Shown: positions 1 to 64,000 of the stretch, one piece after another
Position numbering within the stretch: the first letter of the stretch is position 1
Layout of the letters: each line of letters starts with the position of its first letter
Source of the DNA: Acidimicrobiia bacterium
Lineage (GTDB): Bacteria; Actinomycetota; Acidimicrobiia; Spongiisociales; UBA11373
DNA length: 64,000 nucleotides
Direction: 5' to 3'
Assembly: GCA_046714175.1 (NCBI GenBank)
Contig: JBKKBI010000084.1
Span: 26,284 to 90,283, forward strand
Translations under genes and position numbers: made by a program
The notes under the pieces: model-generated
The model's input: only the letters and a program-made list of their open reading frames with translations
Database searches by the model: none
Told to the model about the DNA's origin: nothing

Positions 1-246
1 GGCATGAAGGTGATCCGTGGCAGCGTCGTCACCGAGATCGCGCCGCAGGTGATTTCGACCAAGGATCTGTTCGACACCGAGCTGGTGGTCCGCGCCGAGC
101 GCGCCGGCCACCGTATCCGGGAGATCCCCGCGTTCGTCGAGGAGCTGCGCCCGGCCAAGTCCAGCCTCATCAAGCGGGTACCCCGCACCATCAGGGGCCT
201 GTGGCGGATCCGACGCACCCTGCGCCGCGAAGCGCACCGGCCCTAG
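1..246 (+). CDS. Glycosyltransferase family 2 (polyprenol-phosphate sugar synthase-like), C-terminal fragment; 5' end lies outside the window
   Basis: The ORF is in frame from the window edge. Its C-terminal motif ELVVRAERAGHRIREIPAFVEELRPAKSSL is typical of GT2 Dpm1/Ppm1-like enzymes. It has high GC3 coding bias and converges by 4 nt on the next minus-strand gene. Confidence 0.6.
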   Translation, partial: GMKVIRGSVVTEIAPQVISTKDLFDTELVVRAERAGHRIREIPAFVEELRPAKSSLIKRVPRTIRGLWRIRRTLRREAHRP

Positions 247-2417
247 AGGGTGGTTGCGTTCGATTCGAGAACCGCGTCGTTGCGCCCGCGACGGCGCAGC
301 ACGGCGCGAGTCCCGAGACCGAGCAGGGCCCCGAGAGTGAGCAAGTTGCCCACGATCTCGGCACGCGTATTGGAGAACGTGATCTCGACGTGTTCGGCGG
401 TGGGGACGACGACCATCAGCGATGGGGTCGCCCGGTACGGCCCCTCGGCTCCCTCCGCGCGCCAGTTGGGGAAGTAGGACACCTTTACCAGGTGGGGTAC
501 TCCCACCGCGGTGGTATCGAACGCGATCCGGTCGTGCTCGAGGACGACGTTGGAGACTGCTCCGGCGGTGTCGATGATCCGGCGGGTGCCGCTGGAGGCG
601 TCCTGGATACGGAGCCACTCCTCGGGTCCGGTCTCCACCATCCAGCGATCCAACAGATCGATGTCGTCGTACCAGGCGAGCGCCGCATCGAAAAAGGAAC
701 CGGCGCCATCCCAGACGACCGGCTCGAACCGGGCCACATCGACGAGGTTCGACTCGGGCAGGGCGAACACGGTGAACGGGGCTGGTTCGGCGAGAACCTC
801 CAGACCATATTCCTCTGCCGCGGCCTTGGCCGGATCGGTGAGCGCCACGTAGTAGGCGACATCGAAGAGCGAGAGGTGGGCCACGCCGCGCGCAAAGTCC
901 ATCTGGTGATAGTCGAGCCCGGACACCGGATTCGAGGGGCGGTCACTCACCTCGGCCGCATTCAGGAAGTGGAACGGGGTGCTGAGGGCCGACTCGAAGA
1001 ACAGGCCCTCCATCGACGGGTGCCCTTCCGACCAGTACGGAGTGAGCATGAGGACCATCGGCGTTCCATACCGATTCAGGTCGCTGTTGGCCTCCCACAT
1101 CACGCGTCCCGGCGGCAACTGGTCGATCGCAGCCAGCAGCCCGGAGAGTTCGCCCCAATGGTCGGCCTGCAATACCGGGGTGCCGTCAGACGTAAAAGCG
1201 TACGCCTGCTTGCCCTCGTAGCCGGAGTAGTTCCACCGCGCCCACGACGGGGTCTTGTTCACCCCGCTGATGCCGAGGATCAGCATCGCCACCGCGGCGA
1301 CAGTGGCCAATGCCCAGCGAGGCGATTCGCCCCCGCGGAGACGCCTGGCCAGGGTCTGGACGGCGGCTCCGACACCGACCCCGGCGAGGAAATACACCGC
1401 GAAGTACCAGTAAGGCAGGAGTCGGGCGTTGTACAGCTTGCGGAAGTCGATGAACTGGATCAGGTAGTACCCGGCGACCGGTAACACCATCAGCCCCACG
1501 ATCGGCCCCACGATCATGCGCCGGTACACCGCCCAGGCGAGCCCGGCCGCGGCGGGGACGAGGAGTGGCCACAGTTCCCGCTGCAACACGTTGTTCCACC
1601 CCTCCACCGGGAACCACCCCATGTCTGTGGTGTACGGCAGGTGGTCCAGAAGCGGGAGGGCCCAGAACCCGGCGAGCGCCAGTCCCAGTCCCCAGGAAGC
1701 GAAGAGAGTGGCCGGGCCGCGGCGGCGCAACAACAACGGCAGCGACGCCACCACGACGATCGTCGTCGTGATGATGTGGCTGAGCGCAGTGAGCGCCAAT
1801 GCCACGCCTGCGGCCGGGCTGAACTTTCGGCCTTCGCGCACATCTCGGATGACGAATCCCAGATAAACCATCGACAGTGCGAACGACCACGAGAACGAGA
1901 ACTCACCGGCGAGTGTGGACAACGTGTTGCCGCCGAAGATGGTGAAGCTCTCCATGTAGATGAAGGTGCCGCCAGCGACACCGGCCACGAGTGCCACAGG
2001 CCGAGCCATCCCCATTGCGCGAGCGAGGAAGTACGCGGCGAACGGCAGACCCACCAGACCCGCCACCGTCACCAGCTTGAACGCCACCCCGTATGGAAGG
2101 ACGAGGTCGAGCAGTACCGTCGTCAGCGCGGGCAGAGGGAAGTAGAAGTACAGGACGGGGAATCCGGCGTACCAGTCGTTGCTCCAGCCCAGGATGCGCC
2201 CGTCGCTGAGGAGGCTGTCGCGGAGAAAGGCCGGCAAGAAGACGTGAGCTCCCATGTCCCCGCCCGTGGGAGTGTTGGCCGTGAGGATGAGATCGGGGCG
2301 CAGTAGCCCGAAAGCGGTGGCGCCCGCCAGCGCCAGGACCGTCGGGACCGCCCAACGCCACCATTGCGGACGCGTTGGCGGGTCAGGGGCGACGACGATG
2401 GCAGGGACGGCGGTCAC
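243..2417 (-). CDS. Large polytopic membrane protein (724 aa), putative GT-C-like glycosyltransferase / membrane protein of unknown function
   Basis: A long ORF with strong codon bias. It has about 12 predicted hydrophobic helices followed by a ~250-aa soluble C-terminal domain. No family motif was confidently recognised. Confidence 0.6.
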   Translation of the reverse strand: MTAVPAIVVAPDPPTRPQWWRWAVPTVLALAGATAFGLLRPDLILTANTPTGGDMGAHVFLPAFLRDSLLSDGRILGWSNDWYAGFPVLYFYFPLPALTTVLLDLVLPYGVAFKLVTVAGLVGLPFAAYFLARAMGMARPVALVAGVAGGTFIYMESFTIFGGNTLSTLAGEFSFSWSFALSMVYLGFVIRDVREGRKFSPAAGVALALTALSHIITTTIVVVASLPLLLRRRGPATLFASWGLGLALAGFWALPLLDHLPYTTDMGWFPVEGWNNVLQRELWPLLVPAAAGLAWAVYRRMIVGPIVGLMVLPVAGYYLIQFIDFRKLYNARLLPYWYFAVYFLAGVGVGAAVQTLARRLRGGESPRWALATVAAVAMLILGISGVNKTPSWARWNYSGYEGKQAYAFTSDGTPVLQADHWGELSGLLAAIDQLPPGRVMWEANSDLNRYGTPMVLMLTPYWSEGHPSMEGLFFESALSTPFHFLNAAEVSDRPSNPVSGLDYHQMDFARGVAHLSLFDVAYYVALTDPAKAAAEEYGLEVLAEPAPFTVFALPESNLVDVARFEPVVWDGAGSFFDAALAWYDDIDLLDRWMVETGPEEWLRIQDASSGTRRIIDTAGAVSNVVLEHDRIAFDTTAVGVPHLVKVSYFPNWRAEGAEGPYRATPSLMVVVPTAEHVEITFSNTRAEIVGNLLTLGALLGLGTRAVLRRRGRNDAVLESNATTL

Positions 2418-2454
2418 GAACCGGGAGAGTACCGGTGCGGTAGCCGGAAACAGC

Positions 2455-2694
2455 TCAACGCTTGCGGGCCTTCTCCAGCACTGCGTTGAGGTCGATCACG
2501 CCGCTTCCCGACTCCCACCACCGGTGCTCGCAACGGTGGCACGAGTTGAAGGTGACATCGCTCTCGTCGGGGAGGGTGATCTCAATCTGAATAGCGTCCT
2601 GGGCGCCACAGCTGGCGCAAGCGACCGTCACGGTGTCGCGGCTGCGGCGTCCCATCCCGTCCTCCTCGTCATCCGGCGGAGGCGTTGCCCCCAT
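2455..2694 (-). CDS. Small zinc-ribbon protein (79 aa), hypothetical
   Basis: Contains CASCG...(23 aa)...CHRCEH, i.e. four Cys in a C-X2-C...C-X2-C arrangement, with acidic flanks. It overlaps the next gene by 26 nt. It is not a WhiB (no GVWGG motif, wrong Cys spacing). Confidence 0.5.
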   Translation of the reverse strand: MGATPPPDDEEDGMGRRSRDTVTVACASCGAQDAIQIEITLPDESDVTFNSCHRCEHRWWESGSGVIDLNAVLEKARKR

Positions 2695-2959
2695 CCGCGG
2701 CCTCCAATTTACCTACATACCGGGACCTGCGGCGTCCATCTTCTCGCCAATAGGCGTACCAATAAGGCCCGTGCGGACAGCGGGTGCACGACTCCTTGCC
2801 GCACTTCACCCACTGCTGCCGCAGCGACACCGTCGGCGTCCCCCTCTCGAAGCGAACCCCTTGAGACTCCAGCCGGGCCCGAGCCAAGATCAGCACGCGG
2901 CGCAACTGGTGTTCGTCCATTTCCCGGACCGCGTCGAGCACCTCGCGGTCGATCGCCAT
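2669..2959 (-). CDS. Hypothetical small protein (96 aa) with Cys cluster (CGKESCTRCPHGPYWYAYW)
   Basis: The ORF has coding bias and forms a tandem of three small genes on the minus strand upstream of DUF3499. Confidence 0.45.
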   Translation of the reverse strand: MAIDREVLDAVREMDEHQLRRVLILARARLESQGVRFERGTPTVSLRQQWVKCGKESCTRCPHGPYWYAYWREDGRRRSRYVGKLEAADGGNASAG

Positions 2960-2966
2960 CGCCGCC

Positions 2967-3194
2967 TCAGGCGACTTCGAGCGAGACGAACAAGGGACGC
3001 ACCGTGCGCCGGCGGTCGACGAGAGTCCAACCCACCGGCGGGGTCATGCGGCCGGCATGGGACTCGCACATGGCATAACCCCGGCCCGGAATCACCGGTT
3101 CAGTGATGTCGTCCAGCCACAGGGTCTTCCCTGGATAGTGGAACGCCATCACGATCCCCGCCGGAGCGCCACAACGAACACAACTTTCGGTCAT
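2967..3194 (-). CDS. DUF3499 family protein (conserved actinobacterial, Rv3258c-like)
   Basis: The N-terminus MTESCVRCGAPAGIVMAFHY and a length of ~75 aa match the DUF3499 family found in the actinobacterial manB/whiB2/fbiA neighbourhood. Confidence 0.7.
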   Translation of the reverse strand: MTESCVRCGAPAGIVMAFHYPGKTLWLDDITEPVIPGRGYAMCESHAGRMTPPVGWTLVDRRRTVRPLFVSLEVA

Positions 3195-3243
3195 GGCGGC
3201 AGAATAACAACACTGCTGTAATTTGCTGCCGATCTGGCGGAGG

Positions 3244-3296
3244 ACGGAGACCGGAAGCCGGAGACCGGAAACCGGAAGCCGGAGACCGGAGACCGC
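3244..3296. repeat. Phased heptanucleotide tandem array of (A/G)CCGGA(G/A) units, ~7.5 copies. It lies immediately 3' of the stop of the minus-strand thioredoxin-like gene and upstream of DUF3499.
   Basis: Read directly: acggaga ccggaag ccggaga ccggaaa ccggaag ccggaga ccggaga ccg. It is flanked at 3195-3240 by an AT-rich stretch (aataacaacactgctgtaatttg) bracketed by GGCAG...CTGCC. Confidence 0.85.
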
Positions 3297-3313
3297 CGCT
3301 GCCCGCTGGCAGC

Positions 3314-3682
3314 TCAGAGGCGCGTCAGCAGGCGGTTGAGGGCGCGGCGGGTGAGCCTGCCGGCGATGCGTCCCACTTCGTTGCCGGATGAGTCACGCGC
3401 TACCAGCAGCGGCACCCCGCGCACGCCCGTGGCCTGAAACCGGACCGGCTCGCGGTCGAACGCCACCTCGACGAAGTGCGCTCCGGACGCTTGTAGCGCC
3501 GCGCGCACCTGACCGCACCGTTCGCAACCAGAGTCCGAGAACAGGACCAAACCGACCGGGAGTCCTGACAGCTCGAGGGGGCCGGCTGCAGTGCGGCGCC
3601 GCTCGGCGCCGCGCGCCCATGCGGCTACCAGCAATGCCAACGCCGCCGCCCCTACCGCGAGCCAGATGCGGGGCTCACTCAT
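3314..3682 (-). CDS. Membrane-anchored thioredoxin/glutaredoxin-like protein
   Basis: An internal ATG (MSEPRIWLAVGAAALALLVAAWA) gives a signal anchor followed by a ...FSDSGCERCGQV... CxxC motif. The start overlaps the upstream stop (ATGAGTGA). Confidence 0.6.
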   Translation of the reverse strand: MSEPRIWLAVGAAALALLVAAWARGAERRRTAAGPLELSGLPVGLVLFSDSGCERCGQVRAALQASGAHFVEVAFDREPVRFQATGVRGVPLLVARDSSGNEVGRIAGRLTRRALNRLLTRL

Positions 3683-5039
3683 CGTCGGGGAGCGCCACCC
3701 CTGAAGAAATACCGATGCCGGATGGTCCCTGAATCGTCCAACCCGCCGAGAACGGGGCAGGTGCGGTGACCAGGTACCCGAGCGCATCCGCCTCGGTGAC
3801 CGGGAGCAGAAGCAGTCGCCCCGGGTCGATGGTGTGTCGGGAGTTGAACACCGCAGACTCGGTCAAGACCCCAACGGTGACGGAAATCGGTTCGTCGGTG
3901 GTGTTCAGCAGCCACAGGGTTCCGACGTCCTCGCCCCGGGTGCGCAGCCCGGGCAGGAGCCAGGCACGGGCCGCGGTGGGGATCCCGGCGGTCACGCCGG
4001 TGCCGGCGGCCCCGATCCCGGTGACTGCCACGGCCACCGGGGCGGTGGCGGAGACCCGCGCCGCGAGCACCTCCGGGTCCATGTCGCCGAGGGGCACCCG
4101 CAGCGGCGACTGCGCCGGAACCACGAAGCTGAACGCCGCGGGCATGGAGGTTTCCTGACCGTAAAGGTCGATGGTCACCTCCACGTCGGAGAGGCTGGGA
4201 TTGGCGATGACGATCGCGGCGTCGATGCCTGCGGCCTGCGCAATGGGGAGTTCCCAGGTGGCCGAGAGCCCGGTGCCGCTCCACCATGCTTCGTCGGTGC
4301 CGACCCGGAAGGTCATCACCGGCACCACCAGCCCTTCCTCCACCCGCACCGACAGCACCAGGCTCTGCCGCTGGCGCAGCAGCTCCTCGAAAGGAATGTC
4401 ACGCCACGAGCGGGGGTTGACCGACACCGAGCGTAGGTTCCCCAGTGCCTCGACCCCGATCTCGGAGAATCCGGACACCGTCACCTTGGCAACTTCGGGG
4501 AAAGGGTTGAAGAGCCGAAGGCTGAGCAACTCGTCGGTGTTGGTCGAACCGCCCACGAGGAACCACTCCTCCGGCCCCTGGGACACGCATTGATCTGTGG
4601 CGATCACATCTCCCGTGACCGTGACCGCGGTCGCCGAGGGTCCGCCATCGAACTCGACGAAGAACGGCGAGTCCCCGCGCTGGGCGATTTCGGAGAGGAT
4701 CACCCCCGATGCTCCCGGACCCAGGGTGGCGGTGGCCGCGGTGTCGGGTGGCTCTCCGGGAGTCGCCACCGGGAAGGTGAACTCGGCGGCCGCGGGCGAG
4801 ACCGTTGCCACCGCGAGGAAGGAATCGCGTTCCGCATTCGCCTGCGCCCAGGCGCAATACCAAATGCTCGCCCCGACCGGTGATTCGATACCGGGCCGGT
4901 CGATGACGATCCCGGCCAGAGGCTCGGGCACGGGATCGGGGGCGGGAAGCAGGCCGGCACCGATCGCGGCGACTGCCAGCACGGCGATGGCGAGATGGCG
5001 CCTCACGAACGCGACCTCCTCGGGCGTGCCACCAGGCAC
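3675..5039 (-). CDS. DUF5719 family protein (secreted/membrane-anchored), conserved partner of the GT2-membrane glycosyltransferase
   Basis: A 454-aa protein with an N-terminal anchor, sitting downstream of and overlapping the large GT2 fusion gene, as in the Rv3256c neighbourhood. The exact start is uncertain; alternative GTG codons lie within 30 nt. Confidence 0.65.
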   Translation of the reverse strand: MPGGTPEEVAFVRRHLAIAVLAVAAIGAGLLPAPDPVPEPLAGIVIDRPGIESPVGASIWYCAWAQANAERDSFLAVATVSPAAAEFTFPVATPGEPPDTAATATLGPGASGVILSEIAQRGDSPFFVEFDGGPSATAVTVTGDVIATDQCVSQGPEEWFLVGGSTNTDELLSLRLFNPFPEVAKVTVSGFSEIGVEALGNLRSVSVNPRSWRDIPFEELLRQRQSLVLSVRVEEGLVVPVMTFRVGTDEAWWSGTGLSATWELPIAQAAGIDAAIVIANPSLSDVEVTIDLYGQETSMPAAFSFVVPAQSPLRVPLGDMDPEVLAARVSATAPVAVAVTGIGAAGTGVTAGIPTAARAWLLPGLRTRGEDVGTLWLLNTTDEPISVTVGVLTESAVFNSRHTIDPGRLLLLPVTEADALGYLVTAPAPFSAGWTIQGPSGIGISSGVALPDDE

Positions 5040-7786
5040 ACCGCGCCCAAGAACGCCGCCCAGGCACCGGCGGCCAGCGCCTGCATCCGCCTTCCCGGGT
5101 GGCCGCTGAAGCCGACTGTGTCACCGGCGCCGGCGATCCGGTTCGCCCACCCCGCCTGCTCCCAGGTGCCCGGACCCCAGCGATAGTCGGCGTTGACCGC
5201 CACCGTCACTGCGCCCGCGGCGCCGTCGGGGGCGGCGAAAGAGGTGCCGTCTCCGGCCCAGAGCCGTCCGTCGGGCGACATGGCGACGCCACTGGCGATC
5301 TCGTTGCGGAAGACGGGAAAGTCGAGGGAGCGGAGCGGGACCAGATCGAGTTGCGACTCAAAGACCAACTCCAGAGGGCTCGGCTCGACGAAGACCACCC
5401 ACGCGATCCCGAACTCGGCCAGACCCGCCCCGGCCCGGCGCACCTCGCCGTCGACGATCGCCCGCAGCAGAGATTCGAGCGACTCATCACCCAGCCGGGG
5501 ATCGTTGAGGTCCGCCTCCCACGACGACGGATACGGGGGAACGATCACCCGATAGCCCAGCCCGTCCAGAGTCCGCGCCTCCCCGGGCAACCGATCCACC
5601 GGTCCGAAGAGCAAGATCCGGCCCGGGGTGTCGGTGGCGGCCGCAAAGCGGAACGAGTCGCTGAAGGCGTCGGCGGGGAGACCGGCCCGCCCGGGGGCCG
5701 CCACGATCGTTGTCGCTCCCACGAGCACTACTGCAGCGACGAAGGCCGCGCGAGCACCCACACCGGCCATACCGCCCCACACCCGGCGACGCACCCCGAC
5801 CTCGAGGGCGGCACCGGCCACCACCGCCACCCCGAGCGCCACCGCGCTCAGCCCCATGACCCCTAAGGGTGCCCCGGCTCCCAGCCCGCCGGAACGGGCG
5901 GCCACGGTGCCTGTCACCGCCAGCGCCCCCCCAAATGTCGCCAGCGCGCTCAAGGTGGCATCTCCGGTGGCGCGGATTCCCACCACCGCCACGACGATCG
6001 CACCCAGCACGATCCAGCCGGGGCTCCAATAGGGCGCCGACCCCGCCGTGAGGTAGCCGATCGGGTCGGTGAACAGAATCCACGGAATGAGCATCACTGC
6101 CGCCCCCGCCGTGGCGATCCAGGCTCGCACCACACCGGGCCAGCGGGGTCCGACTCCCACCGCCGCCCACGTCGTCGCCGCCACCGCCGTGAGCGGGAGG
6201 GTCGCGGGGAAGAACATGGCTCCGATCCCGGCGAAAAGAGTCGCCCCCGCCAGCGATCGCACCGCACCCCCCCGGGCCTGCAGCGCCAGAGCCACCGCCC
6301 ACGGGACCGCGGCGATCGCGGGGAGGGCGGCCCAGTGGGTATCGCCGGCCACCGCGGCCACGGCCGGGCCGGCCATCAGCACCAGTCCCGCGAGCAGTCC
6401 CGAAGTGTTCGCCACCCCCCAGGTTCGCAGCAGCCGGCTCATCCCGAAGGCGCCGCCGGCCAAGGCACCGACTGTGATGAGAGCCACCGCCACCCCGCCC
6501 CGGCCCAGCGTCAGCACCTGCACCAGCGCCGTGGCCGCCACCGATGGTGCCAGCACCTCCGGCGATCCCAGCCCCGCGGGGTTCCAGCCACCCGCATAGG
6601 CCCGCAGCGCGGCCAGCGCGGACTCCGGTGGCGGCAGGCTGAATCCGACCACCGGCAGCCTCTCCGACCAGATCTCGCGGGCCGCGACCAATGAGAACAC
6701 GATTACGACGAACCCGACGAAGAACCCGGGATTGCGGATCCGCTGTTGGCCGGCCTCCACGGCGTCGGCGAAACCGGAGAGCACTCCTTCGGGGAAGCGG
6801 GCGCGCACCCGCGTCGCCACCTCGTCCCACAGCGCCCGTACCCGGGTCGCTCCGCTCACCTGGTAGCGGAACAGCTCCTCATCCCCCACTGCCCGCCCGC
6901 GGCGAGCTTGGAATCGCGCCTTGATCGCCGAAGGAAGATGAAACAGATTCCAGAAGCCGGCGGCGAGCACTCCGGGCAGGGCGAACCGGCCGACGAAGAT
7001 CCCGATCACGCTCTCGACGAGCCCGACCAAGAAAGCGATCGGCAATACCCACAGCAGTGTCAGCGGCGAGTACGCCTTGATCATCGCTCTGGTCTCTCCG
7101 GCCCGCTCCCTCCATCGCGGCGCTGGGTCGGAGCCCTGGTAGCGCACCACGCTGGACGGGATCACCACGATCCGGCCGCCGCGCAGACGGGCTCGTTGGC
7201 AGAAGTCGACCGCCGCCGAGGTCGGTGGCATGATCGGATCGACCCCACCCAAGCCGCGGAACAGGTCGCGCCGGATCAACATTGACGTGTCGGCGACCGC
7301 GGCGACATCACGGATCACGTCGTACTGCGACTGATCCAATTCGCCCGCCTGGAGCCCGCTATAGGGTGCATCGAACACGTCGGTGGCGTAGCCGACCGAC
7401 ACCAGAACTTCGGGATCCCCGGCATCCACCACCTTCGAGCCGGCCACCGAGGCGTCGACGCGCACACCATCAGTCACGAGCGCCGCGAGAGCTCCGGGAT
7501 CCGGCCGCGCTCGCTGGCGCAATGCCCACACGTAGTCGAACTCGGCGTCGATGGCGTCGTAGACCGCACCGAGGTGGGGGCGCCACATCGCCTCGCGCGC
7601 GGTGGCCACCCGCCGGACCTCCTCATTCCCGCCCACGACGATCACCCGGGCCGGGCCATACACTTGCCGGCCTACTGCGTCGAGGCAGGGAACCAGGAGG
7701 TCGGCGTCGTCCGCGCTGATGACCGCCACCACCCGGGGCGCGGCAGGACGGGGGGCTGCGGGTTCGGTGGACATGCGGGCCGCCAT
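5003..7786 (-). CDS. Glycosyltransferase family 2 catalytic domain fused to a large polytopic membrane domain (927 aa)
   Basis: The N-terminus VVAVISADDADLLVPCLDAV...DFCQRARLRGGRIVVIPSSVVRY is a GT2 fold, followed by >15 hydrophobic helices. It sits divergently 17 nt from cofD. Confidence 0.75.
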   Translation of the reverse strand: MAARMSTEPAAPRPAAPRVVAVISADDADLLVPCLDAVGRQVYGPARVIVVGGNEEVRRVATAREAMWRPHLGAVYDAIDAEFDYVWALRQRARPDPGALAALVTDGVRVDASVAGSKVVDAGDPEVLVSVGYATDVFDAPYSGLQAGELDQSQYDVIRDVAAVADTSMLIRRDLFRGLGGVDPIMPPTSAAVDFCQRARLRGGRIVVIPSSVVRYQGSDPAPRWRERAGETRAMIKAYSPLTLLWVLPIAFLVGLVESVIGIFVGRFALPGVLAAGFWNLFHLPSAIKARFQARRGRAVGDEELFRYQVSGATRVRALWDEVATRVRARFPEGVLSGFADAVEAGQQRIRNPGFFVGFVVIVFSLVAAREIWSERLPVVGFSLPPPESALAALRAYAGGWNPAGLGSPEVLAPSVAATALVQVLTLGRGGVAVALITVGALAGGAFGMSRLLRTWGVANTSGLLAGLVLMAGPAVAAVAGDTHWAALPAIAAVPWAVALALQARGGAVRSLAGATLFAGIGAMFFPATLPLTAVAATTWAAVGVGPRWPGVVRAWIATAGAAVMLIPWILFTDPIGYLTAGSAPYWSPGWIVLGAIVVAVVGIRATGDATLSALATFGGALAVTGTVAARSGGLGAGAPLGVMGLSAVALGVAVVAGAALEVGVRRRVWGGMAGVGARAAFVAAVVLVGATTIVAAPGRAGLPADAFSDSFRFAAATDTPGRILLFGPVDRLPGEARTLDGLGYRVIVPPYPSSWEADLNDPRLGDESLESLLRAIVDGEVRRAGAGLAEFGIAWVVFVEPSPLELVFESQLDLVPLRSLDFPVFRNEIASGVAMSPDGRLWAGDGTSFAAPDGAAGAVTVAVNADYRWGPGTWEQAGWANRIAGAGDTVGFSGHPGRRMQALAAGAWAAFLGAVCLVARPRRSRS

Positions 7787-7803
7787 TCTACGGAGGGCAC
7801 TGG

Positions 7804-8724
7804 ATGACGAAGGTGACGGTCCTCGCCGGCGGGGTGGGAGGCGCTCGCGGGGCCCGCGGCTTCGATACCGTCCTCGGCCCGAACGCGCTGACCGTGGTCG
7901 TAAATGTCGGGGACGACGACCGCATCCACGGCGTGCATGTTTCCGCAGATGTGGACACGGTCCTGTACACCCTGGCCGATCGCGAGGGTCCGCAGGGATG
8001 GGGACTCGCCGGAGACACCTTTCATGTCATGGAGCAGCTTGCCGCCGCCGGTGAGGACACCACCTTCCGACTCGGCGACATCGACCTCGCGCTATGCATG
8101 GAGCGCACCCGGGCCCTGGATTCCGGGGAACCACTCTCCGCGATCGTGGCTCGCATCGCCACCGTCCTCGGAATCAGCCGTAGGGTGCTCCCGGTGACCG
8201 ATGACGCCTTGCGCACCCGGATCGAGACCGCCACCGGGGAGTGGCTCGACTTTCAGGAGTACTTCGTGATCCGCGGACACCGCGACCGGGTCGCCGCGGT
8301 CGAATACACCGGCGCGGCACTCACCATTCCCGCCCCCGGGGTGCTCGAGTCGATCGCCGCAGCCGACCTGATCGTGATCGCTCCGTCCAATCCGCCGCTT
8401 TCGGTATGGCCGATCCTCGCCGTGCCCGGAGTGCGGGGTGCGGTGGCGGCGGCTCCCCGGGTGTTGGCCATCAGCCCTCTTTTCGCCGGGGTGGCGCTCA
8501 AGGGTCCGGCGCACACCGTCATGGCTTCGCTCGGGCTCCCCGAAGGGAACGCCGGCGTGCTGGCCGCCTACCGAGGCCTCATCACCGACCTGGTGATCGA
8601 CAATGGCGACCGTGCCGATGCCGCTCTGGGCGGCGACGTGTCGGTGCACGTCACCGACACCCGGATCCATCGCCGCCACGAGTCCGCCCGGCTGGCGGAT
8701 TTCATCCTCGAGTTGGCGGCATGA
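7804..8724 (+). CDS. cofD: 2-phospho-L-lactate transferase CofD/FbiA (coenzyme F420 biosynthesis)
   Basis: MTKVTVLAGGVGGARGARG... is the CofD/LPPG:Fo transferase signature. Its stop overlaps the cofE start (ATGA). Confidence 0.85.
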   Translation: MTKVTVLAGGVGGARGARGFDTVLGPNALTVVVNVGDDDRIHGVHVSADVDTVLYTLADREGPQGWGLAGDTFHVMEQLAAAGEDTTFRLGDIDLALCMERTRALDSGEPLSAIVARIATVLGISRRVLPVTDDALRTRIETATGEWLDFQEYFVIRGHRDRVAAVEYTGAALTIPAPGVLESIAAADLIVIAPSNPPLSVWPILAVPGVRGAVAAAPRVLAISPLFAGVALKGPAHTVMASLGLPEGNAGVLAAYRGLITDLVIDNGDRADAALGGDVSVHVTDTRIHRRHESARLADFILELAA

Positions 8725-9434
8725 GCACCGCCGTCACGATCTTCCCCTTGCCGGGGATTCCCGAGATCGCCGTCGGCGATGACCTGCCGGCATTGCTGCT
8801 GGCGGCGATGCAGCGGGCCGGATGCTCCCCGACCCCCGGCGATGTGCTGGTCGTGACCCACAAGGTGGTCTCCAAAGCTGAGGGGGCAGTCGTAACCCTC
8901 GAGGGGGAGGACGAGGAACTCGCCTACCGGAACCTGGTGTTGAGCGAAGCGAGGGACGTGATCCGGCGCCGCGGTGACCTCGTGATCGCCCGCACCAAGC
9001 ACGGGTTCATTTGCGCCAACGCCGGTATCGATCGTTCCAACGCCGCCCCGGGGACTGCGGTCCTGCTCCCCCACGATCCCGATCGCTCGGCGCATGGGAT
9101 TCGCCTGGCGATCCGCGCCGCCACCGGCGTGGATCTCGCCGTGATCATTTCCGATACCTTCGGCCGCCCCTGGCGCCGGGGACTGACCGATGTCGCCATC
9201 GGCGTGTCGGGGATGCTCCCGATTCACGATCTGCGTGGCACGGTCGACGCCACCGGGCGAGAGTTGCACGTGACCGAAGTCGCGGTGGCCGACGAGATCG
9301 CCGCCGCCGCCGACCTGGTGATGGGAAAGGCTGCGGCGATCCCGGCGGCATTGGTGCGCGGAGTGGTGGTGCCAGCCGGTGAGGGGCGGGCAGCGGACCT
9401 GGTGCGGCCGGACGCGGAAGACTTGTTCAGGTAG
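8721..9434 (+). CDS. cofE: Coenzyme F420-0:L-glutamate ligase CofE (FbiB N-terminal-type, no nitroreductase domain)
   Basis: The ATG at 8721 overlaps the cofD stop. The product (237 aa) carries CofE family motifs (HKVVSKAEG, ICANAGID). The listed ORF from 8241 is an upstream in-frame extension that runs across cofD. Confidence 0.8.
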   Translation: MSTAVTIFPLPGIPEIAVGDDLPALLLAAMQRAGCSPTPGDVLVVTHKVVSKAEGAVVTLEGEDEELAYRNLVLSEARDVIRRRGDLVIARTKHGFICANAGIDRSNAAPGTAVLLPHDPDRSAHGIRLAIRAATGVDLAVIISDTFGRPWRRGLTDVAIGVSGMLPIHDLRGTVDATGRELHVTEVAVADEIAAAADLVMGKAAAIPAALVRGVVVPAGEGRAADLVRPDAEDLFR

Positions 9435-9517
9435 GGGCGAGGGGCGAGGGGCGAGGGGATGACAGATGGCAGATGGCAGATGGCAGATGGCGAGGGGCGA
9501 GAGGCTAGGGGCCCCGG
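9434..9517. repeat. Phased heptanucleotide tandem array, 12 units: GGGGCGA x3, GGGGATG, ACAGATG, GCAGATG x3, GCGAGGG, GCGAGAG, GCTAGGG. It begins on the last base of the cofE stop TAG.
   Basis: Read directly. All units share one 7-nt phase. The same unit types recur at 18498-18532. Confidence 0.9.
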
Positions 9518-9535
9518 TTAACTGAAGACTCTCCC

Positions 9536-10420
9536 ATGCCCGAACTCCCCGACATCGTCGTCTACCTGGAGAGGCTGCAGGCCCTGGTCGGCGAAGGGCC
9601 GCTTCTTGGCATCCGCTTGGGCAGCCCCTGGGTGTTGCGCACCGTGGATCCCCCGATCGAGTCCGTGGCCGGCAAGAAGGTGATCGGTTACCGGCGGATC
9701 GGCAAGCGGCTGGTGTTCGCCCTCGAGGACGACCTCTTCGTCGTGATCCACCTGATGATCGCGGGGAGGATGCGGATGCGGGCTCCCGGGACCGCGATCC
9801 CGCCCAAGCGCGGGTTGGCCGCACTCGACTTCCCGGCCGCAACCTTCTTGCTCACTGAAGAGGGAACCCAAAAGCGCGCCAGTGTCCACGTGGTGCGGGG
9901 GACGGCGGCGCTCGCTGAGCACGATCGCGGCGGCCTGGAACCCTACGCCATGACCGCGGCGGAGATGGGGGCGGCGCTGCGCCGGGGGCGCCACACCTTG
10001 AAGCGAGCCCTCACCGACCCCCGCGCCTTCTCCGGGATCGGAGGGGCCTACTCCGACGAGATCATGCATCGCGCCCGACTGTCGCCGATGGTCCTCACCG
10101 ACAAGCTCACCGACGACGACGTCGGCCGACTCCACGCGGCCACCACGGCGGTGCTCACCGAGTGGACCGAACGGCTTCGCGCGGAAGTCGGCGACGGTTT
10201 TCCGGAGAAGGTCACCGCCTTCCACGAGGCGATGGCAGTGCATGGCCGGTTCGGACAGCCATGTCCAGTGTGCCGGGCGCCGGTGCAGCGCATCGTCTAC
10301 GCCAGCAACGAGACCAACTACTGCCCGGGATGTCAGAACGGCGGGAGGATCCTGGCGGATCGGGCGCTGAGCCGGCTGCTCAAGGACGACTTTCCGCGCC
10401 GGCTGGAAGATCTGGAGTAG
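9536..10420 (+). CDS. Fpg/Nei family DNA glycosylase (formamidopyrimidine-DNA glycosylase / endonuclease VIII-like)
   Basis: N-terminal MPELPD catalytic Pro2/Glu3 and a C-terminal zinc finger (CPVCRAPV...YCPGCQ). Confidence 0.8.
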   Translation: MPELPDIVVYLERLQALVGEGPLLGIRLGSPWVLRTVDPPIESVAGKKVIGYRRIGKRLVFALEDDLFVVIHLMIAGRMRMRAPGTAIPPKRGLAALDFPAATFLLTEEGTQKRASVHVVRGTAALAEHDRGGLEPYAMTAAEMGAALRRGRHTLKRALTDPRAFSGIGGAYSDEIMHRARLSPMVLTDKLTDDDVGRLHAATTAVLTEWTERLRAEVGDGFPEKVTAFHEAMAVHGRFGQPCPVCRAPVQRIVYASNETNYCPGCQNGGRILADRALSRLLKDDFPRRLEDLE

Positions 10421-10456
10421 GCACTAGCCAACGGGCAACGTTCCTGCGGGAAGCGG

Positions 10457-11392
10457 TCAGCCCTTGCGCGCCCACTCGATCGTCTTCTTGAGGCCGGTGC
10501 GCAAATCGGTCCAGGCTTCCCAGGCGAGTTCCTTCTTGGCTCGGGCCGGATCGACCACCGAGCGGAGCACCTCGCCGGGTTTGGGAGCGACATGATCGGC
10601 ACGGGTGGCGTAGCCGATGAGGTCGGCCATCGTCTCGTACAAGGTGTTGATCGAGGTCTCGATGCCGGTGCCGACATTCATGAAGAGCCCATCACCGGCA
10701 TCGGCGGCGCGCGCAAAGGCATCGCAGACATCCCCCACATATACGAAGTCGCGGGTCTGGCGGCCGTCACCAAAAATCACCGGACGGCGTCCCTGCAGCA
10801 TCGCAGTGGCAAAGATCGCCACCACGCCGCCCTCGAGGGAGGCATCCTGCCGCGGTCCATACACGTTGGCCAGGGCGAGCAGCGAGTACTCCAGACCCGC
10901 CGATTCGCGATACCAGCGGAAGTAGTCCTCGACGATCTTCTTGGAGATCCCATACGGCGACGCCGGACTCTTCGCCGCGGTCTCCTTGGCCGGGACCTTC
11001 ACCCCGTCGCCGTAGACGGCTCCACCCGAGGAGGCGAAGCACACCTTGCGGGCGCCGGCGCGTTGCGCGGCGGCGAGCACATTCAAAGTGCCGAGCACAT
11101 TGACTTCGGCGTCGTGCATCGGGTCATCCACCGAGGGACGCACCTTGGACTGGGCGGCGAGGTGATACACCACCTCAGGACGGAAGCGATCAAAGATGTC
11201 TCCCAGTTCCGGAGCGCGCACGTCGGTGACGTGAACTCCCGCCACCTGCTTGCGCGCCGCGCCGAGGTTTTCCAGTTTGCCGGAACTGAGGTCGTCGACG
11301 ACGAGCACCTCCCAGTCGCGATCGAGCAGCACCTCGGTGAGGTGGCTGCCGATGAATCCGGCTCCTCCGGTGACTACGGCCTTGCGTGTCAT
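10457..11392 (-). CDS. NAD-dependent epimerase/dehydratase (UDP-glucose 4-epimerase-like)
   Basis: Rossmann GGAGFIGSH motif and YGISK catalytic motif, 311 aa. Confidence 0.8.
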   Translation of the reverse strand: MTRKAVVTGGAGFIGSHLTEVLLDRDWEVLVVDDLSSGKLENLGAARKQVAGVHVTDVRAPELGDIFDRFRPEVVYHLAAQSKVRPSVDDPMHDAEVNVLGTLNVLAAAQRAGARKVCFASSGGAVYGDGVKVPAKETAAKSPASPYGISKKIVEDYFRWYRESAGLEYSLLALANVYGPRQDASLEGGVVAIFATAMLQGRRPVIFGDGRQTRDFVYVGDVCDAFARAADAGDGLFMNVGTGIETSINTLYETMADLIGYATRADHVAPKPGEVLRSVVDPARAKKELAWEAWTDLRTGLKKTIEWARKG

Positions 11393-11399
11393 GGTCTCC

Positions 11400-12461
11400 T
11401 CATCCCGGCGGCGAAAAGGTCACAGTTCCCGCATCCAGCTCAGCACCCGGACCGATCCGAACCCCGTGGTCGAGCTCACATCCCGCACCGATCCGCGCCC
11501 CAGGGCCGACCACCGCCGCGCCGGTGACCGTGGCGCCGGCACCGATCACAGCCCGCTGCCCCACCACCGCCCGTCGCACCACGGCTCCGGACTCGATCCT
11601 GGCGCCCGACATCACCACGGCCTCGGCGACGGTGGCATCGGCAGCGACCTCCGCTCCGGGCCCAATCCAGGACCATGCCCCGGTCCCCACGCCCGCGGCG
11701 CCGCCAGCCGTGTGCGAGGTAGGGGGACGATGCAGCAGCGAGGCGCCCGCATACACGGCGTCGTGAGCGGCGAGATAGAGCGTCGGGGTCCCGATGTCGA
11801 GCCAATGTCCCTGCACGAGCACTGCGGCCAGACGACGGGAGGCGGCGAGATCTGGAAACACGACTCGCTCGAACGAGAGTGGGCCGAGTGGATACCCCGC
11901 GAGCACCTCCCGGGTCAGGGAATACATGCCGGCATTGACAGTGCGCGCCGGCGCGGAGTGCGTCGGTGGCTTCTCGATGAAGCGTTCCACCAACCCCGAG
12001 GGGTCGGCCACGACCACCCCGTAGGGACTGGTGTCAGCGACCTCGATCAATCCGAGCGTGGCCGGGGCGGTGGCAGCAATCAGAGCCGCGAGATTGGCTT
12101 CGATTACCACGTCGCCGTTGAGCACGAGGAACCTCGGGTCGAGGCGGTCGAGGATCGCCCGCACCGGTCCGGCGGTGTCTAGGGGCTCGTCCTCGATGGC
12201 GAGGTGCACCTCGATGCCTGCCGGGGACGTGGTGGAGTAAGCGTCCCATTGTTCGCGATGCCACCGGCCCATGGCGAGAAAGACTTCGGCCACCCCGAGG
12301 CGCGCCAGCTGGCGCAATTGGTATTCGACGAACGGAACGCCGGCCAGGGGAAGCAGACCTTTGGGGGTCTCGGCGGTGAGTGGCCACATCCGGGTCCCCC
12401 GGCCCCCGACGAGCAGAACCGCCTGGCGGATCGAGGTGTCGGGGTTATCCAGAGGGGGCAT
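11400..12461 (-). CDS. manC: Mannose-1-phosphate guanylyltransferase-like sugar nucleotidyltransferase with C-terminal left-handed beta-helix
   Basis: LLVGGRGTRMWPLT... nucleotidyltransferase signature plus hexapeptide repeats. Its position next to the LCP gene matches Rv3264c/Rv3267 synteny. Confidence 0.75.
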   Translation of the reverse strand: MPPLDNPDTSIRQAVLLVGGRGTRMWPLTAETPKGLLPLAGVPFVEYQLRQLARLGVAEVFLAMGRWHREQWDAYSTTSPAGIEVHLAIEDEPLDTAGPVRAILDRLDPRFLVLNGDVVIEANLAALIAATAPATLGLIEVADTSPYGVVVADPSGLVERFIEKPPTHSAPARTVNAGMYSLTREVLAGYPLGPLSFERVVFPDLAASRRLAAVLVQGHWLDIGTPTLYLAAHDAVYAGASLLHRPPTSHTAGGAAGVGTGAWSWIGPGAEVAADATVAEAVVMSGARIESGAVVRRAVVGQRAVIGAGATVTGAAVVGPGARIGAGCELDHGVRIGPGAELDAGTVTFSPPG

Positions 12462-13734
12462 CGGCCCCGACGATAACCACCACCTCCACGTCGATCGGAG
12501 TACGGCCCACGATCACCTCGCCGTACCCCAAGGCGTCCCGCACCGCCTCGGCCAGGGCCAGATTGGCCGCGCCGGCCACTATCTCGGTGACCGGGTAGTC
12601 GTCGCGCGCCGAATCGCGGGTGTCCACCACCTCGAAGCCAGCGGCGGTCAGCACCGCCGCTACCTCTCTGGCCGAACCTGCAATGCCGTTGCCGTTCTGC
12701 ACCTCGATGCGTGCTTCTGCGTCGACGGTCATCGTGGTGCCGTTGGCGAAGGCGTCGATCACGTTCGATGCATCCGGTTCAACGCGGACTACATATGCCG
12801 CGCCGCCCTCGCTGGAGGACCGCACCGGAAGAGTCATCGACTCCACATCGCCGCCGCTGATGCTGCGCATCGACCAAGCCAGATCGATGATCTCCTCGGC
12901 GTCGAAACCGCTGTCCACCGTGACGAACCCGCCCAGGGCGTCGAGGAGGCTGTGGAAGCCGGCGATCGAGTTGGGCCGGTCCACCTGGGTGAGAATCGCC
13001 AGCAGCACGTCCTGCTGGCGGCGCGTCCGCCCGATGTCATTGGCATCGACACTGACCCATTCCCCGTCGCGCAGCTCCTGATACTTGCGGCTGCGCGCAT
13101 AGGAGAGCGCAGTGTCACCATCGAGCAGCTGGGTTCCGGCACCGACATCCAGACCGGAGGAGAGATCGCGGGCGGGATAGGGAAAGGTGATGCGGATGCC
13201 GCCGATGGCGTCGATGATCGAGGCGAACCCGCCAAACTCGACCTCGAGATAGTGGTGGATGGGCAGGCCCGTCTCCGCGGCCACCGCTGCCACCAGGTCG
13301 GAGGGCCCGTCGGCAAAGGTGGCGTTGATTCGTCCGGTGCGTCCTCCGTACTGGATCTTCAGATCGCGCGGAATCGACAGGAGCTGCATCCGCCCGTCGT
13401 CGGGGTCCACCCGGGCGAGAATGATCACATCGGCACGCTGGCCGCCCGCGGGACCGAAGTTGGTCAGATCGTCGAGGTTCTCCCGGCTGTCGCTGCCCAC
13501 GAGGAGGAACGTTCGCGGGTCGGAAGGTTCCGGCGTATCGGGAAGACTCAGATCGGGCACGGTGGAGACCGCCGACTCCACCTGATTGGCGGCCCACCAC
13601 ACCGCGCCCAGCGCGCCGAAGACGACCAGGTTGGCGGTCACGAGGAAACCGACGATGACACGCTTCATCCCGCGGCGGCGCGGAGGGGTCGTCGGAGAGG
13701 AAGGAGGGACGCGGGGATGGGAGGGCATCGTCAT
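12445..13734 (-). CDS. LytR-CpsA-Psr (LCP) family cell-wall glycopolymer ligase with C-terminal LytR_C domain
   Basis: An N-terminal TM anchor, the LCP core (LLVGSDSRE...ADVIILARVD...LLSIPRDL) and a C-terminal LytR_C-like domain. Confidence 0.8.
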   Translation of the reverse strand: MTMPSHPRVPPSSPTTPPRRRGMKRVIVGFLVTANLVVFGALGAVWWAANQVESAVSTVPDLSLPDTPEPSDPRTFLLVGSDSRENLDDLTNFGPAGGQRADVIILARVDPDDGRMQLLSIPRDLKIQYGGRTGRINATFADGPSDLVAAVAAETGLPIHHYLEVEFGGFASIIDAIGGIRITFPYPARDLSSGLDVGAGTQLLDGDTALSYARSRKYQELRDGEWVSVDANDIGRTRRQQDVLLAILTQVDRPNSIAGFHSLLDALGGFVTVDSGFDAEEIIDLAWSMRSISGGDVESMTLPVRSSSEGGAAYVVRVEPDASNVIDAFANGTTMTVDAEARIEVQNGNGIAGSAREVAAVLTAAGFEVVDTRDSARDDYPVTEIVAGAANLALAEAVRDALGYGEVIVGRTPIDVEVVVIVGADAPSG

Positions 13735-13782
13735 GGCGGGAAGGCGGTTATAGCATCGGATGGGCGCTGAGAAGAAGCCCGA

Positions 13783-14325
13783 TCAGGCTGCCGCCGCATC
13801 GCCAAGCTGGCGATCGAGGAACCCGATGATGCGTCGCAGGGCATCCGCGGCCGCCACCGGGTGATATCCGACGGCGGAGTCATCCCAAAAACCTCTGGAG
13901 ACACCCCGATAGGTCACCCGCCGGCCGCCGCCGCCACCACCCCCGCCTTCGCCCCCGGTCAGGGTGAGGACGGCCACCTCCGGTGGGATCAAGGGAGCTA
14001 CGTCGGGATCGAGGAGCACCAGTGCGAGCCCACGCTCCATGGCAACTGCGGCGGCCTCCGCCGCCCCGGCGCCGACCCCGATCACGGCCCGGCGGTCACG
14101 GCGCGACCAGTCCGACCAGGCATCGCCGAGGGCGTCGACCGCGGCCGCGAGGTGACGGGCGCCCCCCGGAGGGACGACGACCGCGTATCCGTATCGGGCC
14201 AGCGCCCGCGCCAGGGTGCGCGCCGCCGGGGTGATCTCGCCCCCAACCGCGAGGGCCACTGCGGGATGGGCCGAGACCGTGTCGGGTCGCGCCAGGTACC
14301 CGTCCCGGTGGGGAGGAACCGCCAT
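13783..14325 (-). CDS. Dienelactone hydrolase family protein (short form)
   Basis: The region ...LARPD...HPAVALAVGGEITP..LARYGYAVVVP... matches the DLH N-terminal region and TYRGVSRGFWDD the DLH C-terminus. The long Arg-rich N-terminal extension of the listed ORF is rejected. A GTG at 14352 is an alternative start. Confidence 0.5.
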   Translation of the reverse strand: MAVPPHRDGYLARPDTVSAHPAVALAVGGEITPAARTLARALARYGYAVVVPPGGARHLAAAVDALGDAWSDWSRRDRRAVIGVGAGAAEAAAVAMERGLALVLLDPDVAPLIPPEVAVLTLTGGEGGGGGGGGRRVTYRGVSRGFWDDSAVGYHPVAAADALRRIIGFLDRQLGDAAAA

Positions 14326-14396
14326 CGCCTGATTGCCGTACAGGATCGAAACCCTGCCCTCACCCGGGATCACGCTCAAGACACACCTCCGGCGCT

Positions 14397-15089
14397 TCAG
14401 GGTAGCCCGGGGTACCCGTGGTCTCGTACCGTGCGCACCGCGCCGGAGTCGATCACGACTTCGCCAATGGAGGTGGCGACGAGAAGTCCACCGGCGGTGG
14501 TGATGTCGCGCGCGGTACCCGAACCGCTCGGCTCCCAGGTGATCGTCCTCCCCAAGGTCACGCTGCGGGAGCGGTACTCGTCGCGCCCCCAGGCGTCCGG
14601 TCCCGCCGCCACCCGGTCGAGGAGACGGCGCGCCCAGGAAGTGGCGACGCGGCGGGCCGCGCCGCGACCGGGATCGCGGCCGCCCAGCGCACCGATACCG
14701 TCTGCTGCCTCCGGCCAAAACAGATTTACCCCGAGGCCGCACACCACCACTCCGTCGCGATGCTCGGTCAAGATTCCCCCCAGCTTGGCTCGACCGCGCA
14801 TCAGGTCGTTCGGCCACTTCAGGCCGATGTCGTCCCCGAGAATCTCGGCGGCGGCCAGACCGGCGACGAGGGTCAGCCGCGCCAGGGCACCCTCAGGCCA
14901 CTCCGGCCGCCAGGCCAGCGAGGCAGCGACCGCTCGCGGCGCCGTCTGCCATGCCGAGCCGCTCCGCCCCCTCCCGGCGCGCTGTACCGCCGCGGTCACC
15001 AACACCGGTGCGACGCGGAATCGGGACCGCGCTTCGTCCTGTGTCGAATCGACGACGTCGAGATGAAACACCCTCAGGGGTGTAGCCAT
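14397..15089 (-). CDS. birA: Biotin--[acetyl-CoA-carboxylase] ligase BirA
   Basis: FHLDVVDSTQDEA...GRGRSGSAW...KWPNDL motifs. It lies adjacent to accD5/accA3, as in mycobacteria. Confidence 0.8.
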   Translation of the reverse strand: MATPLRVFHLDVVDSTQDEARSRFRVAPVLVTAAVQRAGRGRSGSAWQTAPRAVAASLAWRPEWPEGALARLTLVAGLAAAEILGDDIGLKWPNDLMRGRAKLGGILTEHRDGVVVCGLGVNLFWPEAADGIGALGGRDPGRGAARRVATSWARRLLDRVAAGPDAWGRDEYRSRSVTLGRTITWEPSGSGTARDITTAGGLLVATSIGEVVIDSGAVRTVRDHGYPGLP

Positions 15090-15184
15090 CGGGGCCCTCC
15101 GGGGAGTCGAACCTAGGCCGATCAAGGCGATCCGGGCCGGCGGCGTGACCGCGCGGTGACCGACCGACCATACTCCGGGGAGCC

Positions 15185-16735
15185 ATGAGCACCGAGGAGC
15201 AAATCGAACGCTTGCGCCGACTCCGCGAGGAGCACGAGCACGCCGGCAGCCAGCGGGCGGTCGACAAGCAGCACGAGGCGGGGAAGATGACCGCCCGCGA
15301 ACGGATCGACACCTTGCTCGACAAGGGTTCGTTCGTCGAGATGGACATGTTCGTGCGCCACCGCGCCCGAGGGTTCGGCATCGAAGATCGCCGCCCGCCC
15401 GGCGACGCGGTCATCACCGGGTGGGGCACCGTGGACGGCCGCCCGGTCTTTGTGTTTGCTGAGGACTTCACGGTATTCGGGGGATCGCTCGGGGAGGCGG
15501 TGAGCGAGAAGGTTTGCAAGGTCATGGACCTGGCGATGAAGACCGGGGCGCCACTGGTCGGGCTCAAGGACTCCGGCGGAGCGCGCATTCAGGAGGGTGT
15601 GTTCGCCCTTGACGGCTACGGGCGCATCTTCCACCGCAACGTCATGGCCTCGGGAGTGATCCCGCAGATCTCGGTGATCATGGGTCCCTGCGCCGGCGGT
15701 GCGGTCTACTCCCCGGCAATCACCGACTTCGTCTACCAGGTCGAGGGGACCTCGCACCTCTTCATCACCGGCCCGGACGTGATCAAGGCAGTCACCGGCG
15801 AGGACGTGACCTTCGACACCCTGGGTGGAGCCGGACCCCACAGCACGATCTCTGGTGTGACCCATTTCGTCGCCCCCGACGGCCGACAAGCGCTGGAGGA
15901 GGTGCGCTATCTCCTCTCGTTCTTGCCGCAAAACAACATGGAAGCGCCGCCTTTCTTCACCCCCACCGATCGGCCCGATCGCATGGAGGAGGGCCTGACC
16001 ACCATCGTGCCCGACTCCCCCAACCAGCCCTACGACATGGCGGAACTGATCGAGTTCGTGGTCGACGACGGCGAGTTCTATCAGGTGCACCAGCACTTCG
16101 CCCCCAATCTTGCCGTGGGCTTTGGGCGGCTCGATGGCTACACCGTCGGCATCGTCGCCAACAACCCGGCGGCGCTGGCGGGAACCCTCGACATCGATGC
16201 GTCGGTGAAGGGTGCCCGCTTCGTCCGTTTCTGTGACGCCTTCAACATCCCGATCGTGTCGTTCGTCGACGTCCCCGGATTCCTTCCGGGAGTCGATCAG
16301 GAACACGGCGGCATCATCCGCCACGGCGCCAAGCTGCTGTACGCCTATTGCGAGGCGACCGTGCCCCGGGTCACAGTCATCACCCGCAAGGCATACGGCG
16401 GTGCGTACGTCGTCATGAACTCGCGGAGCGTCGGGGCGGACATCGCCTTCGCCTGGCCGACGGCCGAGATCGCGGTCATGGGTGCGCAAGGGGCGGTGAA
16501 CATCATCCACCGCCGCGAGATCACCGACGCCCCCGATCCAGATGCCACTCGCTCCAAGCTCATCGACGACTATGAGCGGGCCTTCTCCAATCCCTACGTG
16601 GCCGCAGAGCGCGGGCTCATCGACGAGGTCATCGAACCGCGCGAGACCCGGCAAAGGTTGATCCAAACCCTGGATGTGCTGCGGACGAAGCGGGTGTCGC
16701 TTCCTCCCAAGAAGCACGGAAACATCCCTCTCTAG
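15185..16735 (+). CDS. accD5: Acyl-CoA carboxylase carboxyltransferase beta subunit (propionyl-CoA carboxylase beta, AccD5/PccB-like)
   Basis: A 516-aa carboxyltransferase with high similarity, from memory, to PccB/AccD5 (MTARERIDTLLD..., GGAYVVM...). It is followed 10 nt later by the biotin carboxylase gene. Confidence 0.9.
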   Translation: MSTEEQIERLRRLREEHEHAGSQRAVDKQHEAGKMTARERIDTLLDKGSFVEMDMFVRHRARGFGIEDRRPPGDAVITGWGTVDGRPVFVFAEDFTVFGGSLGEAVSEKVCKVMDLAMKTGAPLVGLKDSGGARIQEGVFALDGYGRIFHRNVMASGVIPQISVIMGPCAGGAVYSPAITDFVYQVEGTSHLFITGPDVIKAVTGEDVTFDTLGGAGPHSTISGVTHFVAPDGRQALEEVRYLLSFLPQNNMEAPPFFTPTDRPDRMEEGLTTIVPDSPNQPYDMAELIEFVVDDGEFYQVHQHFAPNLAVGFGRLDGYTVGIVANNPAALAGTLDIDASVKGARFVRFCDAFNIPIVSFVDVPGFLPGVDQEHGGIIRHGAKLLYAYCEATVPRVTVITRKAYGGAYVVMNSRSVGADIAFAWPTAEIAVMGAQGAVNIIHRREITDAPDPDATRSKLIDDYERAFSNPYVAAERGLIDEVIEPRETRQRLIQTLDVLRTKRVSLPPKKHGNIPL

Positions 16736-16745
16736 GATGCCCGCC

Positions 16746-18497
16746 ATGGACTCCGTCCTCGTGGCCAACCGCGGCGAGATCGCGGTGCGGGTGATCCGAG
16801 GGGCCAAGGAGATGGGGCTACGCACCATCGCGGTGTACTCCGAGCTGGATCGCGATGCGGCTCATGTGCGGGCTGCTGATGAAGCTTGGAACATAGGACC
16901 CGCCCCGGCGGCCCAGTCGTACCTCGACATCGACAGCCTGTTGCGTGCCGCCGTACAGGCCAAGGCTGCCGCCATTCACCCCGGTTACGGATTCCTCGCC
17001 GAGAACGCGGGCTTCGCCCGCCGCGTCATCGAAGCCGGGCTGATCTGGGTCGGGCCCTCCCCCGAGGCGATCACCGCCATGGGCGACAAGATCTCGTCCC
17101 GGCGGATGGCGGAGAAGGCCGGCGTCGCCGGAGTCCCCGGCACTCTGGAACCGCTGGCGACGGTGGCCGCAGTGGAGGCGGTGGCGGAGCGTTTCGGCTA
17201 TCCGATCGCCATCAAGGCAGCCCATGGTGGTGGTGGCAAGGGCTTGCGGGTCGTGCACGAAAGGGCCGGGGTCGAGGCTGGCTTCGAGGCGGCGCAACGC
17301 GAAGCCGACGCCTATTTCAAGAACCCCGAGGTCTACGTTGAGAAGTACCTCGAGCGTCCGCGCCACATCGAAGCCCAGATCATCGTGGATCGCTATGGCA
17401 CCGGAGTCTTCCTCGGCGAACGCGATTGCAGCCTGCAACGCCGCCACCAGAAACTGATCGAGGAGTCTCCTTCGACCGCGATCGGCGACCGGCAGCGCAA
17501 GGCCCTGGGCAAGTCTGCTCTCGCCGTGGCCAAGGCTGCGGGATACGAGAACGCCGGGACGGTCGAGTTCCTGCTCGATGCGTCGGGTGACATCTACTTC
17601 CTCGAGATGAACACCAGGCTCCAGGTCGAGCACACCGTGACCGAGATGGTCACCGGCATCGACCTGGTGCGCGAACAGTTCCGGGTGGCTATGGGCGAGC
17701 CGTTGTCGTTCTCGGAGGTTTCGCCCCGGGGACATGCGATCGAATTCCGCATCAATGCCGAGGATCCGGCGAACGGGTTCTTGCCCAGCCCAGGACAGAT
17801 TTCTGAGTACTCCGAGCCCGGAGGCTTCGGCGTCCGCGTCGACAGCGGGTACGGGGCGGGTTCGGCGATCAGCCAGTACTACGACAATCTCGTCGCCAAA
17901 CTGATCGTGTGGGGACGGGACCGCGATGAGGCGATCTCCCGCTCCCGCCGAGCCTTGCGCGAGTTCGTAGTCGGAGGCATCGCCACCACGATCCCGTTCC
18001 ATCTCGCCGCCCTGGAGTCACCGGCCTTTCTCGCCGGAGAGCATCACACCCGCACCGTCGAGTCGGAGATGGACCTCTCTGGTCTGACCCAGCCCACCGG
18101 TCCCCCACTTCCCGAGGAAGAGGAACTCGCGGAGCGCCAGCTCACCGTCGAGGTCGGGGGACGCCGATTCGTGGTTCGGGTGTGGGCTCCGGAGACCGGA
18201 CCGGCACCGGCGGCGTCGGGCCGGCGCGCCGCGCCGCGGCGCCGCCCCCCCAAACTCGCCCAGGCACCGTCAGCAGGTTCCACCTCCGGCGCAGTCACCG
18301 CCCCGATGCAGGGAACGATCGTCAAGGTGCATCACAAGGCGGGAGAGCGAGTGGCCGCCGGAGATCCGCTGTTCATACTCGAAGCGATGAAGATGGAAAA
18401 TGAAGTGCGCTCCCCCGTCGACGGCGAGATCGTGGATCTCCGGGTGCAGCCCGGGGACCGGGTCGCCAGCGGGGCCGTGCTGGCGATCGTGAGGTAG
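16746..18497 (+). CDS. accA3: Acetyl/propionyl-CoA carboxylase alpha subunit (biotin carboxylase + BCCP, AccA3-like)
   Basis: The internal ATG at 16746 (MDSVLVANRGEIAVRVIR) is preceded by AGGA. It has ATP-grasp motifs and a C-terminal biotinyl-Lys motif EAMKMEN. Confidence 0.9.
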   Translation: MDSVLVANRGEIAVRVIRGAKEMGLRTIAVYSELDRDAAHVRAADEAWNIGPAPAAQSYLDIDSLLRAAVQAKAAAIHPGYGFLAENAGFARRVIEAGLIWVGPSPEAITAMGDKISSRRMAEKAGVAGVPGTLEPLATVAAVEAVAERFGYPIAIKAAHGGGGKGLRVVHERAGVEAGFEAAQREADAYFKNPEVYVEKYLERPRHIEAQIIVDRYGTGVFLGERDCSLQRRHQKLIEESPSTAIGDRQRKALGKSALAVAKAAGYENAGTVEFLLDASGDIYFLEMNTRLQVEHTVTEMVTGIDLVREQFRVAMGEPLSFSEVSPRGHAIEFRINAEDPANGFLPSPGQISEYSEPGGFGVRVDSGYGAGSAISQYYDNLVAKLIVWGRDRDEAISRSRRALREFVVGGIATTIPFHLAALESPAFLAGEHHTRTVESEMDLSGLTQPTGPPLPEEEELAERQLTVEVGGRRFVVRVWAPETGPAPAASGRRAAPRRRPPKLAQAPSAGSTSGAVTAPMQGTIVKVHHKAGERVAAGDPLFILEAMKMENEVRSPVDGEIVDLRVQPGDRVASGAVLAIVR

Positions 18498-18532
18498 GCA
18501 GATAGGGGCGAGGGGCGAGGGGCGAGGGGGTC
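18498..18532. repeat. Phased heptanucleotide array GCAGATA, GGGGCGA x3, GGGGGTC, starting directly after the accA3 stop TAG and reaching the stop of the convergent DMT gene
   Basis: Read directly. It has the same unit types as the 9434-9517 array. Confidence 0.85.
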
Positions 18533-19361
18533 ACCCAAGGGCGATCAGCACCACCGCGACGGCTGCCAGCACCAAGCCGACCCACTGTCTTCGGACCACG
18601 CGTTCCCCTAGCACCACCCGGGCGAGCGCGATCGTCGTCGCCGGGTAGAGAGACATGATCACAGCCACCAGGGACAGCAGTTCGCGACGGACCGCCAGCA
18701 GGAACAAGACGTTGCCGGCGGTGTCGAGCAGCGCCGATGTCGCGATCATCGACCAGGTGCTGCGCGCCGCCAGCAGCGGACGCCCCATCAACAGCACCAA
18801 GGTGCCCAGGAGCACCACCGATGAGAGGCGCGCCGCCACCAGCGGCCACATTCCGGTGTCGGAGCCGCTGCGAGAGATGAGGATGCCGAACAGCGCAAAG
18901 GCGGCTCCGGCAAGGGCACCGAGCCACGCCGCCCGCAATGCCGGGCCGGAGTCGGGGCGTCCCACGGAGAGCAGGACCACCGCCGGGGCGGCCAGCACCA
19001 TGCCCAGCCACGCGATCGCTTCGGGACGCTCCCCGATGAAGATCCCGAACAGCACCGGCAGAACCGTGCCCACCACGGCCGCCACCGGCGCCGCCACCGA
19101 GATCCGCGTGGTGGCCAGAGCGTGATACAGGAGTACCAGACCGATCGAGGCGGCGATGCCGCCGCCCGCCCCCCACAGCAGCCCGCCCCCCACTGCAAAG
19201 CCGGAACCGAACGCGGGGGCGATAGCAGTCACCGCCACCATTCCCACCACCTGCGCCCCCCACACCACCGTTACCGCCGGAGCCCGTCGGGTGGCGAGAC
19301 CGCCGACAAAGTCCGCTACTCCGAAGACGAGGCTGGACAATCCGGCGAGGAGCAGCGGCAT
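18531..19361 (-). CDS. DMT (EamA-like) family transporter
   Basis: A 276-aa protein with ~10 hydrophobic helices and an EamA-like duplication. Confidence 0.65.
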   Translation of the reverse strand: MPLLLAGLSSLVFGVADFVGGLATRRAPAVTVVWGAQVVGMVAVTAIAPAFGSGFAVGGGLLWGAGGGIAASIGLVLLYHALATTRISVAAPVAAVVGTVLPVLFGIFIGERPEAIAWLGMVLAAPAVVLLSVGRPDSGPALRAAWLGALAGAAFALFGILISRSGSDTGMWPLVAARLSSVVLLGTLVLLMGRPLLAARSTWSMIATSALLDTAGNVLFLLAVRRELLSLVAVIMSLYPATTIALARVVLGERVVRRQWVGLVLAAVAVVLIALG

Positions 19362-19399
19362 CCGGGGAGGTTAGGAAGGAGTGCGGGTCGGGAACGACT

Positions 19400-20748
19400 T
19401 CAATCGCCGGCCTCGGCCAGGCTTTCGGCGAGCGACGGGTGCGCCATCAGCGTGTCCACGAGAACGTCGACACGGATCCGCCCCTGAGCTGCGAGGGCGA
19501 GGATGCCGATCAACTCCGAGGCGTGGTGGCCGACGATGGTTCCCCCCAGCACCACGTGAGTGGCCGGATCGGAGATCAGCTTGGCAAAGCCCGTCGGGTT
19601 GCCCTGGATGAGTGCCCGCGGGTTGGCTGCGAATGGAACTTTGGTGATGCGCACTTTGCGACCCTCCGCCCGAGCATCCACCTCCTCCAGACCCACCGAA
19701 GCGATCTCTGGTTCCGTGAAGATCGCCTGCGACACCTTGGTGAGATCGAGCGGCTTCACGGGTAACCCCAGGGCATGGCGGGCGATCTTCCGTCCCTGCA
19801 TCGCGGCCACCGAGGCGAGAAGCATCTGGCCGGTGACGTCGCCGGCGGCGTAGACATGGGGCAGCGATGTCCGCTGCATCTCGTCGACCACGACGAAACC
19901 CTTCTCAGTCGCGATTCCGGCAGCGTCGAGGCCGAGGCCCTCGGTGTTGGGACGGGACCCGACCGCGAGCAGGGCGTGGCTGGCCACCACCCGGCGCCCA
20001 TCCTCGACGGTTACCACCACGCCGTCGCCATCACGGGCCGCGCTGTCGGCGCGGGCTCCCTTGAGCAGGTGCACGCCGCGCTCGAGGAAGTCCTCCTCCA
20101 GCACTGCTGCCACCTCCGGGTCGCGATGGGGTAGGACCTGCTGGCGACTCACCAGCAGCGACACCTCGGATCCCAGGCTGGCGAAAATGTGCACGAACTC
20201 GACTCCGGTCACACCCGACCCGATCACCACCAGGTGCTTCGGAATCGCCGCAAGGTGATAGGCGTGACGGGTGGTAATGATGTGGGATCCGTCGACTCCG
20301 GCCCACTCAGGTTCCCACGGGCGGGAGCCGGTGGCGATGACCGCAATGTCGAACTCGAGATCCTGACCCGCCGCGACCGCGGTGTGTGGACCGGTGAATT
20401 CTCCGGTGCCAGTAATGATCGCGACGCCCTGGGACTCGAGCAGTTCGCGAATCCCCGACGAGAGCCTGGCGGATATCCCATCGGCGCGCGTCGCGAGCGC
20501 GGCGACGTCCACCGACGGACTGCCGACACCCTCTATCCCCAATAGCGCGGCGCCGCGCAGTGAGTCGAGTCGCAGGGATGTGGCCACCATGGCCTTGGAC
20601 GGGATGCAGTCCAGGAGGTGCGCCGCGCCGCCGAGAATCGTCGATTCCACCACCGTGACGCGGGCGCCATGGATCGCCGCCGCGGGCGCGGCGGCGATCC
20701 CCCCGGGTCCGCCGCCGATGACGAGAACGCGTGGCCCGGAGTCTTCGC

Positions 20749-20752
<4 letters not shown>
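19400..20752 (-). CDS. lpdA: Flavoprotein disulfide reductase family protein, LpdA-like (NAD(P)H quinone reductase type lacking the CxxxxC pair)
   Basis: The internal ATG at 20752 ([18 protein letters not shown]) overlaps the mutase stop (ATGA). It has FAD and NAD Rossmann motifs but only a single Cys in the redox site (LLDCIPSK), as in M. tuberculosis LpdA Rv3303c. The 684-aa listed ORF is an N-terminal artefact that overlaps the upstream gene. Confidence 0.75.
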
Positions 20753-22335
<1,583 letters not shown>

Positions 22336-22415
22336 CGGTACACTCGGAGTGGTCGGTAGGGGATGCTAACCCGGGGAACCCGGCCGCTCCCACGGACGTC
22401 TCCCTAGGACTCGGC

Positions 22416-24881
22416 ATGGATATCTCCATCCACGAGGTGGAACGCCTCGAGCAACAAGGCCACCGCCTCACCGCGGCGACCACTCTCGCCGCCATCGTCG
22501 TGGTGGCGGCTACCTGGTTCGCCCTGGTGGGGTTCCTAGGAGCCAACAGCGCCCACGGAACTCTCGAAGACTGGCGCGAGCAGTGGATACCTGATGTGGG
22601 TTCCATGGTGCTCGACCTCCCCGACCTCGGCCGGTTGTCCTCCGTATACACCGCTGATGGTGTCCTGCTCGGCCAACTCACTGAGCGCAACAGTCAGCCG
22701 ACGGTCTTCGACGAGATTCCCAACCTCGTGATTGGTGCGGTGCTCTCGGCAGAGGACGACGACTTCATGGAGCACAGCGGCATCGACTTCCAGGCCATCG
22801 CCCGGGCGCTGCTCGAGGACCTCAGCGGGGGGCCGAAACAGGGCGGATCGACCATCACCCAGCAGGTGGTGAAGCTCAACTTCGTCGGCACCGAACCGAC
22901 CCTGCAGCGCAAGGTCGCCGAGGCCACCATCGCCATCGAGCTGGAACGCCGGTTCACAAAAGAGCAGATCCTGGAGTACTACCTGAACTCCGTGTACTTC
23001 GGCTCCAATGCCTACGGCATCACCGCAGCGGCGCAGGAGTACTTCGGCAAGGCCCTCGATCAGCTCACGATCGCCGAGGCCGCCGCCCTCACCGTGCCGA
23101 TCCGCAACCCGTCGCTGTACAACTTGCGCAACGACAGCGAGATCCCGAGGCGAGCCCGCGATGCGGTCATCGACAACATGGTTCAGGAGGGATACATCAC
23201 CGCCTCCGAGGGCCGAACGGCCAAGGCGCAGCCGATCGTCACCGTGGTGCACGAGGAGTCCATCGACCCGGCGCCACAGGTGCTGATCGCGGCCCGCGAC
23301 GGGGTGCTCAACGACGCGCGCTACGGGCTCGGAGCGACCTTCCTGCAACGCAAGCGCGCCGTCTTCGGATGTCCCGCGGATGACGCCGAGTGCACCGGCG
23401 GGGGTGGCCTGCGCATCTTCACCACCGTCGACTGGCGGCTCCAGGAAGAGGCGCGGCGCATCCTGCAGGAGTGGTTCCCGCCCGGCACCGGTCTCCCCAC
23501 CGGGGCCATCGCCATGGTGGACAATCGCACCGGGGCGACGGTGGTGATGGCATCAGGTCTGGACTTCGGTACGGACCTCGAAGCCGGCCAGCGCCAGTAC
23601 GACTTGGCGACCAAGGGCCGCCGCAACCCCGGGTCGGCATTCAAGCCCTTTGGAGCGATCGCCGCCCTCGAGCAGGGCATCCCGCTCGGCTCGTACTGGG
23701 ATGATTCGTCCCCGCAGACCCTGGATTACGGGGGGATCGAGCCGTGGGAATGTGCCAATGCCGGGACCAACTCCCCCGGGATCCGCACGCTGGAGGAGGC
23801 GCTGTACCGCTCCATCAACACGGTCTTCTGCCAGGTGTCGATCGCGGTTGGACCGGAGCACATCGTCGACGTCGCCCACCGGATGGGGATTCGGTCGCCC
23901 CTCGGAGCGGTGCCTGCGATCGTCCTCGGGGCGCAGGCGGTCAGTCCACTGGAGATGGCGGCCGCCTTCTCCACCATCGCCAATCAGGGACTGCGGGTCG
24001 ACAATTACCTGATCGAGCGGATCGAGGATGGAGACGGCAACGTCATCTATCAGCACGAAGTCGGGGCCACCCAGGTGCTGGAGCCTGCACTGAGTGCCGC
24101 GGTGCTCAACACCCTGGAGAAGGCGATCACCCTTGGCACCGGCGGCAACGCCGACATCGGGCGGCCGCAGTTCGGCAAGACAGGAACTCACGAGTCGTAT
24201 CGGGACGCCTGGTTCGTCGGCGGAATCCCGCAGTTCACGACGGCAGTGTGGGTGGGATTCCCCGACGCCCAGACCGAGATGCGCAATGTCACCGTGAAGC
24301 CGAACCGGGACGACCGGGAGACGATCCCCCGCATGTTCGGCTCGAGCGCCCCGGCTCCCATCTGGAGAGAGTTCATGCTGATCGTCGTCGCCGGCCTCGC
24401 CGTCGAGGACTTTCTCCCCGACCCTTCCGGGATCGAGGTCTACTACACGACGCCGCGGGTGGAGATGCCAGACGTGATCGGCATGACCCGCGACGACGCC
24501 GAAGACGCGGTGCGCCGCGCCGGACTCCAGGTCGAGGTCGAGACGGTGAACTCGGAGGAGCCTGCAGGTCGGGTAGTGGGCTCCGACCCCGGACCGGGAG
24601 AGCGAATCCGGCAGGGAACCGTGGCCATCATCGAAATCTCCAACGGGCTCTCGCCGACCGTTTCGGTTCCGAACCTCATCGGCACCAGCCAGGCGTCGGC
24701 GACCCAGACCCTGACTCAGTTGCGCAACAGCAGCAACGTCGACTTCGACTGGGTCTTCGAAGACGTCTCTACCGGGGTCCCCTCCAACGATGGCCTGGTC
24801 CAAGCGATGGTCCCGGGACCAGGAACGACCATCGACAAGGACGACACGATCGTGATCACGGTGTGGAGATACAGCCCGTAG
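22416..24881 (+). CDS. Class A penicillin-binding protein (transglycosylase + transpeptidase) with two C-terminal PASTA domains
   Basis: TM anchor, GT51 motifs ([20 protein letters not shown]), transpeptidase SxxK/KTGT (GSAFKPF, KTGT), and two PASTA repeats at the C-terminus. Confidence 0.9.
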
Positions 24882-24923
24882 GCAGTTACCAGTTACCGGT
24901 TGCCAGTTAGGCATCCGGCATCC
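24882..24923. repeat. Phased heptanucleotide array GCAGTTA, CCAGTTA, CCGGTTG, CCAGTTA, GGCATCC x2, starting directly after the PBP stop TAG
   Basis: Read directly. GGCATCC is a circular permutation of the ATCCGGC unit at 50775-50823. Confidence 0.8.
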
Positions 24924-25002
24924 CTCTCCTTGCAGGCCAACTTTTCGCGTTCCGGGTGTACCTACTTGATGTCTCCTCTTGCTATATGGTATCTAGCGGC
25001 CT

Positions 25003-25431
25003 ATGACCGCTACGGTGCCCGGGAGTCTCCGTCGAGATGAACGTCCTCCCATCAAGATGGATGCCGCGCCAGCCCCGGGCACCGTGGCGGCCTACCGCCC
25101 CACGGTCGTGCCGCGCCCGTGGGTGCGGGTCGAGTTCCACCCCACTCCCCCGGTCGGCCACCACCCCACCGAGGCCGCGGTGCGTCGCTTCTGGACCGCA
25201 CTCGTCGGCCCCGGCGCGGTCGCCGACCTCCTGCGCCTGATTGCGGCCGCCGGTTCGGGGCGGCGGCTCCGGGAACCGCTGCACCTCGCAGTGCTCACCG
25301 CCGAGGGACTGGCCCACCCGGCCGGCGACGTGGTGGTCGTGCCCAGGCTGGTTCCGTACCTCGATGCCACCCGAATCGCCCGGTTGCGGCCGGGACTGCG
25401 CGCCGAGTACCGGCTGCTGATCGACGACTGA
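25003..25431 (+). CDS. Hypothetical protein (142 aa)
   Basis: Strong GC3 codon bias and a location upstream of the Sir2 gene. No family recognised. The antisense Arg-rich ORF is rejected. Confidence 0.45.
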   Translation: MTATVPGSLRRDERPPIKMDAAPAPGTVAAYRPTVVPRPWVRVEFHPTPPVGHHPTEAAVRRFWTALVGPGAVADLLRLIAAAGSGRRLREPLHLAVLTAEGLAHPAGDVVVVPRLVPYLDATRIARLRPGLRAEYRLLIDD

Positions 25432-25454
25432 CCATTCGCGCGTAGCATTCGGAT

Positions 25455-26207
25455 GTGGCGACCGTCGACGATGCAATCGCAGTGTTGCGCGGCTGCGACG
25501 GACTCCTGGTCTTCACCGGGGCCGGGATCTCCACCGAGTCGGGAATACCAGACTTCCGGGGACCGAACGGGGTGTGGTCGCAGGTGGATCCCACCGAGTT
25601 CACCATCGACCGCTATCTGGCCGACCCGGAAGTACGCCGCCGCTCCTGGAAGCGCCGGGTGGGTAGCGGCATCGTTGCTGCCGCCCCCAATCAAGGCCAC
25701 TTGGCAGTGACCCGCATGTGGGAGGCCGAGCTGCTGGTCGGCTGCGTGACTCAGAACGTGGACGGTCTGCATCGCGCAGCCGGCCTCCCCGAGCATGCTC
25801 TCGCCGAGCTCCACGGCACCGCCACCACCGTCTCTTGCGCATCGTGCCGGCAAGTGTTCGCCAGCGCCGCCGTCCGGGAGCGACTGGAGGCCGGCGAAGA
25901 AGATCCGCCATGCTCGTGGTGCGGGGGGATCCTCCGGACCGATGTCGTCTTCTTTGGCGAGCGGCTCCCCGCCCGGGCCCTGGTCAAGGCCGAGGCGATG
26001 GCGGCAGCGGCCGACGGGGTGCTGGCCGTAGGCACGACTCTGGGCGTGTACCCGGCGGCCGGGATCCCGCTGTCGGTGGCGGACCGGGGCAGGCCGTTCG
26101 TGATCGTGAACCAGGGCCCGACCGAATTGGACGGCATGGCCAACCTGGTGGTGGCGGCAAGGGCGGGAGAAACGTTGGCGAACATCGCCACCGGCCTCGG
26201 CGCCTGA
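25455..26207 (+). CDS. cobB: NAD-dependent protein deacylase, Sir2 family (CobB-like)
   Basis: GAGISTESGIPDFRG, the zinc-binding Cys pairs (CASC...CSWC) and QNVDGLH motifs. The start codon is GTG. Confidence 0.85.
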   Translation: MATVDDAIAVLRGCDGLLVFTGAGISTESGIPDFRGPNGVWSQVDPTEFTIDRYLADPEVRRRSWKRRVGSGIVAAAPNQGHLAVTRMWEAELLVGCVTQNVDGLHRAAGLPEHALAELHGTATTVSCASCRQVFASAAVRERLEAGEEDPPCSWCGGILRTDVVFFGERLPARALVKAEAMAAAADGVLAVGTTLGVYPAAGIPLSVADRGRPFVIVNQGPTELDGMANLVVAARAGETLANIATGLGA

Positions 26208-26240
26208 GAGCGTGAAAATCCTTCAACCCGGTGACTAGTC

Positions 26241-28400
26241 ATGCCGATGCCCGGGGGCATGACCATCCCATCCCCCGCACGGGCAAGGGCCCGGCGGATT
26301 CTCCCGGCCATCGTGGCCTTGGCCATCGCCCTGGCCACCTTTCCGGTGCCCGCGGCCGGAGCCAGCACCAACTTCACCTTTTCCGGGGGTGGTTACGGAC
26401 ATTCCGTCGGTCTGAGCCAGTTCGGCGCCTACGGGATGGCGCGAGAGGGCTACTCGTGGGCCCAGATCATGTCGCACTATTTCACCGGAACCACTCCCGG
26501 CGCGGTTGACGCCGCCACCGCCGCCCGACCGTTGTGGGTCAACCTCCAGGTGGAACAGGCCGCGGTGACGTTCGTGGTCCGGGCCACCGGGACCACTGCG
26601 GGCGCCCCCGTCACCATCACGTCGGCTGGTGGAACCCTCGTGGCCTCGAGCGGACAGACGATCAGGATCACGCGCAGCGGCAACACCTGCACCGCCACCG
26701 CCCCCGCCGGCACGACCACCGGGCCGTGCACGATCGATCTGGGATGGGACGGGAACAGCGGCGACCCGACCACAGCCCTCGTGATCGATGGCTGCTATCA
26801 GACGAACTGGAATCTCACCACGGGCTCGCGCCAGCAACCCTGCACGTATGCGCGGGGATCGATCCACCTTCGGCCCGACAACAACACCGAGACCATGGCC
26901 GTTTCCCTCGAGATCGCCATGGAGGACTACGTCCTCGGCATCTCCGAGATGCCCTACTTCTGGGGGGACCAGGGCGGAGCCGCCGCCCTCGCCGCCCAAG
27001 CGGTCGCGGCCCGCTCTTATGCCTATGCCCGGCTCCTGGCGCGGGGCACCCCCGAGTCGCGCCCGTGGTGTTGGTGCCAGGTGTACGACACCCCCGTCGA
27101 CCAGAACTACGTCGGCTGGGGCCACGGCACCCAGACCTGGATCGATGCTGTCCGGGCAACCGCCGGACAGGTCATGTACCACCCCGAAACCACTCGCAGC
27201 GGAGTCCAGGTTCCGATCCCGACCTTCTACTCGTCGAGCACCTTCGGGCGCACCGAGAACTCCCAGGACGCCTTTACCGCCACCGTCGCCTATCTGCGCT
27301 CTGTCGACGACCACTGGGCAGGCGCTAACGGAGTGGGCAACGGCAACTACCGATGGAGCCGCACCTTTTCGTCCGATCAACTGGCCGCCACCCTTCCCGG
27401 GCTGAGCACCGTCACGGGGGCAACGATCACCCGGTGCTCGGTCTCCGGTGCGGCGTTGGAGGTCACCTTCTCCGGAAGCGGTGGTCCGCGCGCCTTTCAC
27501 GTTCGCCAGCTGCGCAGCCTGCTCAGCCTGCGCTCCCAGCAGATCTACGCCATCAATGGAGTCGCACCCTGTACCGCCGCCGCAGCCACGACCACGACCA
27601 CGTCGACAACCACCACGACGCTCCCGGCAACCACGACAACCACCAACCCTGGTGACTCCACCACGACCTCGACGCTACCGACCACCACCACCAGCCCTGG
27701 CGAAACGACCACCACGACGTTCGCGTCCACCACCTCCACGACCCTCCCGTCCCCGACCACGACGACGTTGGCCGCCACTACCACTACCACTGCTCCCACC
27801 ACCAACACGACCACCACCACGACCACCACCGTGCCACCGTCCACCACGACGACGATCGGAGCGGGGTCCGGACCTTCCTGTGTGGTGGCGATCCCGCCGA
27901 TCGACGCGCTCGCCGGCACGGGCACCAGTCTGCGCACCGGAAGCCAGGGGCCGGCGGTGGCGCAGCTTCAGGTGCTTCTCACCATCCTGGGCCACTACCA
28001 GGGCACTGCCGACGGCGTGTACGGACGATTGACCACCGCGGCAGTGCGGTCGTTCCAGGACTCGCGCGGCCTTTTCGTGGACGGCGTGGTGGGAAGCCGC
28101 ACCCGGAGCGAGTTGGTGGCCTTGCATGCGGCCGCCGAACGAGGACGCATCCTCAGCGCCGACCCCGGGCTCCTCCGCCGCGGCGCCTACAGCGAGGCCG
28201 TGGGGGCCCTGCAGTACCTCCTGGCACGACTCGGGTTCCAGCCCGGCCCGATCGACGGAGCATTTGGGAGCCGGACCGACACCGCAGTGCTCGCTTTCCA
28301 ACGCTCCAAGGCACTCACCGTGGACGGGATCGTCGGCGATGAGAGCAAACGCGCTCTGGCGGCAGCGCTGGGTCTGCAGGCCTTGATCTCATGTCGGTGA
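26241..28400 (+). CDS. SpoIID/LytB-domain protein with Thr-rich low-complexity linker and two C-terminal peptidoglycan-binding (PG_binding_1) domains
   Basis: Signal peptide, the SpoIID signature GGGYGHSVGLSQFGAYGMA, a ~95-aa poly-Thr/Pro linker, then two LxxGxxGxxVxxLQxxL repeats typical of PG_binding_1. Confidence 0.8.
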   Translation: MPMPGGMTIPSPARARARRILPAIVALAIALATFPVPAAGASTNFTFSGGGYGHSVGLSQFGAYGMAREGYSWAQIMSHYFTGTTPGAVDAATAARPLWVNLQVEQAAVTFVVRATGTTAGAPVTITSAGGTLVASSGQTIRITRSGNTCTATAPAGTTTGPCTIDLGWDGNSGDPTTALVIDGCYQTNWNLTTGSRQQPCTYARGSIHLRPDNNTETMAVSLEIAMEDYVLGISEMPYFWGDQGGAAALAAQAVAARSYAYARLLARGTPESRPWCWCQVYDTPVDQNYVGWGHGTQTWIDAVRATAGQVMYHPETTRSGVQVPIPTFYSSSTFGRTENSQDAFTATVAYLRSVDDHWAGANGVGNGNYRWSRTFSSDQLAATLPGLSTVTGATITRCSVSGAALEVTFSGSGGPRAFHVRQLRSLLSLRSQQIYAINGVAPCTAAAATTTTTSTTTTTLPATTTTTNPGDSTTTSTLPTTTTSPGETTTTTFASTTSTTLPSPTTTTLAATTTTTAPTTNTTTTTTTTVPPSTTTTIGAGSGPSCVVAIPPIDALAGTGTSLRTGSQGPAVAQLQVLLTILGHYQGTADGVYGRLTTAAVRSFQDSRGLFVDGVVGSRTRSELVALHAAAERGRILSADPGLLRRGAYSEAVGALQYLLARLGFQPGPIDGAFGSRTDTAVLAFQRSKALTVDGIVGDESKRALAAALGLQALISCR
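27588..27855 (+). repeat. In-frame ACC/ACG-rich simple-sequence region encoding the Thr/Pro-rich linker of the SpoIID protein
   Basis: Read directly: accacgaccaccacg... with period 3, encoding TTTTTSTTTTTLPATTTTTNPGDSTTTSTLPTTTT... Confidence 0.8.
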
Positions 28401-28420
28401 GTGCGCCCGGAGGATGAGGG

Positions 28421-29722
28421 ATGGGACTGGAACACGACGCCGCGGTGGTAGGGGATCGGACCACTAGCCTGACCCGTCTCCCCCACATGACCGCATCCGA
28501 TCACGCTCGCAAACTCTCGCGCCACATGGCCGACTCCGGAACCTCGACCATGGTCGCGGGGACTTTGGTTTCAGCCGCCGCGGCCTACGCATTCCAGCTT
28601 GTGGTCGGCCGCGCGCTCGGACCGGAGCAATTCGCGCCGATCACGGTCCTGTGGACGATTCAATTTCTCGTGTTCACCACCGCTTTTCTCCCCATGGAGC
28701 AACTCACCATCCGCCGTCTCGCCGCGGCCACCCCCGAGGCCGCCCCCCGTCGGCTCTTCTTGCTCGCCGCGATCGCGGCGACGGCGGTCGCCACGGCGTT
28801 TGGAGCTCTGACCCTCGATCGCCTACTCGACGGGCGGCCTACGTATCTCTTCGTCATCGCCATCCTGGTGGGCTCGTACGGGGGATACGCCCTTGCCCGC
28901 GGAGCTCTCGCCGGTAAGCGCCGGTTCGATGACTACGGCTGGGCGACGATGGCCGAGTCGGTGGTGCGTCTCGTCGTGGCCGCGGGTTTGATCGCGCTCG
29001 GGGCCGGTGTAACCGGAGTGGCATGGTCGCTCGTTCCCGGGGCGCTGGTCATCTACTTCTGGCGCCCATTCCGGAGTGACGCGTCGGAAAGACCACCCGT
29101 GGCTGCAGTCGGAGCCGGGGCTGCCCTGGCCACCTTCGTCGTCGCCAATGCGGCCTCGCAGACAATCGTCGCCGCCGGGCCGCTCGTCGTCGGCGCCCTC
29201 GGTGCCGGAGCCCGGGAGGTCAGCATTTTCTTCGAGACTTTCCTCCTCTTCCGGGCCCCGCTCACCGTTGCCTACAGCCTGGTCGCCCGGGTGCTCCCAC
29301 CCTTCACCCGAATGGTGGAAGCGGGCCGACGGGCAGACCTCGGCCGCTGGGCGACCCGGCTCGGGGTGATGGCGGCGCTGGTCGCTGGGGCCGGCTTTGC
29401 GGTGGGCGACGTCATCGGGCCGGATCTGGTCGCGACTTTCCTTGGGGCTGAGTACCGACCCGACGCCCTCCTCGCGGGATACGCCATCGCCGGCGTCGTC
29501 GTGGCAACAACGGCGCTCTTCGTGCAGCAGATGCTGATCGCATTGCGGGCCACAAGTGCCCTCGCCACAGCTTGGTTTGGCGGCCTGCTTGCCTCCGCGG
29601 CGACGATCACCGTGACCCCCGGTTCGGCGTCAAGTCGAGTTGGCCTCGGGTTTCTCGTGGGAGAAGCGGTGGCGCTGACCTTGATCGTGGCGGCCGTCAG
29701 TCGCGCGGCGCGCCGCGCCTAG
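28421..29722 (+). CDS. Polysaccharide biosynthesis protein, MOP/Wzx-like oligosaccharide flippase family
   Basis: A 433-aa protein with ~12-14 TM helices and a location beside the sugar transferase. The start is uncertain; internal ATGs at MTASDH and MADSG are alternatives. Confidence 0.6.
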   Translation: MGLEHDAAVVGDRTTSLTRLPHMTASDHARKLSRHMADSGTSTMVAGTLVSAAAAYAFQLVVGRALGPEQFAPITVLWTIQFLVFTTAFLPMEQLTIRRLAAATPEAAPRRLFLLAAIAATAVATAFGALTLDRLLDGRPTYLFVIAILVGSYGGYALARGALAGKRRFDDYGWATMAESVVRLVVAAGLIALGAGVTGVAWSLVPGALVIYFWRPFRSDASERPPVAAVGAGAALATFVVANAASQTIVAAGPLVVGALGAGAREVSIFFETFLLFRAPLTVAYSLVARVLPPFTRMVEAGRRADLGRWATRLGVMAALVAGAGFAVGDVIGPDLVATFLGAEYRPDALLAGYAIAGVVVATTALFVQQMLIALRATSALATAWFGGLLASAATITVTPGSASSRVGLGFLVGEAVALTLIVAAVSRAARRA

Positions 29723-30990
29723 CGCGCCCCGAAACCCGACAGCACCGTCCACACCGAGCGCCCCAGGATCTCGAGGTCGAGCCATGGGGACATGTGTTTG
29801 ATGTAGTAAAGATCGAAGGACAGCTTCTCGATGGTCTCCGCCTCGTTGTCGGCGTATCCAAAGTTCACCTGAGCCCACCCGGTCAAGCCGGGCCGCACTA
29901 GATGGCGGTGGGCGTAGAACGGAATCGTCGCGGCGAACCTCTCCGAGAACGGACCTTGCTCGGGGCGGGGGCCAACCAGGCTCAGGTCCCCGCGCAGCAC
30001 ATTCCACAATTGGGGGAGCTCGTCGATACGCACCCGACGCAGTAGCCGCCCCACGCGGGTGAATCTCTCATCATCGAGCTTGGCAAAGCGTGCGACATCC
30101 GCATCGGTCTCGAGTCGCATCGTGCGGAACTTGAAAAGCGTGAACTCGCGGCCTTCGCGGCCCACCCTCTGCTGGGAGAAGACGACCGCCCCCCGCGAGT
30201 CGATCGCTATCGCGGTGGCGATCAGCAGGCCGATCACGAGAGCGAGCGGGGAGAACAGCAGCACCAGCGTTGTGTCAATGGCGCGCTTGGTGCGCACGTA
30301 CGCCCCCTTTCCTGCCAAAGGCACCGTCAACTCCCACCCCTCCATCAAGTGGACGATCGGCAGGCGGCCGGTGTGCTCCTCGTATACCGCCACCAGCGAT
30401 CGCATCGGATAACCCGCCAGACTGCACGATGAAACGAACCGTGCCATGTCGTCACTGAGGACTGCGCGCAGATCGACCGCGAGCACCGTCCCTGGCTGCA
30501 ATGGCTGGTCGGGACCGTGGCCATCGGGATTGAGCACCGCCACGACCTCCGCGGTGGGCGTCACCAGCAGGTCCTCCACGAGCGTCTTCTCGTTGGTCAC
30601 GATCACCATCGGCTCCACCCAGGTGCGACGCCGGCTCACAAACCGAGTCGTCAGATTCAGGCCGAGCCAGGTCAGCGTGGTACCGAGCACGAAAGCCCGC
30701 GACCAGTAGACGCGGGCGAACACCAAGGCGATGGCGGCGACGCCGAGCATGATCCCGGACATCGAAAGGGCCCACCCATAGGAAGGCCGCCACAGCCCAC
30801 CGCTACCGGAGCGATACGCGATGAACATACCTACCCCGGCGCCCAGTCCAATCGCCCCGAGCATTCCCCAGGACTCCGGCCGGGCCACCCAAGGAACTGG
30901 GTGTTCGAGCACGACCTCCGATGCGATCGCAACCGCTGCGGCGAGCGCGGCGACGTCAAGGACAATGGCGGCGAGAAGGCGGCGCCTCAT
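29719..30990 (-). CDS. Polyprenyl glycosylphosphotransferase (bacterial sugar transferase, WbaP/EpsB-like initiating enzyme)
   Basis: N-terminal TM segments and the C-terminal Bac_transf domain (LDELPQLWNVLRGDLSLVGPRP). Confidence 0.85.
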   Translation of the reverse strand: MRRRLLAAIVLDVAALAAAVAIASEVVLEHPVPWVARPESWGMLGAIGLGAGVGMFIAYRSGSGGLWRPSYGWALSMSGIMLGVAAIALVFARVYWSRAFVLGTTLTWLGLNLTTRFVSRRRTWVEPMVIVTNEKTLVEDLLVTPTAEVVAVLNPDGHGPDQPLQPGTVLAVDLRAVLSDDMARFVSSCSLAGYPMRSLVAVYEEHTGRLPIVHLMEGWELTVPLAGKGAYVRTKRAIDTTLVLLFSPLALVIGLLIATAIAIDSRGAVVFSQQRVGREGREFTLFKFRTMRLETDADVARFAKLDDERFTRVGRLLRRVRIDELPQLWNVLRGDLSLVGPRPEQGPFSERFAATIPFYAHRHLVRPGLTGWAQVNFGYADNEAETIEKLSFDLYYIKHMSPWLDLEILGRSVWTVLSGFGAR

Positions 30991-31027
30991 GGAGCACCGA
31001 GGCTACCGCGCGGTGAGCCCGAACCGC

Positions 31028-32458
31028 TCATGCCATGCGGCGGGCCAGTTCCACCAGGGTCCGCACCCCGAATCCGGTACCCCCCTTGGTCACGTAGTGC
31101 TCCGCCTCCGCCGCCCGAGCGGGTCCGGCGATATCGAGGTGGGCCCACGGCACCGCACCGACGAACTCCTTGAGCAGCAGCGCCGCGGTGATGGCTCCTC
31201 CGTACTTGTTTCCGGTGTTCTTCATATCGGCAACATCCGAGTCGATGATCTTGCGGTAGTCATCGGGGAGGGGCATCCGCCAAACCCGCTCCCCCGCGGC
31301 TGACGCCGCCGCAGCCACGGCTGCGGTGGCGTCATCGGTCCCGAAAAGTCCGGCGATCTTCTCACCGAGGGCGATCGAGATCGCCCCGGTCAGAGTCGCG
31401 ACGTCAACGATCAGGTCCGGGTTCATTTCGGCCGCCAGCGAGAGCCCATCGGCGAGCACCAGGCGTCCCTCGGCATCGGTGTTGAGGACCTCGATTGTTT
31501 TGCCGTTGCGGGCCTGCAGGACGTCTCCGGGACGGAGCGCCGCACCCCCCGGCATGTTCTCCGTGAGAGGAGCGATGCCCACCACCCGCACCGGTAACCG
31601 CATAGCGGCGATCGTGCGCATGGCGGCGAACACCGCTGCCGCACCCGACATGTCGGTTTTCATCGTTTCCATGCTGTCTGCCGGCTTGAGGGAGAGTCCC
31701 CCGGAATCGAACACGATTCCCTTGCCGACGATGGCGAGGAAGGACTTGGCTCCGGGAGGCTCGTACCGCAACTCCACAAGGCGGGGTGGATTGGTCGCTC
31801 CCAGCGAGACTCCCCGCAAGCCACCCAGGCGTTCGGCGACGATCTCCTTCTCGTCCAGGATGCGGATCGCCATGTCGAATTCGGCGGCGATCGCCGCCGC
31901 CGACTCGGCGAGAACCACCGGGGACTTTCCCATCGCAGGCTCATTGACGAGGTCGCGAGCCAGGTTGACCCCGAATCCAATGAGGGCCCCGGTGGCAGCC
32001 TCTGCGGCGTCTCCAGCCGTGGCGTTCAAAAGAAACACCTCGGCCAGCGCCGAAGGCTTCTTCTCAGATTTGTGCCGCGTGAACGTGTAGGAACCGAGGA
32101 CGAACCCGCTGCCCACGGCTTCGGCGGCACCGGGGGCGGCGTGATGCAGCGTGGTGGCGACAGTGGCGCAGCGCGCCAGACTCCGGGCAGCACTTCCTGC
32201 CGCGCGACGCACCTGCTCGGCGTCCGGGCTGGCCCCGAGACCGACCAGCGCTACGTTGCGATAGGGAACCGCACCACCGCCGGGAACGACCGAGATCTGG
32301 CCGGACTTCCCGGTGAACTCGGCATCATCAAGGTGCGATCTCAGCCACGGCAGTTGTTCAGCCAGGAGCGTGCCGGTCGCGTCGAAGCGCCTCCCTTCCC
32401 CAACCCCGACGACGATGGCCCCGGCCTCGGCGGGAGACCCGGCGCGAAACTCGATCAT
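31028..32458 (-). CDS. pepA: Leucyl aminopeptidase (M17 family, PepA)
   Basis: The NTDAEGRL signature and the VVGKGIVFDSGGLSLKP motif. The start is taken at MIEF (ATG 32458), overlapping the upstream stop (ATGA). Confidence 0.85.
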   Translation of the reverse strand: MIEFRAGSPAEAGAIVVGVGEGRRFDATGTLLAEQLPWLRSHLDDAEFTGKSGQISVVPGGGAVPYRNVALVGLGASPDAEQVRRAAGSAARSLARCATVATTLHHAAPGAAEAVGSGFVLGSYTFTRHKSEKKPSALAEVFLLNATAGDAAEAATGALIGFGVNLARDLVNEPAMGKSPVVLAESAAAIAAEFDMAIRILDEKEIVAERLGGLRGVSLGATNPPRLVELRYEPPGAKSFLAIVGKGIVFDSGGLSLKPADSMETMKTDMSGAAAVFAAMRTIAAMRLPVRVVGIAPLTENMPGGAALRPGDVLQARNGKTIEVLNTDAEGRLVLADGLSLAAEMNPDLIVDVATLTGAISIALGEKIAGLFGTDDATAAVAAAASAAGERVWRMPLPDDYRKIIDSDVADMKNTGNKYGGAITAALLLKEFVGAVPWAHLDIAGPARAAEAEHYVTKGGTGFGVRTLVELARRMA

Positions 32459-33006
32459 CGTGTCTCCTCGGTTCTGCTCGGCACCCATGCCGTCTCGGCG
32501 GATCGCGCCAACATGTACAGGTAGTCCGCCAGCCGGTTGAGATACGAGACGATCAATGAGTCCTCCAGCCCGGCGGCGCGCACGTGGGTGACCGCGCGGC
32601 GCTCGGCGCGGCGCACCACGGTCCGGGCGACATCGAGAGCCGCCGCCAGCGGGTTGCCCCCGGGAACGATGAACTCGGTGGGCATGCCCCGGGCGGCTTC
32701 GATCGCATCGATCGCGGCTTCGAGCCGAACCACCATCTCGGAGGTGACCAGGCTCGTGCCGGCGGTGAGCAGACCGCGCCGCTCCGGCGCAGTCGCAAGC
32801 TCAGCACCGACCACGAAGAGCTCACGTTGTACGGCCAGAATCGCATCGTGGATCTCATCAGAAGCGAGAGCCCGCGCCATCCCCAGAACAGCACATGCCT
32901 CGTCCACGGTCCCGTTCGCCTCCGGTCCGAGGCTGTCCTTCGCCACCCGACCCCCGTGGAACAGGCCCGTCGAACCATCGTCACCGCGGCGCGTATAGAT
33001 CTTCAC
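32455..33006 (-). CDS. pduO: ATP:cob(I)alamin adenosyltransferase, PduO-type (MMAB-like)
   Basis: A GTG start at 33006 gives VKIYTRRGDDGSTGL..., the canonical PduO N-terminus. The 183-aa product is a helical bundle domain. Confidence 0.8.
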   Translation of the reverse strand: MKIYTRRGDDGSTGLFHGGRVAKDSLGPEANGTVDEACAVLGMARALASDEIHDAILAVQRELFVVGAELATAPERRGLLTAGTSLVTSEMVVRLEAAIDAIEAARGMPTEFIVPGGNPLAAALDVARTVVRRAERRAVTHVRAAGLEDSLIVSYLNRLADYLYMLARSAETAWVPSRTEETR

Positions 33007-33028
33007 GAGACCGGAGTGTACGGCGGCG

Positions 33029-33694
33029 TCATCCCAGCGACTCCCCGGACACCAGCACCCGGCCGGCCAACACCACCCCAATGGTCGTGAGCACGGCCAG
33101 GTAGGCCAGTCCAGTGGCGGCCATCACCGCCGGGTAGCCCCGCTCTTTGAGTGCGGCTCGCACCCCGAACATCAGCACAACCGACGTGATGACCAGGACC
33201 ACCCAGCCGATGGGGAGAAGGCCACTGGATGGAAGTGCACCGTAAATCAGTGCGGCAGCCGGGTCGATGATGGTCCCCCCGACGCCCAAGGCCCCCAGGT
33301 TGAGCAGGGCGCGGCGGGGGAGCCGGGGGTCCACCAGATACCAGTGACCGAGGAGCATTTGTGTGGTCACGCCGCCGAGCGCGAGCGCTCCGGTGATGGC
33401 CAGCATCGGGTAACCCGCGCCCACCGCGGCTCCGACAAACGCCAGTGCCGCGCTGGCGCCGAGTGCGGCATCTAGTGGCCGACGCCCCGCGGTGAGCACG
33501 ACCAGTCCCGTCAGAATGCACCCAGCAGTCGCCGGAAGGTTCCCGCCCGAGAGCGCGGCGGGAACTCCGAGGACAAGAACGACACCGCCGCCGAGGCGGG
33601 CAAAGCCCAACCCGACAATCCCCCAGCGCGCCACCAGCGCGGTGCCAGCGGCGACACCAGCCGCCCACGATGACAAGACGGCGAAAGGTTCCAC
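33029..33694 (-). CDS. Hypothetical integral membrane protein (221 aa)
   Basis: Six to seven hydrophobic segments and coding bias. The overlapping Arg-rich alternative frame is rejected. Confidence 0.45.
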   Translation of the reverse strand: MEPFAVLSSWAAGVAAGTALVARWGIVGLGFARLGGGVVLVLGVPAALSGGNLPATAGCILTGLVVLTAGRRPLDAALGASAALAFVGAAVGAGYPMLAITGALALGGVTTQMLLGHWYLVDPRLPRRALLNLGALGVGGTIIDPAAALIYGALPSSGLLPIGWVVLVITSVVLMFGVRAALKERGYPAVMAATGLAYLAVLTTIGVVLAGRVLVSGESLG

Positions 33695-33716
33695 GGGTCG
33701 AGTGTATGAGCAAGGC

Positions 33717-35657
33717 TCAGCGGTCCTGGAGCCAGCCCCGGATGCGTGCCGCCACCGCGACGGGCGTGAAACCGAGTTCCTCGGCTATGCGCTTGTAGGG
33801 TGCCGAGGCCCCGAATCGATCGATGCCAATCATGAGTCCGTCGTCCCCGACGACTCGCTCCCAACCGAACGTGCTCCCGGCTTCCAGCGAAGCGACGGGC
33901 AGCCCTGGGCCCAGCACTTGGCGGCGGTACACCTCGTCCTGAGCGAAGAACACCTCCCAGCAAGGTAGCGAGACGACCCGCACCGAGATCGCGACTGCAT
34001 CAAGCAGTACCGCCGCCTCCAGGGCAACCCAGACTTCAGAACCTGTTGCAACCAGAACCGCATCTCGCCCTTGGCGCAGAACGTAACCGCCACGATCCAC
34101 CGAACCTTCAGCCCCGGAGCGATCCAACACCGGCACCGCCTGGCGGGTGAGCACCAGGCAGGTGGGACCATCGCCGCGCGCCAACGCCATTGCCCAAGCC
34201 TCTGCGGTTTCACCGGCGTCGGCGGGTCGGATCACCCACAAGCCCGGCATTGCTCGCAACGACGCCAGGTGCTCGACCGGCTGGTGAGTGGGGCCATCCT
34301 CGCCGAGGAACACCGAGTCGTGGGTCAATACGAATATCGAGGGGGCGCCAGTAAGGGCGGCGATGCGCAGCGCCGGGCGGAGATAGTCAGTGAACACGAA
34401 GAACGTGGCGCCGAACGGTCGTAGTCCACCATGGAGAGCGATGCCGTTGACGGCGGCACCCATGGCGTGCTCCCGCACCCCGAAGCGGATGTTGCGCCCG
34501 GCGGGATCATCCTGAAAGTCGGGAGTTCCCGCGATCAATGTGTTTGTCGATGGTTCCAGATCCGCCGATCCCCCGATCAGCGACGGGTAGTCCGCCGCCA
34601 GCAGGTTGATGACCTGTCCTGAGGCCTTGCGGGTCTCCACGGATGATCCGACGGACAAGTCGAGGCCAACAATCGTTGGCGGAGCAGGATGGAAGTAGGC
34701 ATTCCATTTGGCCGCGGTGGTGGCGTCGATCGAGGCGAACTGCTGCTCCCACAACGCTCGGGCCTGGCGACCACGGTCCATGGCAGCACTGAAGAACTGA
34801 TAGGCGGCCTCGGGAACGACAAAAGGTGGCAGGGTCCATCCGATGCGCTCCTTGAAACCGGCGATCTCGGCCGCTCCCAACGGACTGCCGTGGCTGCGCG
34901 CGGTGCCCTCGAGCGTCGGCGCTCCATAAGCGATCTTGGTATGACACACGAGCAGAGACGGACGGGGATCTCCGGTCGCTTCCACTACGGCCGCTTCGAC
35001 CGCCTCGCGATCGTGACCGTCGACATCGATGGTATGCCAACCGAGAGCCGCAAACCGACCGGCCACATCCTCGGTAAAGGTGACCTCGGTGCTTCCACCT
35101 ATCGAGATCTCGTTGTCGTCGTAGACGCAGATGAGTCGGCCGAGTCCGAGGCGTCCCGCCAGCGATGCCGACTCGTTGGAGATCCCTTCCATGAGATCAC
35201 CATCCCCGGCGAACACAAACGTTCGGTGGTCGACGAGGCCCGGCCCGAACACGGCGCGCAGGTGAGCCTCGGCGATCGCCATGCCGACCGCGGTACCAAA
35301 CCCCTGTCCCAGAGGTCCGGTGGTCGTCTCGATGCCGAGATGGGGATCTCGCTCCGGGTGACCGGGAGTGATCGAACCCCACTGGCGAAAACTCTTGATG
35401 TCGTCCAGGGTCACGGCGAATCCGCTGAGGTGAAGCAGCGCGTACAGAAGCATCGACCCGTGCCCGTTGCTGAGAACGAACCGGTCCCGGTTGGGCCAGT
35501 CCGGGTGCGCAGGGTCGACGAGGAGGTGGCGTCCCCATAAGACAGCCGCGATATCCGCCATTCCCATCGGCATTCCCGGGTGGCCGCTGTCTGCGCGCTC
35601 CACGGCATCCATCGCGAGGACGCGGATCGTGTCGACGGCGGTCTGTTCGGCATCCAC
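33717..35657 (-). CDS. tkt: Transketolase
   Basis: The TPP motif SGHPGMPMGMADIA and full-length homology, from memory. The start is proposed at GTG 35657 (VDAEQTAVDTIRVLAMDAVE aligns with the TktA N-terminus). The longer ORF to 35747 would overlap the upstream peptidase gene. Confidence 0.85.
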   Translation of the reverse strand: MDAEQTAVDTIRVLAMDAVERADSGHPGMPMGMADIAAVLWGRHLLVDPAHPDWPNRDRFVLSNGHGSMLLYALLHLSGFAVTLDDIKSFRQWGSITPGHPERDPHLGIETTTGPLGQGFGTAVGMAIAEAHLRAVFGPGLVDHRTFVFAGDGDLMEGISNESASLAGRLGLGRLICVYDDNEISIGGSTEVTFTEDVAGRFAALGWHTIDVDGHDREAVEAAVVEATGDPRPSLLVCHTKIAYGAPTLEGTARSHGSPLGAAEIAGFKERIGWTLPPFVVPEAAYQFFSAAMDRGRQARALWEQQFASIDATTAAKWNAYFHPAPPTIVGLDLSVGSSVETRKASGQVINLLAADYPSLIGGSADLEPSTNTLIAGTPDFQDDPAGRNIRFGVREHAMGAAVNGIALHGGLRPFGATFFVFTDYLRPALRIAALTGAPSIFVLTHDSVFLGEDGPTHQPVEHLASLRAMPGLWVIRPADAGETAEAWAMALARGDGPTCLVLTRQAVPVLDRSGAEGSVDRGGYVLRQGRDAVLVATGSEVWVALEAAVLLDAVAISVRVVSLPCWEVFFAQDEVYRRQVLGPGLPVASLEAGSTFGWERVVGDDGLMIGIDRFGASAPYKRIAEELGFTPVAVAARIRGWLQDR

Positions 35658-35679
35658 TGCGCCGAGGCTAACCGCAGGA

Positions 35680-36777
35680 TCAGCTGACAATGTGCAGTCC
35701 GCGCGGGGAGCGGTTGAACTCGTCAACACCCTCAGGACCGCAGGCAACTATGTCCTCGATTCGCATTCCGAACCTCCCGGGGACGTAGATACCCGGTTCG
35801 ATGGAAAAGGTCATACCGGCTTCGAGCGGCTCGCGGTTACCGGCCACGATGTACGGGTGCTCGTGCACCTCAAGGCCGATGCCATGCCCGGTGCGGTGAA
35901 TGAAGAACTGGCCGTAGCCTGCTGCCGTGATGACTTCGCGAGCGGCGCCGTCTACGTGCTCTCCCGTAACTCCGGGGCGGACGACCGCGCGCGCCGCCTG
36001 CTGCGCATCGACAAGCACCGCGTGGGCTGCAGCAACCTCGGCGGGAGGATCGCCCACGACGAACGTCCGGGTCGTATCGGAGCAATAGCCACGCCACCTG
36101 CCCCCAAAGTCGATCACGACCGTATCCCCTCCCTGGATTACCCGGTGCGTGGGTTCGTGGTGCGGCGACGCGGCGTTGGGTCCGGCGGCCACGATTGCAA
36201 AGGAGGCAACATCGTGGCCCTCTGCCAGCGTGAACTTCTGGACGTCAGCCGCGACATCGCGCTCCGTTCGCCCGGCGAATACCAGCCCATCCAGAGAGTC
36301 GACCACTCGATCGGTGGCGGCACCGGCCGCGCGGAGCAGTGCGATCTCGTCGGGATCCTTCCGCATGCGCAGCTCACGAGTGAGCGGAGATGCCGGAGTG
36401 AATCGGGTGCGAGGGAGGGTTCGCTGCAGGCCGATCACAAACGTCGCCCAGGTCTGGTCCCCGATCAGTGCTGTCTCAGCAGCTCCGCACAGGCCGGCGA
36501 CGACCGCCACCGGGTCGTCGGTCTCGTCCCACGCCAAAATGGAGAAGGCTCCGTCTCTGGGAGTCACACGGGCCGCTTCGAGGCGGGGCACGACCAGAGT
36601 CGGCGAGCCGTGCAGACCAACCACGAGCATCGTGAGTCGCTCCAACGGCATCGCCTCGTATCCGGTGAAGTACGGGAGGTCGGCTCCCACTGAGAGCAGC
36701 AGTACGTCCATCGCACTCTCCGCCATGAGTTCGCGGACGCGATCGAGACGGCCCGAATAGTCGGCTTCAGGGAACAT
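35680..36777 (-). CDS. M24 family metallopeptidase (Xaa-Pro dipeptidase/aminopeptidase P-like)
   Basis: The pita-bread fold with metal ligands in HRTGHGIGLEVHE and an N-terminal creatinase-like domain. Confidence 0.8.
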   Translation of the reverse strand: MFPEADYSGRLDRVRELMAESAMDVLLLSVGADLPYFTGYEAMPLERLTMLVVGLHGSPTLVVPRLEAARVTPRDGAFSILAWDETDDPVAVVAGLCGAAETALIGDQTWATFVIGLQRTLPRTRFTPASPLTRELRMRKDPDEIALLRAAGAATDRVVDSLDGLVFAGRTERDVAADVQKFTLAEGHDVASFAIVAAGPNAASPHHEPTHRVIQGGDTVVIDFGGRWRGYCSDTTRTFVVGDPPAEVAAAHAVLVDAQQAARAVVRPGVTGEHVDGAAREVITAAGYGQFFIHRTGHGIGLEVHEHPYIVAGNREPLEAGMTFSIEPGIYVPGRFGMRIEDIVACGPEGVDEFNRSPRGLHIVS

Positions 36778-36813
36778 GCACGGTCAGGGTAGTGAACCCA
36801 CTCCCGGGTCCGT

Positions 36814-37947
36814 CTACTGCCTCCGCCGCTCCATCCCCTCGTGCGCCTGACGGTGGTGTCTTCTGCACAACAGCACCAAGTTTTCGAGCGAGGTGCTCCC
36901 CCCGTCCACCCAGTGCATGACATGGTGCGCATCGCACCAGTGGTGGGGCCGGGTGCACCCGGGATGCGTACAGCCCTTATCGCGTAGTACCAGAGCTCGA
37001 CGTATGGCGGCCGGGACCGTACGCGTGGAACGGCCTACATCGAGTACCTCGGAACCTCCTTGCATCAGAACTCGACTAACGCCGGCATCACACGCGATCC
37101 GTCTCGCGGTCTCCGGGGAGATCACGGTGCCATCCTCGAGTTCACAGGGTTCCCCGGACCGCTTCTGGAGCACGTCGAGCGACACTGTCACCACCATCGA
37201 TGGCCGTACCCCACCGGTCTCACCCGACTCGCCGTGGGTCAGGTGATCGGAGCACAACTCGATCAAGGCATCGGCGCGCTTCTGTCCCGGTGTGCGCGGG
37301 TCGCCGGTATCGAGGTTGCTGGCCTCGATCAGGGAGCGCAGCGCCGTCATGACCACTCGGCCCCCGGTGGGGTCGAGTTCGCCATCGACACGCACCATGC
37401 CGCCTAGGGTCGGTGAGACCTGAAGGTGCCGGCGCCGGAATAGATGTTCGCGATCGGCGCTCGCTGCCTCAGCATCGACCTGCTGCTTCCAGTACTCAAG
37501 GGCCTGGTGAGTGGCAGCCATGGACTGGCTGGCCGCAGTCTCGACCAGGAGGCCCTGATCGCGCCGAAAGTGATCTGGCGAAACCAGGGACGCCGCCAGG
37601 AGCATTGCAGTCCGAGGTCGATCGATGTCGCCGGCCGCGAATGCTTGACGAACCGAGCTGTATTCGGCCAAACCGCGAGCCTCGGCGACGTTGCGGCGGG
37701 CGGCCCGGCCGGAGTCGCCTACCCGGGACTGCAGAAAGGACTCGGGCGTGAAGTGGTCAGGCTCGAATGATCGCCGGCGGTCGATCTCGGCCAGGGTTCT
37801 CGCCGCCTCGGCTTCGAGGCGAGTCAGCTTCCCCCGCAGTGCGACGTAGCGGTCGTTGAGCTCCGAGTCGCCGATCGACTCGAGTTCGATGAGTTCGTCC
37901 TCCCCGAGTAGCGAACCAGCCGCAGGTCCGCCCAAGAGGGTGGGCAT
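36814..37947 (-). CDS. DUF222 domain HNH endonuclease (REP13E12-family-like)
   Basis: N-terminal DUF222-like region (ALIELCSDHL) and C-terminal HNH (CTHPGCTRPHHWCDAHHVMHWVDGGSTSLENLVLLCRRHH). It is a single gene inserted between pepQ-like and lipBA. Confidence 0.75.
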   Translation of the reverse strand: MPTLLGGPAAGSLLGEDELIELESIGDSELNDRYVALRGKLTRLEAEAARTLAEIDRRRSFEPDHFTPESFLQSRVGDSGRAARRNVAEARGLAEYSSVRQAFAAGDIDRPRTAMLLAASLVSPDHFRRDQGLLVETAASQSMAATHQALEYWKQQVDAEAASADREHLFRRRHLQVSPTLGGMVRVDGELDPTGGRVVMTALRSLIEASNLDTGDPRTPGQKRADALIELCSDHLTHGESGETGGVRPSMVVTVSLDVLQKRSGEPCELEDGTVISPETARRIACDAGVSRVLMQGGSEVLDVGRSTRTVPAAIRRALVLRDKGCTHPGCTRPHHWCDAHHVMHWVDGGSTSLENLVLLCRRHHRQAHEGMERRRQ

Positions 37948-37992
37948 GCCTCAAAACGTATCACTGGCTTGCGACAGAATCGCCCTAAAGCG

Positions 37993-38012
37993 CCCGCGAA
38001 CGGGTCGCGGGG
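37993..38012 (-). terminator. Candidate stem-loop (CCCGCG-N7-CGCGGG) downstream of the lipB-lipA gene
   Basis: An inverted repeat with a 6-bp GC stem read directly. It has no U-tract, so only a weak intrinsic-terminator candidate. Confidence 0.25.
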
Positions 38013-38044
38013 TTCATCAGGATGGAGTCGTTACGGAGGTGCCC

Positions 38045-39685
38045 CTACCGCCGCCCCGCCGCCTCCCGGGCGTGATACGACGACCGGACCAGAGGCCCGC
38101 TCTCGACGTGGCGCAGACCCAGCCCCTCACCGACTTCCTTGTACTCGGCGAACTCCTCTGGAGCCACGTACCGGTCGATCTGGCGGTGCCGCGCGGTCGG
38201 CCGAAGATACTGGCCGATCGTGACGATATCGACGCCGACCGCACGCAGATCGGCGAGCGCGCCAAACACCTCCTCCCGAGTCTCTCCCATGCCCACGATG
38301 AGTCCCGACTTGATCAGCGACTCCGGCCTCATCCCGCGCCCGCGGGCGAGCAGGGCCAGCGAGCGTCCGTAGTTGGCTGCGGTCCGCACCTCGCGCTGCA
38401 GGCGGAGGACCGTCTCGGTGTTGTGATTGAGCACGTCGGGAGCGGCATCCATCACGGTTCGCAGCGCCGCCCGATCCCCCTTGAAGTCGGGAATGAGCAC
38501 TTCCACGTCACAATCGAGTCGCTCCCGAATTTGGCGAATCGTCTCGGCGAAGATCTCCGATCCCCCATCAGCAAGGTCGTCGCGATTCACCGAGGTGAGC
38601 ACGGCGTGCTCCAACCGCATCTCTGTCACCGCCTCAGCGACCCGCTTGGGCTCGTCCCAATCGACTTCGCCAGGCCGTCCGGTGGCGACATCGCAGAACC
38701 CACAAGCCCGAGTGCACACCTCGCCGAGGAGCATGAAGGTCGCGGTGCCGCTCCCCCAACACTCCGAGATGTTGGGACAGGAAGCCTCCTCGCACACGGT
38801 ATTGAGCCGCAGGCCCTGCACCAACCGCTTCACGTCGCGGTACCCCGCCCCGAGATCGAGGCGCACCTTCATCCAGTCCGGCTTCTCGGGCTCGCCGGGA
38901 AGCCGGCCCCTGCGGGCCACGGGGAGTTCCGCGCGCCGCTCCGGAGAGAACGCCCCGCCGGCCACCAACTCATCGATCTCGAACACCGGCAATGCCCGCC
39001 CTGTCCCTCGGGTGAACTCGGCCCGCTGCTCGTCTACCGCTTGGTAGCCGAACTCGGCGGCGAAGCGGGGTACAACGAGTTCGATCACCTCTTCGATGGA
39101 GATGGGCCTGCCGAGCAACTCCACCAGGCTCGTGACCGGCCGATCCGGGATGCCGCAAGGAACGATGTGCTGGAAGTAGCCCAGGTCGGGGGCGACATTG
39201 AGAGCGAACCCGTGGGTGGTGACCCGATGCGATACCCGGACCCCGATCGCGGCCACCTTGCCGTGTTCGGTCCACACCCCGGGAAAGCCTTCGTCTCGCC
39301 AACCCGCCAGCCCGAGATCCGCCATCACTCCGATCAGCACCTCTTCCAGCGTGGCGACGTGAGCCGCCACCGCCGGTCTATCGCCAAGGTGGCGAACGGG
39401 ATAGCCCACCAACTGACCCGGGCCGTGATAGGTGACATCGCCCCCGCGGTCCACCTGGTGTATCTCGGCGCCGACCGAGGCGGCCATTTCCCTCGACACG
39501 AGGAGGTTGGACCCGGAGGAGAATCGGCCGACCGTGTAGACATGGGGATGTTCGAGCAGCAGCAAGTAGTCGTCACCGGTACGGCCCTCGACTCGTCCCT
39601 CGTGAAGCGCCCGCTGCAGATCCCACGCCTCCTCGTACGGGAGGCGGCCCAACCACCGCACCCGCAAGCGCTCGGTTGTCACCAC
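38045..39685 (-). CDS. lipBA: Bifunctional fusion of octanoyltransferase LipB (N-terminal) and lipoyl synthase LipA (C-terminal radical-SAM)
   Basis: A single uninterrupted 546-aa frame. The LipB part has HQVDRGGDVTYHGPGQLVGYP and KVAAIGVRV motifs. The LipA part has the CxxxCxxC cluster CTRACGFC and the auxiliary cluster CEEASCPNISEC. Confidence 0.8.
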   Translation of the reverse strand: MVTTERLRVRWLGRLPYEEAWDLQRALHEGRVEGRTGDDYLLLLEHPHVYTVGRFSSGSNLLVSREMAASVGAEIHQVDRGGDVTYHGPGQLVGYPVRHLGDRPAVAAHVATLEEVLIGVMADLGLAGWRDEGFPGVWTEHGKVAAIGVRVSHRVTTHGFALNVAPDLGYFQHIVPCGIPDRPVTSLVELLGRPISIEEVIELVVPRFAAEFGYQAVDEQRAEFTRGTGRALPVFEIDELVAGGAFSPERRAELPVARRGRLPGEPEKPDWMKVRLDLGAGYRDVKRLVQGLRLNTVCEEASCPNISECWGSGTATFMLLGEVCTRACGFCDVATGRPGEVDWDEPKRVAEAVTEMRLEHAVLTSVNRDDLADGGSEIFAETIRQIRERLDCDVEVLIPDFKGDRAALRTVMDAAPDVLNHNTETVLRLQREVRTAANYGRSLALLARGRGMRPESLIKSGLIVGMGETREEVFGALADLRAVGVDIVTIGQYLRPTARHRQIDRYVAPEEFAEYKEVGEGLGLRHVESGPLVRSSYHAREAAGRR

Positions 39686-39731
39686 GGGCGTGGCAGACCG
39701 GCCACAGCCGGCACCGGAGTGAGTCCGAGTG

Positions 39732-41222
39732 TCACGCCAGCTCCTGCTCCCAGTCCCACGTCTCCAGATTCTGTTTGATCCTGCTCAGGAACTTCACCGC
39801 CGTCGATCCATCGAAGGCCCGATGGTCCCAAGACAGGCCGAGGTACCCGACATGGTGGATGGCAATCGCGTCGTTGCCGTCACGGTCGGTCACCACGATC
39901 GGCCTCTTGACCACGGTATCCGTGGACAGGATTGCCACATTCGGCACGTTGATGATCGGAGCGGACATGAACGACCCGAAGGGTCCCGGGTTGGTGATCG
40001 TGAATGTGGACCCGGCGAGGTCGTCGGGCTCCATCTTCCCGGAGCGGGCCTTCTCGGCGAGACGGCGCACTTCGCGGGCGATGCCGCGCATCCTCAGACC
40101 GTCGGCGCCGCGCATCGTCATCACCAAGAGCCCTTCTTCCTCGAGGTCGACTCCGTAGCCGAGGTTGACCGTTCCATGGAGTATGCGCGCCTTGTTCACC
40201 AGGTCGAGGCTCGAGTTCACCACCGGAAACATGCCGAGCGCGTCGACGACCGCACGGCTGACAAATGGGAGGTAGGTAAGCGAGAAACCCTCCCGCTCCT
40301 TGAACGCGTCGCGGTGACGGCGGCGCACGCGCTCCACCGGCTCGAAGTCGACCTCGACCGACGTCCACACGTGGGCGGCGGTCTGCTTGGCTCGGATCAT
40401 GTTGTCAGCGATCCGAATGCGCAGCCGCGACAGATCCTCGACGCGATCACCTCCCCCGGTGTGCATCGTCGCCGCGGTCTGGGGCGCCGGTGCCACCGCG
40501 GGGGGCGACGCCACGGTCGGCTGGGACGGGGTGAACATGGCGTGCTCAGCCGGCTTGTCGACGATCAAATCCGAGATACCGCGACCCAATACGGTGCGAG
40601 GGGGTTCGCCCCCGACTGCCTCCAGAGGTCCCGGGGCGGAGGCGATGAACGCTTCCAGGTCACGCCGGGTGATGCGACCGTCGGTCCCGGTGCCAGCCAC
40701 CCGCGCCAGATCCACGCCGTGCTCGATGGCGAGACGGCGCACCACCGGCGACAGCATCCCGACTTCCGCCCCGGCCGTGGCAGGCACGCCGGTGGGTACC
40801 ACTGTTGCCGGCGGGGGGCTTACGGCCTGCAGTACCGCCTGGGGCGGCTCGGCTGGCTGCGGCTCGGCCGGCTGCGGCTCGGCTGGCTGCGGAACCGTCG
40901 CCTGTGGGGCGGCCGCGGGAGCAGCGGGGGGGACCGGGGATGCAGCCACCGCGGGAACAGGCGCCGCCGCTCCGCCGGCCTCACCAGGCTGTCCGATGAC
41001 GACCAATGGGGTGCCGACAGCGACGGTCGCCCCCTCAGGAACCAAGATCTCAAGAATGGTCCCCGCCACCGGCGACGGCACCTCGGTGTCGACCTTGTCG
41101 GTCGAGATCTCGAGAAGGACCTCGTCTTCGCGAATGGTGTCTCCCGGCTGCTTCGACCACTTGAGGATCGTGCCTTCCGTGACCGTCTCGCCGAGCTGAG
41201 GCATGGTGACCGTAAGGGACAT
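39732..41222 (-). CDS. Dihydrolipoamide acyltransferase E2 component of a 2-oxoacid dehydrogenase complex
   Basis: Lipoyl domain (EISTDKVD), a Pro/Ala/Glu-rich linker with a QPAEP x3 repeat, the E3-binding domain, and the catalytic domain with DHR motif (SWDHRAFDG). Confidence 0.9.
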   Translation of the reverse strand: MSLTVTMPQLGETVTEGTILKWSKQPGDTIREDEVLLEISTDKVDTEVPSPVAGTILEILVPEGATVAVGTPLVVIGQPGEAGGAAAPVPAVAASPVPPAAPAAAPQATVPQPAEPQPAEPQPAEPPQAVLQAVSPPPATVVPTGVPATAGAEVGMLSPVVRRLAIEHGVDLARVAGTGTDGRITRRDLEAFIASAPGPLEAVGGEPPRTVLGRGISDLIVDKPAEHAMFTPSQPTVASPPAVAPAPQTAATMHTGGGDRVEDLSRLRIRIADNMIRAKQTAAHVWTSVEVDFEPVERVRRRHRDAFKEREGFSLTYLPFVSRAVVDALGMFPVVNSSLDLVNKARILHGTVNLGYGVDLEEEGLLVMTMRGADGLRMRGIAREVRRLAEKARSGKMEPDDLAGSTFTITNPGPFGSFMSAPIINVPNVAILSTDTVVKRPIVVTDRDGNDAIAIHHVGYLGLSWDHRAFDGSTAVKFLSRIKQNLETWDWEQELA

Positions 41223-41234
41223 GGGTTGATTCTC

Positions 41235-43229
41235 CTACAACGCGGCGAGTTTGTTTACGGCAGCGACCACCTGGTCGACCTGCGGGACAAAGGCATCCTC
41301 GAGGATCGGGGAAAACGGAATGTGAGTATGCGGCGGGGTCACTCGAATGATTGGCCCATCGAGGTCCCAAAAAGCCTCGGCTGCAACTCGGGCGGCCACT
41401 TCGGAGGCGACCGAGGCGAAGGGCACATCTTCTTGCACGACCACCAGGCGTGACGTCTTGACCACCGAGGCAAAGACGGCCTCCCAATCGAGGGGCACGA
41501 TCGTCTGCAGGTCGATGATCTCCACGGAAACGTCCTCCGCCTCGAGAAGCCCGGCGGCTTCGAGTGAGGTGTGCACCATGGCACCCCAGGTGACGATGGT
41601 GACGTCGTCGCCGACCCGAGCCACCCGCGCCTTGCCCAGCGGCAGCTCGTAACTCCCCGGCGGGAGCGGCTCCTTGATGCTGCGGTAGAGCTTCTTGTGC
41701 TCGAGGAACACCACCGGATTGGGATCGCGGATCGCGGCCACCAGCAGCCCTTTGGCCGCGGTCGGGGTGCTGGGTACCACGACCTTGACGCCGGGATGGT
41801 GCGCCAGCATTCCCTCCGGGCTGATCGAGTGGAACGGTCCGGCGCGCAACCCGGCTCCGCTGGGCCCCCGAACGACGATCGGCACCGAGTGCCGCGCCTT
41901 CCACAGGTACTTGGCGGCCTCGTTGAACAGTTGATCGAGACCGGGGTAGATGAAGTCGGTGTACTGCAACTCCGCCACAGGTCGTTGTCCCATGAGGGCC
42001 GCTCCCACGGCTCCCCCGATGATCCCCGACTCTGCGATCGGGGTGTCGATCACTCGATTGGGTCCGTACTTCTCGAAGAGACCCTTGGTGACCTTGAATG
42101 CGCCTCCAAACGACCCGACATCCTCTCCCAACAAGAAAACGCGATCGTCACGATCCATCTCCTCGTCGAGCGCCAGGGTGATGGCATCGAGCAGAGTCAC
42201 CGGCTCCCCCGCTGGCTCTCCGGGCTCTGGTCCGGTGAAGGTAGCTGGAGCAAACAGGTCGAGATGAACGTCTGCGGCGACTGGATCGGCCTGCGTCTGC
42301 GCCCACTCGATCGTGGTGCGGATCTTCTCCTCAAGACGATCGTGAACCGCTTGGCGTTGCGCCTCATCGAGCAAACCGCGGGAGGTCAAGTACTCCTCGA
42401 AGCGCGGCAACGGATCGCGCGCCATCCACGCCTCGCGCTCATCGGGTTTCACGTATTCAGCGGAATCGTGACCGGCGTGTCCAAAGTGACGGAAGGTGAC
42501 GGCCTCGATCAGCGTGGGGCCTTCGCCCCGTCGCGCCCGCTCCACCGCCTCGCGTGCCACGGCGTAACACTCGAGGACGTCGTTGCCATCGATGACGACA
42601 CCGGGGATGCCGTATCCGTCGGCGCGGTGTCCGGAGTAGGCGAGACGGAACTGGCCGTCGTTGGGAGTCGAGTATGCGTATTGGTTGTTCTGGATCGTGA
42701 AGACGATCGGTAATTGCAGGACTGCGGCCATGTTGACCGCCTCGTGCCAGGTGCCAGTTGCGGTCGACCCCTCACCGCAATCCGCCAGGGCTACCCGTCG
42801 TTCGCCGCGCTGTTTGAACGCCAGCGCCGCCCCCATGGCGACCGGGTAGGCGTCGGGAAGCGGAGAGATCACCATGAGCGTGCCCTTCTCCAACACGCCA
42901 AAGTGGCTGTTGCCATCGCGACCCTTGCTCGGTCCCGACGCCTTTCCGTAGAAGTTGAGCATCGCCTCCTCGAGCGTGACTCCCTTGGTCAGTTGGGCCA
43001 GGAGGTCGCGATGAGTCGGTCCGAATATGTCGCCGGGTTCCAGTGCCGAAATCAACCCGACCTGAGCCGCCTCCTGGCCAACCCCCGGATAGACCGCGCC
43101 GGGGAGACGCCCGCCGCGGTACATGTTGTGCAGACGGGTCTCGAGCAGCCGACCGGTCATCATGAGCTCGTACATCGCCATGAGCTGGGCCGGCGAGAGC
43201 TCAGCGGCGTGTCCCCGGGCCTCGATCAC
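41235..43229 (-). CDS. 2-oxoacid dehydrogenase E1 component, fused alpha and beta subunits (TPP-dependent)
   Basis: At 664 aa, the N-terminal half has E1-alpha TPP-binding motifs (GDG...N) and the C-terminal half is an E1-beta transketolase-like domain. Confidence 0.85.
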   Translation of the reverse strand: MIEARGHAAELSPAQLMAMYELMMTGRLLETRLHNMYRGGRLPGAVYPGVGQEAAQVGLISALEPGDIFGPTHRDLLAQLTKGVTLEEAMLNFYGKASGPSKGRDGNSHFGVLEKGTLMVISPLPDAYPVAMGAALAFKQRGERRVALADCGEGSTATGTWHEAVNMAAVLQLPIVFTIQNNQYAYSTPNDGQFRLAYSGHRADGYGIPGVVIDGNDVLECYAVAREAVERARRGEGPTLIEAVTFRHFGHAGHDSAEYVKPDEREAWMARDPLPRFEEYLTSRGLLDEAQRQAVHDRLEEKIRTTIEWAQTQADPVAADVHLDLFAPATFTGPEPGEPAGEPVTLLDAITLALDEEMDRDDRVFLLGEDVGSFGGAFKVTKGLFEKYGPNRVIDTPIAESGIIGGAVGAALMGQRPVAELQYTDFIYPGLDQLFNEAAKYLWKARHSVPIVVRGPSGAGLRAGPFHSISPEGMLAHHPGVKVVVPSTPTAAKGLLVAAIRDPNPVVFLEHKKLYRSIKEPLPPGSYELPLGKARVARVGDDVTIVTWGAMVHTSLEAAGLLEAEDVSVEIIDLQTIVPLDWEAVFASVVKTSRLVVVQEDVPFASVASEVAARVAAEAFWDLDGPIIRVTPPHTHIPFSPILEDAFVPQVDQVVAAVNKLAAL

Positions 43230-43274
43230 GATCGATCCCCCCTCACATCCGTCCCTCGGTGCGCACCAGCCATG

Positions 43275-44642
43275 TCAGTGCAGGCTCCGCCCCGATGCCG
43301 CCAACAACGACTCCCCGATCGCTTCGGAAAGTGTGGGATGGGCGTGAATGAACGCCGCGGCCTCGGAAGGAAGCGCCTCCCACCCGACCGCATACATCAG
43401 CTCGTGGATCAACTCCCCCGCCTGCGGACCGACGACCGTTGCCCCGAGAATGGGCCCGCCTCGCTCGGAGACGATCTTCACCAGACCCTGCGCCTGACCC
43501 TTGATGATGGCCCGGCCCACGCCTGCCATCCCGTGATCGTGGGTCACCACATCGTGTCCCGCGGCGCGCGCCTGAGCCTCGGTGAGGCCCACCGACGCCA
43601 CTTCGGGAAGGGAGTAGACGACTAGCGGAATCGCCCGGTACTCGACCGGGGCCGCCGTCCCGGTGGCGATGTGCGTGATAGCGGCGATACCCTCGGCGAA
43701 TCCGGCGTGAGCCAGCTGCGGGGTACCCGCCACGATGTCTCCGACGGCATAGATTCCGGGGGCATCTGTGAGCATGGTGCGTCGGTCGGCGATCACGTAT
43801 CCGCGGTCGAGGCGAACGCCCGCTTCCTCCAATCCGATCCCGCTGGTCACCGGTGCCCGGCCCACCGCCACCAGCACCACATCGACTTCGACCGCAACTC
43901 CCCCGGCCGAAACGGTCACGCCCGACGGCCCGATCACCGGGGGCTCGACCGCGGCCCCGGTGGTAATTCCGATGCCCTTCTTCGCCAGGATCCGGGCGAG
44001 CAGCTTGGCGGCCTCGGGTTCGGCCCCGGGGAGGATCTGGTCGAAGACTTCAAACACATGTACCTGGCTACCCAACTCGGCGAGGTAGCAGGCGAACTCG
44101 ATTCCGATCGCGCCGCCGCCGATCACCGCGACCCGACGCGGCTGGGCGTGCCAATCCAAGCCGTGATCCGAGGTGACAATGCGTACCCCGTCGGGTTCGT
44201 ATCCCGGGATGCTGCGCGGCACCGAGCCCGTGGCCACGATCACCTTGCGTGCTTCGAGGCGTCGTGGGGTCTCACCGGCCACGTCCACGATCCCCGGGCC
44301 GGACACGCGGCCCGTTCCCGCCACGATCTCCACCTTGCGCTGTTTGAGGAGGCCGAGCAGGCCTTTGTGCAGCTGGCCGACGACGGCGTCCTTGTGCTGG
44401 CGGGCGCGGTCCCAATCGACCGAGGGAGCGGAGACGATCACCCCTGCGTGGGCGGCATGCGCCACCTCGGCGAACACCTCGGCGGTGTGGATCCACGCCT
44501 TGGCCGGAATGCAACCCCGGTGCAGGCAGGTCCCGCCAATATCGGCTCGTTCGACCAGGACGACGGAGAGTCCAAAGTTGTGGGCGTAGAGCGCAGCGGC
44601 GTAGCCCCCGGGCCCACCGCCAATGATCGCGACGTCGTGCAA
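43275..44642 (-). CDS. lpd: Dihydrolipoyl dehydrogenase (E3, Lpd)
   Basis: The GGGPGGY FAD motif, the redox-active GGTCLHRGCIPAK disulfide, and the interface His/Glu near the C-terminus. Confidence 0.9.
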   Translation of the reverse strand: MHDVAIIGGGPGGYAAALYAHNFGLSVVLVERADIGGTCLHRGCIPAKAWIHTAEVFAEVAHAAHAGVIVSAPSVDWDRARQHKDAVVGQLHKGLLGLLKQRKVEIVAGTGRVSGPGIVDVAGETPRRLEARKVIVATGSVPRSIPGYEPDGVRIVTSDHGLDWHAQPRRVAVIGGGAIGIEFACYLAELGSQVHVFEVFDQILPGAEPEAAKLLARILAKKGIGITTGAAVEPPVIGPSGVTVSAGGVAVEVDVVLVAVGRAPVTSGIGLEEAGVRLDRGYVIADRRTMLTDAPGIYAVGDIVAGTPQLAHAGFAEGIAAITHIATGTAAPVEYRAIPLVVYSLPEVASVGLTEAQARAAGHDVVTHDHGMAGVGRAIIKGQAQGLVKIVSERGGPILGATVVGPQAGELIHELMYAVGWEALPSEAAAFIHAHPTLSEAIGESLLAASGRSLH

Positions 44643-44743
44643 CAGCCCTCCAGTCGGTGCCGCCAGAGCCTAGAGCCTCGCCGGTTGCGGAACCAGGGAC
44701 CATTCGTCGGACTGCCGCCGGCCGCGGGTACCCTCGCCGGGCC

Positions 44744-44836
44744 ATGCAAACCCGCTACCTGCTCGTGGCCGCTCTGATCACCGCTCTGGTGATCCTGGCC
44801 GCATCCCTGGTCTGGTTTCTCCGGGTCGGGACGTGA
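44744..44836 (+). CDS. Possible small hydrophobic peptide (30 aa, MQTRYLLVAALITALVILAASLVWFLRVGT)
   Basis: A short ORF read directly, missed by the 60-aa cutoff. Its stop overlaps the GTG start of the downstream hydrolase. Confidence 0.2.
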   Translation: MQTRYLLVAALITALVILAASLVWFLRVGT

Positions 44837-45477
44837 TCACCACCTCAGACGGGATCAGCCTCGAGTCACTGTGGGATGAGCCTGCCGGCGAACCCGAGGG
44901 GTGCGTGGTGCTGTGCCACCCCCATCCGCTCGATGGCGGCACCATGAATGCCCCGCTCATGCGAATGGTGGCGGCGACACTGGCAGCATCCGGTCTATGG
45001 GTGCTGCGATTCAACTTTCGCGGGGTGGGACTCTCCCAAGGTGAATGGGGCGTCGGCCGTGGCGAGGTGTCCGATGTCGCTGCGGCAGTCGCTGCGGCCG
45101 GGGAGACCCGGCCTGGCCTGCCGATGGGCGTCGCCGGCTGGTCGTTCGGTGCCTCCACCTCGCTCCGCTGGCAGGCGGAGTCCGGATCGACCTTGCCTTG
45201 GGCGGGGATCGCACCCGGGATTCAGACCTACCGCGACGCCGAGCCTCCCGATGTCACCAGACTTGCTCCGGCGCCGCGACTGATCGTCCATGGCGACCGG
45301 GACCAATTCGCCTCCCCCGCCGCGATGGCTGAGTTCGCCTCCTCATTCGGGGCCCGCCTGGAGGTTCTCCGGGGTTCCGACCACTTCTTTGTGTTCCGGG
45401 GGCGGCGGGTGGGGGCTCTGGTGGCGGCGCACTTTGGAGGTCGCCCGGTGGACCCCGACGGCGGCGCTCAGACTTGA
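44833..45477 (+). CDS. Alpha/beta hydrolase fold protein
   Basis: A 214-aa protein with the nucleophile elbow GWSFGAS and a C-terminal HGDRDQF...DHFF catalytic His region. The start codon is GTG. Confidence 0.65.
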   Translation: MITTSDGISLESLWDEPAGEPEGCVVLCHPHPLDGGTMNAPLMRMVAATLAASGLWVLRFNFRGVGLSQGEWGVGRGEVSDVAAAVAAAGETRPGLPMGVAGWSFGASTSLRWQAESGSTLPWAGIAPGIQTYRDAEPPDVTRLAPAPRLIVHGDRDQFASPAAMAEFASSFGARLEVLRGSDHFFVFRGRRVGALVAAHFGGRPVDPDGGAQT

Positions 45478-45674
45478 GGTCGGTAACCGCGCGATCGCGC
45501 CTCGGCGGCAGTATCCGGGGCGAAGGTGACGACGGGGAGCACGGCCACCACCTCGGCGCCACCGGCCAAGCCCCGCAACAGTGCGCACTGATCGGGATCG
45601 TCGGTGTCGTACAGCGCCAGCGTGTCGCGTAGTCCTACGAATTGATGGTGTTCCAACCGACGGATACGGGACAT
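45468..45674 (-). CDS. Hypothetical small protein (68 aa from MSRIRRLEHHQF...)
   Basis: Coding bias only. The start is chosen to avoid overlap with the upstream lipoprotein gene. Confidence 0.3.
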   Translation of the reverse strand: MSRIRRLEHHQFVGLRDTLALYDTDDPDQCALLRGLAGGAEVVAVLPVVTFAPDTAAEARSRGYRPQV

Positions 45675-45699
45675 GATCCTCCTTGGAGCGCCCGCGCTC

Positions 45700-46116
45700 T
45701 CAGATGTCGTTAACTTCGACCAGAACCTGGGTCGCGCCACCTTGGGCGATGAACCGGATCTCCCCCGTCAGCTCATCTCGGCCGAAAGAGATCGTCCACG
45801 CGCTCGCCGAGCCCGATGATGCGCCGACCACGAAACCCTGACTGACCAGGCCGACATTGAAGTAGCGCACCGCCGCCTCGAGACTCGACCCCACTTGCAG
45901 CGCCATCTCGGTGCGGTGGTTGGCGCGATCGATCATTGTCGATCCGATCACCGCATCATCGGGAATGGGAAAGTCCGCCGGAATCGCCGGGGGTCGCTCC
46001 CCCACGCCGAATATCACCGGCTCGTCGGACACGTCCAGCGACCTGCCGCCGCCGCACGCGCCTGCGAGCGTGACCACCACCATCACGGTGCAGGCATGGC
46101 GTCGGTGTCGAATCAC
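45700..46116 (-). CDS. Putative lipoprotein (signal peptide with lipobox LAGACGGG)
   Basis: N-terminal h-region plus a Cys lipobox, 138 aa. Confidence 0.5.
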   Translation of the reverse strand: MIRHRRHACTVMVVVTLAGACGGGRSLDVSDEPVIFGVGERPPAIPADFPIPDDAVIGSTMIDRANHRTEMALQVGSSLEAAVRYFNVGLVSQGFVVGASSGSASAWTISFGRDELTGEIRFIAQGGATQVLVEVNDI

Positions 46117-46125
46117 CCTCGCCCC

Positions 46126-47765
<1,640 letters not shown>

Positions 47766-47769
<4 letters not shown>

Positions 47770-48044
47770 CCTGGCTCCTCTGGAGTCGGACCCACCGTAA
47801 CCGGGGATCCGCAGTTGGGACACGGGGCCACTGCCACTGCACCGACGATGAACGAAAACCCACATCGCGGGCAGGCGATGCGCGGCGACGGAGCCTCGGG
47901 GATCGGCGTCGGTGGCGGTGAGGCGGGGGCGATCGGTTCCGCCGCGGCACGCACGTCGTTCACCGTCCCGCAGACCGGGCAGGAGTGCCGGCCCGGGCCG
48001 GGAACGTCGAAGTTGGAGCGGCACCGCCCACAGCGGACGATCAT
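47766..48044 (-). CDS. Small double zinc-ribbon protein (92 aa, four CxxC pairs)
   Basis: CGRC...CPVCG and CPRCG...CPNCG motifs, translationally coupled (ATGA and GTGA overlaps) between a membrane-anchored protein gene and the mutase gene. Confidence 0.5.
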
Positions 48045-48454
48045 CCGGGTTCCTCGTCGGCCGGAGCGCCCACCGCACCAATGGAGACCAGGTAATCGAC
48101 ATCGGCCGCGATCACCTCAGCGATGTCGCGAGCCTCGACGTCGATCTCATTTTCCACGGCACGCTGCAGGATGTGATCGATCGCGTCGCCACTGCCCAGG
48201 ATCGCGCGCTGTCCCGCGCGCGGCGCGACTACCTGCTGGTATTCGATCTGCCACTCGAGAATCCGTCGCACCAGGCTTGTCCTCACGCGCAACGCGGTGG
48301 CGGGTTCGAGTCCGGCGTGGGCGAATCGGGCAGCGTCATCGAGCACATAAACCGGATCTGCGTCCCGGCGCCGCCGCCACCCCTGCCAGGTGAAGGCGAG
48401 AACGATCATCCCGAGGACCAAGACGAGGATCGAGCCACCAACCAGGGCACTCAT
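48041..48454 (-). CDS. Hypothetical membrane-anchored protein (137 aa)
   Basis: An N-terminal TM helix followed by a soluble domain. It is the first gene of the three-gene coupled set. Confidence 0.45.
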   Translation of the reverse strand: MSALVGGSILVLVLGMIVLAFTWQGWRRRRDADPVYVLDDAARFAHAGLEPATALRVRTSLVRRILEWQIEYQQVVAPRAGQRAILGSGDAIDHILQRAVENEIDVEARDIAEVIAADVDYLVSIGAVGAPADEEPG

Positions 48455-48510
48455 GGGGGAATCGTACCCCGGTCAGAGACGCCGCTCCGACGGGATGGGC
48501 GCCCCGACGA

Positions 48511-49647
48511 CTACACACCGAGCAGACCAGCGAGCTTCGCGCGATGCTGCGCGGGAGTGCCCAACAGAAGTTCGTCTGTCTTCGCCCGCTTGAAGTACAG
48601 ATGGGCATCGTGCTCCCAGGTGAACCCGATCCCGCCATGGATCTGGATGTTCTCAGCGGCGCAGCGGAAGTAAGCCTCAGAGCAAAGGGACTTGGCCATC
48701 GGGGCGACGATGGCCGCCTCGGGGTCGTCAGACGCCACCGCCCATCCGGCGTAATACGCCACCGACCTGGCCGACTCGACCTGAACCAGCATGTCTGCGC
48801 ACCTGTGTTTGATCGACTGGAACGATCCGATGGGCCGTCCGAACTGGACTCGCACTTTGGCGTACTCGACAGCCATGTCCAGGCACTTCTGGGCGCCGCC
48901 GACCTGCTCGAACGCCAAAGCCACGATCGCCCGGGTGGTCATGCCCTGCAATGCCTCCCAACCGGCGCCCCTCGCGCCCAGCACGGCCGCGGCCGACACC
49001 CGGACGTCCTCAAAGCTGATCTCGGCCTGCTTGCGAGTCATGTCCATTGTCTCCACGCGCCTTCGACCGATTCCGGGAGCGTCGGCTCCGACAACGACCA
49101 CCGAGACCCCATCGGTGCCTGTGGATCCCTCGGCCCGCACCGCCACCAGCAGCGTGTCCGCCGTGTGCCCGTCGATCACGAACGACTTGGTGCCCGAGAG
49201 CACCAGATCTCCGCCATCAGCACGGGCAACCATCCCAATCCCGGACGCGTCCCACCGGGCGGGGTCTTCTAGTTGGGCCACCGCGACACGGCGCTCGCCG
49301 GCTGCGATCCCGGAAAGCAAGTCCTTCTTTTGCTCGTCGGTGCCGAGATGTGCGATCAAGTCCGCTCCGAGCACCACGGAGGAGAAGAAGGGAGAAGGAA
49401 AGAGGGTTCGGCCCATCTCCTCCATGAGGATCCCCTGCTCCAGGAGACCGAACCCTGCGCCGCCGAACTCCTCAGGAATCGCCATCGCCTGCCAACCCTG
49501 CGCGGCGATGTCGGCCCACAGCCCGGAGTCGAAACCCATCTCGGTCTCCATGAGGCGGCGCACCACGGTGCTGGGCACCTTGTCGTCGAGAAACCGGCGC
49601 GCCGTGGCACGGAGCATGTCCTGCTCTTCCGAAAAGGCGAAGTTCAT
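48511..49647 (-). CDS. Acyl-CoA dehydrogenase
   Basis: An internal ATG at 49647 preceded by GGAGG (MNFAFSEEQDMLRA). ACAD fold motifs and the C-terminal catalytic Glu region (YFRCAAENIQIHGGIGFTWEHD). Confidence 0.85.
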   Translation of the reverse strand: MNFAFSEEQDMLRATARRFLDDKVPSTVVRRLMETEMGFDSGLWADIAAQGWQAMAIPEEFGGAGFGLLEQGILMEEMGRTLFPSPFFSSVVLGADLIAHLGTDEQKKDLLSGIAAGERRVAVAQLEDPARWDASGIGMVARADGGDLVLSGTKSFVIDGHTADTLLVAVRAEGSTGTDGVSVVVVGADAPGIGRRRVETMDMTRKQAEISFEDVRVSAAAVLGARGAGWEALQGMTTRAIVALAFEQVGGAQKCLDMAVEYAKVRVQFGRPIGSFQSIKHRCADMLVQVESARSVAYYAGWAVASDDPEAAIVAPMAKSLCSEAYFRCAAENIQIHGGIGFTWEHDAHLYFKRAKTDELLLGTPAQHRAKLAGLLGV

Positions 49648-49747
49648 CACCTGCCTCCGTTGTCTCCGCCGGGTGTCAGGGTAGTGAGAGGCGTACCCGG
49701 ACTGTTCCGTGTGCCAGAGTGGGACATGCGACGCGGGGAGAGCTTCG

Positions 49748-50683
49748 ATGCAATGGGCACTGATGACGGAACCGCACACCGGCATGAGCTACGACACCCT
49801 CCTCGCGATGGCGCAGTTCGCCGAACGGTCGGGGCTTGATGCCTTCGCTCGGTCCGATCACTTCTTCGCCGACCGCATCGACCGTCCCAATGCGACCGAC
49901 GCCTTCGCGACGCTCGCCGGGCTGGCGCGGGACACGAACCGCGTCGAACTGGTGGTGCTGGTGAGCCCCATCACATTCCGTCACCCCGGTGTGATTGCCA
50001 AGTCCGCGGCGACGATCGATGAGATGTCGGCCGGCCGGTTTGCCCTCGGCGTAGGCACCGGATGGATGGAGGCCGAGCACGTAAAGTTCGGTCTCCCCTT
50101 CCCGGCCCTGGGAGAGCGCTTCGCCCGCTTGGAGGAGTCATTCGCCTACCTGCACCACGCACTGGGCCGCGCCTCCGGTCCTTACGCCGGGGACTACTAC
50201 GCCCTCGAGAACTCCGACGTGTATCCCCGACGGCCCGGAGTCCGTCTGATCGTCGGCGGGACCGGGGAGCGGCGCACTCCCCGCCTCGCCGGGACGTACG
50301 GGGACGAGTACAACTTCACCCTTCGCCCGGAAGCCGACCCGAAAGTGCGCATTGGCCGGGTGCGGGCGGCCGCGGAACGCGCCGGACGCGATCCCGGGTC
50401 GATCACTCTCTCGGTGATGACCCAGGTCGTGACCGGGGAGACCCCGCCCGAGTTCGCCCGCAATTTGGCCCGCGTGGCGGCCGCCGATCCCTGGGGTTCC
50501 GATCCCACCACCATCGAAAAGCACCATCGCGGCCGCGGCCTCCCCATCGGCACCGGGCCCGAGGTTCGGGAGCGCATCGCCCAGATCGCCGCCCTGGGCG
50601 TCTCCCGGATCTACGTCCAGCACTTCGGTCCCTATGAGACGGACTTGCTCGAGGAGACCTTCGGAGTGTTGCGCGGCGAGTGA
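49748..50683 (+). CDS. LLM class (luciferase-like) F420-dependent oxidoreductase
   Basis: A TIM-barrel LLM family protein (FARSDHFF, LGVGTGW). Consistent with the cofD/cofE genes in the window. Confidence 0.75.
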   Translation: MQWALMTEPHTGMSYDTLLAMAQFAERSGLDAFARSDHFFADRIDRPNATDAFATLAGLARDTNRVELVVLVSPITFRHPGVIAKSAATIDEMSAGRFALGVGTGWMEAEHVKFGLPFPALGERFARLEESFAYLHHALGRASGPYAGDYYALENSDVYPRRPGVRLIVGGTGERRTPRLAGTYGDEYNFTLRPEADPKVRIGRVRAAAERAGRDPGSITLSVMTQVVTGETPPEFARNLARVAAADPWGSDPTTIEKHHRGRGLPIGTGPEVRERIAQIAALGVSRIYVQHFGPYETDLLEETFGVLRGE

Positions 50684-50823
50684 GATAACAGATAACAGAT
50701 AACAGATAACAGATAACAGATAACAGATAACAGACAGCAGGCAGCAGGCAGCAGACAGCAGACAGCAGACCAATCGATCGAGTCCGGCATCCGATATCCG
50801 GCATCCGGCATCCGATATCCGGT
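50684..50823. repeat. Phased heptanucleotide tandem array, 20 units: GATAACA x6, GACAGCA, GGCAGCA x2, GACAGCA x2, GACCAAT, CGATCGA, GTCCGGC, ATCCGAT, ATCCGGC x2, ATCCGAT, ATCCGGT, ATCCGGC. It begins directly after the TGA of the LLM gene.
   Basis: Read directly. It runs 140 nt in a single 7-nt phase and is the largest of five such loci. Confidence 0.95.
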
Positions 50824-50869
50824 ATCCGGCACTTGGGTACCACTCCGGAGCCTCTTATCCTTCCCTCCC

Positions 50870-51625
50870 GTGCCCGCAACCCCCCTGCTCGTCATCGACG
50901 ACCTCCACGCCGCCGCTGCTGGGGTCCCGATCCTGCGTGGGGTCGATCTCACGATCGAACCCGGGGAAACCCACGCCCTGATGGGTCCGAACGGCTCGGG
51001 CAAGTCCACCCTGGGCAATGTCCTGATGGGACACCCCGGGTATCAGGTCATGTCGGGGCGGATCCTGTTCAAGGGGGAAGATGTCACCACCTGGACCCCG
51101 GATGCCCGGGGGCGCGCCGGCATGTTCCTTGCCTTCCAGTACCCCGAAGAGATCCCCGGAGTGACCGTGGTGAACTTTCTCCGCACCGCGCTGTCGAATC
51201 GTACGGGCACGGAGTACACCGTCCTCGAGCTCCGCCTCAAGGTGGCGGACACCATGAAGACGCTCGGCATTGACGCCGGGTTTGCCGACCGCTACTTGAA
51301 CGAAGGCTTCTCCGGGGGCGAGCGCAAGCGGAACGAGGTACTGCAAATGGCGGTACTCGAACCCGAGCTGGCGATCATGGACGAGACCGACTCCGGCCTG
51401 GACGTGGATGCACTCAGGATCGTCGCCGAGGGGGTCACCCGACTGCAGTCGCCGACCCGCGGTTTCCTCGTCATCACTCACTATCAGCGGCTCCTCGAGT
51501 ACATCACTCCCGACCGCGTGCACGTGTTTGTCGCCGGACGAATCGTCGAGTCGGGGGGTGAGGAGTTGGCCCGCCGCATCGAGCTCGAGGGCTACGACAC
51601 CTTCCGCATCGGAACCGGGTCGTGA
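50870..51625 (+). CDS. sufC: Fe-S cluster assembly ATPase SufC (copy 1)
   Basis: Walker A GPNGSGKST, the ABC signature LNEGFSGGERKR, and the SufC-type C-terminus. The start codon is GTG. Confidence 0.85.
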   Translation: MPATPLLVIDDLHAAAAGVPILRGVDLTIEPGETHALMGPNGSGKSTLGNVLMGHPGYQVMSGRILFKGEDVTTWTPDARGRAGMFLAFQYPEEIPGVTVVNFLRTALSNRTGTEYTVLELRLKVADTMKTLGIDAGFADRYLNEGFSGGERKRNEVLQMAVLEPELAIMDETDSGLDVDALRIVAEGVTRLQSPTRGFLVITHYQRLLEYITPDRVHVFVAGRIVESGGEELARRIELEGYDTFRIGTGS

Positions 51626-51821
51626 CAAGCACCGCTCCCACCTACCCGCAAGGGGATTTCCGGTTGCCGGTTTCCAGTTGCCGGGTCTTGGCAGTGGGCG
51701 CACCTCGGCGCGGCTCTCGCCCATCTCTCGTCGGCCATCGCCACGCGTCCGGCGAGTTCTGCATTGCGCATTGTGAATGGCGCCCGGTCACTGCCATTGG
51801 ACTGTCGCGCCAGGTGGCAGC

Positions 51822-53054
51822 GTGAAGACCGACCTCTCCCACCTCCGCGCCGACTTCCCCATCCTGAGCCGCGAGGTCAACGGCAAGCCGCTCGTCTATT
51901 TGGACAGCGCCGCCACGACCCAGAAGCCGTTACAGGTCCTCGAGGCGATGGATGACTACTACCGATTGCACAACGCCAACGTTCACCGCGGCGCCTACCG
52001 CCTGGCGGAGGAGGCGACCGGGCTGTACGAAGGAGCCCGGAACAAGGTGGCCCGGTTCATCAACGCCGCCGCGCCCGAAGAGCTGGTGTTTACCCGCGGT
52101 ACCACTTCCAGCATCAATGCCATCGCCTACGGCTGGGGGTTGTATCACCTGCGGCCGGGGGATCGCATCGTCCTCACCACAATGGAGCACCACGCCAACA
52201 TCGTGCCGTGGCAACTGATCACCCGCCACACCGGTGCCGAGCTGGTCTATCTGCCGTTGGGTGTGGACTTTCTGGTCGACGTCTCCGCGCTGGACGCCAT
52301 CGTCGATGAGAGGGTGAAGATCGTCGCCGTTTCCGGAATGTCGAACGTCCTCGGGTCGATCGGTCCGCTCACCGCCGCGGTGGCGGCGGCCCGTGCTGTG
52401 GGGGCAATAACTGTTGTCGATGCCGCCCAGCTTGTCCCGCACCATCCCACCGACGTGCAGGCGCTAGGCGCCGATTTCGTCGCCTTCAGCGCTCACAAGA
52501 TGCTGGGGCCCACCGGCATCGGGGCGCTGTGGGGCAGGCGCGATCGACTGGAGGAGATGGAACCCGCCGAAGGCGGCGGAGAGATGATTCGCGACGTACA
52601 ACTCCATGCCTCGACATGGGCCGACCTCCCCCACAAGTTCGAAGCAGGAACCCCCCCGATCGCCGAGGCGGTGGGCTTCGGAGCAGCCGTGGACTATCTC
52701 GCGGCCGTCGGAATGGACAATGTGCGTCGCCACGAGCAGGAACTCACCCGCTATGCGCTCGATCGGTTGGCGGAGATCCCCGACCTCAAGGTCTACGGTC
52801 CCACCGACACCGCGCTCCGCGGGGGCGCCGTCTCATTCACGCTGGCGGACATCCATCCCCACGATCTGGCGACGATCCTCGACCAGGAAGGCGTGGCGGT
52901 GCGGGCAGGTCACCACTGCGCCAAGCCGCTGATGCGGCACCTCGATGTCGCGGCAACTGCCCGCGCCTCGTTCTACATGTACAACGTGCCGGAGGAAGTG
53001 GACATCCTGGTAAAGGCACTGCATGAGGCGAGGAGGCTGTTCGGTGTCGCTTGA
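51822..53054 (+). CDS. sufS: Cysteine desulfurase SufS (class V aminotransferase, group II)
   Basis: YLDSAATTQKP, the PLP-Lys region SAHKMLGPTGIG, and the active-site Cys in HHCAKP. GTG start at 51822. Confidence 0.85.
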   Translation: MKTDLSHLRADFPILSREVNGKPLVYLDSAATTQKPLQVLEAMDDYYRLHNANVHRGAYRLAEEATGLYEGARNKVARFINAAAPEELVFTRGTTSSINAIAYGWGLYHLRPGDRIVLTTMEHHANIVPWQLITRHTGAELVYLPLGVDFLVDVSALDAIVDERVKIVAVSGMSNVLGSIGPLTAAVAAARAVGAITVVDAAQLVPHHPTDVQALGADFVAFSAHKMLGPTGIGALWGRRDRLEEMEPAEGGGEMIRDVQLHASTWADLPHKFEAGTPPIAEAVGFGAAVDYLAAVGMDNVRRHEQELTRYALDRLAEIPDLKVYGPTDTALRGGAVSFTLADIHPHDLATILDQEGVAVRAGHHCAKPLMRHLDVAATARASFYMYNVPEEVDILVKALHEARRLFGVA

Positions 53055-53547
53055 TGAGTTGTATCGGCAGGTCATCCTCGACCATTACCGCACCCCGCGG
53101 CGCTCCGGGCGGCTGGCCGCTCCGACCGCGCACGCTGATGGCACCAACCCATTGTGCGGCGACGAGATCGCGCTGGACCTGGTGGTGGCGGACGGCAAGG
53201 TGACCGACGCCGCGGTCACCGGGCGGGGATGTTCGATCAGTCAAGCCTCGGCCTCGATGATGGCAGACCGAATCGTGGGCCTGACCCTGGCGGAAGTCGA
53301 TGAGCTCATCCACCGCATCAAGCGCCTGCTCGCCATCGAGGAGGGAGACCCCGGGCTGGATCCAGAGCGTCCCGGCGCGACCCTCGGCGACCTGGAGTCA
53401 CTCGCCGGCGTGCGCCGCTTTCCGGTGCGGGTGAAGTGCGCCGATCTCCCCTGGACCACGCTGGAACAGGCGCTGTCGGAAACGGGCAATCGGCTATCCC
53501 CGGGATCCGGATTCGGAACGGCACCAGCCACCAGACCTAGCCGCTGA
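53044..53547 (+). CDS. sufU: SufU/IscU-like sulfur acceptor scaffold protein
   Basis: SLDELYRQVILDHYRTPRR, NPLCGDEI and GRGCSISQASASMM motifs. The GTG start overlaps the sufS stop; an ATG at 53023 is an alternative. Confidence 0.8.
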   Translation: MSLDELYRQVILDHYRTPRRSGRLAAPTAHADGTNPLCGDEIALDLVVADGKVTDAAVTGRGCSISQASASMMADRIVGLTLAEVDELIHRIKRLLAIEEGDPGLDPERPGATLGDLESLAGVRRFPVRVKCADLPWTTLEQALSETGNRLSPGSGFGTAPATRPSR

Positions 53548-53609
53548 CCGTGCATTGCCGCGCCGAAATAGGTGCAACAGAATCTGCCGCACCGGGGTTG
53601 TGACTCCAC

Positions 53610-54515
53610 ATGACGACCGGAACGCGGACCGCTCTCACCGGCCAGGGCACCCATACCGAAGCCTTCGCCGCCCGAGACTGGACACTGCTTGCCGGCATCG
53701 CATTGATCTGGGGATCGTCGTTCCTCTTCATGGCGATCGGCCTCGATCACTTCGAACCGGGCGTGGTCACCCTCGCACGACTGGTGCTCGGTGCGGGAGC
53801 ACTCGCCCTCGTTCCCGCAGCTCGAACCCGTATCGACCCCGTGGATCGGATGCGAGTGGCAGCTCTCGGGATCGTATGGATGGCCATTCCGCTATCGCTG
53901 TTTCCCATCGCCCAACAATGGATCGACTCATCGGTGGCGGGAATGATCAACGGCGCGGTCCCGATCACGACCGCGGCCTGGGCCACCCTGTTGATGCGCC
54001 GTCTACCCGGCCGCAAACAACTGCTGGGGATCACTATCGGGTTCGCCGGAATGGTGGCGATTTTTCTTCCTGAGCTCAGCGACTCCAGCGCAACGGCGCT
54101 CGGCACCGTGCTGCTACTCCTCGCGATCACGGGTTACGGATTGTCCTCCAACATGGCGGTGCCCCTGCAGCAACGCTACGGCGCCGCCCCGGTTCTGCTC
54201 CGAGCGCAATTGGCTGCACTGGTGGTGGTAGCGCCTATCGGACTACTGCAACTGGGCTCCTCGTCATGGGCCTGGGACTCAGCGCTGGCGATGGTGCCCC
54301 TCGGTGTGCTCGGCACCGGCCTGGCTCTGGTATTGATGACCAACTTGGTTGGCCGGGTGGGCAGCACCCGTGGTTCGGTGGCGATCTACTTCGTGCCGAT
54401 AGTGGCGATCATCCTCGGGGTGGTAGTGCGCGACGAGGCGATTCACCCCATCGCCCTGGTGGGAATGCTCCTGGTGCTCATCGGAGCCTGGGTGACGTCG
54501 CGACGCGAGAGCTAG
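53610..54515 (+). CDS. DMT (EamA-like) family transporter
   Basis: A 301-aa protein with 10 TM helices. Confidence 0.65.
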   Translation: MTTGTRTALTGQGTHTEAFAARDWTLLAGIALIWGSSFLFMAIGLDHFEPGVVTLARLVLGAGALALVPAARTRIDPVDRMRVAALGIVWMAIPLSLFPIAQQWIDSSVAGMINGAVPITTAAWATLLMRRLPGRKQLLGITIGFAGMVAIFLPELSDSSATALGTVLLLLAITGYGLSSNMAVPLQQRYGAAPVLLRAQLAALVVVAPIGLLQLGSSSWAWDSALAMVPLGVLGTGLALVLMTNLVGRVGSTRGSVAIYFVPIVAIILGVVVRDEAIHPIALVGMLLVLIGAWVTSRRES

Positions 54516-54635
54516 CGCCACGACCCGCGATCGCCAGCGAACCCAGTCGGCTCTGGCTGAGGAGGCAGGGTGCATTCAGCGACCGGCTGGCCATCGCCGC
54601 ACGCCATCGCGGTCGGGCCAATAGCCAACCGCGAC

Positions 54636-56024
54636 CTACTCCGCCACCCCGCCTTCGGTCATCGGATAGAGGTCGAGAAGGCGATCGAGTTCGGCCGCGG
54701 GCAGGCCGGTGACCTCGAGGGCCACCTCCCGCACCCCTTTTCCAGTGGCGAACGCCTTGTGGGCGATCTCTGCGGCCTTGTCGTATCCGATCTTGGGCGC
54801 CAGCGCGGTGACGATCGTGATGTTCTGGTCGAGCAGCATGGCAGCCCGCTCCGTATTCGCCTGCAACCCCTCCACGCATCTCTCGCGAAAGGCATCGGAC
54901 ACCGCTCCGATCAGCTCGGCGGCTTCGATCAGATTGTGGGCCAACACCGGCATCATCACGTTCAGCTCGAAGTTGCCGTTGGCGCCCGCCCAGGCGATCG
55001 CGGTGTCGTTGCCGATCACCTGGGCGACGACCTGCATCACCGACTCAGCCATCACGGGATTGACCTTCCCCGGCATGATCGACGAGCCCGGCTGAGTGGC
55101 GGGAAGGCTCAGCTCGCCGATGGCGGTGCGTGGTCCCGATCCGAGCCAGCGAATGTCGTTGGCCACCTTGAAGAGGGACACAGCAACCGTCTTGAGAGCG
55201 GCGCTGGCGAATACGGCCGCGTCTTTGGAAGCCTGCGCTTCGAAGTGGTTGTCCGCTTCGCGAAACGGATATCCGGTGCGCGCGGCGAGTTGAGCGATTA
55301 CCGCCGCGGCAAATCCGGGCGGCGAATTGATCCCGGTGCCGACCGCGGTCCCGCCCAGCGCGAGCTCCTCGAGTCCGGGCAGGACCAGCTGGAGTCGCTG
55401 CACTCCGAGTCGCACCTGGGCGGCGTATCCGCTGAACTCCTGGCCGAGCCGTATCGGAGTGGCATCCATGAGGTGGGTGCGCCCCGCCTTGACGATGGGG
55501 TCGAACTCGGTGGCCTTGGCCTCGAGCGCCGCGGCAAGTCGGGACAGGGCCGGAATGGTGTCCTCCCGGATCGCCGTCACTGCGGCCACATGGATAGCCG
55601 TCGGGATCACGTCGTTGGACGATTGGCCGGCGTTGACGTGGTCGTTGGGATGGACCTTCTCGCTCCCCCGAGGTTCACCGAGCAACTCGCCGGCCCGATT
55701 GGCGATGACCTCGTTGGCATTCATGTTGGATGACGTCCCCGACCCGGTCTGGAATACGTCGAGAACGAACTGGGCATCGTGGACACCGGCTACGACCTCA
55801 TCGGCCGCGCTTCGGATCGCCGCCGCGATGTCCGCTGCCACGATCCCCCGGCGCCCGTTCTCCTCCGCGGCCGCCGACTTGATGAGACCGAGAGCCGCGA
55901 TCATGCGGCGGCCCAGCCGGAGCCCGGAGATGGGGAAGTTCTCCACTGCCCGCTGGGTCGAGGCGCCGTAATATGCGTCGTCGGGCACCTGCATCTCACC
56001 CATCGAGTCACGTTCGATTCGCAT
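54636..56024 (-). CDS. fumC: Class II fumarate hydratase / aspartate ammonia-lyase family enzyme (likely FumC)
   Basis: The GSSIMPGKVNP signature. The start is taken at the internal ATG 56024 (MRIERDSMGEMQVP). The upstream 66 codons of the listed ORF are rejected. Confidence 0.8.
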   Translation of the reverse strand: MRIERDSMGEMQVPDDAYYGASTQRAVENFPISGLRLGRRMIAALGLIKSAAAEENGRRGIVAADIAAAIRSAADEVVAGVHDAQFVLDVFQTGSGTSSNMNANEVIANRAGELLGEPRGSEKVHPNDHVNAGQSSNDVIPTAIHVAAVTAIREDTIPALSRLAAALEAKATEFDPIVKAGRTHLMDATPIRLGQEFSGYAAQVRLGVQRLQLVLPGLEELALGGTAVGTGINSPPGFAAAVIAQLAARTGYPFREADNHFEAQASKDAAVFASAALKTVAVSLFKVANDIRWLGSGPRTAIGELSLPATQPGSSIMPGKVNPVMAESVMQVVAQVIGNDTAIAWAGANGNFELNVMMPVLAHNLIEAAELIGAVSDAFRERCVEGLQANTERAAMLLDQNITIVTALAPKIGYDKAAEIAHKAFATGKGVREVALEVTGLPAAELDRLLDLYPMTEGGVAE

Positions 56025-56094
56025 GCCGCCGCTCCTTCGCGCTGAGCTCAGGGTAGGCCGAGCACACCGGTGCGGGCCGGGACCATTAGGCCGG

Positions 56095-56853
56095 TCACAG
56101 GCCCCTGAGGAATGAGTCGGTTTCGGGGACGACCCCATCGCGGTCGCGGCGCATCCCGTCATAACCCTCGGCGTCGAGGCGGTCTGCCAGGCTCCGGTCC
56201 CCGGAGGCGACGATCTGGCCATCGAGCATCACATGTACCCGATCCACTTCCAGATGGCGCAGCACCCGGGTGTAGTGGGTGATGACCAGGATGCCCAGCC
56301 GCGGACTGCGCATCGCCTGGACCGCTTCCGCGGCCTGGCGCACCGCGTCGACGTCGAGCCCCGAGTCCAGCTCGTCGAGGATCGCCATGCGCGGGCCGAG
56401 GGCGAGGAGTTGCGTCATCTCGGATCGCTTCTTTTCTCCCCCGGATAGACCGACGTTGACCGCCCGGTCGAGGAACTCTGCGGTGTCGAGACGAGCGGTC
56501 GCCAACTCGGCGCGGGCCGCCACGCCATCACCACCCGCCGCCGCCATCTCCGCCAGCAGTTCGGCGAGGGTGACCCCCGGGATCTCGACCGGATACTGGA
56601 ACACCTCGAACAGGCCGGCTGTGGCTCGGCTGGCCACATCGAGGCCAAGCAGGTCGACACCACCCACCGTTGCCACCCCCGTTGCCGCGTACCCGGGACG
56701 CCCCATCAGCGCGTGGCACAGCGTCGACTTCCCCGATCCATTGGGACCCATAAGGACGTGCAACTCCCCAAACGGCACGTCGAGATCCACCGCCTTCAGA
56801 ATGTGCAGATCCCCGAGCCGCACGTCCAAGCCGGAAACGTGCAGGGCGTTCAC
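56095..56853 (-). CDS. sufC: Fe-S cluster assembly ATPase SufC (copy 2, divergent paralog)
   Basis: Walker A GPNGSGKST and signature LSGGEKKR. Its start overlaps the Rieske gene stop (ATGA). It is only ~45% identical to copy 1 by eye. Confidence 0.85.
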   Translation of the reverse strand: MNALHVSGLDVRLGDLHILKAVDLDVPFGELHVLMGPNGSGKSTLCHALMGRPGYAATGVATVGGVDLLGLDVASRATAGLFEVFQYPVEIPGVTLAELLAEMAAAGGDGVAARAELATARLDTAEFLDRAVNVGLSGGEKKRSEMTQLLALGPRMAILDELDSGLDVDAVRQAAEAVQAMRSPRLGILVITHYTRVLRHLEVDRVHVMLDGQIVASGDRSLADRLDAEGYDGMRRDRDGVVPETDSFLRGL

Positions 56854-57188
56854 GCCGACTCCTCGTCCTCGGCGACTGGTTCGAGTGTGGTGAACACCTC
56901 ATCACCGGCGATCTCGATCTCGTAGCGCCCCACCGGCCGCGTGGCGGGAAGCGACTGCGGGGCCCCGGTGCGAACGTCGAACTCTGAGCCGTGGCGAGGA
57001 CACTCGACGGTGTGATCGAACAGTTCCCCGTCGGCCAGAGATGCTTCGGCGTGGCTGCACTGATCCCCGATGGCGTACACCGAGTCGCCGATGCGGAAGA
57101 CGGCGATGCGGTGCCCTTCCACCGAGATGCGAACCCCGCGCCCCATGGGTAGTTCGGACAATGCCGCCAGGCGGACCCGGATCATCAC
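56850..57188 (-). CDS. Rieske [2Fe-2S] ferredoxin-like protein of the suf operon
   Basis: The CSH...CPRHG Rieske motifs (CSHAEASL...CPRHGSEF). The internal ATG 57188 overlaps the sufD stop. Confidence 0.75.
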   Translation of the reverse strand: MMIRVRLAALSELPMGRGVRISVEGHRIAVFRIGDSVYAIGDQCSHAEASLADGELFDHTVECPRHGSEFDVRTGAPQSLPATRPVGRYEIEIAGDEVFTTLEPVAEDEESA

Positions 57189-58471
57189 GACTCCACCCGG
57201 GAGTACTTGTCCATCATCGCGGCGCGCAACAACGGTTCGAGCCGACGCTCGCCGAACCGCATCAGCGCCTCCTCGAAGAAGCCCTTCACCTGGAGACGAT
57301 CCGCCCTGGTCTGCTCCAGGCCGCGGCTCATCAGGTAGTAGCGCTGCTCCTCGTCCAGCGGCCCCACCGCCGAGCCATGGCCACACCGGACGTCGTCCGC
57401 AAGGATCTCCAAGTTCGGCACGGAGTGGGCCTCGGCCCCGTCGGAGAGAACCAGATTGCGGTTGGTCTGATGGGCGCTGGTCTTCTGGCCCTCCGGTTCG
57501 ATGCGGATCAACCCGGTGAACACGGAACGGCTATTCCCCGCCACAGCGCCCTTGAGGAACATCGCCGACGTGGTGCCACGAGCGGCGTGGCGCAGGAAGT
57601 AGCGATAGTCAAGGGTTTGCTCCGCGTCGCCGAAGTAGGCCCCGACGATCTCCGCCGCCGACCCGTCGCCGATCAGGTCGACGGTGAGGTGCAGCCGCGA
57701 GTACCGCCCTCCCAACCCCGCCTCGGCCAGACCGACCGTGGCATCCCGGCCGGCGGCATAGTGGTGACGCGCCACGGCCGCGGTGGAGTCGCCCCACTGT
57801 TGTACGACCGTGAGCGCAACCCGAGCCCCGTCACCGGCCGCGATCTCGAACCGCGGCACGACGAGCAGCGGGACTCCATCGGGTGAGCGCTGATGCACCA
57901 CCACGGAAATCTGGGACGATGACCCGGCCACGATGCGCACCCGGGGCATGACCGCCGAATCGGGAGTCACCGCCTGCAGGTCCACCAATACCGGTTCGGT
58001 GGGGCGCTCCCCCTTACCCACCACGATCACAACTCCGTCGGCGGCAAAGGCCTCGTGGAGCGCCTCGAAGCGGTCCGTGATCGGCGGCGGATCGCCTGGC
58101 TCGGAACCATGGTGCCATGACTCCACGCTCACCCCGGGCGCGGATTTGGCGGCAACCGTGTAGCCGTCGACATTCACCGCGACGGCCATGGCCGGGATCG
58201 GAAGGATGGTGGCGAGCGGAGTACCCGGCGCCTCGGGGATCCCGAACTCTCCCAGGTCGACATCGGGATGGACGTAACGCCAGTTCTCGGCGCGTTCCGA
58301 CGGCATCTCCATTGCGGCGAAGGCTTCCCAACCGGCGGCGGCACGCTTGCGATGGCCGCCCTTGATGGCAGCCGTCACGCGGTCGTGAGCAGTTCGATCG
58401 ATGGGGAGCACGGGAGAAAAACCTCGGCTCGACGGAGCTCGCATGGTATCGGTCGCGAGGCCACTACCCAA
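57185..58471 (-). CDS. sufD: SufB/SufD family Fe-S cluster assembly protein (SufD-like)
   Basis: The C-terminal beta-helix region matches SufBD family motifs (HQTNRNLVLSDGAEAHSVPNLEILADDVRCGHGSAVG...YYLMSRGL). The ATG at 58444 is an alternative start. Confidence 0.8.
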   Translation of the reverse strand: MGSGLATDTMRAPSSRGFSPVLPIDRTAHDRVTAAIKGGHRKRAAAGWEAFAAMEMPSERAENWRYVHPDVDLGEFGIPEAPGTPLATILPIPAMAVAVNVDGYTVAAKSAPGVSVESWHHGSEPGDPPPITDRFEALHEAFAADGVVIVVGKGERPTEPVLVDLQAVTPDSAVMPRVRIVAGSSSQISVVVHQRSPDGVPLLVVPRFEIAAGDGARVALTVVQQWGDSTAAVARHHYAAGRDATVGLAEAGLGGRYSRLHLTVDLIGDGSAAEIVGAYFGDAEQTLDYRYFLRHAARGTTSAMFLKGAVAGNSRSVFTGLIRIEPEGQKTSAHQTNRNLVLSDGAEAHSVPNLEILADDVRCGHGSAVGPLDEEQRYYLMSRGLEQTRADRLQVKGFFEEALMRFGERRLEPLLRAAMMDKYSRVES

Positions 58472-59162
58472 GATCGCGGATGACGCGGCGCACGTCGGCC
58501 AACACCGCGTCGAGCATCTCTTCCGTGAGTTTGCCCGTGAAGGTGTTCTGCTGGCTGGGGTGATAGCTGGCGATCACCACCGGTGGCGCCGGTGCGCCCG
58601 GTCGGGGCCCGGGTTCGGCTACCGCGCCGTGAGCGAACCGGGGACGGGGGCGCGGCATCAGGAACCCGGCAGCGGTGTAGAACCGGAGGATTGTCTCCCA
58701 GGCGAGTCCACCGAGGCACAGCACCACTCGGACCCGCGGCAGCAGTGCGATCTCTTCCTCGAGCCAATGCCGGCACTCGGCTCGCTCCGCGGTGGTCGGT
58801 TGGTTGGCGGGCGGAGCGCAGCGCACCGCGGCGGTGATCCAGCAGTCGCGCAGCTGCATCCCGTCATCGCGGTGGGTCGAGACCGGGCGAGTGGCGAATC
58901 CGGCCCGGTGCAGAGCCCGAAACAGCCAGTCCCCCGACCGATCGCCGGTGAACATGCGCCCGGTCCGGTTGGCGCCGTGGGCGGCGGGCGCCAGACCAAC
59001 CACGAGGAGACGAGCGGCAGGGTCGCCAAAACCCGGCACCGGACGCCCCCAATACTCCTCGGTGGTCCACGGCGGGCGGCGATCGCGGGCGACCTGCTCC
59101 CGCCAGGCGACCAGGCGCGGGCAGGCGCGACACGCCACGATCCGGTCCCGCAGATCTTCCAC
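58464..59162 (-). CDS. Uracil-DNA glycosylase, family 4/5-type (Fe-S containing UDG)
   Basis: The N-terminal [10 protein letters not shown] motif and the C-terminal HPSQQN-like motif (ASYHPSQQN). Confidence 0.75.
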
Positions 59163-59371
59163 TCGGTCACCCTAGGGTTGGGGACAAGTCCGGGGATTCG
59201 CCTGTGAACAACTCTCCGGGAACCTGCAGGCGGAGCCCCCGCGGGGCCTGCGCGGCGTGGCTGCGGAGGTTCCCACCTACCTGTCCACAGGCCCCTGTGG
59301 ATTGCGGTTGCGGCCCCTTCGCCCCCGGTGATACCGTTGCCGCCGCCCGACCTGCTCGGAAAGGATGCTCT

Positions 59372-60304
59372 TTGGCCCGGAGGCTGCGAGAAGCCGCTCA
59401 CCCATCCGACGGCATCGGGATGTACCTGGAGTCGGTGGCGGCTCACGGCCTGCTGACCGCCGAGGACGAGGTGCGCCTGTCCCGAGTGATGGAGTCGGGA
59501 CACAAGGCTCAGCAGGTGATCGACGCTGGGGGCAAGATCACGCCCACCGACCGTATCCGGTTGTTTCGGGCGATTCACGCCGGGGACGAGGCCAAGGCCC
59601 AGTTCATCCGCTCCAACCTGCGTCTGGTGATCTCCATCGCCAAGCGCTACAGCGGACGCGGTCTGGATCTACTCGACCTGGTCCAGGAGGGAAACCTCGG
59701 TCTGATCCGGGCCGTGGAGAAGTTCGACTGGCGCAAGGGCTTCAAGTTCTCCACGTACGCCACGTGGTGGATCCGGCAGGCGATCACGCGCGGTCTGGGT
59801 AATCAGGGACGCACCATCCGGCTGCCGGTGCACATGGTCGATGTGGTGCGCACGGTTCAAGAGACGGTGCTCGGCCTTCAGGAGCGGTTGCATCGCCGCC
59901 CCACCATGGAGGAGATCGCCCAGGCATCGGGACTCGACAGGGAGCGGGTCGAGCTCGCTCTCACCGCTCCGAGTGACACGGTCTCCCTGGAGCGGCCCGT
60001 CGGGACCGAAGGCGACGCCGCGTTGGGGGATTTCGTCGAGGACGAGGCCGCGCTGGATCCGTTCGAGGCGGCCGCGGGCGCTTCGACCCGACATCACATC
60101 GACACCGCGATGTCGATGCTGGAGGATCAGGAGCGCCAGGTGATCCTGCGCCGCTATGGCCTCGACGGACGCACACCACGCACCCTCTCCGATGTCGGCA
60201 AGGAGTTCGAACTCACCCGCGAGCGGATTCGCCAGATCGAGGGCAGGGCGCTGGCCAAACTTCGCCACCCCTCCAGCGGCTTCGATCTGGAGACCCTGCT
60301 CTGA
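59372..60304 (+). CDS. RNA polymerase sigma-70 family factor (group 1/2-like: regions 1.2, 2, 3, 4 present)
   Basis: Region 2.4-type [34 protein letters not shown], region 4.2 ([29 protein letters not shown]). Proposed TTG start at 59372 with AAGGA 6 nt upstream. The listed ATG at 59204 would add a Cys/Pro-rich 56-aa extension. Confidence 0.8.
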
Positions 60305-60352
60305 GTCCAAGAGTCAGGGTGATGGCCCGCACTGGCTTACAGCTGCCAGCTG

Positions 60353-61018
60353 CTACACGTCGAACAACCGCGGGGCTCTGCCTTCCAGGCCGCGCAGTAG
60401 GTCATAATCGACCTCGACCCATCCGATGCCGCGGGCCGCGGCGAGCACGCGCGCCTGGGGGGTCACTTTCGTCGCGGCCAGGATTCCCCGCACCGGTGCC
60501 AGCGTGGCATCACGGTTCAGCCGTTCCAGGTACCGGGTGAGCTGTTCGACCCCGTCGATCTCGCCGTGCCGCTTGATTTCCACCGCCACCACTTGCCCGG
60601 ACGGATCGCGGCACAGCAGGTCCACGGGTCCCAGGTCGGTGTGATACTCCCGCTGCAGGACCTCCAGGCCCGCTTCGATGGACGCGGCCCGATCGGCGAG
60701 CAGCTCCTGGAGGTTGCGCTCCACACCGTCCTTGGCCAGACCCGGATCGACCCCCAGGTCGTAGTCGGCGTCAGCCAACATCTCCTCGAGCACGATGACA
60801 AGGGATTCGCCCTTGGCGTTGGTCACCACCCAGCGATCCGGCCCTTGCTCGAGATGGTTGGGGGCGTTCATCCAGTTGAGCGGTTTGTACGCCCCACCGT
60901 CAGAGTGGACCGTGACACACCCATCGGCCTTGACCATGATCAAGCGCACCGCCGACGCCAAATGCGCCGAGAGCCGCCCGGTGTATTCGACGGTGCAGCG
61001 CGCCACCACGATCCGCAT
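60353..61018 (-). CDS. nucS: Endonuclease NucS (EndoMS, mismatch-specific)
   Basis: The internal ATG 61018 gives [20 protein letters not shown]...[23 protein letters not shown], the canonical NucS N-terminus, plus the RecB-like C-terminal domain. Confidence 0.85.
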
Positions 61019-61119
61019 GAAGCGGGAGGCTAGAAGGGCGGATGACGATTGGCCATCGGCCAGAGAGGTGGGCAATGGAAGGCGGCTGCGCAATTCGTCT
61101 GCGGTCTGCCGTCTCCGAC

Positions 61120-61935
61120 TCAATCCAACAAATTCTTCAGCGTCGCGCGAAAGTCTTCGGCCAGCTCCGGCCTGGATAGCCCGACAACCACCGTGGCTTC
61201 GAGCAGACCAGCGGGGTGGCCGACATCCAGCAGATCGTCGCCGACAATCAGACCCAGGGCGCTATTGCGGCGGGCGGCGCGGTCGATGGCATCGGTCAAC
61301 TGGATCTCCCCAAGGCGGCCCGGCCGAACCGCGGCCAGGTCCCCGAAGATCTCCGCGCCGAACACGTAGCGGCCAAGCAACCCGAGATCCGAGGGAGCGG
61401 CATCTCCAGGTTTTTCAACCGCCGCTGTGACATCGACCACGTCTCCGGTGACGTTCTCACCGATCGTGACGATCCCATAACGGTCGAAGAATTGCGAGGC
61501 GACCCTGCGGAGAGCCACCGCGGGACGACCGTCGTAGAGGCGGACCAGCCGCGGAGTAAAGGCGTGCCCGGGGCGCGGAAACATGTCGGAGAGCAGGCAC
61601 ACGAATGGACGACCGGCTACCGCCTCCTGGGCACGCATCACGGCGTCGCCGAGACCCCGAGGTTCCGGTTGCAGCACTGTCCGGAAAGTCACCCCCTCCA
61701 GACCGGCGATGGGGGCGCCCTCGGTGAAGTGGGCGATGACCGGATCGCCAGGCCGGTCGTCGACCACGAGGATCACTTCGGTCACCCCCGAAGCGACAGC
61801 TTCCTCCACCACGTACTGGATCACCGGCCGGTCGACCACGGGAATCAACGGCTTGGGCACCACGCGGGTGGCGGGCTGCATGCGTGACCCGACGCCGGCG
61901 CATGGGATCACGGCAACGGTGATCGGCGCGGGCAT
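61120..61935 (-). CDS. galU: UTP--glucose-1-phosphate uridylyltransferase-like sugar nucleotidyltransferase (GalU family)
   Basis: [39 protein letters not shown], the GalU signature. Confidence 0.75.
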
Positions 61936-62019
61936 GGAAATACGCTACCGCGGCGCCCTGCCCATTGCCCGTTACCCGGGCCGACCGCCCATCGTCCCTG
62001 GCACATGGCCAATGGCCGC

Positions 62020-62502
62020 TCAGATCACGTTGTCACTTTTCCCTGACATCTGTCGCACCACGTCGGTCTGTCCGGTGTGATACGTGTCGTGGAAGTAGCC
62101 GAACATCACCTGGGCGCCCCGGGGGGCGGTGCGCCCCTCTCCGGAGGGCAGCTCGGCGGCCATCGAGGCATCGTCGGCCGCGGCCAGGGCGGCCTCGAGG
62201 CGCTTCTCGGTGCGGTCCAGCGCGGCGAGAAGGTCGGCCAGGGCGAGTACCCCGGGACCATCGCCGGTGATCGGTTCACTCTCGCGGCGGTAGCGCTCGG
62301 CTCGCGGCCCCAGAACAGGTTCGCCACCCAGGACACCGAGGATGTCGTCCCGGGTTGCCACGATGTGGCCCACCACCCAGTTGAAGCAGTTGGTGTTGTA
62401 ACCAGATTGGCGGAGGGCATCCTCCTCGGTGAGCCCGGCGGCGTGGGCGATGATCAGCCGCTGGTTGCGGCGAAACCCTCGCGCCAAGAGATCGGGGAGC
62501 AC
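62020..62502 (-). CDS. DinB/YfiT-like metal-dependent hydrolase superfamily protein (DinB_2)
   Basis: A 160-aa protein with a four-helix bundle and conserved His triad positions (HAAG...H..., HDTYHTGQ). Confidence 0.55.
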   Translation of the reverse strand: MLPDLLARGFRRNQRLIIAHAAGLTEEDALRQSGYNTNCFNWVVGHIVATRDDILGVLGGEPVLGPRAERYRRESEPITGDGPGVLALADLLAALDRTEKRLEAALAAADDASMAAELPSGEGRTAPRGAQVMFGYFHDTYHTGQTDVVRQMSGKSDNVI

Positions 62503-62607
62503 AAACCGAGACTAATCGCCGAACTCGAACGACACGGCCCCGCCACCACGAACTCGAAAGTAGGTTCGACTCCGACTGACTGCTGACCGCGTGGGGTGGT
62601 TCGGCCT

Positions 62608-64000
62608 TCAGCCGACCGAACCCTCCATCTGCAACTCGATCAACCGATTGAGCTCAACCGCGTACTCCATGGGGAGCTCTTTCACTATCGGCTCGATGAA
62701 GCCGGCGACGATCATGGCGGTGGCCTGTTGGTCGGTGAGACCGCGGCTCATCAGATAGAACAACTGGTCGTCGCCGACCTTGGACACCGTCGCCTCGTGC
62801 GCGATCTGGGCGTCGGCCTCTTCGATCTCCATGTAGGGATAGGTGTCGGAGCGGCTCTTGTCGTCGAGGATCAAGGCATCACAACGCACGAACGACTTGA
62901 CCTCCTCGGCTCCGCTCTCCACCCGAACCAGGCCGCGGTAGCCACCGCGTCCTCCGTCCTTGGAAATCGACTTGGAGGTGATCAGGGACGTGGTGCGCGG
63001 GGCGGCGTGAACGATCTTGGCCCCGGCATCGAGATGCTGGCCCTTGCCGGCAAACGCGATCGAAAGCACCTCGCCATGCGCCCCCTCTTCCATGAGCCAT
63101 ACCGCCGGATACTTCATCGTGAGCTTGGAGCCGAGGTTGCCGTCGATCCACTCCATGGTGGCGTTGCGATAAGCCGCGGCACGCTTGGTGACGAGGTTAT
63201 AGACGTTGTTCGACCAGTTCTGAATCGTCGTGTAGCGGCAACGACCGCCCGCCTTGACCACGATCTCGACCACCGCAGAGTGCAGCGAGTCGCTGGAATA
63301 GGTCGGGGCTGAGCACCCTTCGACGTAGTGGCAGAAGGCCCCTTCATCGACGATGATCAGCGTGCGCTCGAATTGCCCCATGTTCTCGGCGTTGATCCGG
63401 AAGTAAGCCTGCAGGGGCTGATCGACGTGGACTCCAGGCGGCACGTAGATGAACGATCCGCCCGACCAGACCGCCGAGTTGAGGGCGGCAAACTTGTTGT
63501 CGTTCGGAGGAATGATCGTTCCGAAGTATTGACGCACCAAGTCGGGGTACTCACGGACCGCGGTGTCCATGTCGCAGAACAAGACGCCAAGTTCGGCGAG
63601 GTCCTCGCGGTTGCGGTGGTAGACCACCTCCGACTCGTACTGGGCGGTGACGCCCGCAAGGTACTTGCGTTCCGCCTCCGGGATTCCCAGCTTCTCGTAA
63701 GTGTTCTTGATCGACTCCGGGACCATGTCCCAGTCCTTTACCTGCCCCGCGGTCGGCTTGATGTAGTAGTAGATGTCGTCGAAGTCGATGTCGACCAGCG
63801 ATCCGCCCCCGCCCCACAGAGGGATCGGCTTGCGGAGAAAGCGCTGATACGACTTGAGTCGGAAGGCGAGCATCCACTCGGGCTCGCCCTTCATCGCCGA
63901 CATCTCGCGGATGATCGACTCGTTGAGCCCCTTCTTGGGCTTGAAAACGTAATCCTCGACGTCGGACCACCCCAGCTGGTATTTCCCGATGTCGATGTCG
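62608..64000 (-). CDS. sufB: Fe-S cluster assembly protein SufB; 5' end lies outside the window
   Basis: [19 protein letters not shown]...IDFDDIYYY and a full SufB core. The frame stays open to the 3' window edge (upstream codons ...[32 protein letters not shown]). Confidence 0.9.

Follow-up and report, generated by a model that had tools for sequence, protein, structure and literature searches.

Intergenic heptanucleotide arrays in one Acidimicrobiia sub-lineage probably turn over by slippage of whole units

Why do two gene ends in one bacterial genome carry tandem arrays of the same heptanucleotide, GGGGCGA? The arrays lie in a 64-kb stretch of a metagenome-assembled Acidimicrobiia genome (the window; ~67% GC), one behind cofE and the other behind an accA3-like gene. 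The original prediction, made from the DNA letters, held that the two loci share the heptamer types GGGGCGA and GCAGATR in shuffled order and that a common generating process was at work. We find that the arrays are probably part of a genome-wide population that fills free intergenic space in one Acidimicrobiia sub-lineage and turns over unit by unit through slipped-strand events, with a restricted set of favoured units.

Both look-alike arrays are real, as sequence and TRF confirm, and each adjoins a stop codon. Array 1 (9434–9517) comprises 84 nt, or 12 heptamers in a single phase, and it begins on the final G of the cofE stop TAG (9432–9434). From 9434 its units read GGGGCGA x3, GGGGATG, ACAGATG, GCAGATG x3, GCGAGGG, GCGAGAG, GCTAGGG and GCCCCGG. 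TRF reports 3.7 copies at 100% (9433–9458), 4.9 copies at 96% (9458–9491) and 3.4 copies at 82% (9489–9512). The unit of the middle block is one mismatch away from a CAGCTG-type family, the dominant one here in relatives, and the degenerate units at the end are decaying GGGGCGA in a shifted register. Array 2 consists of GCAGATA (18498–18504), GGGGCGA x3 (18505–18525) and GGGGG (18526–18530), and TRF scores its GGGGCGA portion exactly as in array 1, 3.7 copies at 100%. It stands directly between the accA3-like stop TAG (18495–18497) and TCA (18531–18533), the stop of the minus-strand EamA/DMT gene, so the 33-nt gap between these convergent genes is wholly occupied. The original prediction had recognised this exact fit but placed the end of the array at 18532, 2 nt beyond its true end. 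It had also named the upstream genes correctly: cofE matches TIGR01916, and in the accA3-like product a biotin carboxylase is joined to a BCCP domain. The two loci have in common just the array and about four flanking bases (31 nt, 2 mismatches).

Table 1. Heptamer arrays of the window and the genes beside the two focal arrays
Positions	Strand	Feature	Basis or remark
3238..3295	+	(CGGAGAC / CGGAAGC / CGGAAAC) x ~8, between two minus-strand genes	TRF
8721..9434	+	cofE (F420-0:gamma-glutamyl ligase), ends ...AGG TAG	NCBIfam TIGR01916; 100% identical to P0001, 237 aa
9434..9458	+	(GGGGCGA)x3 + GGGG, array 1	Four G4 tracts, 3-nt loops; TRF
9458..9491	+	(GATGGCA)x4.9, in phase ACAGATG then GCAGATG x3, array 1	Sequence, TRF
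9490..9517	+	Degenerate GCGAGGG / GCGAGAG / GCTAGGG / GCCCCGG, array 1	TRF, 82% matches
9536..10420	+	fpg/nei-type DNA glycosylase, downstream of array 1	
10421..10456	+	AGCCAAC GGGCAAC, probable decayed remnant	Large inverted heptamer array pairs there in relatives
16674..18497	+	accA3-like acyl-CoA carboxylase alpha subunit (biotin carboxylase + BCCP), ends ...AGG TAG	
18498..18530	+	GCAGATA (one copy) + (GGGGCGA)x3 + GGGGG, array 2	Sequence, TRF
18531..19361	-	EamA/DMT-family transporter, convergent with accA3	L004 orthologue carries Pfam EamA
24883..24925	+	CAGTTAC x2, CGGTTGC, CAGTTAG, then GCATCCG x2; begins 1 nt past PBP gene stop	TRF
50683..50772	+	(AGATAAC)x7.4 then (CAGACAG / CAGGCAG)x5.7; begins on TGA of luciferase-like monooxygenase gene	TRF
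50783..50831	+	(TCCGGCA / TCCGATA)x6.7, upstream of sufC	TRF
51657..51684	+	TTTCCGG TTGCCGG TTTCCAG TTGCCGG, sufC-sufS gap	TRF

The recurrence of GGGGCGA is not a coincidence. Its dimer, GGGGCGAGGGGCGA, occurs four times in the window, always within the two focal loci, against 0.22 expected, and none of 100 shuffles reached four. Two exact unit matches between loci, over about 12 sub-arrays, compare with an estimated ~0.06 for random units. The bare GCAGATR heptamer, by contrast with the dimer, appears 11 times against 12.4 expected, which is chance frequency, and the GCAGATA beside array 2 is suggestive by its adjacent position only. Because the second locus holds this one copy and no GCAGATR tandem, the claim of shared units in shuffled order was overstated; the idea that GGGGCGA always comes paired with CAGAT-type units is likewise rejected, as no such pair occurs in 120 loci (841 kb) from other phyla among the matches listed. 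Should the likeness be put down to chance, or to faulty assembly of a metagenome-derived genome? The GCAGATR count would accord with chance, and the repeats do disturb assembly, some contigs ending inside arrays. Against this stand the dimer excess and the reappearance of arrays at orthologous sites and in assemblies made independently from different samples; the independent assemblies in effect refute the idea, and its probability is negligible.

The focal arrays have company within the window. It contains six intergenic heptamer loci, the focal pair included, and all of its arrays sit between open reading frames. Several unit families are common to more than one locus: in these 64 kb of the source genome, GGGGCGA, ATCCGGC (50783..50831 and 24910) and CC[A/G]GTTN (the units at 51657 and at 24883) are each found at two. 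A period scan for arrays of at least three copies returned six at period 7, two at period 6 and none at periods 8–12. Array orientation relative to transcription is inconsistent within the window. An Rfam search of the whole window gave no match at or above the gathering score, and neither focal array thus belongs to a structured RNA family known there.

Arrays are inherited at orthologous sites, with unit sequences that drift over time. Close relatives carry them at matching intergenic sites, mostly with other units. At the site orthologous to 3238, contig L004 has GCCAGTT, and L207 has ~230 nt of GCCAGAT, GCCGGGT and CGGGCAG. Two units are held in common with the window at orthologous positions: ACAGCAG, from the 50683..50772 array, in the corresponding spacer of L212, and ATCCGGC in L208. 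More distant array-bearing relatives have different units at the same sites. The drift is stepwise within an L207 array, which passes from GCCAGAG through GCCAGAT and GCCGGAT to GCCGGGT. Recurrence between sites extends to the relatives as well. L207 and L209 both have the CGGGCGA family, at sites that are not orthologous, and in L211, where 13 of 16 spacers hold heptamer arrays, every one between called genes, the CAGCTGN family appears in 7–8 of the ~13 array-bearing spacers. Over the whole clade set (184 kb), the 46 exact runs of period 7 compare with 6 of period 6 and none of periods 8–12, and 31 canonical units are in use, with at least 12 variants in the window. The arrays are specific to period 7 and intergenic, and they often reach a stop or start codon.

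Near-identical strains differ by the gain or loss of exact 7-nt units. Contigs L001 and L002 are separated by 23 SNPs in 15.4 kb, and their sole internal indel is one AGGCACC unit. Among L212, L213 and L214, with 58–69 pairwise SNPs, the only multi-base internal indels are the presence or absence of ACAGCAG and of CTGCAAT, both within arrays. These three independent unit indels all fall in contigs of relatives, away from the window's two focal loci, and make copy number polymorphic by whole units between strains of those relatives. The original prediction had invoked templated insertion, a site-specific process or selection for a bound motif in preference to independent microsatellite birth. 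Nothing points to the first two; exact unit indels and graded unit drift are what we see, and these are dynamics of the microsatellite type, not an alternative to it.

Possession of arrays is restricted within the class. Grouped by cofE identity, density is 6 arrays in 64 kb for the window, 9 in 35 kb for relatives at 84–85% and 2 in 37 kb at 70–78%. Distant Acidimicrobiia yielded none in ~730 kb (0 in 130 kb at 60–69% identity, 0 in 599 kb below 60%). Among them is CP129495.1, a complete and syntenic genome of 68.6% GC that lacks arrays; its spacers measure 56 and 34 nt versus 111–186 nt in array-bearing relatives. In L004, the accA3/EamA gap is a non-repeat spacer of 10 nt. GC content is rejected as the cause of the trait: array-free relatives, CP129495.1 included, span 59–73% GC.

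GGGGCGA arrays also reach far beyond this class. Among the matches listed, (GGGGCGA)n arrays are found in many phyla, and in the at least 841 kb around those matches, exact arrays of period 7 number a further 111, built from 66 distinct units, compared with 5 of period 6 and 4 of period 8. On viral contigs, tripled units of composition G5C1A1 comprise GGGGCGA 28 times, GGGGAGC 16, GGGGGCA 13, GGGCGGA 6 and GGCGGGA 0. We reject a TA or target-site-duplication signature ahead of GGGGCGA arrays: among the matches listed, A precedes the array in 112 of 130 cases, because that base continues a degenerate unit. Several fetched contigs, L207 and several loci of other phyla among them, stop within arrays, which thus appear to break assemblies. 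The original prediction had named the lack of further loci and of orthologous arrays as the mark of chance; we find further loci in the window, arrays at the relatives' orthologous sites and GGGGCGA in many other genomes. Its central claim, that the sharing of units is no accident but the work of a process that operates at many loci, is borne out by these results, the dimer excess and the shared unit families.

We consider it likely that the focal arrays are heptanucleotide simple-sequence repeats (SSRs) of the STRR or LSSR type, a known kind in a new host lineage. They are built of head-to-tail 7-nt units in at least three copies, with a period-7-specific excess, an intergenic bias, recurring units and, in relatives, whole-unit polymorphism. 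Cyanobacterial STRRs, described by Mazel et al. (1990, as cited in PMC4692102) as short tandemly repeated repetitive heptanucleotides, share the head-to-tail heptamers, several unit types per genome, intergenic placement, units at many loci and compound arrays. Our arrays differ in their high-GC Acidimicrobiia host, their GC-rich units and a local density of up to 13 of 16 spacers (L211). The STRR1-3 units are CCCCAGT, TTGGTCA and CAACAGT, which we take to be unrelated to the units of this lineage. Long SSRs of 5–11 nt (LSSR5-11) were surveyed by Mrazek, Guo and Shah (2007), who, as related in PMC4679880 and PMC4692102, found heptanucleotides to be the commonest long-SSR class in many genomes, saw slippage as their origin and put forward a polymerase-footprint idea. 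As in our case, the hosts were free-living and phylogenetically scattered, with three Actinobacteria in the survey's top ten (PMC4679880). The survey predates Acidimicrobiia metagenome-assembled genomes and, as those papers present it, deals neither with presence and absence within a class nor with the 7-nt population indels of this group.

Two other repeat classes fit less well. Phase-variation SSRs of host-adapted pathogens also change copy number by slipped-strand mispairing, but their place is the promoter or 5' coding region of a surface or virulence gene, whose expression they switch. Here, in an environmental lineage, arrays follow housekeeping genes (cofE, acyl-CoA carboxylase, sufC); the focal pair lies behind the stops of cofE and the carboxylase subunit, one of the two filling a convergent gap, and we reject a contingency-locus role. 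A MITE or REP-type repeat is rejected as well, since the clade arrays have no conserved core and the preceding base merely continues the unit. Our literature search found no paper tying Acidimicrobiia to heptamer repeats and no mechanistic explanation after 2015.

Could the arrays be selected structural elements at gene ends? G-quadruplexes or heptamer hairpins would then act as terminators, 3'-end stabilisers or insulators, and slippage would be only their mode of variation. Each focal array reads (GGGG-CGA)x3-GGGG, with four G-tracts (G>=3) parted by short loops, and these are the sole motifs with four runs of G>=4 in the window. With the G-quadruplex option of ViennaRNA on versus off, array 1 folds at -33.1 versus -3.9 kcal/mol and array 2 at -39.1 versus -7.9 kcal/mol. 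Both are accordingly predicted to form G-quadruplexes, with a gain of ~30 kcal/mol, a link drawn from prediction and modest counts. Their position fits too: arrays lie 0–2 nt from stop codons at four of the six window loci and at many loci of other phyla among the matches listed. Rehm et al. (2015; PMC4692102) reported the same bias towards stop codons and a four-unit preference for the G-quadruplex heptamer SSRs of Xanthomonas (GGGAATC) and Nostoc (GGGGAYT), for which they found no regulatory role. Our arrays resemble those in fitting a G-tract and a 3–4 nt loop into 7 nt, in having about four units, in being strongly intergenic, 0–50 nt past the upstream gene's stop and in some cases in inverted pairs, and in occupying the same gene gaps in relatives with variable length and sequence. 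They differ in the unit GGGGCGA, in a G-quadruplex that is a predicted one, and in that G-rich units are a minority in this lineage. A peak at four tracts among the matches listed (25, 45, 21 and 17 arrays with 3, 4, 5 and 6 tracts) is uninformative about selection, because arrays of 3–4 units plus a partial last unit give the same shape.

Hairpins account for some arrays in relatives and for neither focal array. The fold z scores of +0.83 (array 1) and +0.37 (array 2) reject a hairpin or terminator there, and a search for intrinsic terminators (hairpin plus U-tract) found no terminator-like site at either. Canonical U-tailed terminators occur at chance level in 9000–19500, which makes another terminator type plausible. 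Across 32 clade array regions the median z is -0.64, and 8 fall below -2. In some relatives, inverted and mutually complementary array pairs stand between convergent genes, with z down to about -8. The pair downstream of fpg has z of -6.9 to -8.2 in L001 and -2.7 to -4.1 in L004; its unit sequences differ and its architecture is kept, which suggests hairpin selection or a mechanism that makes inverted copies. Most units, however, are neither G-rich nor significantly palindromic. Palindromic cores as a property that makes units expandable are unsupported, whether of 4 bp (13 of 31 units, 0.39 expected, p = 0.43) or of 6 bp (5 of 31, 0.115 expected, p = 0.28). The inconsistent orientation in the window and the syntenic relatives that lack arrays at the same sites (L004 at accA3/EamA; CP129495.1) also speak against selection for structure, and we judge it unlikely.

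A protein that reads heptamers could also make units recur. Such a protein, specific to the lineage, would bind DNA or RNA and have the arrays as its multimeric sites, with units selected to match it, as MacGregor (2015; PMC4679880) proposed for the TAACTGA direct repeats of Beggiatoaceae, Cyanobacteria and Bacteroidetes. Unit families common to several loci of a genome, the patchy and lineage-limited trait and the adjacency to start and stop codons would agree with this. Like our arrays, TAACTGA repeats are intergenic, patchy across phyla and often abut coding sequences, and the window's CAGTTAC (24883) is one mismatch from CAGTTAT, a rotated reverse complement of TAACTGA. They use about one unit, however, mostly just before start codons, whereas here there are many units, mostly at stops. 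So many unrelated units per genome, complete unit turnover at orthologous sites, flanking genes that are unrelated housekeeping genes and, in relatives, copy number that varies freely between strains make a binding protein very improbable.

A dedicated enzyme system might instead write the heptamers, candidates being a polymerase or reverse transcriptase that works from a template and a mobile element that leaves 7-bp target duplications. The strict period of 7, the presence or absence of arrays between sister lineages equal in GC and synteny, the patchiness across phyla and viral contigs, and identical units at non-orthologous loci would all suit such a system. The units, though, are diverse and change gradually, base by base, within arrays, a poor fit to one template or one target sequence, and the mutations seen are simple one-unit indels. 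Neither a conserved non-repeat core nor a target duplication was found flanking the clade arrays, and we identified no candidate gene, the Rfam search of the window also finding nothing. We regard this as decidedly doubtful.

We return to slippage, and its course can be sketched. Slipped-strand mispairing, as DNA is replicated or repaired, would create and remodel arrays in a lineage that strongly favours 7-nt slippage. A point-mutated unit could then be amplified by further slippage to give compound arrays such as GGGGCGA / GCAGATG / GCGAGGG. GGGGCGA would have come up at two loci as a widely favoured member of the limited set of units that expand well, rather than by copying of one locus into the other. 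With its G4N3 spacing it could fold into a G-quadruplex, a structure that would stabilise slipped intermediates or that gene 3' ends would tolerate.

Three things lie beyond slippage by itself: the period of 7, the presence and absence of arrays between equal-GC sister lineages, and the identical units at non-orthologous loci. The inverted array pairs of some relatives also count against it. A speculative and rather unlikely extension is that heptamer-proneness is a discrete heritable trait conferred by a trans-acting factor, and that the arrays are the footprint of a dedicated 7-nt duplication activity, not of generic slippage. Among candidates for the factor are a variant polymerase of replication or repair, a helicase, a nuclease, and a mobile-element enzyme producing 7-nt duplications. 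This sub-clade would possess the factor, as would lineages scattered over other phyla, and the syntenic equal-GC sisters would lack it. If so, the presence/absence contrast within Acidimicrobiia would let phylogenetic profiling identify it.

The over-representation of heptanucleotide repeats in scattered bacterial lineages has been known since 1990. In practical terms, such arrays inflate intergenic length and could pass for regulatory motifs. This Acidimicrobiia clade adds 7-nt indels that are visible at the population level in public metagenomes, and a clean contrast between array-rich genomes, in which most spacers can be heptamer-built, and syntenic equal-GC sisters without arrays. Comparative genomics can use that contrast to test what causes the trait.

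Two intergenic arrays of 7-nt units in the window share the tandemly repeated unit GGGGCGA. The first takes the final base of the cofE stop codon (TAG, 9432-9434) as its own first base and runs through twelve heptamers in one phase, which Tandem Repeats Finder resolves into three sub-arrays. The second directly follows the stop codon of an accA3-like gene (TAG, 18495-18497) and ends one base before TCA, the stop of a minus-strand EamA/DMT gene. The 33-nt convergent gap, bounded by two stops, is therefore wholly heptamer-phase sequence, as originally predicted, and the predicted gene names are right: cofE matches TIGR01916 and accA3 is a fusion of biotin carboxylase and BCCP. GGGGCGA and GCAGATR do occur at both loci, as had been claimed, although the second has just one GCAGATR. 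All four copies of GGGGCGAGGGGCGA in the window (0.22 expected) fall inside these two loci; the bare heptamer GCAGATR is about as common as chance predicts (11 observed, 12.4 expected). Both genes preceding GGGGCGA arrays end in AGG TAG (9429-9434; 18492-18497). Only 5.5% of the window's Arg codons are AGG, and in relatives the last sense codon of these genes is CGG or CGC (probability ~0.003, post hoc); in the window, array-like sequence may have extended into the two genes, taking over synonymous positions of the last codons.

Heptamer arrays recur across the window, which belongs to an Acidimicrobiia metagenome-assembled genome (MAG) and has a GC content of ~67%; its cofE product is 100% identical to an NCBI protein. 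The further arrays all lie between ORFs, and in 4 of 6 window loci the array starts 0-2 nt from the upstream stop codon. Among periods of at least 6, only period 7 yields more than two arrays. Unit families also recur between loci: GGGGCGA at 9433 and 18504, ATCCGGC at 24910 and 50796, CC[A/G]GTTN at 24883 and 51657, and RCAGAYR at 9458, 18498 and 50683. Two exact inter-locus unit matches were seen, against an estimated ~0.06 expected from ~12 sub-arrays and ~1,170 strand-symmetric heptamer necklaces. Two other repeats in the window have different periods. The period-3/12/24/48 repeats were rejected as unrelated to the heptamers, being coding low-complexity sequence for a poly-Thr/Pro linker; the period-15 repeat lies in an ORF beside 2-oxoacid dehydrogenase E1 and E3 genes and probably codes for a Pro/Ala-rich linker of an E2 subunit.

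Repeat arrays and associated features in the window and in fetched stretches (L handles)
Stretch	Coordinates	Repeat or feature	Setting
Window	9434-9517 (sub-arrays 9433-9458, 9458-9491, 9489-9512)	GGGGCGA x3, GGGGATG, ACAGATG, GCAGATG x3, GCGAGGG, GCGAGAG, GCTAGGG, GCCCCGG	after cofE
Window	18498-18530	GCAGATA, GGGGCGA x3, GGGGG	accA3-like/EamA gap
Window	3238-3295	CGGAGAC / CGGAAGC	between ORFs
Window	24883-24925	CAGTTAC / CGGTTGC, then GCATCCG	between ORFs
Window	50683-50772	AGATAAC x7.4, then CAGACAG / CAGGCAG x5.7	between ORFs
Window	50783-50831	TCCGGCA / TCCGATA x6.7	between ORFs
Window	51657-51684	CCGGTTG / CCAGTTG	between ORFs
Window	10421-10456	short remnant only	downstream of fpg
Window	50832-50869	conserved segment CTTGGGTA..., then TATCCTC / TTATCCT	~8-15 nt upstream of sufC start codon
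Window	27580-27850	period-3/12/24/48 repeats (ACCACCACCACG...)	719-aa ORF, 26241-28400, plus strand
Window	40844-40892	period-15 repeat (GCGGCTCGGCTGGCT x3.3)	minus-strand ORF 39732-41222
L001	9975-10075	CAGGTGT x5 + CACCTGA x4; fold z = -6.9 to -8.2	downstream of fpg, convergent genes
L001	5457-8953	genes for a 990-aa Kelch-repeat protein and an ECF-type sigma factor	between cofE and fpg
L004	10463-10580	CGACAGC / CAACAGC x10 + GTGAGCT x4; fold z = -2.7 to -4.1	downstream of fpg, convergent genes
L207	10705-10742	heptamer array	contig end
L209	9876-9953	(TAACGGG / CGACGGG) x11	upstream of sufC
L209	10767-10793	reverse-complement units TACCCGT / TGCCCGT	downstream of sufC
L211	20396-20413	CAGCTGA TAGCTGA CAGC throughout	18-nt convergent gap

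The arrays are a trait of a sub-lineage. We fetched syntenic contigs of relatives with cofE and sufC as anchors and counted period-7 arrays of at least three copies at cofE-anchored loci. Counts were 6 in 64 kb for the window, 9 in 35 kb at 84-85% identity, 2 in 37 kb at 70-78%, and none in 130 kb at 60-69% or in 599 kb below 60%. The complete genome CP129495.1, with an 82% identical SufC, the same gene order and a GC content of 68.6%, has no arrays in 20.7 kb; this rules out GC content as their cause and restricts the trait to a sub-lineage. Its luciferase-to-sufC and sufC-to-sufS spacers measure 56 and 34 nt, versus 111-186 nt in array-bearing relatives. In L211 (1-20702) the density is far above the window's: 13 of the 16 spacers with 15 nt or more contain arrays, 7-8 of these of the CAGCTGN family; one of its convergent gaps is repeat throughout, paralleling the window's second locus.

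At orthologous sites, arrays are kept and units replaced. The original prediction proposed looking for arrays at such intergenic sites in relatives; they are present, with units mostly changed. Downstream of cofE, GGGGCGA / GCAGATG in the window corresponds to CAGCC / CAGCT-type units in L004, L205 and L207, to GAAGAGC / TGAGAGC in L206 and to a 24-nt remnant in L001. Upstream of the DUF3499 gene, the window has CGGAGAC, L004 has GCCAGTT, and L207 has ~230 nt whose units drift stepwise (GCCAGAG > GCCAGAT > GCCGGAT > GCCGGGT, then CGGGCAG / CGGGCGA). At the accA3/EamA junction, L004 has just 10 nt of spacer with no repeat; either the second array was gained specifically in the window's lineage, or L004 has lost one. 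Closer relatives conserve units at the same spacer: ACAGCAG in the window and L212, ATCCGGC in the window and L208. In the sufC spacer, arrays are confined to the part upstream of a TATCCTC segment conserved in all relatives (L208, L211, L212, L287), including array-free CP129495.1, and carrying an anti-Shine-Dalgarno-like CCTC rather than GGAGG. In L001, cofE and fpg are separated by two additional genes, and the arrays stayed adjoining fpg.

Whole-unit gain and loss is directly observed. Across 15.4 kb, L001 and L002 show 23 SNPs (99.8% identity), and their sole internal indel is one AGGCACC unit. L212, L213 and L214 represent one species in three metagenomes, any two of them 58-69 SNPs apart; ACAGCAG and CTGCAAT units are gained or lost within their arrays, and one 1-nt indel lies elsewhere. 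The whole-unit indels and the graded variants inside long arrays are jointly consistent with slipped-strand dynamics plus point mutation.

Hairpins are absent from the focal arrays (fold z = +0.83 and +0.37). Four runs of at least four G occur nowhere else in the window, and both arrays are predicted to form G-quadruplexes, at -33 and -39 kcal/mol; with the G-quadruplex option off, the values are -4 and -8. Some arrays in relatives pair up as inverted complements, for which strong hairpins are predicted, and this architecture is kept downstream of fpg between L001 and L004, with different sequences. Across 32 array regions the median fold z is -0.64, with only 8 below -2; units show no enrichment for palindromes, and Rfam has no matches in the window. 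In L209, inverted arrays of one unit family lie ~800 nt apart with sufC in between.

GGGGCGA arrays also occur far outside this lineage. A genome-collection scan found (GGGGCGA)x3 in at least 120 stretches, with hosts among the matches listed including Planctomycetota, Lentisphaeria, Caldilineae, Gemmatimonadales, Flavobacteriales, Halomonas, Blastocatellia and Streptomyces. The 841 kb of listed matches hold 111 additional exact period-7 arrays of 66 distinct units, whereas period 6 yields 5 and period 8 yields 4, so genomes that carry GGGGCGA arrays are heptamer-prone in general. Among these matches, a stop codon is often where the GGGGCGA array starts, compound arrays are frequent, some arrays have an inverted partner, and none has CAGAT-type units alongside. 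When same-composition units were tripled and counted in viral contigs (GGGGCGA 28, GGGGAGC 16, GGGGGCA 13, GGGCGGA 6, GGCGGGA 0), the commonest of those tested had an unbroken G4-5 run. In the Lentisphaeria MAG JBMNFR01, GGGGCGA arrays form part of a larger composite present in dozens of copies (L007-L009, L027, L054, L066, L092-L095, L118), with conserved non-repeat segments (e.g. GTTGAGCTTGGATTACGTTGTCC, GGGGCTTTTTTTA) and GAATGCT and CATAATT arrays; it looks like an interspersed element partly built of heptamers. Short-read assembly appears to break at these repeats: several contigs (L207, L015, L024, L039, L044, L050, L107, L111) stop within a heptamer array.

The window arrays match heptanucleotide simple-sequence repeats already described. 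Their features agree with those of cyanobacterial STRRs, of TAACTGA repeats (PMC4679880) and of the Xanthomonas GGGAATC and Nostoc GGGGAYT G-quadruplex repeats, which are intergenic, near the upstream stop codon, typically of four units and sometimes in inverted pairs, keeping the same flanking genes while length and sequence vary (PMC4692102). They also match the repeats of Mrazek et al. 2007, as that survey is represented in PMC4679880 and PMC4692102: in scattered free-living lineages, Actinobacteria among them, no class of long SSR is more abundant than heptanucleotides, and their proposed origin is polymerase-footprint slippage. The CAGTTAC unit (24883-24904) is one mismatch from CAGTTAT, the rotated reverse complement of TAACTGA, itself reported from Beggiatoaceae, Cyanobacteria and Bacteroidetes (PMC4679880). 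Our literature search found neither a description of heptamer arrays in Acidimicrobiia nor an explanation of the 7-nt period. The common process first proposed survives as a heptamer phenomenon that runs through the lineage and draws on a limited set of units; as to its nature, slippage-driven SSR dynamics are better supported than templated or site-specific insertion. The contrast between array-rich and array-free genomes within Acidimicrobiia makes the cause of period 7 and of unit recurrence testable.

Follow-up and report, generated by a model that had tools for sequence, protein, structure and literature searches.

Heptamer arrays in the window

The 64-kb stretch of DNA analyzed here as a whole (the window) carries at positions 22416–24881 on its plus strand the gene for a class A PBP of 821 aa, with a Transgly domain, a Transpeptidase domain and two PASTA domains. 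The gene ends with a TAG stop codon at 24879–24881, and one base past this stop a tandem array of heptamers sets in, which extends from 24882 to 24923 and has the next start codon 79 nt downstream. The array consists of six heptamers in one register, GCAGTTA, CCAGTTA, CCGGTTG, CCAGTTA, GGCATCC and GGCATCC, all written on the plus strand. The first four form a proximal block (24882–24909), and the two GGCATCC copies, which correspond to a CCGG+CAT unit, form a distal block (24910–24923) of the same array. Past the distal block come 14 nt and then TTTTCGCG, a conserved element that belongs to the promoter/leader region downstream.

The initial annotation had recognized in GGCATCC the unit of a second array upstream of sufC, read in a rotated register. 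This is indeed the case: the exact 14-mer GGCATCCGGCATCC occurs twice in the 64-kb window, at 24910–24923 and at 50800–50813. The second array itself had been placed at 50775–50823, which is about 8 nt too far to the left; it lies at 50783–50831. With up to one mismatch, 0.10 matches to the 14-mer are expected from shuffles, and by our own composition estimate a second exact copy is expected about 0.002 times anywhere in the 64 kb. Taken alone, GGCATCC x2 is a two-copy block, too short to count as a long SSR, and two-copy heptamer blocks arise by chance about once per 10 kb, array-free relatives included. The block gains its significance because it is contiguous with another array and identical to the unit at 50783–50831.

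Upstream of sufC (plus strand), the locus 50683–50831 holds an AGATAAC array, a block of AGACAGC/AGGCAGC units, a spacer and the TCCGGCA array, in this order. The AGATAAC array (7.4 copies, 50683–50734) overlaps the TGA stop codon of a luciferase-like monooxygenase gene and is unstructured as RNA. The variant units AGACAGC/AGGCAGC (5.7 copies, 50735–50770) follow in register and differ from AGATAAC by transitions only. The array at 50783–50831 comprises seven units with a 21-nt higher-order period, namely TCCGGCA, TCCGATA, TCCGGCA, TCCGGCA, TCCGATA, TCCGGTA and TCCGGCA, and ends 1 nt 5' of the putative −35 element of sufC. The initial annotation had noted that both loci open with AT-rich units, and this is borne out by a GC content of 43% for CAGTTAC and 29% for AGATAAC in a window of 67% GC.

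The putative sufC promoter with its leaderless start (50833–50872, plus strand) is composed of TTGGGT at 50833–50838, 17 nt, TATCCT at 50856–50861, 8 nt and the GTG at 50870. In an alignment of the promoter-proximal regions of four genomes, TATCCT is invariant and stands 8 nt before an invariant GTG, and CTTGGG is found 17–18 nt upstream of TATCCT in three of the four. From this we infer that CTTGGG and TATCCT may be the −35/−10 pair driving a leaderless sufC; the putative promoter would also set the right-hand limit of the TCCGGCA array. A simple promoter consensus scan did not report it. Further downstream, the gap between sufC and sufS contains at 51657–51684 on the plus strand the units TTCCGGT, TGCCGGT, TTCCAGT and TGCCGG, which belong to the CCGG/CCAG-core family.

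Three more arrays were detected. At 3238–3295, eight copies of TCCGGTC/TCCGGCT/TCCGGTT lie on the minus strand (CGGAGAC/CGGAAGC on the plus strand), 18 nt past the stop of a minus-strand ORF. They form a ladder of CCGG stems with a fold z of −2.8, and the folds of all other window arrays are unremarkable. At 9433–9512 (plus strand), an array overlapping the stop codon of an F420 ligase gene has the unit order AGGGGCG, GATGGCA, AGGGGCG. Its GATGGCA block, 32 nt at about 9458–9489, is nested out of register, and excising these 32 nt brings the AGGGGCG register back, with 38 of 41 period-7 matches. Finally, 3.7 copies of AGGGGCG with four GGGG tracts at 18504–18529 (plus strand) fill a convergent gap of 33 nt; the equivalent gap in the related genome L001 has 2 nt and no array.

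Tandem Repeats Finder and our own periodicity scan together place period-7 arrays at six window loci, 3238, 9433, 18504, 24882, 50683–50831 and 51657. At the stricter threshold (score at least 10), seven period-7 runs were observed against 0.1 expected from dinucleotide-preserving shuffles, and runs of period 4, 5, 8, 10 or 11 were absent from the window at this threshold. The other periods in excess were multiples of three only, inside coding sequence. About 92% of the window is coding and about 7.5% non-coding, and all six array loci are intergenic, five of them between co-directional genes and one in a convergent gap. The arrays begin at −2, −1, +1 and +6 relative to the upstream stop codon, and those at 3238 and 51657 at a distance of 18 and 31 nt. 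Higher-order periods of 14 and 21 nt are seen in the arrays at 3238 and 50783. Rfam gave no match at gathering score in the whole window, and terminator and promoter consensus scans gave nothing near the PBP 3' array or the sufC-upstream array.

Orthologous gaps and the unit vocabulary

The closest homologues of the PBP come from uncultured Acidimicrobiia. For comparison we used syntenic relatives whose PBP is 84–85% identical (L001/L002/L003, L143, L144, L150, L151) or 79–80% identical (L145, L146, L005, L004), and more distant ones at 70% (L006) and 44–68% (L007–L010). The sufC region was compared with L147, L148 and L149, whose monooxygenase is 70–72% identical; L148 and L151 belong to one MAG, GCA_964440905.1. 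Heptamer arrays are frequent among the closer relatives, with eight gaps in the 21 kb of L147; the total of about 67 kb from L007, L009 and L010 contains none.

After the PBP stop, the relatives differ strongly. In L001, the TAG is followed by GAAGTCA, CCAGTCA, CCAGTCT, CCAGACA, CCAGTCA, CCAGTCA and CCAGACC (CCAGTCA x6.3), and in L143 the TGA is followed by GGAAGTCA and then CCAGTCA, CCAGACA, ACAGACA and ACAGACA (CCAGTCA x2 and CAGACAA x3). L151 has a GC-rich hairpin, three copies of CGACGCC and eight copies of TCTCCGG, which reach the conserved element TTTTCGCG. In L145, L146 and L006, the PBP stop and the conserved element TTTCGCG are just 6–12 nt apart, and this interval holds no array. The proximal units are homologous among the window (CCAGTTA), L001 and L143 (both CCAGTCA). 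For the distal GGCATCC block, L151 alone offers a counterpart, a different CCGG-core unit (TCTCCGG) in the same relative place. Because the gaps of the relatives vary or have no array at all, we regard the PBP 3' array as an expandable filler between the stop codon and the conserved promoter/leader.

Upstream of sufC, L148 presents a degenerate AGCNNNC x7 at the site equivalent to the AGACAGC/AGGCAGC block, then a spacer with CGATCG, and then the units TCCGGCA, TCCGACC, TCCGGCC, TCCGGCA, TCCGGCA, TCCGGCC and TCCGG, with the right flank CACTTGGGTA that is also found in the window. The TCCGGCA arrays of the window and of L148 are evidently homologous. At this place L147 carries five copies of AGCTCTC/AGCTCTG that run into CTTGGGA, and L149 carries AGCGGTC x2, CGACGGG x3 and GGTAACC x3. 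The monooxygenase–sufC and sufC–sufS gaps thus hold arrays in all four genomes with mostly different units, and in the sufC–sufS gap each genome uses units of its own. Turnover of the arrays at fixed sites is plain from these gaps.

The vocabulary of units was compared over 49 blocks from 28 gaps in nine genomes, taking pairs of blocks from different gaps in any rotation and on either strand. Among same-genome pairs, 23 of 135 agreed within one mismatch, against 3.5 for shuffled units and 3.8 for GC-matched 7-mers of the same genomes. For pairs between genomes, the agreement was 65 of 1008, against 26.5 and 28.2, respectively. A CCGG/CCAG/CTGG core occurs in 19 of the 49 blocks; 5.5 would be expected in shuffled units and about nine from the genome's own tetranucleotide frequencies. 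Individual genomes have dominant units, such as AGCTGWC at six of the eight gaps in L147. These counts support a unit vocabulary that is shared across gaps beyond chance and most strongly within one genome.

In the window, a unit of CCGG or CCAG plus 3 nt is common to the loci 3238 (minus strand), 24896–24923, 50783 and 51657. The proposal that the loci form one element family therefore stands insofar as the arrays are one class and these four loci have related units. It fails for a discrete element, and the AGGGGCG units (9433 and 18504) make up a family of their own. No conserved flanks, termini, terminal repeats or target duplications are common to arrays of one unit. On the reading preferred below, the GGCATCC match reflects a shared CCGG-core vocabulary and not two copies of one structured element.

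A polarity had also been suggested, in which an AT-rich block is followed by a GC-rich block relative to the upstream gene. We could not uphold this rule, since the window and its relatives give three cases for it and four against. The independent cases in its favor are the array at 24882, the one at 50683 together with its L148 orthologue, and position 3830 in L149. Against it stand the array at 9433 (GC–AT–GC), L001 8143–8268 read on the gene strand (GC, AT, intermediate), and L143 4162 and L149 2950, where GC precedes AT. At 120 metagenome loci with at least three GGCATCC copies, blocks of other units precede the GGCATCC block in 25 instances and follow it in 23, and the unrelated neighbors have a mean GC of 0.57 (5') and 0.60 (3'). 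The metagenome GGCATCC arrays do not follow a clear rule of orientation either: by crude gene calls, 34 of those behind a stop codon are in sense and 21 in antisense orientation, and ahead of start codons the counts are 24 and 26. CCAGTCN was seen on the sense strand after stop codons and on the antisense strand before start codons, in six independent cases. GGCATCC arrays occur on more than 120 metagenome contigs of 34–74% GC. The idea that GGCATCC is a globally special unit was dropped; a control of equal composition, (GGCTACC)3, is commoner in viral contigs (10 versus 2).

Origin of the arrays

Our preferred reading, to which we assign a probability of about 60%, is that the arrays are heptanucleotide microsatellites of the STRR/long-SSR class that arise by slippage, expansion of variants and copying between arrays in unconstrained stop-to-promoter spacers. 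They would occupy the sole dispensable intergenic DNA, between a stop codon and the next promoter or ribosome-binding region, and would abut stop codons because the dispensable DNA begins there. Whole 7-nt units would be gained or lost by slippage, a mutated unit would then be expanded as a variant so that blocks form, and occasionally a stretch of one array would be copied into or beside another. Either such copying or a sequence-dependent tendency to slip could leave each genome with a limited vocabulary centered on CCGG/CCAG.

Two near-identical metagenome contigs, L029 and L098, differ solely by two 7-nt indels, both within arrays; they come from an organism unrelated to that of the window which has the same unit, and the orthologous arrays of the relatives also differ in copy number. 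These indels, the in-register variants, the 14- and 21-nt periods and the nested block at 9433 argue for slippage, variant expansion and the occasional insertion of one array type into another. That slippage acts in this genome, that arrays are copied into each other and that no required function is attached to them is what we infer. Pure slippage from random seeds predicts no shared vocabulary, so the vocabulary observed counts against that simpler form. Nor does it predict that the window and L148 have kept the TCCGGCA unit at one site, although the protein of the neighboring gene is only 71% identical. The preferred reading itself gives no reason for a unit of 7 nt rather than 5 or 8, and the CCAGTCN orientation pattern hints at a strand-specific constraint.

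A different reading takes the arrays for functional cis-elements with one or more trans-acting factors, which would recognize them in DNA where they precede a promoter and in RNA where they lie in a 3' UTR or an intercistronic region. The units of each genome would co-evolve with the factor, and for sufC, (TCCGGCA)n could for example serve as an insulator or an upstream promoter element. Such a role would fit the TCCGGCA array next to the conserved putative −35 in the window and in L148, the retention of arrays in the same gaps across four genomes, and the fact that units are shared more within a genome than between genomes. It would also fit the AGGGGCG arrays, which have exactly four G-tracts on the sense strand beside stop codons, as in the G-quadruplex heptamer pattern (PMC4692102), and regulatory effects have been reported for heptamer repeats of Nostoc (bioRxiv 10.1101/2022.06.06.494920). 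Yet at least three unrelated unit families in one 64-kb window would call for several such factors; at the same promoter of sufC, the units of L147 and L149 are quite different; and close relatives do without any PBP 3' array. The empty Rfam, terminator and promoter scans and the lack of a clear orientation among the metagenome GGCATCC arrays tell against it as well, and overall we consider cis-elements possible, though unlikely. If the arrays do have a function, the best candidates would be the AGGGGCG arrays with their four G-tracts and, at the sufC promoter, the conserved array of TCCGGCA units.

One could also suppose that a lineage-specific copy-and-paste process together with selection keeps the CCGG/CCAG vocabulary at fixed stop-to-promoter spacers, where the arrays would serve as protein-binding arrays, insulators or hairpin arms. 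The arrays would be kept while the neighboring proteins have diverged by 15–30%, as with (TCCGGCA)n at the −35 of the putative leaderless sufC in two genomes, and they would stand on the sense strand after stop codons and on the antisense strand before start codons. This bolder reading we judge to be distinctly unlikely.

The AT-rich and GC-rich blocks might further be a decayed pair of inverted arrays that acts as a long hairpin in the manner of a REP element or a terminator. The stop-proximal arm CAGATAA/CAGTTAC would then have started out as the reverse complement of the GGCATCC arm and have been eroded by changes from G to A. Inverted pairs do exist among the arrays: L006 8211–8314 has 42-nt arms that are 81% complementary, with a fold z of about −6, L001 8174–8236 is another such pair, and in the metagenome, about 10–15% of the GGCATCC loci are accompanied by an inverted partner, which precedes the GGCATCC block in 11 loci and follows it in 2. 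CAGATAC blocks are exactly complementary to GGTATCT units, and both AGATAAC and CAGTTAC are complementary to GGCATCC at six of seven positions if G–U pairs are allowed; however, 17% of random unit pairs reach six of seven as well. On the minus strand, the two sufC-upstream arms would form a regular helix with six pairs per 7 nt, but this helix needs the G–U pairs, exists on the antisense strand only and has an ordinary energy (z = −1.0), and on the sense strand the AGATAAC block is unpaired. After the PBP, a small hairpin, CCGGTTGCC-AGTTA-GGCATCCGG, can be drawn at 24896–24918, yet shuffled sequences fold at least as well as the PBP 3' region (z = +0.8) and the orthologous arrays of L001 and L143 have no partner arm. 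Because random pairs do as well, the energy is ordinary and the sense strand stays unpaired, we do not claim an inverted pair here, and we find it improbable.

An active lineage-specific process in place of ordinary replication errors, such as a mobile element or a templated heptamer-adding enzyme, would account for the confinement of the arrays to one lineage: the window, L147, L148 and L149 are rich in them, and L007, L009 and L010 have none. It would also account for the dominant units per genome, for the GATGGCA block nested out of register in the AGGGGCG array and for an excess strictly at 7 nt. We nevertheless rate it as very improbable, given that the arrays have no conserved flanks, terminal repeats or target duplications, that no candidate enzyme was found, and that heptamer arrays with arbitrary units occur in very diverse taxa, (GGCTACC)3 being as common as (GGCATCC)3.

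A mere coincidence, in which the two GGCATCC copies are a chance 7-nt duplication beside an unrelated array, could appeal to the short length of the block and the background rate of such blocks, but it is extremely improbable in view of the expectation for a second 14-mer, the position of the block in the 7.5% of non-coding DNA directly at another array, and the eight TCTCCGG copies with their CCGG core at the same relative position in L151.

Some further ideas were tried and set aside. Units built from palindromes were not convincing, since a hand count gave a 4-nt palindrome in about 42% of the units versus about 36% expected. Nothing points to a CCGG restriction system, since the genome-wide observed/expected ratio of CCGG is 1.01 and the motif is neither avoided nor over-represented. 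Deamination-type transitions as the source of variation within arrays hold for the PBP 3' and sufC-upstream arrays, but overall the units show only 62 transitions versus 67 transversions, a mild excess. A stop codon in every unit as a three-frame safety net is true for AGATAAC, AGCTGAC and GGTAACC and not for most units. A role as Rho loading sites does not fit, as C does not consistently exceed G and AGATAAC and AGACAGC contain no YC dinucleotides.

Comparison with known repeat systems

Phase-variation SSRs sit within an ORF or between −35 and −10 and switch expression through their copy number. They do not describe these arrays, which lie outside ORFs, with the sufC-upstream array 5' of the putative −35 and housekeeping genes at the flanks. 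With REP/BIME elements they share the position after stop codons, and some arrays of L006 and L001 are inverted pairs that fold into long hairpins. REPs, however, are conserved imperfect palindromes, whereas the window arrays are tandem heptamers, mostly without a partner arm or conserved sequence. An assignment to MITE/REP elements is also at odds with the lack of common flanks among same-unit arrays and with folds that are ordinary except at 3238–3295.

Closer in appearance are the TAACTGA direct repeats of marine Beggiatoaceae, cyanobacteria and Bacteroidetes, which stand before start codons (MacGregor 2015; PMC4679880). They too are short heptamer arrays in intergenic DNA, with 2–6 copies each, and are found at a great many loci. 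On the opposite strand CCAGTTA reads TAACTGG, which matches TAACTGA at six of seven positions, and GACTGGN arrays of the relatives directly adjoin start codons (L148 11937; L005 8250). In those repeats, a single dominant unit in forward orientation lies over the ribosome-binding site, a few nt ahead of the start codon, whereas the present arrays have many units and are mostly anchored at stop codons; the PBP 3' array has the unit CCAGTTA, begins 1 nt past a stop codon and leaves 79 nt to the next start codon.

Rehm et al. (2015; PMC4692102) described G-quadruplex-forming heptamers, GGGNATC/GGGGAYT, in Xanthomonas and Nostoc, which lie between co-directional genes and occupy the same gaps in related species with variable content. 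The present arrays have other unit sequences but resemble them in that related genomes fill the same gaps with variable length and sequence, and the exactly four G-tracts of the AGGGGCG arrays equal the four-unit preference of those heptamers (PMC4692102). By their sequence, the AGGGGCG arrays at 9433 and 18504 have the potential for a quadruplex (at least four tracts of at least three G with short loops), unlike the units at the PBP and sufC, where CAGTTAC, GGCATCC and AGATAAC are not G-rich and could form none.

The fit is better with general classes of tandem heptamers. Heptamer arrays have been known since 1990 under the name STRR, and STRR1–3 have the units CCCCAGT, TTGGTCA and CAACAGT. 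Only the CAGT/CCAG core of these is reminiscent of the present units. Like the cyanobacterial STRR of Calothrix and Nostoc (cited in PMC4692102), the arrays are tandem heptamers in non-coding DNA with several unit families per genome. They differ in phylum and units and are shorter, with 2–8 copies; STRR in the proper sense are tied to the STRR1–3 units and heterocystous cyanobacteria, and here the units differ and the host, to judge by the source names of homologues, is an Acidimicrobiia MAG.

For the long simple sequence repeats (LSSRs) of prokaryotes, the survey of Mrazek, Guo and Shah (Mrazek 2007), as related in PMC4679880 and PMC4692102, found heptanucleotide repeats to be the commonest type in many bacteria, Actinobacteria included. 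According to the same accounts, the genomes with the most 5–11-nt repeats include three Actinobacteria as well as Burkholderia, Xanthomonas and cyanobacteria, and the proposed cause was slippage of the polymerase over a contact of about 7 nt. What distinguishes our arrays from the LSSR reports is a CCGG/CCAG vocabulary shared across gaps and genomes and the retention in orthologous gaps, neither of which we found described, and our literature search found no report of heptamer arrays for Acidimicrobiia.

The lineage combines dense arrays with several related genomes and with orthologous gaps in which birth, turnover and unit sharing can be followed, and it could help to tell apart neutral slippage, inter-array copying and selection. 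In practice, the arrays break metagenome assemblies, as many contigs end within them, and they mark constraint-free intergenic DNA and can so delimit promoters, for example the putative leaderless promoter of sufC.

In summary, the arrays agree with LSSRs in their head-to-tail 7-nt units, intergenic position, many loci and unit types per genome and perhaps in variation by whole units, and also in a sporadic phylogenetic distribution and an occurrence in large, GC-rich, free-living bacteria, including Actinobacteria. Head-to-tail heptamers, a frequency above chance and a predominantly non-coding location are hallmarks of long-SSR/STRR-like repeats, and these three are found here. The class to which the arrays belong is already known, and we describe it here in an uncultured lineage of the Acidimicrobiia.

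Conserved sequences between genes

Upstream of sufC we found a conserved arrangement of TTGGGT, a 17-nt spacer, TATCCT, a further 8 nt and the GTG start codon (50833-50872), which is seen in an alignment (A1) of the window with the corresponding regions of the relatives L147, L148 and L149. No Shine-Dalgarno sequence precedes the GTG, and the TTGGGT/TATCCT pair, missed by a simple consensus promoter scan, is probably the promoter of a leaderless sufC mRNA. Downstream of the PBP gene, about 70 nt are conserved between the window (24938-25005) and the relatives L005, L006, L007, L145, L146 and L151, in the order TTTTCGCG ... CTACTTGATG ... TATCTA ... ATG. This region precedes a 142-aa ORF at 25003 without a Pfam match and probably comprises a promoter and a regulator site. 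In L001 and L143, an additional amidohydrolase gene separates the PBP gene from the 142-aa ORF.

In the gap between a lipoamide-dehydrogenase-like gene and a hydrolase gene, two exact heptamers, AGAGCCTAGAGCCT, are kept at the syntenic site in three genomes (window 44665-44678, L147 3425-3438, L148 3667-3680). Because this pair is fixed, in contrast to the variable heptamer arrays, it may be a binding site.

Hairpins, inverted arrays and repeats in coding sequence

In the relatives L006 (8211-8314) and L001 (8174-8236), the genes for methylmalonyl-CoA mutase and EamA are separated by heptamer arrays in inverted pairs, which fold into long hairpins, with z ~ -6 for L006; here CCAGTCN lies in sense beside the stop codon and in antisense beside the next start codon. 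A small GC hairpin, GCUGCC-AGCG-GGCAGC, is located on the minus strand of the window (3296-3316) immediately 3' of the stop of the minus-strand ORF 3314-3787 and is followed by a TCCGGYN array. Similarly, a GC hairpin sits between the PBP stop codon and the arrays in L151.

Repeats also occur within genes. ORF 26241-28400 contains Pro/Thr-rich coding repeats (27586-27845) with periods of 12, 24 and 48 nt, and its homologue differs by 63 nt (679 vs 700 aa, near 16400-16600) between the assemblies L001 and L002, one of which is derived from run SRR1024100. The minus-strand ORF 39732-41222 carries a 15-nt tandem repeat, GCGGCTCGGCTGGCT, in 3.3 copies (40844-40892).

Array breaks, nesting and G-tracts

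Many metagenome contigs (L014, L018, L024, L068, L103, L106, L117, L128) terminate within (GGCATCC)n arrays, which suggests that these arrays break assemblies, either through length variation or because one unit is present at several loci.

AGGGGCG arrays are found at 9433-9458 and 18504-18529. A 32-nt GATGGCA block (9458-9489) lies out of register within the first of these, which is a continuous AGGGGCG array again once the block is removed; this nesting suggests the insertion of one array type into another. In L149 the unit lies in antisense, with four C-tracts, 23 nt upstream of the sufS start (3866-3897). In the AGGGGCG arrays of the window and L149, the placement and the number of units fit what has been reported for the G4 heptamers of Xanthomonas and Nostoc, which prefer four units.

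Follow-up and report, generated by a model that had tools for sequence, protein, structure and literature searches.

An octanoyltransferase and a lipoyl synthase in one reading frame within a 2-oxoacid dehydrogenase operon of Acidimicrobiia

De novo lipoylation, as in E. coli and M. tuberculosis, is carried out by separate LipB and LipA proteins. We take the gene neighbourhoods of the two enzymes to be pepB (Rv2213), dlaT (Rv2215), lipB (Rv2217) and lipA (Rv2218) in M. tuberculosis, and aceF-lipB-lipA in C. glutamicum. Another arrangement of separate genes is that of an Alicyclobacillaceae locus (L040), where the complex and both lipoylation enzymes are clustered as lpd-E1alpha-E1beta-E2-lipA-lipB. 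A fusion that involves LipA is represented in NCBIfam by NF053790 ('LplA_LipA_fuse', a bifunctional lipoate-protein ligase and lipoyl synthase), in which a domain of the LplA/LipB superfamily is joined to a C-terminal LipA. Of fusions, a 2023 survey of lipoate assembly in PLoS Biology covers those of LplA and LplB alone (PMC10332631), and a full-text search that had most subscription journals outside its reach found no literature describing a LipB-LipA fusion.

The locus described here lies in a window of 64,000 nucleotides (the whole stretch of DNA that was analysed) from an Acidimicrobiia bacterium. Its open reading frame list holds four closely packed genes on the minus strand, for Lpd, a fused E1 alpha/beta, E2 and a fused LipB-LipA protein (lipBA), with gaps of 45, 12 and 46 nt between lpd and E1, E1 and E2, and E2 and lipBA. 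The gene order lpd-E1-E2-lipBA and both fusions, proposed in a sequence-only reading of this DNA, are borne out by the reading frames and by the Pfam and NCBIfam domains:

43275..44642, minus strand: lpd, dihydrolipoyl dehydrogenase (E3), first gene of the operon, 455 aa; TIGR01350, with Pyr_redox_2 and Pyr_redox_dim domains
41235..43229, minus strand: E1, alpha and beta subunits in one chain, 664 aa
about 42291-43163, minus strand: alpha part of E1, within the 664-aa reading frame
about 41268-42200, minus strand: beta part of E1, within the 664-aa reading frame
39732..41222, minus strand: E2, dihydrolipoamide acyltransferase, 496 aa
40995-41213, minus strand: lipoyl domain of E2, with target lysine K43 at 41094-41096
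38045..39685, minus strand: lipBA, octanoyltransferase and lipoyl synthase in a single reading frame, 546 aa
44643..44832, no strand: presumed operon promoter region, intergenic, between lpd and a divergent alpha/beta-hydrolase gene

The start codons of lpd (TTG) and lipBA (GTG) are uncertain; the NCBI copy of lipBA (P0002) is 100% identical and 8 residues shorter. As in the actinobacterial neighbourhoods, E2 is followed by the lipB and lipA parts on the same strand, but here these two are fused, lpd is part of the cluster and, in the subclade of the window, so is a heterotetramer-type fused E1. The Alicyclobacillaceae locus, by contrast, has no fused genes, with E1 split and lipA ahead of lipB. 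We consider it very probable that the window carries a four-gene operon of the Acidimicrobiia whose bifunctional lipBA makes the lipoyl cofactor in place, and that this gene arose by loss of the lipB stop codon.

The 546-aa protein divides as follows:

39041..39679, minus strand: LipB domain, octanoyl-ACP:protein N-octanoyltransferase, residues 3-215
38888..39040, minus strand: linker, residues 216-266
38999..39016, minus strand: linker motif F224-T-R-G-T-G229 (F-x-R-G-x-G), defined by conservation
38057..38887, minus strand: LipA domain, radical-SAM lipoyl synthase, residues 267-543

Both halves score above equivalog cut-offs. The LipB half (residues 3-215) reaches 208.3 bits with NF010925 (cut-off 155) and 142.2 bits with TIGR00214 (cut-off 83.55), PF21948 (LplA-B_cat) spans residues 16-208, and the half aligns to the LipB structures 2qhs and 1w66, the latter presumably that of M. 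tuberculosis. The LipA half reaches 350.1 bits with TIGR00510 (cut-off 310.25; residues 267-542), 404.6 bits with NF004019 (cut-off 203) and 288 bits against the structure 5exi, one of a set (5exi-5exk) that we take to be LipA of M. tuberculosis. Within LipB, K143 and C177 lie in motifs (K-[VI]-[AC]-A-[IL]-G for the lysine, PCG for the cysteine) that align with the same motifs in 1w66 and 2qhs, and from the LipB literature we assume these residues to be the catalytic Cys/Lys dyad, with the cysteine as the acyl-thioester residue. Within LipA, the auxiliary-cluster motif CX4CX5C (C298, C303, C309), the radical-SAM motif CX3CX2C (C324, C328, C331) and the C-terminal R534-S-S-Y537 with the RSSY serine ligand are all present.

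It is conceivable that only one domain is active and that the other, without catalysis, serves to dock the lipoyl domain, as fused enzymes sometimes retain degenerate partner domains. However, K143, C177, the six LipA cysteines and R534-S535-S536 are invariant, and Y537 is at least 90% conserved, across 22 diverse fusions (alignment A1, 41-77% identity). Together with the equivalog scores of both halves, this makes a dead domain very improbable. The proposal that both steps of de novo lipoylation are encoded in a single polypeptide is supported by complete LipB and LipA equivalog matches in one stop-free frame, and octanoyl transfer by LipB and SAM-dependent sulfur insertion by LipA would both take place on this one polypeptide in vivo. 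The catalytic domains, the active-site residues and the order of action on the lipoyl-domain lysine are those of the canonical enzymes; what differs is the single 546-aa chain, the joining of tail to leader and the lineage-specific F-x-R-G-x-G motif in the linker. Membership in NF053790 was rejected, since only the LipA half matches that model (364.3 bits against a cut-off of 800, profile positions 331-605 only). The N-terminal domain of the window protein is a LipB octanoyltransferase rather than an ATP-dependent LplA ligase, and NCBIfam holds no model that matches the fusion across both domains.

Could the fusion be an artefact of sequencing or assembly, that is, a missed stop codon or a frameshift joining lipB to lipA? 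Indel errors do occur in high-GC MAG assemblies, and the sequence-only reading had itself named a stop codon or frameshift around codons 230-250 as the result that would refute it. Direct reading of the junction DNA reveals no stop and no change of frame. Moreover, in a database of 5.8 billion proteins drawn from the assemblies of NCBI, JGI, ENA and Logan, each of the best 120 clusters of relatives (66-100% identity) has both domains at full length, in about 545 aa. The architecture recurs in every one of 120 clusters from a clade at 48% identity, and more than 240 clusters from independent assemblies share it. The frame through lipB-lipA is also stop-free in 15 loci of species-representative genomes, and linker length is constant in 118 relatives. 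An artefact is effectively refuted.

The linker itself, residues 216-266, corresponds to the C-terminal tail of LipB joined straight to the N-terminal leader of LipA. In 118 of the 120 clusters the LipB 'PCG' and the LipA 'CPN' are separated by 123-132 residues in a nearly gapless alignment, and among unfused adjacent lipB and lipA genes the same interval amounts to 104-178 codon-equivalents (116-127 in L019, L022 and L023). Since the spacing in the fusions is that of the unfused pairs, nothing more than the disappearance of the stop codon of lipB is needed to account for how the fusion began. Over the 118 relatives mean identity is 59% in the linker, 69% in LipB and 80% in LipA. G227 of the linker motif is invariant and F224 and R226 are at least 90% conserved in the close-family alignment (A2), and the 48%-identical clade has F244, G247 and G249 without exception at the matching positions. 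F-x-R-G-x-G occurs in four further fused loci (L004, L006, L009, L013); it is absent from four others (L008, L014, L016, L021), as it is from each of the nine unfused junctions that were compared. Across phyla the linker ranges from almost nothing to about 80 aa and has no common sequence.

A continuous reading frame may still yield two proteins, either from an internal start of LipA or by cleavage in the linker. M272, at least 90% conserved in the close family, is situated where the LipA core begins, and parts of the linker are modelled with moderate or low confidence. However, M272 falls within a conserved LipA motif, KPxW[LMI]K, and its position is taken by L, F or V in other fusions and by isoleucine in 5exi; M272 thus does not qualify as a conserved start. 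There is no clear ribosome-binding sequence upstream of M272, and the loss of the stop has been kept in hundreds of lineages. We regard this scenario as improbable.

The fusion had been thought unusual, which does not hold: it is standard across the sampled Acidimicrobiia and recurs in other phyla. In a sample of species-representative genomes, fused genes are found in the loci labelled Acidimicrobiia, in three MAGs labelled unclassified or Actinomycetota and in one Anaerolineae MAG. Among these, all 14 loci that grouped with the window gene, under the labels Acidimicrobiia, Acidimicrobiales, Acidimicrobiaceae, Ilumatobacteraceae, Actinomycetota or unclassified, are fused. Sumerlaeota have further LipB-LipA fusions and Oligoflexia have them in reverse order, and at 50% identity the database holds at least 71 clusters with LipB before LipA and at least 7 with LipA before LipB. 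The names given for homologous clusters were those of MAGs or were absent, with no named isolate among them. The statement that other actinobacteria keep lipB and lipA adjacent but separate, in the order lipB then lipA, is true in our sample of Streptomyces (L025-L028), Nocardioides (L024), Solirubrobacteraceae (L023) and Actinomycetota MAGs (L019, L022).

The surroundings of the fused gene are conserved in part. The core is lpd-E2-lipBA, and E2 lies directly upstream of lipBA in nearly all fused loci of Acidimicrobiia; in L001 and L003 the two genes share 4 nt, where E2 stops and lipBA starts. E1 is inside the cluster only among the closest relatives of the window. The description of the operon as self-contained therefore applies to the window and these relatives and fails for the more distant fused loci, where E1 is not in the cluster.

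How might such a gene have arisen and what would it do? Most likely, the stop codon of lipB was lost in an ancestral E2-lipB-lipA cluster, and the fusion would then have been fixed across the Acidimicrobiia, with similar fusions appearing independently elsewhere. The LipB domain is predicted to load octanoate from octanoyl-ACP onto Cys177 and to hand it on to the E2 lipoyl domain at Lys43, upon which the LipA domain would insert sulfur at C6 and C8, drawing on two clusters of its own, the radical-SAM one and an auxiliary [4Fe-4S] one. The benefit may lie in the equal amounts and the closeness of two enzymes that act in turn on one protein-bound substrate, and it is possible that the fusion channels octanoyl-E2. 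In many genomes without the fusion, lipB and lipA share a frame and one stop codon is all that divides them (L018-L020, L023-L029, L032). The excess of such pairs was considered as a biological signal, for example of readthrough, and set aside: a lone in-frame stop does not interrupt a tblastn alignment, which ranks these loci highest, so that an ascertainment bias is the probable cause.

These in-frame pairs illustrate how easily a fusion can originate, as only one mutation is needed. They are also an argument for a rival scenario, in which the fusion is real but neutral, a stop loss kept because it is harmless and ensures co-expression, with neither channelling nor cooperation between the domains. 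The repeated origin in both orders, the variable linker across phyla with its lack of a common sequence and the disorder of the linker in the model of the second clade all fit a neutral fusion. However, within the Acidimicrobiia the linker is fixed in length and its identity of 59% compares with 69% for LipB, F-x-R-G-x-G is common to clades that are 48% identical and found in no unfused junction examined, and the whole class retains the fusion with no reversal. The AlphaFold model of the window protein (pLDDT 84.9, pTM 0.88; linker with pLDDT 62-69 and two short helices) also speaks against a neutral fusion. That of the 48%-identical clade is poor throughout (pLDDT 59.9, pTM 0.52, linker below 50) because the alignment is shallow, and as the pTM of 0.88 is not repeated there, the placement of LipB relative to LipA in the window model is to be read as tentative. 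On balance, we see neutrality as a serious contender that falls somewhat short of being the probable outcome.

A more ambitious scenario is a structurally coupled lipoyl assembly module, in which the linker and its F-x-R-G-x-G motif position both active sites so that a single docking of the E2 lipoyl domain serves octanoylation and, with no release in between, sulfuration, while translation coupled to that of E2 lets the complex be lipoylated during its assembly. We hold this to be rather unlikely. If true, it would show a cofactor being assembled processively, in nature, on the protein that carries it and would be a ready system for structures of the hand-off from LipB to LipA.

The complex served by the favoured bifunctional lipBA appears, from its domains and motifs, to be a lipoamide-dependent 2-oxoacid dehydrogenase of the PDH/BCKDH class. 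Lpd exceeds the equivalog cut-off of TIGR01350 (444.6 bits against 408.8) and carries the redox-active C39-LHRG-C44 and a C-terminal H435-PTLS-E440. E1 combines E1_dh (23-313), Transket_pyr (344-516) and Transketolase_C (532-654) Pfam domains in one reading frame, and its alpha and beta halves correspond to two different chains in the solved E1 heterotetramers of PDH and BCKDH. This fusion, too, had been called unusual, but all three domains are fused in 120 of the 120 closest E1 clusters, for which NCBI routinely uses names such as 'dehydrogenase E1 component subunit alpha/beta'. The fused E1 that NCBI names 'alpha-ketoacid dehydrogenase subunit alpha/beta' likewise has the identical three-domain architecture in one chain, with no notable difference. 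The thiamine-diphosphate motif, usually GDG, reads GEG-x27-NN at residue 152, with GEG in all 120 relatives. E2 has a single lipoyl domain (Biotin_lipoyl, 4-76), followed by a Pro/Ala-rich linker, an E3-binding domain (E3_binding, 157-190) and a catalytic domain (2-oxoacid_dh, 259-489), with TDKV at residue 41 (K43) and DHRAFDG at residue 466.

Family and structure scores do not separate PDH from BCKDH. E2 scores below every NCBIfam equivalog cut-off; its best solved relative is 9y7v_D, a 553-aa PDH E2 (360 bits), with 3duf_I second (223 bits), and it also resembles the catalytic cores 6zzi-6zzm, which along with 9y7v we group with actinobacterial E2. For the beta half of E1, NF006667 (PDH E1-beta subfamily) is the only model whose cut-off is exceeded (329.5 bits against 321), and the alpha half stays under the PDH cut-offs (272.8 against 411) and ranks the '2-oxo acid dehydrogenase' 1um9_A (183 bits) above the PDH 1w85_A (159) and the BCKDH 1dtw_A (156). 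JGI names the E1 relatives '2-oxoisovalerate dehydrogenase'.

The fusion is real, but a modestly interesting variant of a textbook pathway. It leaves the known chemistry of lipoylation unchanged, and since all its parts are textbook a specialist would be only mildly surprised. Its value is elsewhere. A natural covalent LipB-LipA pair throughout a class and in other phyla, in both orders, is evidence of the 'Rosetta-stone' type for two enzymes that operate close together, and it offers biochemistry a single-chain system in which to study whether handover of the octanoyl-lipoyl domain is direct. There is also a consequence for annotation. The source names listed for the fusions are all 'lipoyl synthase' or 'lipoic acid synthetase', apart from one truncated fragment named LipB, so automated metabolic reconstructions of Acidimicrobiia may score lipB as missing and predict a false lipoate auxotrophy.

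Outside the genes, there was no Rfam family in the whole 64 kb, and terminator-like matches within 37700-45000 did not exceed the shuffle expectation. The interval 44643..44832 is the sole sizeable non-coding gap at the edges of the operon and is presumed to be its promoter region, although it holds no match to the sigma-70 consensus. As a further likeness to the actinobacterial E2-lipB-lipA neighbourhood, a gene for an M17 aminopeptidase lies close by, at 31028-32488.

The minus-strand operon described in the sequence-only reading, running from lpd through an alpha/beta-fused E1 and an E2 to a LipB-LipA gene, was found exactly where that reading had placed it when the ORFs were assigned with Pfam and NCBIfam profiles:

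43275-44642, minus strand: lpd, dihydrolipoyl dehydrogenase, 455 aa (TIGR01350, 444.6 bits vs a cut-off of 408.8)
41235-43229, minus strand: E1, 664 aa, with E1_dh (23-313), Transket_pyr (344-516) and Transketolase_C (532-654) in one chain
39732-41222, minus strand: E2, 496 aa, one lipoyl domain, an E3-binding domain and a catalytic domain
38045-39685, minus strand: lipBA, 546 aa, LipB by NF010925 (3-215) and TIGR00214, LipA by TIGR00510 (267-542)

The four ORFs are co-directional, with gaps of 45, 12 and 46 nt in the ORF listing, and encode textbook LipB, LipA, E1, E2 and E3 parts. Lpd has its C39-x4-C44 disulfide and H-x4-E pair, and E2 its lipoylation target lysine (K43, in TDKV) and the catalytic motif DHRAFDG. 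In lipBA, a complete LipB is followed by a complete LipA, the NF010925, TIGR00214 and TIGR00510 matches each exceeding the curated cut-off.

The proposed covalent fusion is real; the interpretation attached to it is partly supported, direct channelling of octanoyl-E2 to sulfur insertion being a possible consequence. The junction DNA in the window, read directly, contains neither a stop nor a change of frame, and both domains occur together in all of the 120 best clusters from a 5.8-billion-protein database with sources in NCBI, JGI, ENA and Logan assemblies. These clusters, two-domain proteins of ~545 aa at 66-100% identity, rule out an assembly artefact and, as independent assemblies that are likewise fused, answer the concern that a stop or frameshift lies hidden between the two parts. 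The spacing from the LipB PCG motif to the LipA CPN motif is 123-132 residues, with alignment gaps nearly nil, in 118 of the 120. A second clade of Acidimicrobiia fusions, sharing just 48% identity with the window protein, is fused in 120 of its 120 best clusters, certain of which hold hundreds of member sequences.

In an alignment of 22 diverse fusions (41-77% identity), K143 and C177 of LipB, the auxiliary-cluster cysteines C298, C303 and C309 of LipA, the radical-SAM cysteines C324, C328 and C331, and R534-S535-S536 are invariant, and Y537 is conserved at a level of at least 90%; a motif check found all these catalytic and cluster motifs in the window protein as well. The LipB half aligns to solved LipB structures (2qhs, 1w66) and the LipA half to solved LipA structures (5exi, 8tsk, 4u0o).

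Across phyla, the linker between the two domains ranges from near zero to ~80 residues in the same alignment and has no common sequence. Within the Acidimicrobiia its length is constant and its mean identity to the window is 59% (69% for the LipB domain, 80% for LipA) and, to judge from this conservation, it is constrained there. One linker motif is common to the window clade and the second clade, bridging fusions of such low mutual identity:

38999-39016, minus strand: F-[TSA]-R-G-x-G, residues F224-G229 of the fusion

It is present in fused loci L004, L006, L009 and L013 and in the protein P0406, and was found neither in fused loci L008, L014, L016 and L021 nor in any of nine unfused lipB/lipA junctions examined. 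An AlphaFold2 model of the window fusion from a 63-sequence alignment (pLDDT 84.9, pTM 0.88) gives the linker two short helices at pLDDT 62-69, and its high pTM hints that the two domains may adopt a defined arrangement. The second-clade model, built from a shallower alignment, is poor throughout (pLDDT 59.9, pTM 0.52) and therefore does not corroborate such an arrangement.

The sequence-only reading regarded the fusion as an unusual architecture and called for a database search of its taxonomic spread. That search returned many fusions, from Acidimicrobiia and other phyla, and the architecture proved to be a class-wide trait, typical of the Acidimicrobiia and recurrent elsewhere, rather than a peculiarity of the window genome. 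We searched 1.84 billion 50%-identity representatives exhaustively with HMMER and sorted the best 150 matches by BLAST against both halves: 71 have LipB ahead of LipA (some being fragments), 7 have the reverse order, and 69 are LipA-only and 3 LipB-only. By source name, the fusions come from Acidimicrobiia, Candidatus Sumerlaeota (P0133) and Oligoflexia (P0198, reverse order). In a size-capped sample of GTDB species-representative genomes, whose taxon labels are MAG labels except for isolates, we asked of each locus whether one stop-free frame spans both halves, and this was so at 15 loci. Fourteen of these (L004-L011, L013-L016, L031, L037) have labels that include Acidimicrobiia, Acidimicrobiales, Acidimicrobiaceae, Acidimicrobium and Ilumatobacteraceae as well as 'Actinomycetota', 'Actinomycetes bacterium' and plain 'bacterium'; the other, L021, belongs to an Anaerolineae MAG, apparently an independent event in Chloroflexota. 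Adjacent yet separate genes occur in four Streptomyces, Nocardioides, Solirubrobacteraceae and two Actinomycetota MAGs, so the earlier statement that most actinobacteria keep lipB and lipA apart holds in this sample; the same state is found in Eremiobacterota, Vulcanimicrobiota, Chloroflexus, Verrucomicrobiota, Rhodanobacter and others. That fusions occur in both domain orders and in widely scattered phyla implies that LipB and LipA fused several times independently.

How such a fusion could arise is apparent from unfused genes. In alignments to solved structures, standalone LipB ends ~20 residues past its last conserved block and standalone LipA has ~35 residues ahead of its KPxW motif; the window linker (216-266) is about as long as this tail and leader together. 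At unfused adjacent loci, counting through the intergenic spacer, the PCG-to-CPN distance is 104-178 codon-equivalents, with 116-127 for L019, L022 and L023, actinobacterial MAGs from outside the Acidimicrobiia, against 123-132 in the window clade. Many unfused pairs (L018, L019, L020, L023-L029, L032) are in frame with one stop codon between them, and thus one point mutation suffices to fuse the two genes. Such pairs are probably enriched through ascertainment, since one in-frame stop does not interrupt a tblastn alignment.

The nearest recognised fusion family is NF053790, 'bifunctional lipoate-protein ligase/lipoyl synthase', but the window protein is not a member, as it scores 364 bits vs a cut-off of 800 and matches with its LipA half alone. 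The NCBIfam scan yielded no model covering both domains. Among the fusion proteins sampled, each source name reads either 'lipoyl synthase' or 'lipoic acid synthetase', the sole exception being a truncated fragment called LipB, and no description of a LipB-LipA fusion was found in full-text literature, whose coverage is incomplete, so that this absence is not proof. The window fusion, uncharacterised and under-annotated, varies the architecture of a well-known pathway; it is of practical value for annotation and, as a single-chain system, useful to biochemists.

The operon had also been called self-contained, which is true of the window and of L001 (lipBA 78% identical) and L007, all with the order lpd-E1ab-E2-lipBA, but not of more distant fused loci (L003, L006, L008, L011, L013-L016, L031, L037), where the cluster is lpd-E2-lipBA without E1. 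The conserved core is therefore lpd-E2-lipBA, and the E1-containing operon is a subclade feature. Clustering of the complex with lipoylation enzymes is not unique to this lineage, since an Alicyclobacillaceae MAG (Firmicutes; L040, 1-6555) has lpd-E1alpha-E1beta-E2-lipA-lipB, every gene separate. In the Anaerolineae locus L021 (598-4334), an E2-like gene is followed by lpd and then the fused lipBA. In L001 and L003, the end of E2 and the beginning of lipBA share 4 nt, an overlap suggestive of translational coupling, while in the window 46 nt separate the two genes. The next gene downstream of lipBA in the window encodes a DUF222 + HNH endonuclease (36814-37947, minus strand). Since syntenic L001 has a Pyridoxal_deC-family gene at that place, on the opposite strand, the endonuclease gene is apparently of mobile type and inserted specifically in this lineage. 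An M17 leucyl aminopeptidase gene (31028-32488, minus strand) lies ~5.5 kb beyond lipBA. In Mycobacterium, Corynebacterium and Streptomyces the cluster of E2, lipB and lipA has pepB/pepA as its neighbour, so the window gene may be left over from an ancestral actinobacterial gene order.

The E1 alpha/beta fusion, likewise thought unusual, turned out to be common: all of the 120 best relatives are fused, and most NCBI-named ones are routinely called 'dehydrogenase E1 component subunit alpha/beta'. The two E1 halves reach similar scores with PDH and with branched-chain enzyme structures, and the JGI label on E1 relatives is '2-oxoisovalerate dehydrogenase'. E2 matches the 553-aa PDH E2 chain 9y7v most closely (360 bits; next match 223 bits) and is also close to the 6zzi-6zzm cores, all presumably of the actinobacterial DlaT/AceF type. 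The canonical thiamine-diphosphate motif is GDG; in E1, motif reading gives:

42681-42773, minus strand: GEG-x27-NN, residues 152-183

GEG is found in 120 of the 120 closest E1 relatives (P0286-P0405), as GEGA in 97 and GEGS in 23.

Elsewhere in the 64-kb window, Rfam gave no family at gathering score, with no tRNA, riboswitch or small RNA detected, and NCBIfam gave no match at an E-value of 1e-10 or better for the large ORFs 243-2417, 3675-5039, 5003-7786, 12271-13770 and 15122-16828. Three further genes touch on the pathway or resemble its parts:

51777-53054, plus strand: SufS cysteine desulfurase (TIGR01979, 579 bits)
62608-63903, minus strand: SufB (TIGR01980, 682 bits)
19400-20740, minus strand: a second flavoprotein disulfide reductase resembling Lpd, within the listed ORF 19400-21454

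SufS and SufB supply Fe-S clusters, and LipA consumes its auxiliary cluster; their genes lie apart from each other and outside the operon. The second reductase best matches NF005883, 'NAD(P)H-quinone dehydrogenase' (456.5 bits, slightly below the cut-off of 479), and scores 376 bits with TIGR01350; the listed 684-aa ORF extends too far upstream. The reductase gene directly follows a methylmalonyl-CoA-mutase N-domain gene (20749-22335, minus strand), one of two paralogues of that family in the window. The other (46126-48102, minus strand) is upstream of the operon, as in L001, and is syntenic in L001 and L003. It is only 545-546 aa long there, and the 658-aa window ORF therefore probably starts ~110 codons further downstream.

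What the first reader, a model, noticed from the sequence alone, without database searches (positions are those of the whole stretch)
50684..50823. Family of stop-codon-abutting, single-phase heptanucleotide tandem-repeat arrays at five loci
Five intergenic loci (3244-3296, 9434-9517, 18498-18532, 24882-24923, 50684-50823) consist of perfect head-to-tail 7-nt units. Each array starts on or directly after the stop codon of the preceding gene (cofE, accA3, PBP, LLM oxidoreductase, and the minus-strand thioredoxin-like gene). Every array changes unit type in blocks, for example 6x GATAACA, then GRCAGCA x5, then ATCCGRY x6, yet never breaks the 7-nt register over 140 nt. A 7-nt period cannot be coding, and in-frame stops appear at once (GAT AAC AGA TAA), so these are not read-through extensions. 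They are neither CRISPR (no spacers) nor mycobacterial MIRU-like elements (which have 40-100-bp units). Four of five loci are AT-enriched relative to the ~70% GC background. They look like a dedicated genomic element class. Possible roles are protein-binding arrays or roadblocks at operon ends, slippage-prone contingency tracts setting terminator or UTR length, or spacer DNA insulating convergent or tandem transcription units.
Basis: seen in the sequence. Interest (0 to 1): 0.85.

Follow-up and report, generated by a model that had tools for sequence, protein, structure and literature searches.

The report
Seven-base tandem repeats filling gene gaps
The gaps after several housekeeping genes of this uncultured Acidimicrobiia-like actinobacterium are filled with head-to-tail 7-base repeats, a real but already described kind of bacterial simple-sequence repeat that most likely grows by replication slippage wherever extra DNA does no harm.

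Summary
The arrays are real. Period 7 gives 5 strong runs in the window against 0.24 expected from shuffles. All six clear arrays lie in the 5.5% of the window that is intergenic.

They are not a new element class. Heptanucleotide long simple-sequence repeats hugging or overlapping stop codons are described in Xanthomonas, Nostoc, Beggiatoaceae and Chloroflexus. This is a new lineage: the best genome match is Acidimicrobiia, not Mycobacterium.

At the flagship locus, relatives without arrays have 8-20 nt between the LLM stop codon and a conserved promoter-like element. Array-bearing relatives have about 40-200 nt of heptamers in that slot, with species-specific units. Two 99.75%-identical metagenome contigs differ by a single indel, one 7-nt unit inside such an array.

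No RNA structure or unit sequence is common to the arrays. Only (GGGGCGA)3GGGG at two loci fits a G-quadruplex.

Best reading: slippage-generated, length-variable filler bounded by selection on the stop codon and the next promoter.

Still unexplained: why the period is 7, and why each genome reuses its own units at unrelated loci (11/63 versus 9/603 locus pairs).

Interest is modest.

The parts
3238..3295 (-). Array 1. Read on the minus strand it is about 8 units of CCGGTCT / CCGGCTT / CCGGTTT. It lies between the stop codon (3314-3316) of the Grx/Trx-like gene and the promoter-like region of a DUF3499 gene (2967-3194, minus).
   Evidence: TRF period 7 at 81% matches, period 21 at 89%. Flanking genes. 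The array starts 18 nt after the stop codon.
3298..3313 (-). A small 6-bp hairpin (GCUGCC-AGCG-GGCAGC) directly after the stop codon and ahead of array 1.
   Evidence: With the CCGG-phased array, this stretch gives z = -2.26.
9433..9512 (+). Array 2: (AGGGGCG)3 AGGGGAT GACAGAT (GGCAGAT)3 GGCGAGG GGCGAGA GGCTAGG. It begins on the AG of the cofE TAG stop codon (9432-9434) and ends 23 nt before the ATG of the fpg/nei-like gene (9536).
   Evidence: The first 25 nt form a canonical G4 motif.
18498..18530 (+). Array 3: GGCAGAT (AGGGGCG)3 AGGGGG. It fills the whole gap between the accA3-like stop codon (18495-18497) and the stop codon of the converging EamA gene (18531-18533).
   Evidence: It shares 27 identical bases (TAGGGGCGAGGGGCGAGGGGCGAGGGG) with array 2. 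G4 motif.
24882..24923 (+). Array 4: GGCAGTT ACCAGTT ACCGGTT GCCAGTT AGGCATC CGGCATC. It starts directly after the TAG stop codon of the class A PBP gene (24879-24881) and ends 79 nt before the next ORF.
50683..50732 (+). Array 5a: (GATAACA)7, perfect. It starts on the A of the LLM oxidoreductase TGA stop codon (50681-50683). This unit was seen in none of the orthologous spacers of the relatives examined.
   Evidence: (100% matches).
50733..50767 (+). Array 5b: GACAGCA GGCAGCA GGCAGCA GACAGCA GACAGCA. The same CAGCAGA-type block is present at the orthologous position in L084, L085 and L081.
   Evidence: This block differs by one unit between L084 and L085.
50768..50788 (+). A 21-nt degenerate bridge: GACCAAT CGATCGA GTCCGGC. 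It reads as three decayed units.
   Evidence: read in register.
50789..50830 (+). Array 5c: ATCCGAT ATCCGGC ATCCGGC ATCCGAT ATCCGGT ATCCGGC. L081 has the same block at the same position. The unit differs by one base from the conserved flank CCGGCAC next to the -35 element.
50833..50861 (+). A conserved promoter-like element that bounds the array: TTGGGT (-35), a 17-nt spacer, TATCCT (-10), then 8 nt to the GTG start of the SufC-like gene at 50870. This suggests a leaderless or near-leaderless transcript.
   Evidence: Conserved in about 20 relatives whether or not they carry arrays. The promoter function is inferred. The strict consensus scan did not call it.
51657..51684 (+). It starts 31 nt after the SufC-like stop codon (51623-51625) and lies upstream of sufS (51777).
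   Evidence: The orthologous spacer also carries arrays in L081, L082, L084 and L092.
61950..62019 (-). A possible decayed seventh array after the stop codon of the minus-strand gene 62020-62502. On the minus strand it reads CCATTGG CCATGTG ... GGGTAAC GGGCAAT GGGCAGG, with G-tracts phased at 7 nt.
   Evidence: Lag-7 autocorrelation 0.64 against 0.46 for other lags. Sequence. G4 pattern hit at 61956-61977 on the minus strand. The evidence is weak.

Best explanation
These are heptanucleotide long simple-sequence repeats, a micro-satellite with a 7-nt unit.

Inferred mechanism: they arise and are continually remodelled by strand slippage or unequal exchange during DNA replication or repair. Whole 7-nt units are gained or lost. 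Point-mutated units are then amplified into new blocks, for example GACAGCA to GATAACA x7.

The process can only persist where length changes are harmless. That is the slot between a stop codon and the next constrained element, which is either the -35 of the downstream promoter or the converging gene's stop codon.

Purifying selection on those two boundaries, together with loss of unique non-functional spacer, makes the arrays appear to abut the stop codon. The stop-containing heptamer is often just the first, slightly different, unit of the array.

The arrays need no sequence-specific function. At most, some blocks have side effects, for example the (GGGGCGA)3GGGG blocks as G-quadruplexes.

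Shown here: location, boundaries, turnover between species and one-unit polymorphism. Inferred: slippage as the cause and near-neutrality.
For: 1. Only period 7 is enriched, and all arrays are intergenic.

2. In relatives the same spacers carry arrays with different units. In the LLM-to-sufC spacer these are GATAACA, CAGCAGA, ATCCGGC, AGCTCTC, AGCTGAC, CTGCAAT, GCGAATA, CCAGTAA and CGTTWCT. Array-free relatives have only 8-20 nt between the stop codon and the conserved promoter-like element CTTTCGGTA/CTTGGGTA-N17-TATCCT.

3. L084 and L085 come from two metagenomes and are 99.75% identical over 7.87 kb. Their only indel is one CAGCAGA unit.

4. Neighbouring blocks differ by 1-2 substitutions in register. 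TRF also finds periods 14 and 21, as expected from multi-unit slippage.

5. The stop-codon heptamer matches the array unit at 3.15 of 7 positions, against 1.81 of 7 for upstream coding heptamers. Examples are TAGGGGC|GAGGGGC and TGAGATA|ACAGATA. In L086 the ORF runs two codons into the array.

6. The last block, ATCCGGC, is one base away from the conserved flank CCGGCAC, which suggests it was seeded locally.

7. The arrays share no RNA structure: z = -2.3, +0.2, +0.6, +0.9, -0.3 and -1.5. There is no Rfam match, and no terminator pattern in the one region scanned, 50400-52000.

8. The flanking genes are housekeeping genes.

9. Published heptamer SSRs in Xanthomonas and Nostoc show the same placement and the same variation between species (PMC4692102). 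Slippage was proposed for them by Mrazek et al. 2007, as summarised in PMC4679880.
Against: - Slippage alone does not explain why the period is 7 and not 5 or 8. Only two period-8 runs were seen in relatives.
- It does not explain why the same units recur at unrelated loci within one genome: 11/63 locus pairs within genomes against 9/603 between genomes, with 0 of 5000 permutations reaching the observed value. One case is an identical 27-nt (GGGGCGA) tract with exactly four G-runs at two loci 9 kb apart.
- Some blocks persist at orthologous sites between species whose flanking protein is only 66-73% identical. That is long for neutral DNA in a compact genome.
- The polymorphism evidence is a single case, in a relative rather than in this organism. 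Short-read assemblies can mis-size repeats.
- No other strain of this organism was available.
Confidence: 0.65

Rival explanations
1. The arrays are selected structural elements of the DNA or of the 3' UTR. They would be G-quadruplexes or hairpins that stop, pause or insulate transcription between neighbouring units, or that stabilise the mRNA 3' end.
For: - Arrays 2 and 3 both carry exactly four GGGG runs with 3-nt loops on the sense strand at the stop codon. These are the only uniform four-layer G4 motifs in the window.
- Four units on the coding strand within 50 nt of the stop codon is the pattern reported for Xanthomonas and Nostoc (PMC4692102).
- Arrays 1 and 6 fold somewhat better than shuffles (z = -2.3 and -1.5).
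- Relatives carry inverted heptamer arrays that would form long hairpins just after accA: L010 and L003.
Against: - The largest array and array 4 have no G4 motif and no structure (z = -0.3 and +0.9).
- No hairpin-plus-T-tract terminator was found in the region scanned.
- Array-free relatives manage with 8-20 nt in the same spacer.
- Units differ freely between species.
Confidence: 0.15
2. The arrays are a dispersed, self-propagating satellite. Unit blocks would be copied between unrelated intergenic sites by ectopic recombination, gene conversion, templated break repair or an unknown enzyme. Slippage would only maintain them afterwards.
For: - Each genome has its own unit repertoire: 17% of locus pairs share a unit within genomes against 1.5% between genomes.
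- Examples: AGGGGCG+GGCAGAT at loci 2 and 3, CCGGCAT at loci 4 and 5, CCRGTTN at loci 1, 4 and 6.
- Further examples: CAGCTGA at four L082 loci, and CAGACGG at three L007 loci in both orientations.
- The same puzzle is noted for TAACTGA ('no mechanism is evident'; PMC4679880).
Against: - The arrays share no flanking sequence, terminal repeat or associated gene.
- Some units look locally seeded from the stop codon or from the promoter flank.
- A genome-specific mutational or selective bias could give the same pattern.
Confidence: 0.12
3. The arrays are binding platforms for a sequence-specific DNA- or RNA-binding protein, acting as roadblocks or post-transcriptional regulators.
For: - Regular spacing of a short motif is what oligomeric binders use. 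From my own knowledge, HutP binds UAG triplets spaced 7 nt apart.
- A Nostoc preprint speculates that a protein binds heptamer repeats (10.1101/2022.06.06.494920).
Against: - At least ten unrelated unit sequences occur in this window alone, and orthologous sites carry different units.
- Copy number ranges from 3 to 21.
- No candidate protein was identified.
Confidence: 0.04
4. The arrays are contingency (phase-variation) loci whose copy number switches expression of the flanking gene.
For: Copy number varies, and the arrays lie next to promoters.
Against: - At the flagship locus the array lies upstream of the -35 or after the stop codon, not between -35 and -10 and not in a reading frame.
- The flanking genes are core metabolism genes: cofE, accA3, a PBP, and sufC/sufS.
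Confidence: 0.03
5. The arrays are assembly or sequencing artefacts.
For: The source is probably a metagenome-assembled genome. Tandem repeats can be mis-sized in assemblies.
Against: Arrays occur at orthologous spacers in independent NCBI, ENA and JGI assemblies, with conserved flanks. Exact copy numbers remain uncertain.
Confidence: 0.01

Closest known systems
Heptanucleotide long simple-sequence repeats (LSSRs) of non-host-adapted prokaryotes (Mrazek, Guo and Shah 2007, as summarised in PMC4679880 and PMC4692102)
   Same: 7-nt unit, head-to-tail arrangement, much longer than chance allows, and intergenic. They occur in large, high-GC free-living genomes, including Actinobacteria. Polymerase slippage is the proposed origin.
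   Different: Not reported for Acidimicrobiia: a literature search found nothing. Here single tracts are mosaics of several unit types. In a relative (L082) arrays occupy 13 of 17 spacers, about 0.7 per kb, against about 0.04 per kb for the Xanthomonas family.
GGGAATC / GGGGA(C/T)T G-quadruplex heptamer repeats of Xanthomonas and Nostoc (Rehm et al. 2015, PMC4692102)
   Same: [quoted passage not shown] They are under-represented between divergent genes. Four units are preferred. Position is kept between species while length and sequence vary. The flanking genes are housekeeping genes. Arrays 2 and 3, (GGGGCGA)3GGGG, fit this closely.
   Different: The unit sequence is different. Most arrays here (GATAACA, GRCAGCA, ATCCGGC, CAGTTAC, CCGGTCT) have no G-tracts. 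There are several families per genome rather than one dominant family.
Cyanobacterial STRR heptamers (Calothrix and Nostoc; cited in PMC4692102, otherwise from my own knowledge of Mazel et al. 1990)
   Same: Several different tandem heptanucleotide families dispersed in the intergenic DNA of one genome. Their function is unknown.
   Different: Different phylum and different units. As far as I know, the mosaic block structure and the boundary at a conserved promoter were not described there.
TAACTGA repeats of marine Beggiatoaceae, some Cyanobacteria and Bacteroidetes (MacGregor 2015, PMC4679880)
   Same: Intergenic heptamer direct repeats. Units that contain stop triplets necessarily mark ORF ends. 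Each genome has a preferred unit, and the way it spreads is unexplained.
   Different: Those repeats lie mostly just upstream of start codons, consist of 2-6 copies, and use one unit shared across phyla. Here they lie mostly just after stop codons and use many units.
(GATAGRA)n satellites of Chloroflexus aurantiacus (Subirana and Messeguer 2019, PMC6749651)
   Same: A heptamer-derived satellite family in a non-pathogen. The Oscillochloris relative L010 here also carries heptamer arrays after accA.
   Different: One family dominates there. Placement relative to genes was not analysed in the passages I read.
Phase-variation SSRs of host-adapted pathogens
   Same: Copy number changes driven by slippage.
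   Different: Those have 1-5-nt units, lie inside ORFs or promoter spacers, and flank surface or virulence genes. None of that applies here.

Membership tests
Heptanucleotide long SSR (LSSR / STRR-type) | Head-to-tail copies of a 7-nt unit with no spacers | tested here: met
   TRF period 7 at all loci, 80-100% matches, 0% indels. Also read directly.
Heptanucleotide long SSR (LSSR / STRR-type) | Longer and more frequent than chance allows in that genome | tested here: met
   5 runs against 0.24 in 50 dinucleotide shuffles. Other non-multiple-of-3 periods give 0-1 runs.
Heptanucleotide long SSR (LSSR / STRR-type) | Strong bias to non-coding DNA | tested here: met
   6 of 6 arrays lie in the 5.5% of the window that is intergenic. 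No convincing case inside a gene among about 50 arrays in relatives.
Heptanucleotide long SSR (LSSR / STRR-type) | Copy number varies between close relatives | tested here: met
   L084 and L085 differ by one unit, the only indel in 7.87 kb. Not testable for this organism itself, because only one contig carries its proteins.
G4-forming heptamer repeats (Rehm et al. type) | A G-tract of at least 3 in every unit and at least 4 units | tested here: inconclusive
   Met by the (GGGGCGA)3GGGG blocks of arrays 2 and 3, and weakly by 61956-61977 on the minus strand. Not met by arrays 1, 4, 5 and 6.
G4-forming heptamer repeats (Rehm et al. type) | Actual quadruplex formation | not testable with these tools
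   Only a ViennaRNA G-quadruplex prediction is available: -51.6 against -29.8 kcal/mol and -39.1 against -7.9 kcal/mol.
CRISPR array | Repeats of about 24-48 nt separated by unique spacers | tested here: not met
   7-nt units with no spacers.
MIRU / VNTR minisatellites of mycobacteria | Units of 40-100 bp in a mycobacterial genome | tested here: not met
   The unit is 7 nt. The best genome match for the accA3-like protein is 75% to an Acidimicrobiia MAG.
Intrinsic terminator | GC-rich hairpin followed by a T tract | tested here: not met
   None found in 50400-52000, the only region scanned. Folding z-scores are mostly near zero.
Known structured RNA (Rfam) | Match at the gathering score | tested here: not met
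   No matches in the whole window.
Phase-variation contingency locus | SSR inside an ORF or between -35 and -10, flanking a surface or virulence gene | tested here: not met
   At the flagship locus the array ends upstream of the -35-like element. The neighbouring genes are housekeeping genes.

The most novel reading that the evidence does not exclude
In some Acidimicrobiia, heptamer arrays may be more than passive slippage products. They may be a genome-specific, actively spreading intergenic satellite. Unit blocks would be copied between unrelated gene ends by a lineage-specific repair or polymerase activity with an intrinsic 7-nt step. The arrays could then be retained as length-adjustable insulators, all-frame stop signals or G4 modules between the end of one gene and the promoter of the next.
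Probability: 0.12. Interest if true: 0.6.

Novelty: new member of a known kind. Interest (0 to 1): 0.3.

Why it matters
Why 7-nt units dominate the long simple repeats of many free-living bacteria is an old, unsolved question. So is whether these repeats do anything. Standard SSR surveys (1-6 nt) and tandem-repeat surveys (10 nt or more) skip heptamers altogether; the 2026 Actinomycetota survey I checked does so.

This lineage offers a clean comparative system:
- close relatives with and without arrays in the same spacers;
- sharply defined boundaries, a stop codon on one side and a conserved promoter-like element on the other;
- very high density in some members.

That system could be used to look for the repair or polymerase genes that correlate with array formation.

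For annotation, it is useful to know that these tracts are hypervariable filler. They may be mis-sized in assemblies and can supply or shift stop codons.

Tried and rejected
The accA3-like protein is 75% identical to an Acidimicrobiia MAG and 63-68% to the next hits, which are labelled Acidimicrobiia, Actinomycetes or Actinomycetota.
- **Strain polymorphism in this organism: could not be tested.** Exact-protein look-ups for the window's own genes found no contig. The LLM protein cluster has a single member. I used the L084/L085 pair in a relative instead.
- **Known RNA families: none**.
- **Promoter and terminator consensus scan around the flagship array: nothing**. The promoter-like element was found by comparative alignment instead.
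- **A common RNA hairpin: rejected**.
- **Rho-loading (YC-rich, G-poor) tracts: rejected by inspection.** GATAACA, GRCAGCA and AGGGGCG have no YC dinucleotide on the sense strand.
- **Units as a 6-bp palindrome plus one base.** This is true for several L082, L007 and L005 units (CAGCTG, GAGCTC, AGATCT, TCATGA, AGTACT) but for none in the window. By a rough count it is not clearly above chance.
- **Enrichment of stop triplets in units.** It is suggestive only in the stop-codon register: 4 of 20 against about 1 expected.
- **Shared flanks or terminal repeats that would indicate a mobile element: none**.
- **Decayed arrays in the other long spacers of the window: only one weak candidate**.
- **The Mrazek 2007 paper itself is not in the held library**. 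It is cited second-hand.

Full report
**Observation**

The sequence at all five reported loci consists of head-to-tail 7-nt units. Tandem Repeats Finder reports period 7 with no indels and 80-100% matches.

A diagonal self-match scan finds four strong runs at period 7 and none at periods 4-6, 8-11 or 13. With a laxer threshold there are five runs, against 0.24 expected from 50 dinucleotide-preserving shuffles.

I found a sixth array at 51657-51684. There is also a weak, decayed candidate after the minus-strand gene that ends at 62020.

All six clear arrays lie in the 3,543 nt (5.5%) of the window outside my gene calls and make up 11% of it.

Pfam assigns the upstream genes as follows:
- Grx/Trx-like gene, minus strand: array 1
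- cofE: array 2
- accA3-like biotin carboxylase: array 3, converging with an EamA transporter gene
- class A PBP: array 4
- LLM oxidoreductase: array 5
- SufC-like ATPase: array 6

Arrays 2-5 begin on or within 1 nt of the stop codon. Array 1 begins 18 nt after it, beyond a small hairpin. Array 6 begins 31 nt after it.

Several details in the finding need correcting:
- There are 7 GATAACA units, not 6.
- The flagship array ends at 50830.
- Only two of the five arrays are AT-enriched.
- The GGGGCGA-type unit in array 2 reappears out of phase with its first block, so 'single phase' is partly a matter of description.

**Organism and relatives**

The window is not mycobacterial. The accA3-like protein is 75% identical to an uncultured Acidimicrobiia MAG. 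The next hits, at 63-68%, are labelled Acidimicrobiia, Actinomycetes or Actinomycetota.

Only one contig in the protein collection carries this organism's LLM protein.

Period-7 arrays are patchy among relatives. They are absent from about 21 kb each of L001, L002 and L006. They are present in L003, L005, L007, L081, L082, L084/L085 and L092, and also in an Oscillochloris (Chloroflexota) contig.

In L082 about 15 arrays lie in 21 kb. They occupy 13 of 17 spacers, including divergent promoter regions, and make up roughly a quarter of the intergenic DNA. The link to stop codons is therefore a tendency, not a rule.

By my rough gene calls, arrays in tandem spacers lay nearer the stop codon than the next start codon in 16 of 24 cases. 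Eleven lay within 8 nt of the stop codon and three within 8 nt of the start codon.

**The flagship spacer compared across species**

Synteny (LLM, sufC-like, sufS, nifU) is conserved.

About 20 relatives share a promoter-like element in front of the sufC-like gene. It reads CTTTCGGTA or CTTGGGTA, about 17 nt, TATCCT, then 7-9 nt to the start codon. This suggests a leaderless or near-leaderless transcript.

Relatives without arrays have only 8-20 nt between the LLM stop codon and this element. Relatives with arrays have about 40-200 nt of heptamers in exactly that slot.

The unit depends on the species: GATAACA, CAGCAGA, ATCCGGC, AGCTCTC, AGCTGAC, CTGCAAT, GCGAATA, CCAGTAA and CGTTWCT.

Some blocks are shared. 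The CAGCAGA block occurs in the window, L084 and L081. The ATCCGGC block occurs in the window and L081. The flanking protein in these relatives is only 66-73% identical.

The perfect GATAACA x7 block was seen only in the window. It is two substitutions away from the neighbouring GACAGCA unit.

The last unit type, ATCCGGC, is one base away from the conserved flank CCGGCAC beside the -35 element. That suggests local seeding.

**Polymorphism**

L084 and L085 come from two different JGI metagenomes. They are 99.75% identical over 7.87 kb, with 13 substitutions and a single indel. That indel is one CAGCAGA unit in the array at the LLM stop codon.

**Boundaries**

Read in the register of the stop codon, the stop-containing heptamer is often a slightly different first unit. 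Examples are TAGGGGC|GAGGGGC, TGAGATA|ACAGATA and, in relatives, TAGCGAT x4 and TGAGTAC x2.

Its mean identity to the array unit is 3.15 of 7, against 1.81 of 7 for upstream coding heptamers.

In L086 the ORF runs two codons into the array and uses the array's TAA.

The arrays thus extend until they meet constrained bases on both sides.

**Structure and known families**

There is no Rfam match in the window. No consensus promoter or terminator was found around the flagship array, the only region scanned.

RNA folding of the six array regions gives z-scores of -2.3, +0.2, +0.6, +0.9, -0.3 and -1.5. No structure is common to them.

The exception is (GGGGCGA)3GGGG in arrays 2 and 3. It is an identical 27-nt tract at two loci and a canonical G-quadruplex motif.

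**What is known**

Heptanucleotide repeats are the most abundant long-SSR class in many free-living prokaryotes, including Actinobacteria. Polymerase slippage was proposed as their origin (Mrazek et al. 2007, summarised in PMC4679880).

In Xanthomonas and Nostoc, GGGAATC-type heptamer repeats have the following properties (PMC4692102):
- 89-93% intergenic in Xanthomonas;
- on average 28 nt from the upstream ORF against 160 nt to the downstream ORF in Xanthomonas;
- often overlapping the stop codon;
- rare between divergent genes;
- preferentially four units long;
- of unknown function.

TAACTGA repeats (PMC4679880), (GATAGRA)n in Chloroflexus (PMC6749651) and the cyanobacterial STRR heptamers are further examples.

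I found no report for Acidimicrobiia.

**Explanation**

The best-supported reading is slippage-generated, length-variable filler. It is confined by selection to the dispensable slot between a stop codon and the next promoter or converging stop codon.

Two things remain unexplained.
- The first is the specificity for 7 nt.
- The second is that each genome reuses its own units at unrelated loci. Units are shared in 11 of 63 locus pairs within genomes against 9 of 603 between genomes, and no label permutation out of 5000 reached that value.

The second point leaves room for inter-locus copying or a genome-specific bias. The paired G4 tracts leave room for a structural role for a subset of blocks.

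**Verdict**

This is a real feature and a new lineage for a known kind of repeat. It is not a new element class, and interest is modest.

Noticed in passing
window 50833-50869, and the equivalent positions in L081-L104: A conserved promoter-like element (TTGGGT or TTTCGG, 17 nt, TATCCT) ends 7-9 nt before the start codon of the SufC-like gene in about 20 relatives. It points to a leaderless or near-leaderless transcript. A similar TATTCT-N6-ATG arrangement precedes the DUF3499 gene at about 3192-3210 on the minus strand.
   Followed up: partly
L084 9941-9968 versus L085 4239-4263: Two JGI metagenome contigs are 99.75% identical. Their only indel is one 7-nt unit of a heptamer array.
   Followed up: yes
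L082 1-20933: This relative, from a farmland metagenome, carries about 15 short tandem arrays in 21 kb. They occupy 13 of 17 spacers and about a quarter of the intergenic DNA, including divergent promoter regions. One array has period 8: (GCCTTCTT)8 at 4346-4410.
   Followed up: partly
L007 9402-9445 / 9940-9966 and 11770-11800 / 12723-12752: Pairs of arrays of the same unit in inverted orientation (CAGACGG and CCGTCTG; CAGTACT and CTAAGTA) bracket segments of about 0.5 kb and 0.9 kb next to accA3. The window has no counterpart to the first segment. These pairs could drive inversions or mark inserted DNA.
   Followed up: no
L010 2478-2547 (Oscillochloris, Chloroflexota): (AGATTGC)4 is followed by its inverted copy (GCAATCT)4 five bases after the end of the accA-like gene match, forming a long perfect hairpin. 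The same unit (CTGCAAT) occurs in the Acidimicrobiia contig L084. Sharing across phyla may be chance.
   Followed up: no
window 9433-9459 and 18503-18529: An identical 27-nt tract, TAGGGGCGAGGGGCGAGGGGCGAGGGG, with exactly four G-runs, occurs at two loci 9 kb apart. In both it lies next to a GGCAGAT unit.
   Followed up: partly
window 27586-27845: Imperfect CCA/ACC-rich repeats of period 3, 12, 24 and 48 lie inside a 719-aa ORF (26241-28400) with SpoIID and peptidoglycan-binding domains. This is presumably a low-complexity linker.
   Followed up: no
window 40844-40892: A period-15 repeat, (GCGGCTCGGCTGGCT) x3.3, lies inside the E2 acyltransferase gene (39732-41222, minus). It is probably the Ala/Pro-rich inter-domain linker.
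   Followed up: no
window 61950-62019: A decayed 7-nt periodicity with G-tracts phased at 7 nt (GGGTAAC GGGCAAT GGGCAGG on the minus strand) follows the stop codon of the gene at 62020-62502.
   Followed up: partly
window 50676-50683 versus L081 and L082: The LLM protein in the window ends ...LRGE*, whereas relatives end ...LRG*. The stop codon was shifted by one codon at the edge of the array.
   Followed up: partly
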